This document shows, one piece after another, positions 1 through 28,789 of a DNA stretch of 28,789 nucleotides. The notes below the pieces were generated by a model. It was not told where the DNA came from. It saw nothing but the letters and a program-made list of their open reading frames with translations, and searched no databases. This stretch comes from Leptospirales bacterium (GTDB taxonomy: Bacteria > Spirochaetota > Leptospiria > Turneriellales > JAOUFE01). Location: positions 1 to 28,789 of the forward strand of contig JBEQLE010000058.1 in NCBI GenBank assembly GCA_040326155.1, in the 5' to 3' direction. A program made the position numbers and the translations under genes. Positions within the stretch are counted from its first letter, which is position 1. Each line of letters starts with the position of its first letter.

Positions 1-1
1 C

Positions 2-3000
2 GTCAGCGGCTGTTGCGGCAGTTCGCGAAAATACACGCGAAGCTGCGGCTCCGACTCCTGCCCCCGCGATCTGAAAACCGGCACCGATGGCCGCCCCTTC
101 CAGGCCTGCAAACGCTGCTTCCTTGGAATTTGCCCCGCCTAAAGCCGCAAAAGTTGAATTTTGGGCAAACCCGTCGACTGCCGTGGCACCCAGGCCGGTC
201 ATAAATACAGCGAAGGCCCCCGCCTCTTCGGGAAGTAACTCTGGAGCGACAACCGCTAATGTGGCTCCCACTTCGGCAACGGCAAAACCTGCGGCCAGGC
301 CGCCGTATGTTTTACCCGACTTCCAGTTCCATTTCAAAGGATTCATATTGTGGTTTGCCGATTCAGCGCCCCAATAGGCGCCAACGGCTCCGGCAGCCAT
401 AGCGTCCCCCGCGACAGCCCCCACTCCGGTCATAATCGCCAGTGAAATTGCAATGCCTATACCCAGCCCCTTCATGAAACTTCCAAAAGAGTGACCTGAA
501 GGGTCGCTATAGGTAATGGGGTTATTGCCGGCGTAGGCAAAACGGTTATACGAGGTGGCCATTATATCCGGCCCCCCCAGCACCCGGTTATCGGACTGGA
601 TAAATTGCCCTATCGAGGGGTCGTAAAAGCGCGCGTTAAAATAATAGAGCCCGGTATCTTTGTTGAGTTCTTGCCCGGCAAACTTGGCGCGAAAATCGTC
701 GGGGCCAAAACTAAGTTTTTGATACATCTCTCCAAAAGGTAGATAAGCGATACGGGTAACTTCCTTGCCTTTTAAATCGGTAACAAGAGTTGTCCCCCCC
801 GTATGGTCTGAATGAAAAAAGAGCGTTTTCCCGGCTATGGGATAGCCGTTACCTGTCAGCCCTTGGGCATGCAAAGAGATCGGGGCAATAAGCTGTAGAA
901 CGATGGCTGCCATAACCAGCGGTGTAAATGCTGTAAAAACCGTTTTATATTGCCAAAAACGGCTTTGGATTTGATTTCGTTTTAAAATAGAATTTAGCCA
1001 GACATATAAGGTAAAAAAGACAAGGGCCGCACATACAACGATAAAAAACAGAGCACCCCAGTTTATGTTTAAAAAGGTATGAACATAAGCTAACAGATTA
1101 TTGGCACTCTGAGAGCCCTGGTTGTCTAAAGACAGGGTTTGGCTGGTGAATTTTGCAGATGTGCTGAGGGCCGCAACAACTCCCGAGAGGCTGGTTAAGG
1201 TTTTTGTATAAACCGCATTTTTCTCATTGGGTTCAACCATGATATCGTAATTTTTACTGATATAATACGATATTACCCCTTCGCCGTCAGTGCGTTTTAC
1301 CAGAGAGCCTTTGTAATCGTAGACATAAGAGCCCGTTGTCGTGGTACTACCGCTAACGGTTTTTTGAACCGAGCTCAGGCGATCTTGCCCGTTATAAATG
1401 TACTGCCAGCTTGTATTGCCTGCTGTTTTCGTTTTTAAATTTGCATTTGCATAATAACCGTAGGTCGTTGTTTCGCCGTTTGTTTCAGAGATTATCAGTT
1501 TTTGCCCTTTGTATTGCGTGTAACTGGTATCTCCTTTTTGAGTTAAAGCGCCTGAGGTGTTGTAGGTATAATCCAAAGTCAACCCGGAGCCTGACGCTCC
1601 AATGTTTGCCTGTTTCAGCGAACCGGCCGCATCGAGTGTATAACTCATGGAGTACTCATCGTTTATATTGTCTTGAATCTTCGTCAAGAGGCCTAATGTG
1701 TTCCAACTATACGTTTTATTGATTAAAGGATTGCTCGACGTTTGTTCGGCATTCAGTGTGCTCAGGTGTCCGGTTGACTCGTTATAAGAATAGGTCGTTT
1801 CAACTCCATTTTGGTACTCTAAATTTTCAGGGTGCCCGGTTGCGCTAAAGTTTTTCCATTGCGCATAATCCTTGCATGAACTTCCCCCTTTTTGACAAAG
1901 CTCTACAAGGTTTAACGGCCCTTCGATATTATACGAGCGTTTCATGATAGTCCCGTCTGGAAAGGTGAACGCAGTTAATCGGCTCATCGGATCGTAGTTC
2001 GCCGCGATGGTGAACTTTTTTGAATCAACGCCAAGTTCGGCGGTTCTTGTCTTTGCCAAAGCGTCGTAACAGTATTGATGAGTTAATCCGTTGCTGTCGC
2101 TTACGGAACTAAGTCGGCCTTTGGCATAGCAGTTTTCCTGGTTGTTTACATCGTAGGTGTATTGGATTGTTCTCGTGTCTCCATTTTGCACATAACTCTC
2201 TTTCGTTGGTCTGAGTATCGCATCATAGGTATCAAAAGAGTGCGTAGACCCGGTCGAGTCGGTGGTCGATTTGATTAAACCGTTTTCTTTGTAATACGAA
2301 ACAGTTGTTTTCCCCGAATCAGAATTATTAGTCGAGATTACTCTGCTTAAACTGTCGTAATAAAAATTGGATGTTGCTCCACCCGGTGAGATTGTCTGTA
2401 CTGTCCGACCCAGGTGGTCATAATTGTGAACTACGGCTTGTTCTGCGCTTACCCCGTTTTGTTGCGGGAAAACTCTTTTTAGAACTTTATTCTCGGGGTC
2501 GAGATACGACGTAATCGTTTTTTGCTCGGGCAGGCCATGCGAGTCGGTGCGCTCTACATAGTCACGATTGTAACTGTTCAGGGTTTTTATATCATAAGTG
2601 ATATCTGTTATCGCGCCATCGGCATGTGTGATCTTACTCGGACGGTGCAGGGTGTCGTATTTGTATTTTATCCAATATTTAGCGCTATTTGATTCGCAAG
2701 TATCATCGCTGCTCGACTGATAATAGGGGTGCGAGCTTTGCGAAACCTGTGTCACCGATTGGTAACACGTTACTAATGCGATAGTGCCGTCGTCGGCTTC
2801 GGCCTCTTTTTTATATTGGCGGCCCAGGGCGTCGTAAGAATTAACCGTCCACTTTGTATTATTCGACCAATCTATAGTGCTAATAATTTTATGGCTCATC
2901 CCATTTGTAGCGGTTTCGTAGGTATGACTTGCCAGCAAAGTTTTATCGCCCGAAGAGTCGGGTCCGTAAACCGAGACGGGGCGCCCAAAACTATCATATG

Positions 3001-6000
3001 CATAATACATACTTACATTGTTTATCCCCGTACTTTGTATAATTTGCCCCAACTTGGCGTCATAAAGCGATGTACTTATTTGCTTCAGGGCGTTTGTATG
3101 TGTTTTCGGGTGGGTGTTAAACGTACCTTCATATGTAATTGTACTTTTGTTATAGAACTGTGGCTTTTTTCCGGCGGCATCCCAAGACGCACCGCTTAGA
3201 GAGAGCAGGTTACCGTAAGAGTCGTACGCAGAAAATTGCGTACCCAACCATACTTTATTTGTATTGTCGTACGTTCTCGAATAGACTACATTTCGTTTGG
3301 TGTCATATTTGTGTTGTCTGTGATTTAAAACCTGTGTGCATGTTTGATTTGAACAATGCTGAATATCAACAGGGTAACCCAACATCCAATTTGTGGCGTC
3401 GTTATTGTAAGATGTTTTAGTATATACATCATCAGAGGGGTCTTTTATGTTTCCCAGGTCGCCGAGTAAGATGATGTTGCCAAAATTGTCAAAAGAGAGG
3501 GTTTTCGCGACTGTATAAGTAGCGTCGCTGTTGGGGCTTGTGTGCAGAGTACTTTGTCGAGCTATTTGAACCAGATTAGAACTTATATTCGGAAGGGGCT
3601 TTTTGGTATTATATGTGTAATTCGTTTGACCTATTAATTTACCGTCGCTCACGCGAAACATCTGCATATAGTCGAGCTCCCCATTAAATGGAAAAGCCTG
3701 GCGAAAATAAGAAACATGTTTTAGACCGGGAGTGGAGGAAGATTGATTGGCCTGAAGGTCAATTTCTGTGGAGCGGCGAAACCCAAGGAACCCGTACCCC
3801 ATTTTGTCGACAATGGCACCAGCATAAGTATATTCATACCGATAGCCTTTTGTATCGGCGCTTCCGTTTTTAATCGTACGGCTTTTTACCACAAAAATCG
3901 GGGTATTGTATTGGCGACACCGCCCCTTGCACCATTTTTCATCGTCCGGGTTAAACTCGCTTTCAGGGAGAGTCGAATAAACCGAGTCGGCCTTATCTTT
4001 TGTTGTACACTCGCCCACAACATCGGTTTTTGACGCCGAAATCGATTGATAGCAAAGATCAGTTTTTTTACCCAAACCATTGGTTACAGATGTAAGCAAG
4101 CTCTGGTTGGTTGGCGCAACCGCGATGATGGCATAATTAGAGCCTAACCCAAACAGGTCCGATACGCCGTCGCCTGTCACATCGGCCGGATACCTGGGAT
4201 TTTTTTGCAGATAACCCATGTCATTGTAGACAAAATCTTTGGTGATCGGTTTTATGATTGTATCGTCAGAAAGAAAGGAACTACCAGTATTGATTGCAAA
4301 ATGGACTTTGCTATTCCCAAAACCGATTAGATCCGCTCTGCCGTCTGCATTGATATCGGCAAAGGTACGCATTGTACCGCCTGGCTCTCCCGAGTCGTTC
4401 CACCCGCCATTGTTATAGGTGAATTTATTTTCAAGCCATACGGTTAATTCGCTGAAAGAGGATCCGGTAGAAAGCGAAACATATACGTCATCATTACCAA
4501 ACAATACCAGATCGGCTAACTGATCTCCGTTTAAATCGGTTAAAAATATGGGATTATGACCCGCGATTAAAGATTCGGGCTTATTCTTTAAAACCAGGTT
4601 GTCATTCCAAACGACAACTTGATTGAAGCCATCTCCATTAGACAGACCTACATAGACTTTTCTTACGCTATGCTCTTTTTTAATGCCGACAACATCAATC
4701 AGGTTATCGCCGTTGACATCACCCAACATAGGTGGATTTCCGTTTTCTTTGCTAAAACCGGCTTGCTTCGTAAAAAATGCCTTGAGCTTGGTTATCTTTC
4801 GAAATGATTTACCTGTTGATAATCCGACTCTGGTGTAACTATTGCCAAAGCCAATGATATCGGAACGGCCGTCACCATTGACATCGGCCAGAGTACGCAT
4901 ATCATCAGTGCTCCACCCATTTGGCTCATTAGTTAAGAAATTTGCCCAGTTAGTTTGTTTGTCAAAACCAGATCCGTTGGAAATGGCAACATGCAGATTG
5001 TTTGTACCCAAACCGATAATGTCATAAAGCCCGTCGCCGTTAACATCGCCGATGGCCCTCGGATTGTTTTCACTGTTAAAACCGGAATTACAACTGAAAT
5101 ATTTGCTTTTATCAGAACATCCTCCGTTTTTATATTTATCTCCGTGCAGACAATAGACCTGTGGATCTGAAATAGGGAGACCGCTTGATAGTGCGAACTC
5201 GGTATAATTATTCCCAAAACCTATTAAGTCGAGACGCCCATCGCCGTTAAAATCTCCCATGGTTCGCGCCTGGCAAGAGTTAGACCAGCCTTTATTCTCT
5301 GAGAAAAAAGTCGTCCATTTTGCCGTTTTTTGAAATGACAGTGGTCCGTTTTTTATATCGCTATATGTAAACTCGGTTGGCGCAAAAACATTACCGTCAG
5401 AGCCCTGAAGTTGCATAGAACTTAGATAGTTTAGTTGTGCATTTGGATTAAAGTTTATAGCAAATAAATATTTTGCAACAGTTGAAAATCCTGCGGTTCC
5501 CGAGTTCTTTGAACAAGAGGTTATCGGAGTATTTGCAAGACATGACTCTATTGCGTTAATGATTTTAGAATGGACTACTTTTGCGCCACCTTGATAGCGA
5601 AGTTTTGATTGTTTTGCATCTACAAATGTCAACTCTATAGCGCGTTGAGGGGCTTTGCCGGTGGTCAAATTGCCGCCGTATAAAACACTCAGGGGGACAT
5701 ATTCGCCTGTTTGTTCATTTTCGGTATAGTGGTAGTCTATATAATTTTGATTTAAAGTTGCATGTCGGCTGACGGTCCATACTCGTACGGATCCTGCGGA
5801 AATATTGGTTACATTTGAGTCGGCAACAGCTTCTATTCTGGAGTCGGCAGTTGCGCCATAGGTCATTGTGCTTCCGTGTTTTAGAGTCGCCGTAAAATAA
5901 CACGGTCCCGACCCGCAGGTTTTTGAGCCGTCTTTATAAAAAGCCTGAAAACGGACCCACGACTCTCTTTCAGTATGATAAACTGTACCCGAATCACCAT

Positions 6001-6403
6001 ATTTTCCGCTAACGGGAATCAGCAGTTTACCGTCTATGCAAAAGCGATCGCCGGCGCCATAGGTAACCGGGTAACGGTTTGCGTCTCTGGTGACGGAGCA
6101 ACGGGTAATGGCCGAAAAGCCAGACAGGCTCCAACCGTGGCCGAATAAACCGCCGCTGCTCTGGCTGTTATAAGAGAGAATTAATTTCGGGTCCAACCCG
6201 TTAATACCGGGAGGGGCGTTTAACGAAACCGAATAACCGGCCCCGCCATGTTGATTTACACTTACGCTTCCGGGAATCGTCCCTGCAACAGTTGAGCCGC
6301 CTGATAGGCCTTGCGCTAGACTCGTTTTGTGAATACCGATGACCGCGGAGGTTACCAAAAGGCCTCTTAAAATCCATTTGTTATACTTTTTAATCATTTT
6401 CAT
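2..6403 (-). CDS. Giant secreted RHS/YD-repeat toxin (TcB-TcC fusion-like: signal peptide, SpvB-like N-domain, FG-GAP propeller, YD repeats, RHS core, C-terminal toxin region); 3' end lies beyond the window
   Basis: ATG at 6403 has an AAAGGA SD. I translated segments: MKMIKKYNKWILRGLLVTSAVIGIHKTSLA-QG (signal peptide); SVNQHGGAGYSVSLNAPPGINGLDPKLILSYNSQ..GHGWSLSG (SpvB-like); seven GDxNGDGxxD repeats; YD repeats; and TGLYYFNARFYDPSIGQFIQSD...YAGNNPITYSDPSGH (RHS core). The start and the left-edge segments share one frame. Absence from the ORF track is consistent with no stop codon in the window. Confidence 0.95.
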   Translation of the reverse strand, partial: MKMIKKYNKWILRGLLVTSAVIGIHKTSLAQGLSGGSTVAGTIPGSVSVNQHGGAGYSVSLNAPPGINGLDPKLILSYNSQSSGGLFGHGWSLSGFSAITRCSVTRDANRYPVTYGAGDRFCIDGKLLIPVSGKYGDSGTVYHTERESWVRFQAFYKDGSKTCGSGPCYFTATLKHGSTMTYGATADSRIEAVADSNVTNISAGSVRVWTVSRHATLNQNYIDYHYTENEQTGEYVPLSVLYGGNLTTGKAPQRAIELTFVDAKQSKLRYQGGAKVVHSKIINAIESCLANTPITSCSKNSGTAGFSTVAKYLFAINFNPNAQLNYLSSMQLQGSDGNVFAPTEFTYSDIKNGPLSFQKTAKWTTFFSENKGWSNSCQARTMGDFNGDGRLDLIGFGNNYTEFALSSGLPISDPQVYCLHGDKYKNGGCSDKSKYFSCNSGFNSENNPRAIGDVNGDGLYDIIGLGTNNLHVAISNGSGFDKQTNWANFLTNEPNGWSTDDMRTLADVNGDGRSDIIGFGNSYTRVGLSTGKSFRKITKLKAFFTKQAGFSKENGNPPMLGDVNGDNLIDVVGIKKEHSVRKVYVGLSNGDGFNQVVVWNDNLVLKNKPESLIAGHNPIFLTDLNGDQLADLVLFGNDDVYVSLSTGSSFSELTVWLENKFTYNNGGWNDSGEPGGTMRTFADINADGRADLIGFGNSKVHFAINTGSSFLSDDTIIKPITKDFVYNDMGYLQKNPRYPADVTGDGVSDLFGLGSNYAIIAVAPTNQSLLTSVTNGLGKKTDLCYQSISASKTDVVGECTTKDKADSVYSTLPESEFNPDDEKWCKGRCRQYNTPIFVVKSRTIKNGSADTKGYRYEYTYAGAIVDKMGYGFLGFRRSTEIDLQANQSSSTPGLKHVSYFRQAFPFNGELDYMQMFRVSDGKLIGQTNYTYNTKKPLPNISSNLVQIARQSTLHTSPNSDATYTVAKTLSFDNFGNIILLGDLGNIKDPSDDVYTKTSYNNDATNWMLGYPVDIQHCSNQTCTQVLNHRQHKYDTKRNVVYSRTYDNTNKVWLGTQFSAYDSYGNLLSLSGASWDAAGKKPQFYNKSTITYEGTFNTHPKTHTNALKQISTSLYDAKLGQIIQSTGINNVSMYYAYDSFGRPVSVYGPDSSGDKTLLASHTYETATNGMSHKIISTIDWSNNTKWTVNSYDALGRQYKKEAEADDGTIALVTCYQSVTQVSQSSHPYYQSSSDDTCESNSAKYWIKYKYDTLHRPSKITHADGAITDITYDIKTLNSYNRDYVERTDSHGLPEQKTITSYLDPENKVLKRVFPQQNGVSAEQAVVHNYDHLGRTVQTISPGGATSNFYYDSLSRVISTNNSDSGKTTVSYYKENGLIKSTTDSTGSTHSFDTYDAILRPTKESYVQNGDTRTIQYTYDVNNQENCYAKGRLSSVSDSNGLTHQYCYDALAKTRTAELGVDSKKFTIAANYDPMSRLTAFTFPDGTIMKRSYNIEGPLNLVELCQKGGSSCKDYAQWKNFSATGHPENLEYQNGVETTYSYNESTGHLSTLNAEQTSSNPLINKTYSWNTLGLLTKIQDNINDEYSMSYTLDAAGSLKQANIGASGSGLTLDYTYNTSGALTQKGDTSYTQYKGQKLIISETNGETTTYGYYANANLKTKTAGNTSWQYIYNGQDRLSSVQKTVSGSTTTTGSYVYDYKGSLVKRTDGEGVISYYISKNYDIMVEPNEKNAVYTKTLTSLSGVVAALSTSAKFTSQTLSLDNQGSQSANNLLAYVHTFLNINWGALFFIVVCAALVFFTLYVWLNSILKRNQIQSRFWQYKTVFTAFTPLVMAAIVLQLIAPISLHAQGLTGNGYPIAGKTLFFHSDHTGGTTLVTDLKGKEVTRIAYLPFGEMYQKLSFGPDDFRAKFAGQELNKDTGLYYFNARFYDPSIGQFIQSDNRVLGGPDIMATSYNRFAYAGNNPITYSDPSGHSFGSFMKGLGIGIAISLAIMTGVGAVAGDAMAAGAVGAYWGAESANHNMNPLKWNWKSGKTYGGLAAGFAVAEVGATLAVVAPELLPEEAGAFAVFMTGLGATAVDGFAQNSTFAALGGANSKEAAFAGLEGAAIGAGFQIAGAGVGAAASRVFSRTAATAAD
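4137..5261 (-). repeat. Seven FG-GAP/VCBS-like coding repeats (probable 7-bladed beta-propeller) within the RHS gene
   Basis: GDFNGDGRLDLIGFGNN, GDVNGDGLYDIIGLGTN, ADVNGDGRSDIIGFGNS, GDVNGDNLIDVVGIKK, TDLNGDQLADLVLFGND, ADINADGRADLIGFGNS and ADVTGDGVSDLFGLGSN, spaced about 55-70 codons apart. Confidence 0.85.
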
Positions 6404-6420
6404 TTATAATTCCTTTAAGT

Positions 6421-6458
6421 AAAAAATCCGTACAGAATTCTTTACGCTCTGTACGGAT
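6421..6458 (-). terminator. Intrinsic terminator-like hairpin between the 104-aa gene and the RHS gene
   Basis: Perfect 11-bp stem ATCCGTACAGA (6426-6436)/TCTGTACGGAT (6448-6458) with an 11-nt loop, followed by a U-tract on the minus strand. Confidence 0.75.
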
Positions 6459-6470
6459 GTGTTTGATTTT

Positions 6471-6785
6471 TTAGTTGTCTGCTACTTCAGCAATAACCAA
6501 GACTTCAACGTTAGCCTGGTACTTGTTGGTGTAACCGTGCTCGTCTGTCATCCCAGCCGTCATATTAAAAGTAACTTGCCCTCCATTTATTGATACATTC
6601 GAAAGCTGTACGGAAGCTTGTTGTATCCATGCGTTGGTGGCGTCATCATAGCCGACCAACCAGCTTTTAATGCAGCATTCTGCACTGGTTACGTTCGTTG
6701 GAAACGTAACCGAACCTTGATGAGGAGTAGGAACTCCTAATTCACCGCTAAAAACGACTGTTGTTGTTTCAAATTTTATACTCAT
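6471..6785 (-). CDS. Small all-beta hypothetical protein (possibly H-type lectin-like), 104 aa
   Basis: Alternating beta-strand pattern, no signal peptide, C-terminal VEVLVIAEV strand; upstream promoter and downstream hairpin support a real gene; the fold is an inference. Confidence 0.75.
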   Translation of the reverse strand: MSIKFETTTVVFSGELGVPTPHQGSVTFPTNVTSAECCIKSWLVGYDDATNAWIQQASVQLSNVSINGGQVTFNMTAGMTDEHGYTNKYQANVEVLVIAEVADN

Positions 6786-6792
6786 AGTAATC

Positions 6793-6822
6793 GTTATATA
6801 TCTAATTCTATCTACAAGTCAA
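6793..6822 (-). promoter_or_regulatory. Putative sigma70 promoter of the 104-aa gene (leaderless)
   Basis: TTGACT-N18-TATAAC ends 7 nt before the ATG; no SD. Confidence 0.45.
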
Positions 6823-6949
6823 GACAAGAGTGCAGAAATGCTTATGACGCAAGAACAAGCGGTCTTCTTGCCTTAATAAGTTGTCTAATTTATATTATGA
6901 AGAATTTTCAGATTAAATCGTAGATAAAGGCCGATATAAGCAGGCGGTC

Positions 6950-7120
6950 AAACAGAGATTTTCATTGCTTATTCGTTTGACAATCATACATCTTCGATTT
7001 ATGACCTACCGCAACATTGAGCGCTGCGATTTTGTATTCAAGAAAGACAGGCTTTTTCTAATTATAAAAAAAGAAAACAGTAAATGTTCTTTGGCGATTA
7101 CACCTTCCACTCTATGCCTA
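6950..7120 (+). pseudogene. Possible highly degraded REP-associated tyrosine transposase (RAYT) remnant
   Basis: Fragments in shifting frames, IAYSFDNH/HLRF ... SNYKKRK/VNVLWR/FHSMP, follow the order of the RAYT motifs AYCLMxNHxHL ... NxxxxRxGxLWxxRFxS; a REP-like element lies 220 bp away. Confidence 0.3.
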
Positions 7121-7339
7121 AATTCACTTTAGAAACAAGTTTCATCCAAACAATGAAATCATACAATTTTTCATTCATCTAAGAAATTTTGATCTACTCA
7201 GGCCAGAGCAACCGAGAGCGGTAGCGTCAGGTTGCAAGGTCCTTCAAATTTCCCGAACGGAAATTTAGAAACAGAAAGAGGCGACGGTGCAAATGATGGC
7301 GATACGATAACATGGAAACTTCAAAATAAAATCCCTCGG

Positions 7340-7425
7340 TGCTATTCGGTCGAATACCGCACAACATACTTGGCTGGTATAAACCTTTACCCGAGAAAAT
7401 TACATCGGACTTTGTCGGCCTGATT
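7340..7425 (-). repeat. Dispersed REP-containing element (family D), degenerate copy 1
   Basis: Shares CGGTCG.AT.CCG.AC, ACCTTTACC, GAAAA(T)TACA and CGGCCTGA blocks in the same order as 18942-19050. Confidence 0.6.
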
Positions 7426-7440
7426 CTATTATATTAGAAA

Positions 7441-8286
7441 TTAACGAACTGCGTGTTTATTTACACCAAGTTGTTTTTCGGTGTAACCCAGAGCCATACC
7501 TACCAACTGTGAAAGGTGAATAATCGGCATTTTACCGGTCTTATTTGCGGCTTTCAAACCCATGTCTTGGTAGCTGTCTAAAGCTGTGTGGCACAATGGG
7601 CAGGGAGTAACGATAAAGTCAGCTGTGGAATCGATGGCATCGGTAAGAACGTTACCGACAATTTTTACGGATTCTTTTTCGGCTACTATTAAAGTATGAA
7701 ACCCGCAACACTTGTTTTGCGATTCAAAATCGACAACGGTGCCGCCTAGAGTTTTAATGAGGTCGTGCAGGGAAGATGGTTGATCGGGGTCATCCTTGCC
7801 GAAAAGTTCGGAGGGGCGTAAAATATGGCAACCGTAAAAAGGCGCAACTCTCACTCCAGTCAAAGGGTTTTTTACCAGGCTGGCCAGTTTTTCGAGACCA
7901 ACGTCCTCGTTAATTACCCAGAGAAGGTGTTTTACTTCGGAGGTTCCTTTGTATTCCAGACCCTCTTCTTTTAGAGCTTCGTTTACCATCTCTTTTTTTT
8001 CGGGCTGGGTATCGAGAATATGTTTTGCGTGGCGAAGTCCCAACAGACAGGTATTGCAAGCCGAAACCATATCGAGGCCAAGTTTTTCAGCTAAAGCGAT
8101 GTTACGACCGTTAACGGCCAAGGCATGATCGGGTGAAACATATTCCAGGTTGCTTCCACCACAACAGGTTCCTTCTGTTAAAGGAACAAGCTCTATATCA
8201 AGATCATTTTTCCAGAGATTAATCGACTGATCGATCTCTTTCGTCATAGATTCGTTTACACAGCTTAGATAATATGCGTATTTCAT
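7441..8286 (-). CDS. sdhE: HdrB-like CCG-domain subunit of type E succinate dehydrogenase/fumarate reductase (SdhE, also annotated SdhC/HdrB family)
   Basis: Two CCG domains (YYLSC..CCGG..CNTC; FYGC..CCGF..CPLC), no TM helices, directly downstream of sdhAB. Confidence 0.9.
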   Translation of the reverse strand: MKYAYYLSCVNESMTKEIDQSINLWKNDLDIELVPLTEGTCCGGSNLEYVSPDHALAVNGRNIALAEKLGLDMVSACNTCLLGLRHAKHILDTQPEKKEMVNEALKEEGLEYKGTSEVKHLLWVINEDVGLEKLASLVKNPLTGVRVAPFYGCHILRPSELFGKDDPDQPSSLHDLIKTLGGTVVDFESQNKCCGFHTLIVAEKESVKIVGNVLTDAIDSTADFIVTPCPLCHTALDSYQDMGLKAANKTGKMPIIHLSQLVGMALGYTEKQLGVNKHAVR

Positions 8287-8304
8287 AATATTCCTTCGTC
8301 CCTT

Positions 8305-9285
8305 TTACTTCTTTTTAAGTTCGGAAACTTTCTTGTACATTCTCCGGACGTTTTTTATTCCGGGTATCTTGTGCGCGAACAGTCCGGGCATTCTGCCTTT
8401 CATCATCATTTTAATTCCCATGGGTATTAAAGAGATGGAGCGTAGCAAACCTTTGGTTTTTACGGGTAACATACCCTCGTTCAGACGCCCTTTAGATAAA
8501 ATATCTTGTTCGAAAGCAACACCGTGGCGGTAACCTTCGGTATTTTTCATGTTGCGTTGTATGGCATCATTTCGAACACCAGAAATTGCGTCCATTATGG
8601 GAATATTCTTTACACAAACCTCAACACATTTATAGCAATGCGTACAATCCCACATGCCATGGTCGGCGTTTAGAATATTCAAACGAGCTACCTGCTGGGT
8701 ATCTCTCTCGTCTTTGTTCATACGAAAAGATTTTAATAATACAAGCGGCGAAATAAACTCGGGGCTTACTTCCATAATAGTACACTCTGAGAAACAGGCT
8801 GCGCATAAAATACAGTCTGTCGCCTGGTTAATGACTTGAAAATCTTTTTCAGAAATGACACATTCTGCTTTTCCGAGATTTTCTTTCGATATATCGGGAG
8901 TGACCCAGGATTTATATTTCTTTAGTTTTTCTACGACGGGGTTATAATCTACAACCATATCGCGCATGACATTTAAATTGCTTAAAGGGTCGATGGTAAT
9001 GACGTTCGGCTCTTTGCATCTTTCAAGCTCATCCCAGACCTGCGTGGTACAGGCAAGTTTCGAGACACCATTGACTTTAACGGCACAAGAACCGCAAATT
9101 CCAGCCTGGCAGTAAAATCGATAGCTTAACTTCGGGTCAATGTGGTCTTTAATATAGTTAATGGCCCGTAAAATGGTAATACCTTTTTCTACGGTAATCT
9201 TATACTCATCATAGTACGATTTGTCGTCTACTTCAGGATTAAAACGAAATACACGGAAATAAATATCTTTTTTATCTTCGCTCAT
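8305..9285 (-). CDS. sdhB: Succinate dehydrogenase/fumarate reductase iron-sulfur subunit, type E, with C-terminal extension
   Basis: [2Fe-2S] motif CQAGICGSC..C; two complete 4-Cys motifs CILCAACFSEC and CTHCYKCVEVC; HdrC-like GRLNE tail. Confidence 0.95.
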   Translation of the reverse strand: MSEDKKDIYFRVFRFNPEVDDKSYYDEYKITVEKGITILRAINYIKDHIDPKLSYRFYCQAGICGSCAVKVNGVSKLACTTQVWDELERCKEPNVITIDPLSNLNVMRDMVVDYNPVVEKLKKYKSWVTPDISKENLGKAECVISEKDFQVINQATDCILCAACFSECTIMEVSPEFISPLVLLKSFRMNKDERDTQQVARLNILNADHGMWDCTHCYKCVEVCVKNIPIMDAISGVRNDAIQRNMKNTEGYRHGVAFEQDILSKGRLNEGMLPVKTKGLLRSISLIPMGIKMMMKGRMPGLFAHKIPGIKNVRRMYKKVSELKKK

Positions 9286-9286
9286 A

Positions 9287-10990
9287 TTAGTATTTCCTTT
9301 CCTGAAGTTCGTATTTACCCATTGTTACAGGTTTATACGACAGATCAACATCACCAGATTCGTTCATATGGGCAATAGTATGTTTATGCCATTTAGCATC
9401 GTCACGAGTGGTAAAGTCTTCTCGACTGTGTGAACCACGACTCTCTTCTCTGGCCAATGCTCCTTTAGCAACACAGAGTCCTAGATCGAGCATGTTTTTA
9501 AGTTCCAATACCTGAGTCAGGTTGGTGTTATAGACAGCTGAGGTATCGAAAACTCGAACTTTTTTAAAACGTTCTCTGAGTTCTTGTACGTCAGCTACAC
9601 ATTTTTCAAGTTTGCTTTTAACTCGATAAATACCGGCATTCTTGCCAAGAGTTTCACCAAGTTGTTCACGAATTTCTCCCCACCTTTCGGTATGGTCAGA
9701 ATTATGATAGCTTTTAATTTCAGCTTCGGCTTTTTCTACCGCAGAAGATGATAGAGGTTTCGGGTTTAGACTCGGAGCATTCTCAGCTGCGTGTTTACCA
9801 CCCACTTTTCCGAACACAAGAACTTCGAGTAGAGAGTTACCGCCGAGACGATTGGCGCCATGTACCGAAAGACAAGCACACTCGCCTATTCCATAAATAC
9901 CTTTTATACCGGTTTCGCAATCGTTGTTTACGTCAATTCCGCCCATGGAGTAATGCGCCGTAGGTCGAATTGGAATTGGTTCATTTATCGGGTCAACGCC
10001 TTCAAAATAAATGGCCAGCTCTCGAATCTGAGGAAGTCTCGAAAGAATAAGATCTTTACCAAGATGTCGTAAATCGAGTTGCATGTATTGGCCAGCTTCA
10101 GAATCGAAACCACGCCCTTCGTTAATTTCAATTTCAATAGAACGAGATACAAGGTCGCGAGGACCAAGTTCCATTTTTTCGGGAGCGTATGTCGACATAA
10201 ATCGCTCGCCCTTGTTATTTAAAAGATACCCGCCTTCTCCGCGAGCTCCTTCTGATATTAATAATCCACTTTTTCGTAGTCCAGTCGGATGAAATTGTAC
10301 AAATTCCATATCTTCGAGAGGTAAACCAGCTCGTAAAGCATTGGCAGGACCATCCCCGTTATTTCCGGCTGCATTGGAAGATTTTTGCCAATACATTTTT
10401 GCGTAGCCGCCGGTGGCAATAATTACCGAACGTGAAGGCAAAGCAAAAACTTTACCGGTCATCATATCCATAACGACCGCGCCCTGGGCCTGTTGTCCGT
10501 CATGTTCAATAGATAATAAAAAATGTTCGCTGAAAAATTTAACCCCTTTTTTAAGACATTGCTCAAAAAGGGTATGTAGAAGAGTATGACCTGTTTTATC
10601 GGCGCAATAACAACACCTGAATTTTTGAGCGCCGCCAAAAGGTCTTTGCGCTATTTTACCGTCGTCGGTTCGTGAAAAAGGAGCGCCAAGGTTTTCCATT
10701 TCTCGAACAACAGTCGGAGCCATTTCGCATAGAATGGTCGCCGCGTCCTGGTCGGCCAGGTAGTCACTGCCTTTTACGGTATCAAAAGTATGTAAATCGA
10801 TTGTGTCGTCTTTATGCCTGTTGGCTAAAGCCGCATTTACCCCACCCTGGGCCGCTGAAGTATGAGACCTGCTTGGGTATACTTTGGATACTACCGCTAT
10901 TTTTAAATTTGGATTTGTATTAAGAGCTTCCATTGCGGCGTACATTCCGCCTCCGCCAGCTCCTATGATTACTATATCATACGGTTGCAT
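9287..10990 (-). CDS. sdhA: Succinate dehydrogenase/fumarate reductase flavoprotein subunit (cytoplasmic, no Tat signal)
   Basis: GAGGGG, RSHTSAAQGG (covalent FAD His), QFHPTG, SEGARGEGG, PRDLVSR, HYSMGG, HGANRLGGNSL, RxESRGSHxR. Confidence 0.97.
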   Translation of the reverse strand: MQPYDIVIIGAGGGGMYAAMEALNTNPNLKIAVVSKVYPSRSHTSAAQGGVNAALANRHKDDTIDLHTFDTVKGSDYLADQDAATILCEMAPTVVREMENLGAPFSRTDDGKIAQRPFGGAQKFRCCYCADKTGHTLLHTLFEQCLKKGVKFFSEHFLLSIEHDGQQAQGAVVMDMMTGKVFALPSRSVIIATGGYAKMYWQKSSNAAGNNGDGPANALRAGLPLEDMEFVQFHPTGLRKSGLLISEGARGEGGYLLNNKGERFMSTYAPEKMELGPRDLVSRSIEIEINEGRGFDSEAGQYMQLDLRHLGKDLILSRLPQIRELAIYFEGVDPINEPIPIRPTAHYSMGGIDVNNDCETGIKGIYGIGECACLSVHGANRLGGNSLLEVLVFGKVGGKHAAENAPSLNPKPLSSSAVEKAEAEIKSYHNSDHTERWGEIREQLGETLGKNAGIYRVKSKLEKCVADVQELRERFKKVRVFDTSAVYNTNLTQVLELKNMLDLGLCVAKGALAREESRGSHSREDFTTRDDAKWHKHTIAHMNESGDVDLSYKPVTMGKYELQERKY

Positions 10991-10999
10991 ACGCCCTTC

Positions 11000-11443
11000 C
11001 TATAATGCTACGTCGTCAGAACCATCGAGATTTTCAACTGCGTGTAAAATATCGCTCTGACTTAAAATTCCAACTAACTCACCATTTTTCACAACCGGTA
11101 TTCGGCGAATTCCGACCTTTTTCATTAATCGAATCGCATATTTAATATGAATATTTTGATCGATTGTTACACAAGGTTTGCTCATAATCGTATGAACCTG
11201 AGTATTCCAGGGGTCTTTGTGGACATCTTCACCAGGGTCGATGACCTTTTCGAGGATATCTTTTTCAGTAATGATGCCATAAGCGTCACCTTCACTGCGA
11301 GGTTCAACGATCAAGCTAGTGATGTCATGCTCTTTCAATATACTAATCGCTTCTGCTACAGTTTGCGAACCTTTTACTTTCGTAACATCCCTGGTCATCA
11401 ATGATGATACGGGAAGAGTTCTTAGTTTTATTAATTGTTCCAT
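11000..11443 (-). CDS. Stand-alone CBS-pair (Bateman module) protein
   Basis: [39 protein letters not shown]. Confidence 0.93.
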
Positions 11444-11485
11444 GCTATATCCTTGATCGCCTCTAACCTTAATATGTCAAACGTT

Positions 11486-14206
11486 TTAATTTATAAACTT
11501 AACTTCGGATGCGGGAGTTCGACAATCCATGTCGGTTCCCCGGTTCAAATGATCGGCAACCTCGGCTGAAGTACCCACCATTCGTCCAAATAAGAACATA
11601 GTAAAAACGATATCTTGCATCTCTTGTTCTGCAATCTCTTTTGCTTTGTACTGTTTCCAGAAAAGCTCCAGCGAAACTGTCGCAATTACAGCGTCAATAT
11701 TTACACAAAACACATTGGCTGTTGCGCCGGCTTTATGCAACTCCACAACAAGATTGTGGTAGAATTCCAGAAATGGATTTACCAGACCGTTCTTACCAAA
11801 CAGTTCTCGCACATACTCTTCTCGAGGGTCGATGTTAACCGATTTTCCTTTAAAGACAGGATGGTTCGTACATGGAATTTTTTTATACTGCAAATTCCCT
11901 GCGGCTTTTTCCGCCTTTTTGTAGACGACATATTCACTCGATACTTTGGCTGCAATTTTTGCCAGTTCAGGCTCCAGCTCTTTAATATCTTTTCCATAAG
12001 GATCAATACCAGAGAGTTTATCAATTAGGAACGCTACAGCTTCAAACCCATTTCCACCATGCGCAATACCGGTATTCATCATGAAACCTGCGTAGGCAGT
12101 TGAAAGATTATTTTTAGCACTGACAGTCTCTTTTGCCCCTTTGGCGCTCAGAGTTCCCGGGCCGTTTGTAACAGTCAGGTTAAACAGTGAGTTTAAGGCA
12201 AAAATTTCTTTGCCTTCAGGATCTCGGTTAAATAAAATTCGAAAACAAGATTCGGTGTAGTCTGTATCGAGCAGACTTAAATTTTCGAGCGTCTGCAAGT
12301 TCTGCCAGAATACATTAGACTCATGACCGATTACAGAGTTTGCAACGATAATGCCATTTAAGGCCAAATAAACGGGAAGGTTTACAGCGTCATTGCGAGA
12401 AATTCGCCTATCGGTAAGTGGTTTCCACGATACGCTTAAAAGCACAGCAGAAATTAAAAGCCACGCAGGATTCACCTTGCCTGGGTTTTTCTCCAGGTAA
12501 GCTACAACAAAGCGTGTAAATATGGTTTCTAGGGAGTGCTTTTTCAGGTTTTGCAACATGAATTCATACACTTTGGTATCCACATCGGTTCCGGAGGACT
12601 CGGGCAGTGCCAATTCTAATTTGGCATCAATCAGCTTGTCGTCAATATCGGTTATAGAACCAATGTCCTGGTAAAAGGCGTCAATTAAAGCTGACGTTAT
12701 TCCTTTGAATGATTTATGCATTTTGTTATCACCAGAGATTAAAACAGAAGCTCCGATGTATGCATTCGGGGTAGCGCCGTTTGCTCTGGCTTTGGTAGAG
12801 TAGTCGATGTACTCGGTTCCGGCAGAGACAAACCAGTTTAAAACCGGGTTTACCATAAACAGTTGATTGTCGGTCGGAAACTCTCTGGTTACGGCAAATA
12901 TATTAGTAGCGGCAAATGGCTTCTGGACCAGATCTAATAAAGAGACGCCGTGTATTTCGGTTACATCGGTTTTCTTGTTCATCTGGGTTGCGCCGGAGGC
13001 ATTTCTCAGGGTTTGTCGCAAATACTGAGCGCCGACTTGTTTGTTGGCATTTTCAATCTCTTTATCGTATGGAGCAATTGCAGTTACCGCGTCTATAGAG
13101 AGCTCTTTCGGTAGTTTTAGATCTTGAGAATTGACGAACCATGGTTTTAAACTAAGGTCACCTACAGGTTCAAAATCGGGTTTTTCGCCTAAAAGCTTCA
13201 TCACTTCACCAAGCGCTTCAGGTATTTGCTGAATGGTTTGTACCCTCACCCCTTTTTTAGAGACAACCGGTTTATCCGGGTCATATTCTGGTACGCCAAA
13301 ATAGGCGTCAAAAATTTCTTCTTTTGCTTCTGCATCGTCACCAACACCGGCAAGCGCGCCCGCATGTCCAACCGCCCGGGTAAGATGCTTTTTCCATCTT
13401 CCGGTTACAACGGCAATAATGGGTTTCGTATATTTAAATAGACCTTCATTAATCCAGTCGAGGGCTTGTTGTTCATAATAACCGCCGGGTTCGACATAGA
13501 CAATAACAGCTTTTGTTCTCGGGTCATTTTCAGCCGCGTAAAGAAACTCTGGTAAACCAAAGTGAATGTAGATATCTTTACCGGAACTTACAATTGTTGA
13601 AGTACCAAAACCTGCTGTTTTAATATATTCTGAAATAGTCGTACTAAAATTACCAGAATTCGAGTGAAGAGCTACAGAACCTTTGACAAGACTCTCTTGC
13701 GGTTTATCGCCGCCCAGCGCCCCGCCAATGCGAATCTCTTCCCAGGAGTTGGCCACACCTAAAGAGTTGGCCCCTACTACATCGACTCCGGCTTTCTGGC
13801 AATTATACCGAATATACCTTGAATCGCGAACCGACATTTTCTCGGTAACGATCACTACTTCTTTTAAATTTTCGTTCCCCGAAATCAGTTCTGAAACAGC
13901 GTGAGAGACAGCGGCAGGAGGTAGATAAATTACCCCGGTATCGAACTCAATACCCGAATCTACGATCTCTTTTACACTGCCAAAAACGGGTATGTTACCC
14001 AGTTTGGTTTCGAGGTGTTGTCCACCGCGTCCATACTGAACGCCCGCGACCACGTTGCCGCCGCTGTACTGGTGAGATACCGGTGTAACCTGAGAGCTTT
14101 CGCCGCCCAGAATATTCATAATTACTACACGATGTTTTTTACTTGCTAAGTCTTCGAGAGATTTAGCGCCTACAAAATAAGGAAAGGGATTTTCGTTGTT
14201 GCCCAT
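11486..14206 (-). CDS. aclA: ATP citrate lyase alpha subunit, long (type II-like) form, 906 aa
   Basis: N-terminal SucD-like CoA-binding and ligase domains with phospho-His motif VGHAGA; C-terminal citrate synthase/citryl-CoA lyase fold (NGPGTLSA, HGGNG, NHPVFK..DPR, NIDAVIA, RMVG..AEVADH). Confidence 0.88.
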   Translation of the reverse strand: MGNNENPFPYFVGAKSLEDLASKKHRVVIMNILGGESSQVTPVSHQYSGGNVVAGVQYGRGGQHLETKLGNIPVFGSVKEIVDSGIEFDTGVIYLPPAAVSHAVSELISGNENLKEVVIVTEKMSVRDSRYIRYNCQKAGVDVVGANSLGVANSWEEIRIGGALGGDKPQESLVKGSVALHSNSGNFSTTISEYIKTAGFGTSTIVSSGKDIYIHFGLPEFLYAAENDPRTKAVIVYVEPGGYYEQQALDWINEGLFKYTKPIIAVVTGRWKKHLTRAVGHAGALAGVGDDAEAKEEIFDAYFGVPEYDPDKPVVSKKGVRVQTIQQIPEALGEVMKLLGEKPDFEPVGDLSLKPWFVNSQDLKLPKELSIDAVTAIAPYDKEIENANKQVGAQYLRQTLRNASGATQMNKKTDVTEIHGVSLLDLVQKPFAATNIFAVTREFPTDNQLFMVNPVLNWFVSAGTEYIDYSTKARANGATPNAYIGASVLISGDNKMHKSFKGITSALIDAFYQDIGSITDIDDKLIDAKLELALPESSGTDVDTKVYEFMLQNLKKHSLETIFTRFVVAYLEKNPGKVNPAWLLISAVLLSVSWKPLTDRRISRNDAVNLPVYLALNGIIVANSVIGHESNVFWQNLQTLENLSLLDTDYTESCFRILFNRDPEGKEIFALNSLFNLTVTNGPGTLSAKGAKETVSAKNNLSTAYAGFMMNTGIAHGGNGFEAVAFLIDKLSGIDPYGKDIKELEPELAKIAAKVSSEYVVYKKAEKAAGNLQYKKIPCTNHPVFKGKSVNIDPREEYVRELFGKNGLVNPFLEFYHNLVVELHKAGATANVFCVNIDAVIATVSLELFWKQYKAKEIAEQEMQDIVFTMFLFGRMVGTSAEVADHLNRGTDMDCRTPASEVKFIN

Positions 14207-14230
14207 GTTTTACTCCAATTTTCCCCGGTA

Positions 14231-15481
14231 TCAACCGGCTTGATTATTCTTTTTATTCTCAATTATCCAATCATCCAGTTTTATGGTGTGCTCTAAAACA
14301 CCCACCATACTGCTGTCATAACCAAAAAATTGATAGGGAACCTTCATGTTGTCAAGTGTGTCGCGGCCATATACCATGCCTCGAATTAGATTCGGACCAC
14401 CTCGACCCACAACCACTTGAACATTCGGGTTCAAATGAATATGCTCTTTCAAAGAGTCAAATATACCTTTAAAAGTTACAAAGATATCGGTGTTATTCGC
14501 CTTACCGCCAATTAGTAAAACAATGTTGGTATCTTTTAACCAGTGTCTAAACGAGATATCAGCTATCATTTTCATCTTCTCGTACGGAGGGTTTCCACCA
14601 AAGTCCGATGAGATAATCGCCCGGTTGCTCAACACTTCTGTGGCTGCGCTGTTTGCCCCACCACCAAAGATAAACGGTAGTATACTTCCTTCCGGGTTAA
14701 GCTCGGTCACATCAGACTGACCCTGGTAGGTTCTGAGCAGGTTAATTTCCGCTTCAAAATCGGTTATATCGGTTGAAAAGATCTCCTCGGGAAAACCGAG
14801 ACGTTTCCACGCCGGATTATCCTGATCAAAAGAGGCTTTAATATCACAGGCTACGGGAACAAACCGTTTGCCGAATTTACCCATACGAATGGGATTTAAC
14901 TCCAGCGTAACCAGTCCGAATGAATCATACGCTTCCCAGAGTTTGGGCAGAAATTGTACCAGCGGTGAAATATACTGCTTGGGACAATTGAGTTCCGTCA
15001 GTGCGTTCGTAATATGAAAAGATTTGATTCCCGTAATCGGGTTAAATACAATTTCTCTTTTTTTATCGGCAGCTACATCTTCTACGTCAACGCCACCCTC
15101 GATAATCAGGCTCATGACTGGTTGTCTATGAACCGTAGAAGCCGTAATGCTCACGTAAATTTCAGCGTCTGAAGGTATAAAGCCTTCAAAAGTAACACCG
15201 TTCGCCTGAACAACAGCATTGCCTTGCGAGTGCTTGGCAAAGTATAAATCTTTTTTAGCTTCCACTGCTTCGTGAAGCGTTTTGGCAACTCTTACCAATC
15301 CTGCTTTTCCTTTTTTACCAATACCCCCGGTAAAAAAAGGTTTCACCACACATTTTCCACCATGATCAGCCATCAGTTTGGCGATATCTTCTTTGGACGC
15401 TTCTTCGGTTAAAGACGGAGCAACAGGAAATTCCACCATCTCTAATATTTTAGTACCATATTTTAAGCCTGTCAATTGCAT
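14231..15481 (-). CDS. aclB: ATP citrate lyase beta subunit (ATP-grasp + citrate-binding domain), 416 aa
   Basis: Start re-called to MQLTG (ATG 15481, GAGG SD); VVKP..GIGKKGKAGLV, LELNP, GGGANSA, DFGGNP, GGKANNTD, GRGGPN. Confidence 0.88.
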   Translation of the reverse strand: MQLTGLKYGTKILEMVEFPVAPSLTEEASKEDIAKLMADHGGKCVVKPFFTGGIGKKGKAGLVRVAKTLHEAVEAKKDLYFAKHSQGNAVVQANGVTFEGFIPSDAEIYVSITASTVHRQPVMSLIIEGGVDVEDVAADKKREIVFNPITGIKSFHITNALTELNCPKQYISPLVQFLPKLWEAYDSFGLVTLELNPIRMGKFGKRFVPVACDIKASFDQDNPAWKRLGFPEEIFSTDITDFEAEINLLRTYQGQSDVTELNPEGSILPFIFGGGANSAATEVLSNRAIISSDFGGNPPYEKMKMIADISFRHWLKDTNIVLLIGGKANNTDIFVTFKGIFDSLKEHIHLNPNVQVVVGRGGPNLIRGMVYGRDTLDNMKVPYQFFGYDSSMVGVLEHTIKLDDWIIENKKNNQAG

Positions 15482-15635
15482 ATTCGCTTCCTCTTTTATA
15501 TTAACAATAATCTTAATAAAATGTCGGCCCCGTAAAATAGTCGATGTTACGGAAACCATCGCTTTCACGATTTAATAAGGGTAGGTCAAATAATAGGAAC
15601 GAGCTATCAACCTTTTTTTCAGTTATTTATCACTG

Positions 15636-15705
15636 TTTTTGTAAAATAAAGTAAACGTTTATAAGGAAAGCAGGAAGTGAGGATAAGGAAGGCAGGAAAA
15701 GAGGG
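15636..15705 (+). repeat. Family A purine-rich repeat (TTTATAAGGAA-(A/G)GCAGGAA units), copy 1
   Basis: 15636-15698 matches 17599-17661 at 56/63 nt by manual alignment. Confidence 0.85.
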
Positions 15706-15737
15706 TGGCTGGCGACGAGCCGGCGAAAATCGTGATT

Positions 15738-15791
15738 TAAAGGAATAGCACTCCAAATGTTCGTAGTTCGGAATGCAACCGTAATTGCAGA
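15738..15791 (+). repeat. Family D REP-containing element, partial copy 2
   Basis: TAAAGG..TCC..TAGTTCGGAATGCAACCG; 17/18 match to the reverse complement of 18951-18968. Confidence 0.7.
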
Positions 15792-15873
15792 AAGGGATTT
15801 TTGTTTTGAAATTATTTTTCCATATACCAAAAAAAGACCTTTACTTCAAATATTATTTTACTAAGTTAGTGCT

Positions 15874-16119
15874 GTGAAACGGGTAGCCCATTTAATTAGA
15901 ATACGACATGTCAGCATAGTATTATTGATTTTTTTCAACTTTTCTTGTGATAAAAAATACAGTAAAACATTTAAATATGAATCTGGTACGGTATCAAAAT
16001 ACGAAGGACAGGTAGATAATAAAAAATATCCATTGATCAAAAAGCCTGCTTCCCCTGGAATATTGATCAATGGAACTTCAACAAAGGTAAAACATATAAG
16101 TACTCCTTATATCATGTAA
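15874..16119 (+). CDS. Putative lipoprotein N-terminal part (probably the 5' half of a frameshifted gene)
   Basis: Basic N-terminus, hydrophobic stretch and lipobox-like FFNFS-C; its stop overlaps the next ATG (TAATG). Confidence 0.55.
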   Translation: MKRVAHLIRIRHVSIVLLIFFNFSCDKKYSKTFKYESGTVSKYEGQVDNKKYPLIKKPASPGILINGTSTKVKHISTPYIM

Positions 16120-16805
16120 TGGAAAGTAAAAGTACCATAGAAGGAATGCTCAAAGATACTCCCATAATTTCGAATGATAAATTCACCCTTTCTCGCAATG
16201 TAATCATAAAAAGCAATAAGAATCACACAGCAGATTTCACTTTTCAAAAAACAACTGGCGAAGTAATTGTAAAATATGATATAAGTTCAAAGACAAGAAA
16301 GACCACACTTAAATTTAACGAATTTGTTATGGAAGGTGTACATGAAAACAGTACATGGAGTAATCCAATAGAAAACACGGAAAGTATGTGTTACTATTTT
16401 GCTTTTGCTTTGCCAGATAAACCCGCTGAGCATTTGGAGTTCTACGAAAGAGAAATTGAGGTTCCTTGGAATGTAAATAACCTTAAATTAAAGATTAAAG
16501 GGAAAATGACTACAACTTTAACAGGTTATGTAGAAATTGATAACAGAGCGCATGCCAAACTTCAATCCATTATTAAAATCAATGAAGTTGAGATTCCAGA
16601 CGATGCAGAAGACAAAATGGGCTGCTCCGTAAATGGGACTTCTGTTTTCTATTTTGATATTTACAATAGAACTTTCCACTCGGGCACCATGGCCGTTCAC
16701 CTGGATTGTTATTCTAAAGCCATGAAAATAGAATCAGATGGCAACGAGAGTCTAGATATAAGAATGGAATATGATCACTTGTTCACTTTTGATCGCTTGG
16801 AATAA
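16119..16805 (+). CDS. Hypothetical beta-rich protein (probably the 3' part of the lipoprotein)
   Basis: 228-aa ORF in AT-rich DNA; its frame stays open upstream to 16023 (..QWNFNKGKTYKYSLYHV-MESK). Confidence 0.7.
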   Translation: MESKSTIEGMLKDTPIISNDKFTLSRNVIIKSNKNHTADFTFQKTTGEVIVKYDISSKTRKTTLKFNEFVMEGVHENSTWSNPIENTESMCYYFAFALPDKPAEHLEFYEREIEVPWNVNNLKLKIKGKMTTTLTGYVEIDNRAHAKLQSIIKINEVEIPDDAEDKMGCSVNGTSVFYFDIYNRTFHSGTMAVHLDCYSKAMKIESDGNESLDIRMEYDHLFTFDRLE

Positions 16806-16806
16806 T

Positions 16807-16980
16807 AACCGTTTATAAGGAATACAGGAAAATAGAGTGCTGTGTTGCTTTTTAAGAACTTGTCTAATTATGAATTGTTATAAAACTCTAAATATATTTG
16901 TTTCTTAAAATCATGTAAATCCTGTCTGGTATCTCTTTTTCTTTTCCTGCCTTCCTGCCATTCCTGCCTTCCTTGTTAAA
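16807..16980. repeat. Nested repeat cluster: family A forward (16807-16832), family B right arm (16891-16927), family A inverted (16942-16980)
   Basis: GTTTATAAGGAATACAGGAAAA ... AATATATTTGTTTCTTAAAATCATGTAAATCCTGTCT ... TTTTCCTGCCTTCCTGCCATTCCTGCCTTCCTTGTTAAA. Confidence 0.85.
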
Positions 16981-17008
16981 TTCTTTCTCCTTCATAATAA
17001 ACATAGAG

Positions 17009-17272
17009 TTAGCTATAAGAAAAGCAGTATCTACAGGAAATAATATTTAATTCACTTTTTTCTATTCGATATACTAATCTGTGTTCTAAATCGATTCTCC
17101 TGGACCAGTAGCCATGAAGTTGGTGTTTTAAGGGTTCAGGCTTCCCAATACCATCATATGGGTCTCTAACGATGGCTTTTACCAGTTCATTAATTTTTTT
17201 CAAAATATTTCGATCATTTTTTTGCCAAAAGATATAGTCGGTCCATGCTTCTTCCGTGAAAAGAATATTCAT
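17009..17272 (-). CDS. yoeB: Txe/YoeB family toxin (atypical C-terminus)
   Basis: FTEEAWTDYIFWQ..KKINELVK..P..GIGKPEPLK..GYWSRRIDLEHRLVY. Confidence 0.95.
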   Translation of the reverse strand: MNILFTEEAWTDYIFWQKNDRNILKKINELVKAIVRDPYDGIGKPEPLKHQLHGYWSRRIDLEHRLVYRIEKSELNIISCRYCFSYS

Positions 17273-17523
17273 TCTTCACTAAGTTCTTTCTTGTGTAATT
17301 TTTGACTTTTAGCTTGATTCATTGATTTCATTAAGTGCTTGGCATTCGCTTCATTTGCCATTAAATAATTTGATTCAATTAAAGAGTTATACTCTTGCAT
17401 GGAGATCATAACTACATTTTCATTATTTTTTCGAGTGACAATTAAAGGATCGTGATCTTGATATACATGATCTAAATAGCTTTTTAAGTTTTTGCGCAAA
17501 TCTGAGTAAGAAACAGCTTCCAT
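17269..17523 (-). CDS. yefM: Phd/YefM family antitoxin
   Basis: SYSDLRKNLKSYLDHV..PLIVTR..VVMISMQEYNSLIES.YL..NAKHL..S; 4-nt overlap with yoeB. Confidence 0.95.
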   Translation of the reverse strand: MEAVSYSDLRKNLKSYLDHVYQDHDPLIVTRKNNENVVMISMQEYNSLIESNYLMANEANAKHLMKSMNQAKSQKLHKKELSEE

Positions 17524-17528
17524 AATAG

Positions 17529-17561
17529 GTACAACATATAGTACAATAAGGATATTGTCAA
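17529..17561 (-). promoter_or_regulatory. yefM-yoeB promoter with autoregulatory operator
   Basis: TTGACA (17556-17561)-N17-TATGTT; two TTGTAC motifs 12 bp apart overlap the -10, like the paired TGTACA YefM operator. Confidence 0.7.
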
Positions 17562-17598
17562 ATAATAAATTGTATTATAGGTTACTGTGTAGGTTGTA

Positions 17599-17672
17599 TT
17601 TTCGTAAATTTAAGTAACAGTTTATAAGGAATACAGGAAGTGAGGATAAGGAAGGCAGGAATTACAGGAAAA
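17599..17672 (+). repeat. Family A repeat, copy 3
   Basis: TTTATAAGGAATACAGGAAGTGAGGATAAGGAAGGCAGGAATTACAGGAAAA. Confidence 0.85.
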
Positions 17673-17692
17673 ATGCAGAAGAAGAGAAGAGA

Positions 17693-17785
17693 TTGCAAAG
17701 ATATATTGACGAGTTTTGCTGGAGGTTTTACAACCGGAAAAATAAGGAGATTTTTAGTGATCTGCTTGATCGAATTGGGGGTTAG
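17693..17785 (+). mobile_element. IS1595-family transposase C-terminal remnant
   Basis: Translates as LQRYIDEFCWRFYNRKNKEIFSDLLDRIGG*, matching the IS1595 C-terminal signature HLQxYLDEFxFRxNxR; no start codon or upstream part. Confidence 0.75.
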
Positions 17786-17945
17786 GATTTTTTTAACATA
17801 ACAATAGATATTTTATTGTTGACTACACACACACTATACACTTATATTGAGTTTTTCAATTAAAAGGTAACTTTTTTCAAAATGTTGCCTAATTAATAAG
17901 TGGCTTTTGGGAACATCAGTTTTTTACATAAGAAAGGATAGGGCA

Positions 17946-18134
17946 ATGGTAAAGGCATTAATAGACCTTATAATAGCATTATTTCATAATAAAACGCAAG
18001 TATCTAATGAAACCGTAAAAAATATTGTATCGTTAAGAGCAGAAGGCAATATAAGTTTGCAAAATGGAAAATATATTACGGATGAAGACATTGAAAAGCT
18101 CAGGAAAAAAGTTAAAAAACTTAAGTTTTCTTAA
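17946..18134 (+). CDS. Small hypothetical protein, 62 aa
   Basis: ATG 17946 with AAAGGA SD; contains GNISLQNGKYITDEDI; its stop abuts the next ATG. Confidence 0.7.
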   Translation: MVKALIDLIIALFHNKTQVSNETVKNIVSLRAEGNISLQNGKYITDEDIEKLRKKVKKLKFS

Positions 18135-18791
18135 ATGACTATAAATCTGCCTGTTGGTAGTGACAGCGATTTAGATGAGATTAGTAAACTATTTGTTGAA
18201 GCCGAAAAAATAATCAAATCTATTGAAAAATTAGACAAGGGATTAGTCTCACCGTCTGTAAATCAATTAAGATATTTAGCACACCATCTTATAAGAATTC
18301 TTCAAAATAATATTGACATTGAAGACAAAAAAGAAAATATTAAATTAGCTAAAAATCATTGCAAAAGATCAATATATGATGCAAATGAAGTTGGTATACT
18401 TTACTTATTAACTAAAATATCAAATTTTCAAGCTGGTTATAGGTTTATATCTTTATCGAAACATTTTAATAATTATCCTGATAATTTATTTCGTATTAAT
18501 GAAATTAATAAATTTGTAGAAGTCCCATTAAGCGATGGGGAGAAAATAAAATATTACGATAAAGTAAGTCAGCATTATATCGAACTAAGAGATCTTAGTG
18601 AACTATTTGAATCAAATAGATCTGAAATAAACAAAAATTATCTTTTGAAAATAGGTGTAGGTATTTTTGTAACAATTATTCTCGGTGCTATTTTTATTCC
18701 ATTGCTCTCTGGTTATTTTTCTAAAATGGGCGAGTCATATTTTAGAAATAATTCAAAAGATACATCAGCAAAAATAGAATTAAAACAATAA
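18135..18791 (+). CDS. Helical hypothetical protein with HEPN-like RxxxxH motif and C-terminal TM helix
   Basis: NQLRYLAHH and AKNHCKRSIYD motifs; hydrophobic IGVGIFVTIILGAIFIPLLSGYF; very low GC. Confidence 0.75.
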   Translation: MTINLPVGSDSDLDEISKLFVEAEKIIKSIEKLDKGLVSPSVNQLRYLAHHLIRILQNNIDIEDKKENIKLAKNHCKRSIYDANEVGILYLLTKISNFQAGYRFISLSKHFNNYPDNLFRINEINKFVEVPLSDGEKIKYYDKVSQHYIELRDLSELFESNRSEINKNYLLKIGVGIFVTIILGAIFIPLLSGYFSKMGESYFRNNSKDTSAKIELKQ

Positions 18792-18858
18792 TTTGTAATT
18801 AGTAAATAAATCATAAAATTACAACCTAAACCTCTATGTCCGATAGGGGATGATTGCG

Positions 18859-18904
18859 AATATATTTGTTTCTTAAAATCATGTTAATCCTGTAAATCCT
18901 GTCT
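18859..18904. repeat. Family B repeat (tandem 9-mer AATC(C/A)TGTN), right arm
   Basis: AATATATTTGTTTCTTAA-AATCATGTT-AATCCTGTA-AATCCTGTC-T; identical to 16891-16927 except for one extra 9-mer. Confidence 0.85.
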
Positions 18905-18941
18905 AGGTTCTCTTTCTTCATACTTTAAAAGTATAAACCGA

Positions 18942-19050
18942 TCTGTAGTGCGGTCGCATTCCGAACTATCACCTAATTCTTGTGCGGGCGCGATTTATCG
19001 CGGCCCTACCTTTACCGTTCGAAAATACAACTCTGGCGGACGGCCTGACT
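18942..19050 (-). repeat. Family D element, longest copy, carrying two GTAG-type REP hairpins
   Basis: GTAGTGCGG-TCGCATT-CCGAACTA (18945-18968) and GGGCGCGATTTATCGCGGCCCTAC (18985-19009); colinear with 25395-25482. Confidence 0.8.
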
Positions 19051-19081
19051 CTTCTTTGTGAAATCTGTTCCTATATGGAAG

Positions 19082-20461
19082 TTAAAAACGGTTTTGTTGT
19101 AATCTTTTCTTATAAATAACCTGGATACCGATTAAGAAGAAAAATGCGGTGAGGCTGATGGTGGCTGTGTATAAGAACAGGGAACCGACGTCCCAGATGC
19201 GAGTAAAAGCGGGAAAGGCGCTTAGGCCCTGTTCCAATTTTCTTTGCATGGCTCCGGTAAAACCGACATGCAACCAGAAGGAAATAATATACAAAGCTAG
19301 TAAGGCGGAAATTCGCATTAACCACACTTCGTCGAATTTTTTCTGTTTCTTTTCAACAGATTGTACGCTCGAAACATATTTTAATGTCAGACTTAAAATA
19401 AACAGGCAAAATAGTAATATGCGGTTTCCGTCATTCCATAACGAGAAGTCTACAAACGAACTGACCCAGGTTATTGCCAGTAAAGTTTTACCTATGGCGT
19501 AAAAAAGGACAAATACAATAATCGTTGCTGCGAGATTTTGCAGAAAAATATTATTCCCCATCTCGTTGCTACGAAGTTTCAGTTTATGTAGAATACGAAT
19601 TATAAATAAACCATAAAGCGTTTGAAAAAATATCCCGAAAAAGTTTATAAAAGTCAATTTATTGCCCCAGGGAAGGTTCGCTGCAACACTCCATACACAA
19701 AGCAAAGCTAAAAGAGCAATATGTCTTTTATGAATAAGTCTATTAGGCACTCTGGCGTTTAGTGTGCTGTTTTTCGATTTTCCAAAGTTTTTAGATTTTT
19801 GTGCGGTTTTTTTATTTTCCAAACCGGTTTCATCCGTATCTGATTTAGATAATATATCTTTTAGCATATATTTATCAATTAAAACTAAAATCAATACAAC
19901 GGGAATAAGTTCCCAGCCGATCAGTTCTATCGTGCGTTGCCAAATTAACTGAAAATTCCCGTTCCAAATCGAAATAGAGCTTAAAAAACCGACAGGCACA
20001 GCCATGTTGTGAATTATATAAAACAGAAAAAACAGACTCAACATAATACCGTGAAGTCTGGCTTTATTACCAGAATCTTTTTGCCTGTAAAATCGGAGCA
20101 AAATTACCGACGCACTAAAAATAATGAAAATATCGAATATTAACTCTGGCTGGGCTAACTCCATATTTTGCGTTTTACCGAACAATGCGAAGAAAAGACC
20201 TGCGACCAAAGCACTATTGTACATATACACAGGCCAATTCGAATAGGCTTTTTGCATAAACTCTTGTTTGTAATTTTCGTATATCTTTTGGAAGCAATAA
20301 TTCAGGTAGACGCCTAGAACAATGGCATTACTGAAAAACAGATAACTGGTCGCGGTATTCATTGTTCCATAAGATAAAACAGGAAAAAATATATACAGAA
20401 CTGAATAGATTACGGAAAAAGCGGCTACTGTCAGCCAGAATAGTATAATAGAAAAAAACAT
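19082..20461 (-). CDS. Polytopic membrane protein, divergent homologue of cbb3-type cytochrome c oxidase subunit I (CcoN) lacking the metal-ligand histidines
   Basis: About 12 hydrophobic segments; colinear CcoN-like blocks LSYG, GKTQNMELAQPELIFDI, IIHNMAVPVGFLSSISIWNG..QLIWQ, VSSFVDFSLWNDG, LYIISFW..FTGAMQR. Confidence 0.7.
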   Translation of the reverse strand: MFFSIILFWLTVAAFSVIYSVLYIFFPVLSYGTMNTATSYLFFSNAIVLGVYLNYCFQKIYENYKQEFMQKAYSNWPVYMYNSALVAGLFFALFGKTQNMELAQPELIFDIFIIFSASVILLRFYRQKDSGNKARLHGIMLSLFFLFYIIHNMAVPVGFLSSISIWNGNFQLIWQRTIELIGWELIPVVLILVLIDKYMLKDILSKSDTDETGLENKKTAQKSKNFGKSKNSTLNARVPNRLIHKRHIALLALLCVWSVAANLPWGNKLTFINFFGIFFQTLYGLFIIRILHKLKLRSNEMGNNIFLQNLAATIIVFVLFYAIGKTLLAITWVSSFVDFSLWNDGNRILLFCLFILSLTLKYVSSVQSVEKKQKKFDEVWLMRISALLALYIISFWLHVGFTGAMQRKLEQGLSAFPAFTRIWDVGSLFLYTATISLTAFFFLIGIQVIYKKRLQQNRF

Positions 20462-20467
20462 CTTACG

Positions 20468-21424
20468 TTATAAAGTATTAAAATAATCGCTGTCTTTTGG
20501 TAAATTCGACCTACGAGGTCGCATAGCCAACAGATCACCATTGACATTGTAAATACTTCTTTTGCCCAGAATCTCACCTTTTAATTCATCCGAATCAGGC
20601 TCTTCCCTCTCCCCTTTCATTTGGTTGGCAAGGTCAATTCCCTCTCGAATTTGCACCAACTCTTCTGGTTCTGCGCTTATGGCATGGTCGGGACCTTCCA
20701 TATTCTTATCCAGAGTAAAATGTTTTTCTATAACCGTGGCCCCTAACATAGCCGAGGCAAAAGCCGCCTGGGCACCCTGGCTGTGGTCCGAAAAACCGCT
20801 CATGGAACCGATCTCTCTACGAATTTTTACGATGGTATCTAAATTTAATTGATCGGTTGGCGCTGGGTAATTTGAAACACAGTGTAAAAAGACTACATCT
20901 TTAAAATTAAACATTTTAAAAAAGGCTGCGCTTTTTTCTATATCATTCCAATACGAAGCCCCGGTAGAGACAAAATGCGGTATTTTATATTTTACTGTTT
21001 CTTTCAGTAACATATAATTATTCAAATCTCCCGAAGCGATTTTGAAAAAAGGTACTCTAATTTGAGCCAGTATTTCAACCCAGTCTGTAGTTAAAGGAGT
21101 AGAAATAAAATCTATACCATTATTATCAGCAGCCTTTTTTAATACATCGTGATCATGTTCAGATAGTTCATATCGGGAAAATATATCATAAATGGCCCTG
21201 GCTTCAGCTGATTCCTTATCGATAAATTTATCAGTAGTGTAGGACTGAAATTTTACGCAGTCTGCTCCACACTGTGCAGCTTTTTCGATCATGGTAGAGG
21301 CAAAATCCATATCGTTATTATGGTTTAAACCAATTTCAGCAATTAAGTATGGTTTACGCTCTTCAGAAATTACCCGAGAACTGTGATTCGAAAATATTTT
21401 TTGAGAAAAAAAATGATCAGACAT
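20468..21424 (-). CDS. neuB: NeuB-family N-acetylneuraminate/nonulosonic acid synthase
   Basis: YLIAEIGLNHN, GADCVKFQ, FKIASGDLNN, LHCVSNYP, GFSDHS, IEKHFTLD..GPDH. Confidence 0.93.
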   Translation of the reverse strand: MSDHFFSQKIFSNHSSRVISEERKPYLIAEIGLNHNNDMDFASTMIEKAAQCGADCVKFQSYTTDKFIDKESAEARAIYDIFSRYELSEHDHDVLKKAADNNGIDFISTPLTTDWVEILAQIRVPFFKIASGDLNNYMLLKETVKYKIPHFVSTGASYWNDIEKSAAFFKMFNFKDVVFLHCVSNYPAPTDQLNLDTIVKIRREIGSMSGFSDHSQGAQAAFASAMLGATVIEKHFTLDKNMEGPDHAISAEPEELVQIREGIDLANQMKGEREEPDSDELKGEILGKRSIYNVNGDLLAMRPRRSNLPKDSDYFNTL

Positions 21425-21425
21425 A

Positions 21426-22559
21426 TCAACGACGTCTTTTTCTATATCGTAAGCCCGTCAAAATTATCGCAGGGTTAATATGCTTACCATTTCTGGTTAC
21501 CTCAAAATGGAGGTGCGGTCCGGTTGAATAACCAGTATTTCCCGATTTAGCAATAACTGTACCTTGAACAACACGAGAGCCTTTTCTGACATAAATTTTA
21601 CTCAGGTGACCGTAAAGCGTTTTATACCCGCCAGGATGAGAGATAATAACTACATTACCATACCCTCCCAGTCGACCGGCGTAGACAACCCTGCCGCCTT
21701 TTGCAGCGCGAACAGAGGTGTAATTAGCTTTTAAATCTAAACCCTTATGAAAAGCTCTTCGAGGATACCTTCTCGGGCCATACCGAGAGGTTACAATTCG
21801 GCTGCTGACAGGAAATAGCCACGACCTGATAATATTCTTAGGCTTGGCGCCGGGTAAAAATACTTCCTGCCCAACTTCCAGCAGGTCTGTGTTTATACCC
21901 GGGTTTTCTTCTAAAAATTTATCGTAACCAACAGTGTACTTGGTCAGTACCTGGGCAAGTCTCTCATTTTTCTTAATCGAATAAAAGAACCCTTCTTTAT
22001 TAGGAATAGATAATTTCTGGCCTACTCTCAAGTGATCGAGAATTTGAATACCGGAAGAACCTGCAATCGATTCAACAGATACTTTAGATATTGAGGCAAT
22101 AGCAGAGAGCGTGTCCCCTTTTTGGACAATATACTCTCTTTTAAATAAGGTTGGTATCTCTTCAGAACCTTCAACAATTTCACTTTCCGCTTCAATTTGC
22201 TGAAGTAGTTGATCTTTTAAAACTTCATCCTGGTCTTCCCGGGTTGTCGCTTCGTTTTGGCCGGTTCCGCCTCCACCAATACCGGTAGAAGTAATATTTT
22301 TTGCTTTATTCGCAGGTACCGAAGAAATGATAAAAGCCCCACTGATGAGCAGAACAAAACCGGCTACCACATACTTGTGCTTTTCGAGGTGGTTTAAAAT
22401 TTTAGGGATAATAAATACGTGAGATTTAGTTGCGTTATTTTTTATATACGATATGACCAGACGGCTACGATTATGCAGCGCAATCTTCCATTGCCTTTTA
22501 CGGCCCGTAGATTTATACGAAGGTTGACCCTTCTTTTTAACAATACCTTTCCAGTCCAT
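21426..22559 (-). CDS. Membrane-anchored LysM + M23 peptidoglycan endopeptidase
   Basis: N-terminal TM, two LysM repeats (YIVQKGDTLSAIA), HKGLD and TGPHLHFEV zinc motifs. Confidence 0.93.
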   Translation of the reverse strand: MDWKGIVKKKGQPSYKSTGRKRQWKIALHNRSRLVISYIKNNATKSHVFIIPKILNHLEKHKYVVAGFVLLISGAFIISSVPANKAKNITSTGIGGGGTGQNEATTREDQDEVLKDQLLQQIEAESEIVEGSEEIPTLFKREYIVQKGDTLSAIASISKVSVESIAGSSGIQILDHLRVGQKLSIPNKEGFFYSIKKNERLAQVLTKYTVGYDKFLEENPGINTDLLEVGQEVFLPGAKPKNIIRSWLFPVSSRIVTSRYGPRRYPRRAFHKGLDLKANYTSVRAAKGGRVVYAGRLGGYGNVVIISHPGGYKTLYGHLSKIYVRKGSRVVQGTVIAKSGNTGYSTGPHLHFEVTRNGKHINPAIILTGLRYRKRRR

Positions 22560-22645
22560 ACTCTCTCAAAACTTTATATATATGTTATCGTCATAAACGA
22601 CTTTTCATGTTAACTATTTGGTGCAATAAAATTGGTTTTTTCGAA

Positions 22646-23035
22646 CTAATCGGTACGGTTGACCCCAAATGATTCTAGTACTATTTTTTCGATATCTTTT
22701 TTCTGTCCGCCAGTAATTGTAACACTACCTTTTAGCAATACACCTTTGGCTACATGTATAGAAGGCGCTTGAATATCACCAACCATTTTGCCTGTTTCCG
22801 AAAGTCGCACTTCGTTCGTGGCTTCAATATCGCCAATCAATGTTCCAGAAATTAATACATTTTTTGCATCAATATTCGTCTTGACCCGACCTCTCTCACC
22901 GATTACCAGCATATCGTCGGTTTTAATTTCACCTTCGAACTTACCGTCGATTTTTAAACTGCCTGCAATATAAAATTGCCCTTCAAATACGGAACCTTCT
23001 CCAATTACGGAGTTCATTTGATCATCTCTAGCCAT
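22646..23035 (-). CDS. Bactofilin (polymer-forming cytoskeletal protein)
   Basis: NSVIGEGSVFEG..LKIDGKFEGEI..IGERGRV..ISGTLIGDI beta-helix repeats; ATG 23035 with GAGG SD; classic adjacency to an M23 peptidase. Confidence 0.93.
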   Translation of the reverse strand: MARDDQMNSVIGEGSVFEGQFYIAGSLKIDGKFEGEIKTDDMLVIGERGRVKTNIDAKNVLISGTLIGDIEATNEVRLSETGKMVGDIQAPSIHVAKGVLLKGSVTITGGQKKDIEKIVLESFGVNRTD

Positions 23036-23150
23036 ACATACCAACCTCTGTTGTTTTGATTTACTGACAAGCTTTTTCTTTTTAAAAGGTTAATGCGTTG
23101 CTTATAAAGTACAATATTGAAAATTTTAAATAATCCTATAGAAAAAATGG

Positions 23151-23179
23151 TTGTAGCAATATTAAGCGCCTGATACAAT
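23151..23179 (+). promoter_or_regulatory. Putative sigma70 promoter of dctP (extended -10, leaderless)
   Basis: TTGTAG-N17-TACAAT with upstream TGn; ATG 5 nt downstream; no SD. Confidence 0.45.
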
Positions 23180-23184
23180 GAATA

Positions 23185-24177
23185 ATGAAAAAGAAAATCT
23201 ACCTGTTTACCCTTATTGCCACTCTAATATTGCCAAACTTTGTTGGACGCATTCATGCCCATGGTCCTTATATAATTAAATACGCTTCATTGGCTCCAGA
23301 AGGGAGCATTTGGGGCAAATACGTCCGTATGATGCAGCAAGAAATAGAAAGCAGAAGCGCTGGTCGAATTAAATTTACGCCCTATTTAGGTGGTGTGGCC
23401 GGAGATGAAAAAACCATATCCAAAAAATTACAGGCTGGCTTAATTCACATCGCTTCTTTTACTGGACAGGGCATGGGGCAAATGTTGCCTGCTGTTCGAA
23501 TATTTGAATTACCAATGCTTTTTAACAGTTATACCGAAGTCGACCGAGCTGTAGCAGCTATAGGGCCCGACCTTGAAAATCAGTTTAAAGCGCGCGGTTT
23601 AGTGTTAGCTGGTTGGGGTGAAGGCGGTTTTGTCTATTTATTGTCCAAAAAACCAATTAATACAGCCGATTCAATGAAGGGAATGCGCATCTGGGCTCCA
23701 GCAGGAGATACCGTGGTGAAAGCCCTTTTTATTAAGTACGGTTTTGTCCCCACTTACGTTGGCATAGAATCAGTTTTACCACAACTACAAACCGGTGGTC
23801 TTGAAGCAGTCTATGGCCCTCCCATGGCAGTCATTGGGTTACAATGGTTTCGAGAAGTGAACTATATAACGAACTTAAAACTAGCCTACTCTGTTGGCGG
23901 TACGCTCATGAATAAAAGAAAACTCGAAGAGCTACCTCCCGATTTGCAGGCTATTATTCTGGATGTATTTAAAACCTACTCTCGAAAACTTGTTCTTGAA
24001 TTGCGCTCTCAGAATGACCGAGCTTTAAAGACATTGCAAAGTTATAATATTAAAATGATATCCATGACATCGGGCGATATAACAAAACTTCGCAGTTCAG
24101 CGGTTGAAGTACAAAATTCCCTGTCGGGCACCCTTTACCCGAGAACTCTGCTCGATAAACTTCGAAGGGCTAAGTAA
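23185..24177 (+). CDS. dctP: TRAP transporter substrate-binding protein (DctP, TPAT-like subfamily)
   Basis: Signal peptide ending IHA; IKYASLAPEGSIW, SAGRIKF..YLGGVAGDE, FELPMLF, LQTGGLE. Confidence 0.88.
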   Translation: MKKKIYLFTLIATLILPNFVGRIHAHGPYIIKYASLAPEGSIWGKYVRMMQQEIESRSAGRIKFTPYLGGVAGDEKTISKKLQAGLIHIASFTGQGMGQMLPAVRIFELPMLFNSYTEVDRAVAAIGPDLENQFKARGLVLAGWGEGGFVYLLSKKPINTADSMKGMRIWAPAGDTVVKALFIKYGFVPTYVGIESVLPQLQTGGLEAVYGPPMAVIGLQWFREVNYITNLKLAYSVGGTLMNKRKLEELPPDLQAIILDVFKTYSRKLVLELRSQNDRALKTLQSYNIKMISMTSGDITKLRSSAVEVQNSLSGTLYPRTLLDKLRRAK

Positions 24178-24207
24178 AGCTCAGGCGCGTTAAAAAAATT
24201 GATTTCG

Positions 24208-25272
24208 CTAATTTTTCGCCCGCAACATTCCACACGCAGCTTCGATGTCCCCGCCTTGTGAAAACCGATAGAAAACCGTAGCACCATGTTGTTTCATGGC
24301 CTGCATGAACGTTTCCACTTCTTCTTCATCAGGAGCGTCATATTTACCATCGGTTACGTTTACACCGATTAAATTAACCTTGGCGCCCATTCTACGCGAA
24401 GCGCTGGCCAACTTAGCCGCATCTTCATTGCTCATGTTGACACCTTTCATTAAAGTATATTCCAATGTCACCTGAAAGGGCCGAAATTTTTGCATATTGG
24501 TACACATATAATCGACTAGATCTTGAATCGGCCACTTCGACTCTGCTTTTACAAGATTGTATCTTAAAACAGGGTCCAACGTATGAACCGAGATAGCCAG
24601 GTTATACGGTTGAACCTCTTCTATATATTGAACCACTCTGGGGTAAACGCCAACCGTACTAATCGTAATCTTTCTAGCGCTAATACCCTTACCCTCTTCA
24701 CTCGACAACATGGCAGCCGCTTTCATCGTGTGGTCATAATTCATAAACGGCTCGCCCATCCCCATAAATACAACATTTGTAACCCGAGCCCCTGCAATTT
24801 TTTCCATTTCATAGACTTGAGCCACAATTTCACCGCAGCTTAAATTACCATCAAAAGGGATTTTCCCGGTGGCGCAAAAAGAACAATCGAGCGAACAACC
24901 CGCCTGCGTCGATACGCATACCGTTATCCTCTCATTGGAAAATATTAAAACCGATTCAATTTTTTTACTACTTACGTTTCCAGCTTCGCTTGTACGCGAA
25001 AATTCCCACACAATTTTAATAGCGCCATCGACACCAGAATCACGGCGATCCACCATTTTAATGGAGACGGGCTGCAAATTATCCTGCACATCTTGTTTTA
25101 AAGCTTGAGGGATGTTTTGCATTTCATTAAAATCAAATTGATTTTTATTGTGCAGCCACTTATAAACCTGTTTCGCCCTGTAACCGGGATAATTAAATTG
25201 TTTTAAAAAGTTTTCCCAATCGGGTATATCTAGATCGAGAACCATGGGAGTTTTATTATTTGTATTATTCAT
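24208..25272 (-). CDS. rlmN: 23S rRNA m2A2503/tRNA m2A37 radical SAM methyltransferase
   Basis: YRAKQV..W, IESVLI, CVSTQAGCSLDCSFC, FMGMGEP, GGDIEAACGML. Confidence 0.95.
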   Translation of the reverse strand: MNNTNNKTPMVLDLDIPDWENFLKQFNYPGYRAKQVYKWLHNKNQFDFNEMQNIPQALKQDVQDNLQPVSIKMVDRRDSGVDGAIKIVWEFSRTSEAGNVSSKKIESVLIFSNERITVCVSTQAGCSLDCSFCATGKIPFDGNLSCGEIVAQVYEMEKIAGARVTNVVFMGMGEPFMNYDHTMKAAAMLSSEEGKGISARKITISTVGVYPRVVQYIEEVQPYNLAISVHTLDPVLRYNLVKAESKWPIQDLVDYMCTNMQKFRPFQVTLEYTLMKGVNMSNEDAAKLASASRRMGAKVNLIGVNVTDGKYDAPDEEEVETFMQAMKQHGATVFYRFSQGGDIEAACGMLRAKN

Positions 25273-25394
25273 AATTTTACAATTTCAAGTCTACTTTCAC
25301 TTTTTACCGGCACCAGACCAAACTGGAATTCCATATAAACATAACTCCATGTTCTGATGCCTCGTAAATTATTTTTGAACACTACCAAGAAAAA

Positions 25395-25482
25395 AATCAG
25401 GCCGTCTACAAAGCGGTCTCATACAAACGTAAAGGTAATATCGTCCATTAGAACATAGCTCGGAATGCGACCGCAAAACAGG
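25395..25482 (+). repeat. Family D element, copy 4
   Basis: TCAGGCCGTC..AACGTAAAGGTA..ATTAG..TAGCTCGGAATGCGACCGCA; the last 27 nt match the reverse complement of 18942-18968 at 23/27. Confidence 0.8.
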
Positions 25483-25563
25483 GGGTGTATCGATGTGTAA
25501 AGCATCACGTAGTTAGAAAATTCGGTGGTTGGTTTTTTTTCGGTGGGGAATTTCCGAACCTGG

Positions 25564-25740
25564 TTTTATAAGGAAGGCAAGAATTGCAGGAAAAGAGGGA
25601 CAAGGAAAAGAAAGAGAAGAAAATTTGACAGGATTAACCGATTTACAGGTTAAGAAAAGAGAAGTGAAATTGCAGACAATCTTTTCTTATAATCATGTTA
25701 ATCCTGTAAATCCTGTCTATTAATCTTTATCTTTTCCTGA
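25564..25740. repeat. Gene-less nested palindrome: family A (25564-25599), family B left arm (25625-25660) and right arm (25680-25720)
   Basis: TTGACAGGATTAACCGATTTACAGGTTAAGAAAAGA-N19-TCTTTTCTTATAATCATGTTAATCCTGTAAATCCTGTCTA can fold into a long imperfect hairpin. Confidence 0.8.
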
Positions 25741-25793
25741 TGACCAAGTGAAATTCGTAGTGACAGTATGTTTCCGAAAACGGAATTATCGCT

Positions 25794-26027
25794 ATGGATT
25801 ACTATAAAGTTTCGCAACCGGTACCGGGCAAAGGAATGGCCTGGACCTATTATGAATTGGAAGACGAAAAAATTAAACGTGTGCTTACCCACCTCCCTGA
25901 AACCGGGGATACCACTTTGTACCCGAAGCCAAAAATGAAAACGTTGTTTGAACCCGAAAGGTTAACTGAAACTGACGCAGAGGAATTTCTGGAAATCTGG
26001 AAAGCCGGTGAGGCCGCTGGAAGCTGA
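25794..26027 (+). CDS. Hypothetical protein, 77 aa
   Basis: ATG with GGA SD, protein-like composition, overlaps the start of the next gene. Confidence 0.7.
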   Translation: MDYYKVSQPVPGKGMAWTYYELEDEKIKRVLTHLPETGDTTLYPKPKMKTLFEPERLTETDAEEFLEIWKAGEAAGS

Positions 26028-27165
26028 GCTTTCCACACAGGTTCCGATTGAGACTGTTTTTGTTGACCGGACGGTTTCTAAAACACCTTTTACCCTGCGG
26101 TTATTTGAAAACCTGAAAAAATACCCTGGTTATAATAATGTTGCCTGGGTGGAAATTGAAGACTATAAAACTTTTATTGAAGAAAATTCAGACAAGTATT
26201 CCTTTGAACGTGGGAAAAAAAACTTAATATTATATCCCGAAAAAGGTGAATTTTTACATGCCTGCCCCGGCTCAGATGGTGTTTTGTGTTGCCACTATTA
26301 TGTGCTTGATTTCGGGATGAATTGCCCTTATGACTGTCACTATTGTTTTTTACAAACCTACTTAACTTCCCCGTTTTATAAAATGGCCGCAAATACTGAT
26401 GAGCTTTTTTTACAACTGAAAAACAAATTGACCCAAAACACAACGGGGAATCGAAACAAACTGAGAATAGGAACAGGGGAATATACCGACTCTTTGGCTG
26501 CTGATCATATAACCGGTTTATCGAGTGACTTCATCCATTTTTTTCGTGATATACCGAATACTACTCTGGAGTTAAAAACTAAATCTACGAACATAGAAAA
26601 CCTGTTGAACGTTGACCCCCAAGGCAGCGTGGTAGTAAGCTGGAGCGTGAACCCCGGCTCTGTTATTGAAGAAACTGAAATTGGTTGCCCAACACTTGAA
26701 CAAAGACTCGAAGCAGCGAAAAAAATAATACAAGCTGGCTACCAGGTGGCATTTCATTTTGATCCGATTATTGCGATTGCCGGTTGGGAAAGTGAATATA
26801 AAGAAGTTATTGATACAATATTTGATACTATAGACCCAGATAAAATTCGTTGGATATCGCTGGGAACTTTTCGCTATAGCCCTGGTCTGAAAGAAAAATT
26901 GCGCGAGCGCTACCCGAACGAAACCATCACCAGAAAAGAGATGTTTGCCGGAAAAGACGGTAAACTTCGTTATTTTTTTCCGGACAGAGTTCAAATATAT
27001 AAAACACTACAAGAGCATATTCGAAAGCGCTCTGCTGATATGTTCGTTTACTTGTGCATGGAGGTTCGTTCTGCCTGGCAACCGGTGTTTCATTACACAC
27101 CATCTGGCCCCCTGACTCTCGATGAACAATTTGAGAAAAGAAGGGTGGCCCTGTCCGGAAAATGA
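26008..27165 (+). CDS. splB: Spore photoproduct lyase-like radical SAM protein
   Basis: NCPYDCHYCFLQ, RIGTGEYTDSL, LELKTKS, VVVSWSVNP, RLEAA, FHFDPII, WISLGTFR, DGKLRY, YLCME. Confidence 0.85.
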   Translation: MRPLEAELSTQVPIETVFVDRTVSKTPFTLRLFENLKKYPGYNNVAWVEIEDYKTFIEENSDKYSFERGKKNLILYPEKGEFLHACPGSDGVLCCHYYVLDFGMNCPYDCHYCFLQTYLTSPFYKMAANTDELFLQLKNKLTQNTTGNRNKLRIGTGEYTDSLAADHITGLSSDFIHFFRDIPNTTLELKTKSTNIENLLNVDPQGSVVVSWSVNPGSVIEETEIGCPTLEQRLEAAKKIIQAGYQVAFHFDPIIAIAGWESEYKEVIDTIFDTIDPDKIRWISLGTFRYSPGLKEKLRERYPNETITRKEMFAGKDGKLRYFFPDRVQIYKTLQEHIRKRSADMFVYLCMEVRSAWQPVFHYTPSGPLTLDEQFEKRRVALSGK

Positions 27166-27270
27166 AATAGATTAGTGCTTGACCCGGCGTTTTGTAATCT
27201 CTTGGATGATGAAAACCATATACCTTGAAAGGTTCTATGGAACAAAAAAAGAACAGGAACAAACTAACTA

Positions 27271-27681
27271 ATGAAACTGTTATTCACAATAGAATTTATT
27301 GTAATTGCCGCTATCTGGATTTTTTATACTAATAAATTAACTACTCTTTTACATCAAGAAAATCTTAGTATTCGAGGTGTTTTAAAATTCTTTGCGTACA
27401 ACATGGTCAGCGAGACGACTCGAAAAGTTATAAAAATCTGGATTGTTATTACTGCGATTTGGAGTTTAACCACATGGTTATTTTTTGGTTCTTTTTTCCT
27501 GCAAGATGACCTGGGCTTTTTAGTTGGACTATTTCCTTTTGTCTGGTATTATTTTATTTTACGATTTTTTATATGGACAAAAGAAGATTTAATGGACCAG
27601 CCCGCTGATGGAATATCTTCTGAAAGCGAAATTAATACAGTAACAGTAGACAATAAAAACACTGAAGATCATGAAGAATGA
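27271..27681 (+). CDS. Hypothetical membrane protein (about 3 TM)
   Basis: Three hydrophobic segments, acidic tail, ATGA overlap with birA. Confidence 0.75.
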   Translation: MKLLFTIEFIVIAAIWIFYTNKLTTLLHQENLSIRGVLKFFAYNMVSETTRKVIKIWIVITAIWSLTTWLFFGSFFLQDDLGFLVGLFPFVWYYFILRFFIWTKEDLMDQPADGISSESEINTVTVDNKNTEDHEE

Positions 27682-28412
27682 GACCCCCTTTTTTAGTTCT
27701 TGATACGGTAGATTCTACAAATGATTTTTTGAAAAGAGAATCACAATACCGGGAAATGAATTTCTTTGCCGTACGAGCTATCGAACAAACTGCCGGGCGA
27801 GGACGCCACAATCGAACCTGGGATTCAGCTGTAGACAACCTGAGTTTTTCTTTTGTATTTAAAGCTGAGAACCTGAATAATCCTGCTATAATCAGTATTT
27901 ATACCGGTCTTGCCCTGCATAAAGCTTTAACCCGAATAACCGGGGCACAAATTCAAATTAAATGGCCAAATGATATTACCTGCAACAGCGCAAAACTGGC
28001 GGGTATACTGAGTGAACTTGTATTTGATCAGGGAAAACCAGTTGTTATTACGGGTATCGGTCTGAATGTCAATAGTACTCCCTCCATAGAACTTATTCAG
28101 AAAAAGTCCATTTGCCTGCATCAGATACTTGTGCAAGAGTATAATCTTGATCATATAATGCTTGAAATATTATCAGATATTAGAGAGTTATTTTACGATA
28201 TTACAACAACTCTGCCCGATTCCATTATACGAGAGTGGAACAAAGCTGCGGCCTGTGCCGGGAAAAAAATTGTAATTGTAGAAAACAATGAGAATATTGA
28301 ATGTACCATTCATGGGCTAGAACCCAATGGGAATTTATTGGTAGAGGACCAGAGTGGAAAAACTCATTCGCTTCAACATGGGGAAATCACTTTTGTGGAA
28401 AACCCTAACTAG
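27678..28412 (+). CDS. birA: Biotin-[acetyl-CoA-carboxylase] ligase (no N-terminal HTH)
   Basis: DSTND, QTAGRGRHNRTW, IKWPNDI, KLAGIL, GIGLNVN. Confidence 0.95.
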   Translation: MRPPFLVLDTVDSTNDFLKRESQYREMNFFAVRAIEQTAGRGRHNRTWDSAVDNLSFSFVFKAENLNNPAIISIYTGLALHKALTRITGAQIQIKWPNDITCNSAKLAGILSELVFDQGKPVVITGIGLNVNSTPSIELIQKKSICLHQILVQEYNLDHIMLEILSDIRELFYDITTTLPDSIIREWNKAAACAGKKIVIVENNENIECTIHGLEPNGNLLVEDQSGKTHSLQHGEITFVENPN

Positions 28413-28465
28413 GTTATGTATGTGAAAAAAATGTTCTAATTTACTAAAATGAAGAAGGATCTAAA

Positions 28466-28789
28466 TTGAAAAAAACACCTTTAAATGAATTGCACCGGGC
28501 TTCCGGAGCCAAAATGGTTGAATATGCCGGGTATGATATGCCTTTGAGTTACACAAACATTAAAGAAGAGTACCTTGCCGTAAGAACAACTTGCGGAGTC
28601 TTTGACGTATCCCATATGCAGGTTTTAAAATTTTCTGCCACTGCAGAAAATGCAGACAACACAGTCGCTTTGTTAAATCTTTTAACCGTAAGAAACGTCT
28701 CCAAAATGAAACCCGGAAAGGTTCAATATAACATTTTACTCAATTCTGAGGGTGGCATAATAGACGATATTACACTTTATAGAATTTCC
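28466..28789 (+). CDS. gcvT: Glycine cleavage system aminomethyltransferase T (5' part; runs off the window)
   Basis: TTG start with GAAGGA SD; MKKTPLNELHRASGAKMVEYAGYDMPLSY..EYLAVR..GVFDVSHM..GGIIDDIT. Confidence 0.92.
   Translation, partial: MKKTPLNELHRASGAKMVEYAGYDMPLSYTNIKEEYLAVRTTCGVFDVSHMQVLKFSATAENADNTVALLNLLTVRNVSKMKPGKVQYNILLNSEGGIIDDITLYRIS

What the first reader, a model, noticed from the sequence alone, without database searches (positions are those of the whole stretch)
7441..15481. Compact aclB-aclA-CBS-sdhABE operon: a reverse-TCA-type module in an apparent Leptospirales spirochaete
Seen: six co-oriented genes with gaps of only 24, 42, 9, 1 and 18 nt. Known: ATP citrate lyase and fumarate reductase are two of the three key enzymes that reverse the TCA cycle. 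A ~900-aa AclA is the 'type II' form associated with Magnetococcus and gammaproteobacterial tubeworm symbionts. Inference: the bactofilin-M23-neuB block looks like Leptospirales, a lineage known as fatty-acid-oxidising heterotrophs. If both hold, this points to rTCA carbon fixation or mixotrophy in a lineage where I know of no description. The pairing with a type E HdrB-anchored reductase is also a layout I do not recognise.
Basis: partly seen in the sequence, partly recalled or inferred. Interest (0 to 1): 0.85.

Follow-up and report, generated by a model that had tools for sequence, protein, structure and literature searches.

The report
Reverse-Krebs gene cassette in a spirochaete
A free-living relative of Leptospira carries a borrowed six-gene cassette, a citrate-splitting enzyme plus a second fumarate/succinate enzyme, that could let its Krebs cycle run backwards to build biomass from CO2; the same cassette is already known from Geobacter.

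Summary
Six co-oriented minus-strand genes, aclB-aclA-CBS-sdhA-sdhB-sdhE, lie at 7441-15481 with the stated gaps. AclBA is the CCS-derived "type II" ATP-citrate lyase. SdhABE is a cytoplasm-facing type E complex II. The contig's composition matches the rest of the genome, which is a Leptospira-class spirochaete.

The cassette is an add-on. The genome also has citrate synthase, 2-oxoglutarate dehydrogenase E1 and a type B sdhCAB. It also has KorAB, PFOR, PPDK, PEP carboxylase, RnfC and a group 3b hydrogenase, so every rTCA step has a candidate. No RuBisCO or acetyl-CoA synthase was found.

Among 61 related genomes, the ACL and the type E enzyme occur in the same 6 and in none of the other 55.

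The layout is not new. The same six-gene order occurs in Geobacter and was drawn for G. metallireducens in 2009. Nitrospina gracilis, an rTCA autotroph, pairs the same enzyme types. The ACL family is widespread (at least 565 species genomes), including heterotrophic metal reducers, so autotrophy is not shown.

The new points are the lineage and a CBS gene that always precedes this sdhA.

The parts
14231..15481 (-). [quoted passage not shown] The ORF extends to a GTG at 15568; the likely start is the ATG at 15481.
   Evidence: PF08442 55.4 bits (cut-off 29.5) and PF16114 Citrate_bind 54.5 bits (cut-off 26.8); best solved relative is the citryl-CoA synthetase large subunit 6hxq_B, E 1.6e-32, against type I AclB 6hxj_A, E 1.6e-14. 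Searches support the start.
11486..14206 (-). aclA, the 906-aa large subunit. It consists of a CcsB/SucD-like CoA-binding part with the phospho-histidine loop (about residues 20-300), a linker, a degenerate copy of the citryl-CoA-lyase core (about 436-630) and the catalytic copy (about 650-890).
   Evidence: NF004230 residues 22-301 and NF004869 citryl-CoA lyase residues 649-898; 6hxq_A E 7.7e-38; invariant H281 (GHAGA), H716 (HGGNG), H782 (NHPVF) and D838. AF2 model pLDDT 74.7, residues 405-890 helical. Foldseek hits to SCS-alpha, CCS and ACL chains; hhalign of the middle against the C-terminus gives probability 95.8%, E 7.9e-9.
11000..11443 (-). Stand-alone CBS-pair protein (147 aa). It is the first gene of a conserved CBS-sdhA-sdhB-sdhE unit and is the presumed ligand-sensing partner of that enzyme (inferred).
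   Evidence: PF00571, two stretches, 98.6 bits. It lies directly upstream of the type E sdhA in 12 of 12 evaluable loci; invariant family motif K-V-I-D-P-G ... W-N-T.
9287..10990 (-). sdhA, the flavoprotein of a type E succinate:quinone oxidoreductase / fumarate reductase. It has no signal peptide, so it faces the cytoplasm.
   Evidence: TIGR01812 803.5 bits (cut-off 567.3); the MFR_Fp_SdhA profile aligns only from its position 48; the N-terminus is MQPYDIVIIGAGGGG, and the SRSHTSAAQGG histidine motif is present.
8305..9285 (-). sdhB, the iron-sulfur subunit (326 aa), with a C-x2-C-x2-C-x3-C pattern at the third cluster site.
   Evidence: TIGR00384 207.2 bits (cut-off 88); sequence inspected, showing CQAGICGSC...C, CILCAACFSEC and CTHCYKCVEVC. 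That the extra cysteine means a second [4Fe-4S] cluster follows PMC3578206.
7441..8286 (-). sdhE, an HdrB-like subunit with two CCG cysteine-rich domains, which replaces the haem-b membrane anchor.
   Evidence: PF02754 CCG, two stretches, 87.3 bits. NF042965 258.4 bits (below its 500 cut-off) and TIGR03288 204 bits; two CCG motifs and 10 cysteines in the expected pattern.

Best explanation
The six genes are a laterally shared cassette that makes the TCA cycle reversible. It joins two units.

[quoted passage not shown] AclB binds ATP and citrate. The AclA N-terminal part carries the phospho-histidine and binds CoA to make citryl-CoA. The C-terminal lyase copy splits it into acetyl-CoA and oxaloacetate.

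(ii) CBS-SdhA-SdhB-SdhE is a cytoplasm-facing, haem-free type E complex II with a dedicated CBS-pair protein that probably senses an adenosine-type ligand.

In this Leptospira-class spirochaete the cassette is added to an ordinary oxidative cycle (citrate synthase, 2-oxoglutarate dehydrogenase, type B sdhCAB). Together with KorAB, PFOR, PPDK, PEP carboxylase, Rnf and a group 3b hydrogenase, it supplies a second, direction-specific enzyme at each irreversible step.

The most likely use is to run the cycle reductively under low oxygen or anoxia, for CO2 assimilation or mixotrophy. In that use ACL cleaves citrate and the type E enzyme reduces fumarate.

Shown here: gene content, domain make-up, conserved catalytic residues, co-occurrence and conservation of the operon. 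Inferred: substrate, direction in vivo, the role of the CBS protein, and autotrophy.
For: Anatomy and catalytic residues.

Co-occurrence: full-length AclA, type E SdhA above 798 bits and SdhE are found in the same 6 of 61 class relatives (G000-G003, G009, G013) and in 0 of the other 55. This holds even where the two units lie on different contigs.

Add-on status: all 61 genomes have a roughly 640-aa type B SdhA. All 34 order-level genomes match the citrate synthase model (28 of them, including the six ACL holders, above its cut-off). G000 has OGDH E1 at 947 bits.

Rest of the pathway in G000:
- KorA 580.9 bits on TIGR03710 (cut-off 482.75), plus KorB, and PFOR at 1787 bits
- PPDK and sdhCAB
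- PEP carboxylase, aconitase, Iso_dh family
- FumC, Mdh/Ldh family, SucCD
- RnfC 511.7 bits, group 3b hydrogenase operon

No RuBisCO and no CdhC were found; the genome is 94.66% complete.

Precedents:
- The same six-gene order occurs in 4 Geobacter loci.
- G. metallireducens carries Gmet_0305-0310 (PMC2700814). A model containing ACL predicted growth on formate plus Fe(III), and that growth was confirmed (PMC3998878).
- Nitrospina gracilis, an rTCA autotroph, has a low-similarity ACL, type B and type E SQRs and a four-subunit cytoplasmic NiFe hydrogenase (PMC3578206).
- Type II ACL is the proposed citrate-cleaving enzyme of Magnetococcus and of tubeworm symbionts (PMC6783814; PMC3522073).

Having both gltA and ACL would waste ATP unless each serves one direction (inference).
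Against: Nothing here shows direction or expression.
- The ACL family occurs in at least 565 species genomes. These include Geothrix fermentans, other Geothrix, Anaeromyxobacter and Ignavibacteria, and Desulfobacter and Desulfosarcina. Several of these I recall as heterotrophs.
- 27 of 42 other ACL-bearing genomes gave no SdhE match.
- ACL is close to reversible, with a reaction energy of -8 kJ/mol (PMC13147460, Table 1). Desulfobacter postgatei is cited as using an ACL oxidatively (reference list of PMC9560492).
- The Nitrospina authors argued that type E enzymes favour succinate oxidation, and they took the type B enzyme for the fumarate reductase.
- KorA is above cut-off in 29 of 61 relatives, most of them without ACL. 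Its 2-oxoglutarate equivalog score is below cut-off (301 against 579).
- G000 has only the cytoplasmic 3b hydrogenase. No NiFe hydrogenase was found in G001-G003, and RnfC was not found in G002 or G003.
- The genome has three haem-copper oxidase homologues, yet KOR and PFOR are usually oxygen-sensitive.
- Kin are not independent: the 6-of-61 pattern may rest on a single gain.
Confidence: 0.5

Rival explanations
1. An oxidative, energy-saving cycle of the Desulfobacter type. During anaerobic respiration, for example with extracellular electron acceptors, ACL runs backwards as an ATP-yielding citrate synthase, KorAB oxidises 2-oxoglutarate to ferredoxin, and the type E enzyme oxidises succinate to a low-potential quinone.
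For: ACL is near equilibrium. The Desulfobacter postgatei precedent is cited. Homologues at 54-55% identity occur in Desulfobacter and Desulfosarcina, and others in Geothrix, Geobacter and Anaeromyxobacter. The Nitrospina authors held that type E SQRs preferentially oxidise succinate. An earlier, unchecked note reports a porin-cytochrome conduit in this genome. G001-G003 gave no OGDH E1 match but do have KorA.
Against: All six ACL-bearing spirochaete genomes keep a high-scoring type I citrate synthase and a type B sdhCAB-type SdhA. An oxidative cycle therefore already has both steps, so the added enzymes are redundant unless they serve the other direction or a special energy regime. The cassette is fused in Geobacter, and G. 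metallireducens grew on formate without acetate.
Confidence: 0.25
2. Only a reductive branch or redox valve, with no full cycle. ACL cleaves citrate (taken up or made internally) to feed oxaloacetate into malate, then fumarate, then succinate. The type E enzyme uses fumarate as an internal electron sink under anoxia, and ACL also supplies acetyl-CoA.
For: The G. metallireducens authors read the second complex as a sign of fumarate respiration. A DctP-family solute-binding protein lies 8 kb away at 23185-24177. FumC and an Mdh-family gene are present.
Against: There is no transporter in the operon. The DctP gene is on the other strand, separated by unrelated genes. KorAB, PFOR, Rnf and PEP carboxylase are all present, so the cycle need not stop at succinate.
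Confidence: 0.12
3. The AclBA-like enzyme acts on a different acyl-CoA or acid (not citrate), and the neighbouring complex acts on a related dicarboxylate. In that case the module has nothing to do with the TCA cycle's direction.
For: No member of this subfamily has been purified, as far as my searches show. All scores against curated ACL, CCS and CCL models are below their cut-offs. The extra degenerate lyase copy is unexplained.
Against: The Citrate_bind domain is above its cut-off. The citrate-synthase-type His/His/Asp and the phospho-histidine are invariant in 16 of 16 aligned homologues. Citrate cleavage is reported in Magnetococcus, which has only this type (PMC6783814). SdhA scores 803.5 bits on the SdhA/FrdA model.
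Confidence: 0.05

Closest known systems
Geobacter metallireducens cluster Gmet_0304-0310 (Aklujkar et al. 2009, PMC2700814; ACL reaction in model iAF987, PMC3998878)
   Same: The order aclB-aclA-CBS-sdhA-sdhB-sdhE was seen here in 4 Geobacter loci, including G. hydrogenophilus DSM 13691. Identities to the window are AclA 56-57%, SdhA 66-67%, SdhE 62-66% and CBS 51-54%. [quoted passage not shown]
   Different: The host phylum differs. In G. metallireducens a PEP carboxylase gene sits next to the cluster; here PEP carboxylase is on another contig. I did not fetch the G. metallireducens DNA itself, so the match rests on other Geobacter genomes and on the paper's text.
Type II ATP-citrate lyase of Magnetococcus marinus (Mmc1_3638/3639) and of Riftia/Tevnia/Lamellibrachia symbionts (Hugler and Sievert 2011, known to me only through PMC3522073, PMC6783814 and PMC5459899)
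   Same: Two genes, with a large subunit that fuses ccsB and ccl. The peptides encoded by the type II primers match invariant motifs here. The enzyme is closer to CCS than to type I ACL.
   Different: No reference sequence from those organisms was available to place in a tree, so the subclade relationship is untested. The symbionts pair the enzyme with tfrAB and korABCD, not with CBS-sdhABE and korAB.
Nitrospina gracilis central metabolism (Lucker et al. 2013, PMC3578206)
   Same: A low-similarity ACL, a type B SQR, a type E SQR and a four-subunit cytoplasmic NiFe hydrogenase in one aerobic organism. Nitrospinota AclA is 55% identical to the window's, and those genomes carry sdhABE.
   Different: Nitrospinota SdhA is only 49% identical. 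No CBS gene precedes it in the 2 of 2 loci examined, and it is not adjacent to aclBA. Nitrospina is an obligate autotroph, whereas this genome keeps OGDH and gltA.
Citryl-CoA synthetase plus citryl-CoA lyase of Hydrogenobacter thermophilus (PDB 6hxq)
   Same: These are the best solved relatives of both subunits (E 7.7e-38 and 1.6e-32), with the same chemistry split over the same domains.
   Different: Here the small CCS subunit and the lyase are one polypeptide, and the lyase core is present twice, the first copy without the catalytic residues.
Type E succinate:quinone oxidoreductases (Sulfolobus/Acidianus SdhABEF), Campylobacterota MFR and methanogen TfrAB
   Same: An HdrB-like CCG subunit replaces the haem-b anchor, and the third iron-sulfur site has an extra cysteine.
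   Different: No SdhF was found. There is no TAT signal, so it is not MFR. SdhB and the CCG protein are separate genes, so it is not TfrB. All three equivalog scores are below their cut-offs. A CBS-pair gene is attached, which none of the texts I read describe.

Membership tests
Type II ATP-citrate lyase | Two adjacent genes, with a large subunit that fuses a CcsB/SucD-like part to a citryl-CoA-lyase-like part | tested here: met
   NF004230 covers residues 22-301 and NF004869 covers residues 649-898 in one 906-aa protein. The definition is taken from PMC5459899.
Type II ATP-citrate lyase | Closer to citryl-CoA synthetase than to type I ACL | tested here: met
   6hxq_A E 7.7e-38 against 6hxj_B E 2e-16; 6hxq_B E 1.6e-32 against 6hxj_A E 1.6e-14.
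Type II ATP-citrate lyase | Carries the sites targeted by the published type II aclA primers | tested here: met
   the primers of PMC3522073 translate to VAKEEWF and NGFEAIA; the window has AEAKEEIF (292-299) and NGFEAVA (719-725). K295, E296, F299, N719, G720, E722 and A723 are invariant or nearly so in A1.
Type II ATP-citrate lyase | Catalytic phospho-histidine loop and citrate-synthase-type His/His/Asp in the lyase part | tested here: met
   H281 in GHAGA, H716, H782 and D838 are invariant in 16 of 16 sequences. Which residue does what is recalled from citrate synthase and ACLY work; it was not computed here.
Type II ATP-citrate lyase | Same clade as the Magnetococcus and Endoriftia reference sequences | not tested
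   No reference sequence from those organisms could be obtained with the tools. The tree holds only relatives found from the window.
Type II ATP-citrate lyase | ATP- and CoA-dependent cleavage of citrate | not testable with these tools
   This needs an enzyme assay.
Type I ATP-citrate lyase (Chlorobium AclAB, ACLY) | Passes the curated ACL domain model; large subunit of about 600 aa | tested here: not met
   PF24948 Citrate_synth_N scores 54.8 bits against a cut-off of 83. AclA is 906 aa. Foldseek aligns it to 6hxj_B only at rmsd 24.6 and 16% identity.
Type E succinate:quinone oxidoreductase | An HdrB-like subunit with two CCG domains in place of a haem-b anchor | tested here: met
   PF02754 has two stretches, and two CCG motifs are seen in the sequence. 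There is no cytochrome b gene in the operon, whereas the genome's other complex has one (TIGR02046).
Type E succinate:quinone oxidoreductase | Extra cysteine at the third iron-sulfur site of SdhB | tested here: met
   CTHCYKCVEVC was read. Its meaning follows PMC3578206.
Type E succinate:quinone oxidoreductase | A small SdhF subunit | tested here: not met
   The next ORF (6471-6785) lies 655 nt away, has no Pfam match and gave no tblastn hit in 5 related loci. Bacterial type E enzymes are described with three subunits.
8-methylmenaquinol:fumarate reductase (MFR, Campylobacterota) | Periplasmic enzyme with a TAT signal on SdhA; passes the equivalog cut-offs | tested here: not met
   Scores are 645.2 against 1100, 205.6 against 600 and 258.4 against 500. 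The SdhA profile aligns only from its position 48 to residue 4, and the N-terminus begins at the FAD fold.
Thiol:fumarate reductase TfrAB | SdhB-like and HdrB-like parts fused in one TfrB; passes the cut-offs | tested here: not met
   The two parts are separate genes here. TfrA scores 461.2 against 718 and TfrB scores 165 against 385.
Reductive TCA cycle (pathway) | ACL (or CCS/CCL), a 2-oxoglutarate:ferredoxin oxidoreductase and a fumarate reductase in one genome | tested here: inconclusive
   ACL is present. KorAB passes only the subfamily model, and its 2-oxoglutarate equivalog scores 301 against 579. The direction of the type E enzyme is unknown.
Reductive TCA cycle (pathway) | Growth on, or net fixation of, CO2 | not testable with these tools
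   No RNA or DNA run was listed for the operon. The organism is uncultured.

The most novel reading that the evidence does not exclude
A whole branch of Leptospira-class spirochaetes (two families here, plus Leptospiraceae- and Leptospirales-labelled MAGs) is facultatively autotrophic through a reductive TCA cycle. It would be driven by H2 via the group 3b hydrogenase and Rnf, or by electrons taken up through the porin-cytochrome conduit that another note reports. That would be the first rTCA carbon fixation in the phylum, where only acetogenic Wood-Ljungdahl fixation appeared in the papers I read. The CBS-pair protein would act as an energy-charge switch that sets the direction of the type E fumarate reductase.
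Probability: 0.3. Interest if true: 0.75.

Novelty: new member of a known kind. Interest (0 to 1): 0.5.

Why it matters
If the cassette works reductively, some free-living relatives of Leptospira are not only fatty-acid-oxidising heterotrophs. They could also assimilate CO2 in sediments and aquifers.

This ACL form scores below the cut-off of the curated type I ACL domain model. Several surveys I read counted rTCA by the type I markers K15230/K15231. Such surveys may therefore miss this form and under-count rTCA potential in many phyla; I did not test the KO models themselves.

The strict pairing with a CBS-tagged type E complex II across three phyla gives a concrete, testable handle on a long-debated question: which complex II serves the reductive direction.

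The cassette's presence in genetically tractable Geobacter makes the test feasible.

Tried and rejected
- Complex prediction of SdhA with the CBS protein: no verdict, so nothing can be said about binding.
- Public sequencing runs for the operon: none was listed, so there are no expression data.
- Promoter and terminator scan: 22 promoter-like sites against 24.0 expected, which is uninformative. The 11-of-12 match at 15475-15447 lies inside aclB and is taken as chance.
- ORF 6471-6785 as SdhF: rejected (no family match, not conserved).
- PEP carboxylase adjacent as in G. metallireducens: not here; it is on contig C98.
- A chimeric contig: not supported. The tetranucleotide correlation of C125 with the genome mean is 0.990 (median of 107 contigs 0.989) and its GC is 0.405 against 0.396. 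The operon itself is at 0.933, about the 10th percentile of random 8-kb pieces, with GC 0.427. RlmN on the same contig has its best matches in families f1 and f7.
- Recent transfer within the family: not needed. The vertically inherited type B SdhA is 76-79% identical to the same relatives, similar to AclA at 74-75% and type E SdhA at 78-81%.
- Long stop-free frames of 1355-1364 aa in the two Anaeromyxobacter-type loci and one Krumholzibacteriia locus looked like AclB-AclA fusions. For the Anaeromyxobacteraceae locus the two genes are in different frames by the coordinates, so I dropped the idea; the other two loci were not checked.
- Low-scoring SdhE-like hits in Ignavibacteria are not next to sdhAB in the 2 of 2 loci examined, so they were not counted as type E enzymes.
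- Foldseek on the full-length model aligns to ACL chains only at rmsd 24-26, because the domains are placed differently. The C-terminal half was not folded alone.
- The supplement list of PMC6315080 was fetched but the files were not read. Its AclA tree (Fig. S1) may bear on the type II placement.
- (Desulfobacter, aclA) gave survey papers only, and I opened only one of them (PMC10645885).

Full report
**Observation**

The window is one whole contig (C125, 28,789 bases) of a 4.26-Mb, 171-contig genome rated 94.66% complete and 1.71% contaminated. One search lists six consecutive minus-strand ORFs between 7441 and 15568. That ATG is residue 30 of the longest ORF, and relatives align from residues 21-29.

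Pfam and NCBIfam give these assignments:
- AclB: ATP-grasp plus Citrate_bind.
- AclA (906 aa): succinyl-CoA-ligase-alpha-like at residues 22-301 and citryl-CoA-lyase-like at 649-898.
- A CBS pair.
- SdhA: TIGR01812 803.5 bits, cut-off 567.3.
- SdhB: TIGR00384 207.2 bits, cut-off 88.
- SdhE: an HdrB-like protein with two CCG domains.

**Is the contig sound, and whose is it?**

C125 has an ordinary tetranucleotide profile (correlation 0.990 with the genome mean; median of 107 large contigs 0.989) and ordinary GC (0.405 against 0.396). The operon alone lies near the 10th percentile of random 8-kb pieces, with GC 0.427, so it is slightly atypical but not an outlier. RlmN on the same contig finds its best matches in families f1 and f7 of the host's order.

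On lineage:
- The closest AclA homologues are labelled Spirochaetia, Leptospiraceae or Leptospirales.
- A protein beside the OGDH gene hits the Leptospira families LIC11274 and OmpL37, both below cut-off.
- The genome shares its class, but not its order, with a 27-genome family that carries operator-withheld stretches. I take that family to be Leptospira (inference).

So the host is a spirochaete of the Leptospira class. Membership of the order Leptospirales in the strict sense is not shown.

**What the ACL is**

The nearest solved structures are the two subunits of Hydrogenobacter citryl-CoA synthetase (6hxq_A E 7.7e-38; 6hxq_B E 1.6e-32). They are far ahead of Chlorobium type I ACL (2e-16 and 1.6e-14). 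The type I domain model PF24948 is below its cut-off.

In an alignment of 16 homologues, the phospho-histidine (H281 in GHAGA) and a citrate-synthase-type H716, H782 and D838 are invariant.

The primers published for the "type II" aclA of tubeworm symbionts (PMC3522073, passages) translate to VAKEEWF and NGFEAIA. The window has AEAKEEIF and NGFEAVA at the matching conserved sites.

The AlphaFold model (pLDDT 74.7) shows three parts: a SucD-like part, a disordered linker (349-402) and a confident all-helical part (about 405-890). Foldseek finds SCS-alpha, CCS and ACL chains.

A profile comparison shows that residues about 436-630 are a degenerate copy of the lyase core at about 655-883 (probability 95.8%, E 7.9e-9; control against the N-terminal part 0.3%). 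The degenerate copy lacks the catalytic residues.

I could not obtain Magnetococcus or Endoriftia sequences, so the clade relationship to those references is untested.

**What the second unit is**

- SdhA starts directly at the FAD fold, with no TAT signal. The MFR profile aligns only from its position 48.
- SdhB has C-x2-C-x2-C-x3-C at the third cluster site. This is the type E mark described in PMC3578206.
- SdhE has two CCG motifs.
- The MFR and Tfr equivalog scores are all below cut-off, so this is a cytoplasm-facing type E complex II and is neither MFR nor TfrAB.
- No SdhF was found.

The CBS gene belongs to this unit, not to ACL. It directly precedes the type E sdhA in all 6 spirochaete genomes, including the three where aclBA is on another contig. 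It does the same in 4 of 4 Geobacter loci, in a Lambdaproteobacteria genome and in a Leptospiraceae MAG. One further locus starts at sdhA and cannot be judged. In 2 of 2 Nitrospinota loci there is no CBS gene, and SdhA there is only 49% identical. The CBS proteins share an invariant K-V-I-D-P-G ... W-N-T insert.

**Distribution among relatives**

Among 61 genomes of the class (G000 plus 60 relatives), the following were found in the same six genomes and in none of the other 55:
- full-length AclA,
- type E SdhA above 798 bits,
- SdhE.

The six are G000-G003 (family f1, 4 of 4) and G009 and G013 (family f7, 2 of 2). Kin are not independent, so this may reflect one gain.

Every one of the 61 genomes also has a roughly 640-aa type B SdhA. 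All 34 order-level genomes match the citrate synthase model; 28 of them, including all six ACL holders, score above its cut-off. The cassette is therefore an addition, not a replacement.

Identity of G000 to its family relatives is similar for the vertically inherited type B SdhA (76-79%), AclA (74-75%) and type E SdhA (78-81%). This fits inheritance within the family since its origin.

**Rest of the pathway in G000**

| Function | Evidence |
|---|---|
| KorAB-type 2-oxoacid:acceptor oxidoreductase | alpha 580.9 bits, cut-off 482.75; the 2-oxoglutarate equivalog is not passed |
| PFOR | 1787 bits |
| SucCD | present |
| Type I citrate synthase | 727.5 bits |
| OGDH E1 | 947-1109 bits |
| sdhCAB with cytochrome b558, next to PPDK | present |
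| PEP carboxylase | present |
| Complete pyruvate carboxylase | none found |
| Aconitase | present |
| Iso_dh family genes | two |
| FumC | present |
| Mdh/Ldh family gene | present |
| RnfC | 511.7 bits |
| Group 3b NAD(P)-linked NiFe hydrogenase operon | present |
| Haem-copper oxidase homologues | three |
| RuBisCO, CdhC | none found |

Each irreversible step thus has two enzymes: gltA and ACL, OGDH and KorAB, type B and type E complex II.

Results that weaken a simple autotrophy story:
- KorA is above cut-off in 29 of 61 relatives, most without ACL.
- G001-G003 gave no OGDH E1 match, no NiFe hydrogenase and, for G002 and G003, no RnfC.
- Only the f7 genomes and family f2 have a group 1 uptake hydrogenase.

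**Distribution beyond the spirochaetes**

The best 80 span Spirochaetia and Leptospirales MAGs (61-74% identity), Geobacter (56-57%), a Lambdaproteobacteria MAG (59%), Nitrospinota (55%), and Ignavibacteria, Geothrix, Holophagaceae, KSB1, Calditrichaeota, Anaeromyxobacter and others (48-52%).

aclB precedes aclA in 76 of the 80 loci. Of the other four, one is cut at its end and three have little or no sequence upstream of aclA. The full six-gene order occurs in 4 of 80, all Geobacter.

I built a tree of 46 rows: the window, 2 G-handle loci and 43 of the 80 named loci. The remaining 37 were left out to keep the tree small, and 3 G-handle loci were left out as duplicates. In this tree the 9 spirochaete rows form one group (SH-aLRT 96), next to Desulfuromonadales (88), inside a 19-row group (100).

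In 42 other ACL-bearing genomes, a high-scoring SdhE (236 bits or more) occurs in 7, plus one partial hit. These are two Leptospira-type MAGs, two Geobacter, three Nitrospinota-type genomes (one of them the partial hit) and the Lambdaproteobacteria MAG. Seven more genomes have only low-scoring HdrB-like hits, and 27 have none. The pairing therefore holds for one part of the family, not all of it.

**What is already known**

- The G. metallireducens genome paper (PMC2700814, passages) describes a laterally acquired second succinate dehydrogenase/fumarate reductase (Gmet_0308-0310). [quoted passage not shown] This is the same layout.
- The later metabolic model calls the enzyme ATP-citrate lyase, and growth on formate plus Fe(III) was confirmed (PMC3998878, passages).
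- Adding a type I ACL to G. sulfurreducens was enough for autotrophic growth (PMC6053493, passages).
- Nitrospina gracilis has a low-similarity ACL, type B and type E SQRs and a four-subunit cytoplasmic hydrogenase. Its authors, however, took type B for the fumarate reductase and type E for the dehydrogenase (PMC3578206, passages).
- Tubeworm symbionts pair type II ACL with tfrAB and korABCD (PMC6315080, section 5).

I found no paper that links spirochaetes to ACL or rTCA. The searches were: 4 papers; 0 papers; 1 paper, listing only; 16 papers, 12 listed; 14 papers. I read passages of five of those papers. They report Wood-Ljungdahl genes or fermentation for spirochaetes.

**Verdict**

The most likely function is a cassette that lets an otherwise oxidative TCA cycle run reductively (confidence 0.5). 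An ATP-conserving oxidative use is the main rival (0.25).

The cassette itself is a known kind. New here are its presence and apparent vertical maintenance in a Leptospira-class lineage, and the recognition that the CBS gene is part of the type E unit across three phyla. Direction, expression and autotrophy remain untested.

Noticed in passing
window 2-6403 (-): A protein of more than 2133 aa that runs off the contig end. It has SpvB, FG-GAP and RHS-repeat domains, so it looks like an Rhs/Tc-type polymorphic toxin. The first 1 kb of the window has 52.6% GC against about 40% elsewhere.
   Followed up: partly
window 16000-19000; 17009-17523 (-): An AT-rich stretch (28-34% GC) directly upstream of the operon holds a YefM/YoeB toxin-antitoxin pair and small ORFs with no family match. 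It may be a remnant of a mobile element next to the acquired cassette.
   Followed up: partly
window 12260-13009 (-), AclA residues about 436-630: The large ACL subunit holds a degenerate second copy of its lyase core, without the catalytic His/His/Asp (hhalign probability 95.8%). It may mimic the partner chain of a lyase dimer.
   Followed up: yes
window 11000-11443 (-) and alignment A2: The CBS-pair proteins of this unit share an invariant insert, K-V-I-D-P-G ... W-N-T, between the two CBS motifs, in 12 of 12 sequences from three phyla. The ligand and the partner are unknown.
   Followed up: partly
G009:C34:16636-29641: In a family f7 relative, KorA, RnfC and a 1545-aa fused 2-oxoacid oxidoreductase-like ORF lie within 13 kb on one contig. 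This hints at a ferredoxin-linked carboxylation cluster.
   Followed up: no
G000:C85:7783-8568 (L024:4784-5569): The gene next to korAB matches the Geobacter/Pelobacter 'GPMC system' MBL-fold hydrolase model (184.7 bits, cut-off 360). It is another Geobacter-like gene in this genome.
   Followed up: no
L039:4978-6666: The type E sdhA of one Geobacter MAG has an in-frame stop. Whether this is an assembly error or a broken gene was not examined.
   Followed up: no
window 24208-25272 (-): RlmN is only 41-43% identical to the same-family relatives, while metabolic enzymes are 74-87% identical. The family is deep, and the TCA enzymes are under much tighter constraint.
   Followed up: partly

Follow-up and report, generated by a model that had tools for sequence, protein, structure and literature searches.

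The 28,789-nucleotide stretch of contig JBEQLE010000058.1 from a Leptospirales bacterium, referred to here as the window, carries a cluster of four genes on its minus strand. The first is a bactofilin gene (22646..23044, minus strand) encoding 132 aa (PF04519, 1.2e-26), followed by a gene for a 377-aa protein with LysM and M23 peptidase domains (21426..22559, minus strand; PF01551, 1e-33; PF01476, 1.5e-15) and a NeuB-family gene of 318 aa (20468..21424, minus strand; PF03102, 2.1e-72), the product of which scored below the equivalog cut-offs of both NeuB and PseI. The fourth gene, designated X (19082..20461, minus strand), had an ATG start located 6 nt after the stop codon of the NeuB-like gene and encoded a CcoN-derived membrane protein of 459 aa that has approximately 12 helices and lacks all six haem/CuB histidines. 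The Pfam assignments, the common strand, and the 6-nt junction agreed with the cell-envelope operon described in the original prediction, and co-transcription of X with the three preceding genes is most likely. None of ccoO, ccoP, and ccoQ followed X, which was flanked by the NeuB-like gene on one side and a low-GC island on the other, and the window contained neither a cytochrome gene nor a complex III/ACIII gene. The sole FixO match of the target genome was located on another contig (C85), consistent with the earlier claim that no ccoO or ccoP lay nearby. The low-GC island, inserted directly downstream of X, contained a YoeB/YefM pair.

The reading frame of X contained no internal stop, as had been claimed, and the other five frames of this DNA (36% G+C) contained 18–35 stops each. 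From the base composition, the chance of 459 stop-free codons was computed at approximately 2.6e-14. Hydropathy and predicted helices indicated approximately 12 hydrophobic helices, and, when the topology of CcoN was assumed, 34 Lys and Arg residues were positioned in cytoplasmic loops vs 7 in periplasmic loops. The hydropathy profiles of X and CcoN were correlated with r = 0.66 over 405 columns, whereas circular shifts reached a maximum of 0.38. By hydropathy, helices, and the Lys and Arg bias, X has a twelve-helix core with its N-terminus inside. The charged mid-protein loop noticed earlier corresponded to residues 196–246 (19724..19876, minus strand), between helices 6 and 7. This insertion, predicted to be cytoplasmic, contained 13 Lys or Arg and 6 Asp or Glu residues, was placed opposite a gap in CcoN, and had a pLDDT below 50; it was not conserved in the family and was nearly absent from the copy of G002, one of three other genomes of the same family (G001–G003). 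Structure prediction of X from the single sequence gave a mean pLDDT of 49.8, and the AF2 model gave 59.4. In a fold search, the AF2 model matched the cbb3 structures 9g6b, 3mk7, and 8smr with TM scores of 0.67–0.71, a match that is circular because the model was built on an alignment including 16 CcoN sequences; NorB structures ranked below those of cbb3.

Direct searches with X were empty. There was no match in Pfam or NCBIfam at E<=1, COX1 and ccoN included, so that X lies below every curated CcoN or oxidase cut-off (34.8 bits for PF00115 and 583 bits for TIGR00780), and none among PDB sequences. Neither a word-indexed library of about 5.8 billion clusters, nor an exhaustive phmmer search of 1.84 billion representatives, nor a direct search of 40 related genomes, genome contigs, and metagenome contigs yielded a homologue, and nothing usable came from the ESM Atlas (best feature score 0.86, unnamed clusters). 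BLASTP comparisons of X with PF00115 proteins of its own genome (on C83 and C44) and with the syntenic copies of G003 and G001 were not significant. The syntenic protein of G002, however, matched X in two collinear HSPs with E values of 5e-7 and 3e-5. The G002 protein in turn matched canonical CcoN end to end (E 3e-13, 454 columns) and TIGR00780 (42.1 bits, E 5.4e-11), the G003 protein matched the G002 protein with an E value of 2e-33, and the G001 protein reached 36.1 bits against PF00115, above its cut-off. When the G002 copy was used as the query, it found only itself, labelled hypothetical.

Comparison of profiles pointed in the same direction. Using hhalign, the four-member X family was aligned with 16 CcoN sequences with a probability of 99.5% (E 2.2e-22, 412 columns), and X alone with a probability of 93.1% (E 3.1e-7), residues 26–446 corresponding to CcoN 50–450; the match to the haem-copper oxidase fold on which the original prediction depended was thereby obtained at the profile level. 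The alignment of X alone recovered, independently, all five of the segment pairings with CcoN that had been made by eye. The second and third pairings were also covered by the best BLASTP HSP between X and a CcoN from a same-family genome, L005:1471-2898:+ (73–168 vs 94–199, 27/110 identical), which had an E value of 0.042 for one comparison. When the 3319 stop-to-stop ORFs of the genome with 150 aa or more were scored with a CcoN HMM built here, X came third, after two genuine haem-copper oxidase genes; its direct score was 9.5 bits (E 0.061 genome-wide), and in a comparison with 300 residue shuffles X scored 9.1 bits and the best shuffle 2.9. The hhalign score was 58.3 for X and 16.2 for reversed X, and among 22 other polytopic ORFs of the genome a genuine oxidase scored 47.7 and the other 21 at most 21.7. 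In the reverse search, the X-family profile recovered outside the family only canonical ccoN genes; these were present in G003 and, among the order's 30 non-family genomes, in 7. In the tree, X was grouped with CcoN and not with NorB or A/B-type oxidases (SH-aLRT 91), a placement subject to the caveat of its long branch. On the chain through syntenic orthologues, the profile comparison, and the controls, X was regarded as a true CcoN homologue; judged from sequence, X descends from CcoN, its membership being established through intermediates such as G002 and through profile-profile comparison.

The ligand columns of X were the same in all three MAFFT modes, and each was an invariant histidine in 16 of 16 CcoN sequences. 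The CuB ligands of Pseudomonas stutzeri are numbered H207, H257, and H258 (PMC3578206). The P. stutzeri and G003 CcoN numberings are offset by 4. Both MAFFT and hhalign placed F43 (20333..20335, minus strand) in the column of the first low-spin haem-b histidine (G003 CcoN H64, P. stutzeri H60). The pairing proposed by eye had put T38 there; a 5-residue insertion shifts the position to F43, and neither residue is a histidine. I178 (19928..19930, minus strand) was aligned by MAFFT with the helix-VI CuB histidine (H211, P. stutzeri H207), whereas hhalign aligned W183 with it, again not a histidine. A261-N262 (19676..19681, minus strand) occupied the column of the CuB histidine pair (H261-H262, P. 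stutzeri H257-H258), C255 the position of the cross-linked tyrosine, and N346-R347-I348 (19418..19426, minus strand) the helix-X H-x-H motif, which holds the haem b3 ligand and the second haem b ligand. The assignment of CcoN histidines to the individual haems follows the general scheme of the superfamily. I348 was also aligned by BLASTP with a retained histidine of the G002 copy. Thus, the claim that every ligand histidine is substituted was borne out at all six positions (F43, I178, A261, N262, N346, and I348), and the tyrosine was replaced as well. X does contain six histidines, at 137, 151, 244, 247, 292, and 398, none of which is in a ligand column. On this alignment, X cannot bind the canonical cofactors and so cannot reduce oxygen, and with all six ligands and the cross-linked tyrosine lost it would be no oxidase.

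The other family members differed from X in this respect. The CuB histidine pair was missing from all four copies, the haem-b3 histidine was retained only in G001, and both low-spin haem-b histidines were retained in G001, G002, and G003 and lost in X alone, so that the tally of the six ligands across the four copies in one genomic slot was 3, 2, 2, and 0. The family is therefore not uniformly ligand-less, and X is the extreme end of a series in these alignments.

The syntenic orthologues that the original prediction had proposed to collect were obtained from the three same-family genomes, where the gene order was bactofilin, M23, NeuB-like, X, and ATP-citrate lyase. The order from bactofilin to X was common to all four family genomes, and X was uninterrupted in each, with lengths of 436–546 aa. 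When the order's 30 other genomes were searched with the family profile, X was not found, and X was absent 3' of the NeuB-like gene at all 8 inspected loci from other families; at the other loci read, an M23-length ORF came before the NeuB-like gene. The X family is thus restricted to one lineage, four uncultured genomes of one family. Identity between family members was 22–34% for X, in comparison with 69–94% for bactofilin, 51–65% for M23, and 50–76% for the NeuB-like protein. The nearest orthologue of the target X was 28% identical and the same-genus pair 34%, and since even these nearest copies share only 28–34% of residues, synonymous sites are saturated. The earlier view that X is not a decaying gene was accordingly upheld in the plain sense: the gene is intact in four of four genomes, although its copies evolve far faster than their neighbors.

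Taken together, these results suggested, with a probability of roughly 0.6, that X is a non-catalytic, cofactor-free, 12-helix CcoN paralogue maintained by selection and likely belonging to the bactofilin/M23/NeuB-like operon. Such a paralogue would keep the 12-helix, N-in architecture of CcoN and lose all canonical cofactor ligands, and its open frame would presumably be kept by selection under a very loose sequence constraint. It would most likely work as a non-redox, structural membrane protein. A role as transporter, channel, or assembly factor, as in the original prediction, would be conjecture. The periplasmic loops are the most CcoN-like parts of X, and for this reason the surviving feature may be a docking surface facing the periplasm. 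X may also be linked to the cell-shape module.

The divergence of X fits weak constraint, and function may also have been lost recently in the target genome. The family function may need haem b, and the target may have lost that function; in the alternative built on this, the ancestral role required haem b and the target copy, although still intact, lost its role recently and is now drifting. We consider this unlikely, although several observations favor it. Both haem-b histidines are missing only in the target copy, which also has the longest terminal branch (5.64 changes per site, with a tree median of 0.15) and the lowest identities in the family to the other copies (22–31% over 95–385 aligned columns), and the insertion of the low-GC YoeB/YefM island downstream indicates that the locus was disturbed. 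However, a frame that had drifted long enough for both haem ligands and most of the other residues to be replaced should by now be broken, whereas 459 codons remain stop-free at 36% G+C with 18–35 stops in every other frame, neither the positive-inside bias nor the hydropathy pattern has been eroded, and the NeuB-like gene still ends 6 nt before X.

A canonical ccoNOP elsewhere in the genome had been suggested as a check. TIGR00780 detected no canonical ccoN in the whole target genome at E<=1e-3, where three PF00115 genes other than X are present, and the FixO match on C85 belongs to an orphan FixO-like/cytochrome c pair. By the same model, G000, G001, and G002 (G000 being the target genome) all contained no canonical ccoN, and in these genomes no C-family subunit I relative besides X was found. 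FixO-like genes in which the CxxCH motif is intact were present as orphans, away from subunit I genes, in all four family genomes. These findings, together with the bis-histidine haem b site retained in the relatives, would be in line with a redox protein X that bound haem or metal by non-canonical ligands and partnered the orphan FixO-like/cytochrome c proteins as a relay without an oxygen-reducing centre. The most CcoN-like segments of X are also the periplasmic loops, which face CcoO in the cbb3 enzyme (3MK7). This explanation nevertheless seems improbable: none of the target's six histidines is in a ligand column, X and the FixO-like pair lie unlinked in four of four genomes, and the assemblies are about 93–95% complete so that a canonical ccoN could be unassembled. 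A predicted complex between X and the orphan FixO-like protein scored 0.01 (mark 0.32), which speaks for neither side.

That X is an unrelated 12-helix protein (perhaps a polysaccharide polymerase or flippase of divergent sequence) resembling CcoN by chance and composition would fit the empty searches of Pfam, NCBIfam, PDB, and the two large libraries, the arrangement of 6+6 helices around a central loop, and the adjoining sugar-acid synthase homologue, but is very improbable in view of the significant collinear chain through syntenic orthologues, the hhalign probabilities for the family and for the target alone, the distance between X and the 21 non-oxidase polytopic ORFs, and the recovery of only ccoN genes in other genomes by the family profile. 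A polysaccharide flippase or polymerase and an MFS transporter had been considered as candidates on account of the 6+6 helices and the NeuB-like neighbor, and were dropped with no family match and with CcoN descent established.

The cofactor-free, selected CcoN paralogue remains the preferred reading of X. It may be extended to the four syntenic genes as a whole, which would represent a stepwise dismantling of a cbb3 subunit: CuB was lost in all, haem b3 persisted only in G001, and haem b in every copy except that of the target. What was left of the protein would have been recruited to a bactofilin/M23 cell-shape machine, with the target as the cofactor-free end point working through its conserved periplasmic face. 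This extension is speculative, and we rate it as possible but doubtful. The graded ligand series offers a test of what a haem-copper oxidase scaffold does without its chemistry. Neither Pfam nor NCBIfam detects X itself, and its better-conserved relatives barely reach COX1; since the G001 protein just passes the COX1 cut-off, automated metabolic reconstructions could miscount such proteins as oxidases.

Among known systems, cNOR NorB and other haem-copper active-site variants resemble X as members of the C-family branch with a remodelled site, and are treated in passages of PMC11214002 as functional NO reductases rather than proteins devoid of cofactors; unlike these variants, X retains no ligand. 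At the level of titles and abstracts, our literature search found no description of membrane pseudoenzymes derived from respiratory oxidases. A bactofilin with an adjacent LmdC-type M23 endopeptidase forms a morphogenetic module in Hyphomonas neptunium and Rhodospirillum rubrum, and LbbD of Leptospira biflexa adjoins an M23 gene, according to passages of PMC10945521. The X cluster starts with the same pair, followed by the NeuB-like gene, in the same-family genomes; those passages describe the module without a polytopic membrane partner of this kind, and X is added only in the family of the target. A possible functional analogy, in which no relation of sequence or fold is claimed, is provided by Csd5 and Csd7 of Helicobacter pylori, non-enzymatic transmembrane proteins that, according to PMC9507126, form a helical-shape complex with the bactofilin CcmA and the M23 proteins Csd1 and Csd2. 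The closest known counterpart of X is CcoN/FixN itself (TIGR00780, PF00115; P. stutzeri 3MK7/5DJQ). Unlike CcoN, X lacks the six ligand histidines and the tyrosine, contains the basic loop of about 50 residues between helices 6 and 7, is not encoded with ccoO, ccoP, or ccoQ, and has a terminal branch tens of times longer than the tree median. In descent, length, and 12-helix N-in topology X is like CcoN, and the periplasmic loop motifs of CcoN after helices 3, 5, 9, and 11 are recognisable in it.

The ORF at 19082–20461 on the minus strand began with ATG and ran for 459 codons without an internal stop, whereas each of the other five frames contained 18–35 stops, and the probability of so long an open frame at its base composition was approximately 2.6e-14. 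The product was strongly hydrophobic; it had roughly 12 helices and a basic loop of 50 residues (residues 196–246). Genes assigned by Pfam to bactofilin, a LysM+M23 peptidase, and the NeuB family (20468–21424, minus strand) lay upstream on the same strand, and the ORF started 6 nt after the stop of the NeuB-like gene; both the uninterrupted frame and the bactofilin-M23-neuB gene order of the original prediction were thus confirmed. The NeuB-family protein scored far under the equivalog cut-offs for NeuB (253.6 vs. 399.65) and PseI (210.4 vs. 340.25) and may be no sialic-acid synthase of the usual kind. At most loci read across the order, an M23-length ORF immediately preceded the NeuB-like orthologue.

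Direct searches with the target were negative: Pfam and NCBIfam gave no family at E ≤ 1 besides noise, nothing matched among PDB sequences, and zero homologues were found in a word-indexed protein library, by exhaustive phmmer against 1.84 billion representatives, in 40 related genomes, or in genome and metagenome contigs. An AlphaFold model from the single sequence was unusable (pLDDT 49.8). Standing alone, these negatives would speak against the homology to CcoN, the catalytic subunit I of cbb3 oxidase, claimed in the original prediction. Synteny was the bridge linking the target to CcoN. NeuB-like orthologues occurred in 38 of the 41 genomes searched, and in all three other genomes of the same family (G001, G002, and G003) the order bactofilin, M23, NeuB-like was followed by a large same-strand ORF of 518, 436, and 546 aa, respectively; no such ORF followed the NeuB-like gene at any of the eight loci read in other families. 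BLASTP aligned two collinear segments of the target with the G002 protein (E 5e-7 and 3e-5), and the G002 protein matched the G003 protein (E 2e-33), the canonical CcoN of G003 from end to end (E 3e-13), and TIGR00780 (E 5.4e-11), while the G001 protein exceeded the Pfam COX1 cut-off (36.1 vs. 34.8 bits). The G001 and G002 proteins also matched the NCBIfam model of a bifunctional subunit I/II fusion, and the canonical ccoN genes of the order's largest genus (L007–L010, in G018, G012, G021, and G017) were single open frames of 711–768 aa; these observations are consistent with CcoN-CcoO fusions.

In G001 and G003, as in the window, ATP-citrate lyase came next after the ORF, at a spacing of just 214–409 nt. 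Because of this short spacing, the low-GC stretch between the two in the window (15569–19081; 0.28–0.37 vs. ~0.40–0.44 in genes further upstream) looks like an insertion; it contained a YoeB/YefM toxin-antitoxin pair (17009–17523, minus strand) and three ORFs with no family above the cut-off (15874–16119, 16119–16805, and 18135–18791). At 7441–15568 (minus strand), both ATP-citrate lyase subunits adjoined a CBS protein, together with a fumarate reductase/succinate dehydrogenase flavoprotein, an iron-sulphur subunit, and an HdrB-like CCG subunit, an arrangement suggestive of a module for the reductive TCA cycle in this Leptospira-like spirochaete. A very large ORF cut by the window end (2–6403, minus strand, 2134 aa) carried an SpvB N-terminal domain, FG-GAP repeats, and an RHS repeat, a layout as in Rhs/Tc-type polymorphic toxin shells.

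The CcoN homology held in profile comparison. When the four syntenic proteins were compared by hhalign with 16 canonical CcoNs, the probability was 99.5% (E 2.2e-22, 412 aligned columns), and the target alone gave 93.1% (E 3.1e-7), with residues 26–446 placed on CcoN 50–450. With a custom CcoN HMM the target scored 9.1 bits (best of 300 shuffles, 2.9) and ranked third of 3319 genome ORFs, with two true haem-copper oxidase genes ahead of it. hhalign scores for 23 polytopic ORFs encoded in this genome were 58.3 for the target, 47.7 for a true oxidase, and at most 21.7 for the remaining 21; the reversed target gave 16.2. Over the order's 34 genomes, the family profile found the protein in the four family genomes only, its matches elsewhere being canonical ccoN genes only. 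A model built from a CcoN-containing alignment (pLDDT 59.4, pTM 0.55) retrieved cbb3 subunit I first (9g6b, 3mk7, 8smr, and 6xkw; TM 0.67–0.71) and NorB next; this match is partly circular, since CcoN was in the model's alignment, and was counted only as compatibility. By descent the target belongs to the superfamily of haem-copper oxidase subunit I and is nearest to CcoN.

Ligand positions were read from MAFFT alignments, in which three modes agreed, and the His columns are assigned to haem b or haem b3 as is general for the superfamily. The CuB and haem ligand columns were invariantly His in all 16 CcoNs. G003 CcoN numbering, used here, relates to P. stutzeri 3mk7 chain A by an alignment offset of 4, and the P. 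stutzeri CuB ligands are described, in a part of PMC3578206, as His207, His257, and His258. The target had F43 and I348 at the haem b positions (H64 and H351), I178 at helix-VI CuB (H211), A261 and N262 at the CuB pair (H261 and H262), and N346 at haem b3 (H349), so the predicted loss of all six histidines was correct. In G001, G002, and G003, respectively, the residues were H, H, H at H64 and again at H351; T, S, V at H211, with a His one residue earlier in G002 and G003; V, Y, F at H261; A, Q, N at H262; and H, Q, Q at H349. The cross-linked Tyr (Y255) was S, F, Y, and C255 in the target. CuB was lost in all four copies, the bis-histidine haem-b site was kept in three (G001–G003), and the haem-b3 ligand was also kept in one (G001); the copies form a graded series that ends with the target, a point absent from the original prediction. 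The target cannot be an oxygen reductase, as it has lost every canonical ligand of CuB, haem b3, and haem b.

Family members shared 22–34% identity in this protein, compared with 69–94% for bactofilin, 51–65% for M23, 50–76% for NeuB-like, and 84–87% for ATP-citrate lyase from the same genomes. In a quick maximum-likelihood tree, for which the tool warned of long-branch effects, the four proteins formed one group (SH-aLRT 84) that sat with CcoN (SH-aLRT 91), apart from NorB and A/B-type oxidases, on terminal branches of 1.5–5.6 changes per site (tree median, 0.15). G003 carried a canonical ccoN-ccoO pair as well, and the protein is therefore a paralogue rather than a replacement. No canonical ccoN was found by TIGR00780 in the target's genome, G001, or G002 (assemblies ~94% complete). 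The target's genome also encoded a divergent 430-aa oxidase subunit I (contig C44, L004:1387–2679, minus strand; PF00115, 63.6 bits), grouping loosely with NorB, which kept the first haem-b His, the HH pair, and the high-spin haem His, with Met at the second low-spin position and no His in the helix-VI CuB column; PF00115 found no protein of this type in G001–G003.

The syntenic orthologues kept an open frame in four lineages diverged at more than 70% of residues, a pattern that speaks for selection acting on a membrane protein that is translated. CcoN architecture was kept: under CcoN topology, cytoplasmic loops held 34 K+R and periplasmic loops 7, and hydropathy correlated with CcoN at r = 0.66 (null maximum, 0.38), a match that the alignment itself favours. 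The segments still CcoN-like were the loops after helices 3, 5, 9, and 11, and constraint appears to fall on architecture and a few loops rather than on a catalytic core. CcoN topology would place these loops in the periplasm, and the favoured reading is therefore a non-redox membrane protein with a structural role, offering a docking surface on its periplasmic side. Co-expression with the bactofilin, M23, and NeuB-like genes is likewise favoured, and from gene order alone we infer a link to cell shape.

A recently disabled relic would fit the loss of the haem-b pair by the target alone, its longest branch, and the low-GC island inserted just downstream, but the 459-codon frame is clean and the topology signals are intact, and we consider this unlikely. 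A remaining redox role would involve an orphan pair of genes, a FixO-like monohaem cytochrome with its CxxCH kept and, directly after it, a small gene for a cytochrome c or lipoprotein; each of the four family genomes carried this pair, and none had a gene for subunit I alongside (C85, L042:1444–2465, in the target's genome; C42, C163, and C137 in G001, G002, and G003). Such pairing is attractive for G001–G003, but the target has no His at any ligand column, making it improbable here. Chance resemblance to CcoN is scarcely credible given the profile, shuffle, reversed-sequence, and polytopic-ORF controls.

In the portion of PMC10945521 consulted, a bactofilin and a neighbouring M23 peptidase are presented as a morphogenetic module, which is noted for L. 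biflexa too, and the H. pylori bactofilin/M23 shape complex includes non-enzymatic transmembrane proteins, according to the abstract of PMC9507126; the latter may serve as an analogy, not as evidence, for the target. Among the titles and abstracts of the papers listed, no description of cofactor-less CcoN relatives was found; an excerpt of PMC11214002 describes remodelled families as missing the active-site tyrosine and treats them as NO reductases rather than as proteins devoid of cofactors. The target sits in a cell-envelope operon with no cytochrome partner and is extremely divergent, and its family occurs in four genomes only. Its descent is common with CcoN, but it has none of the functional hallmarks of CcoN.
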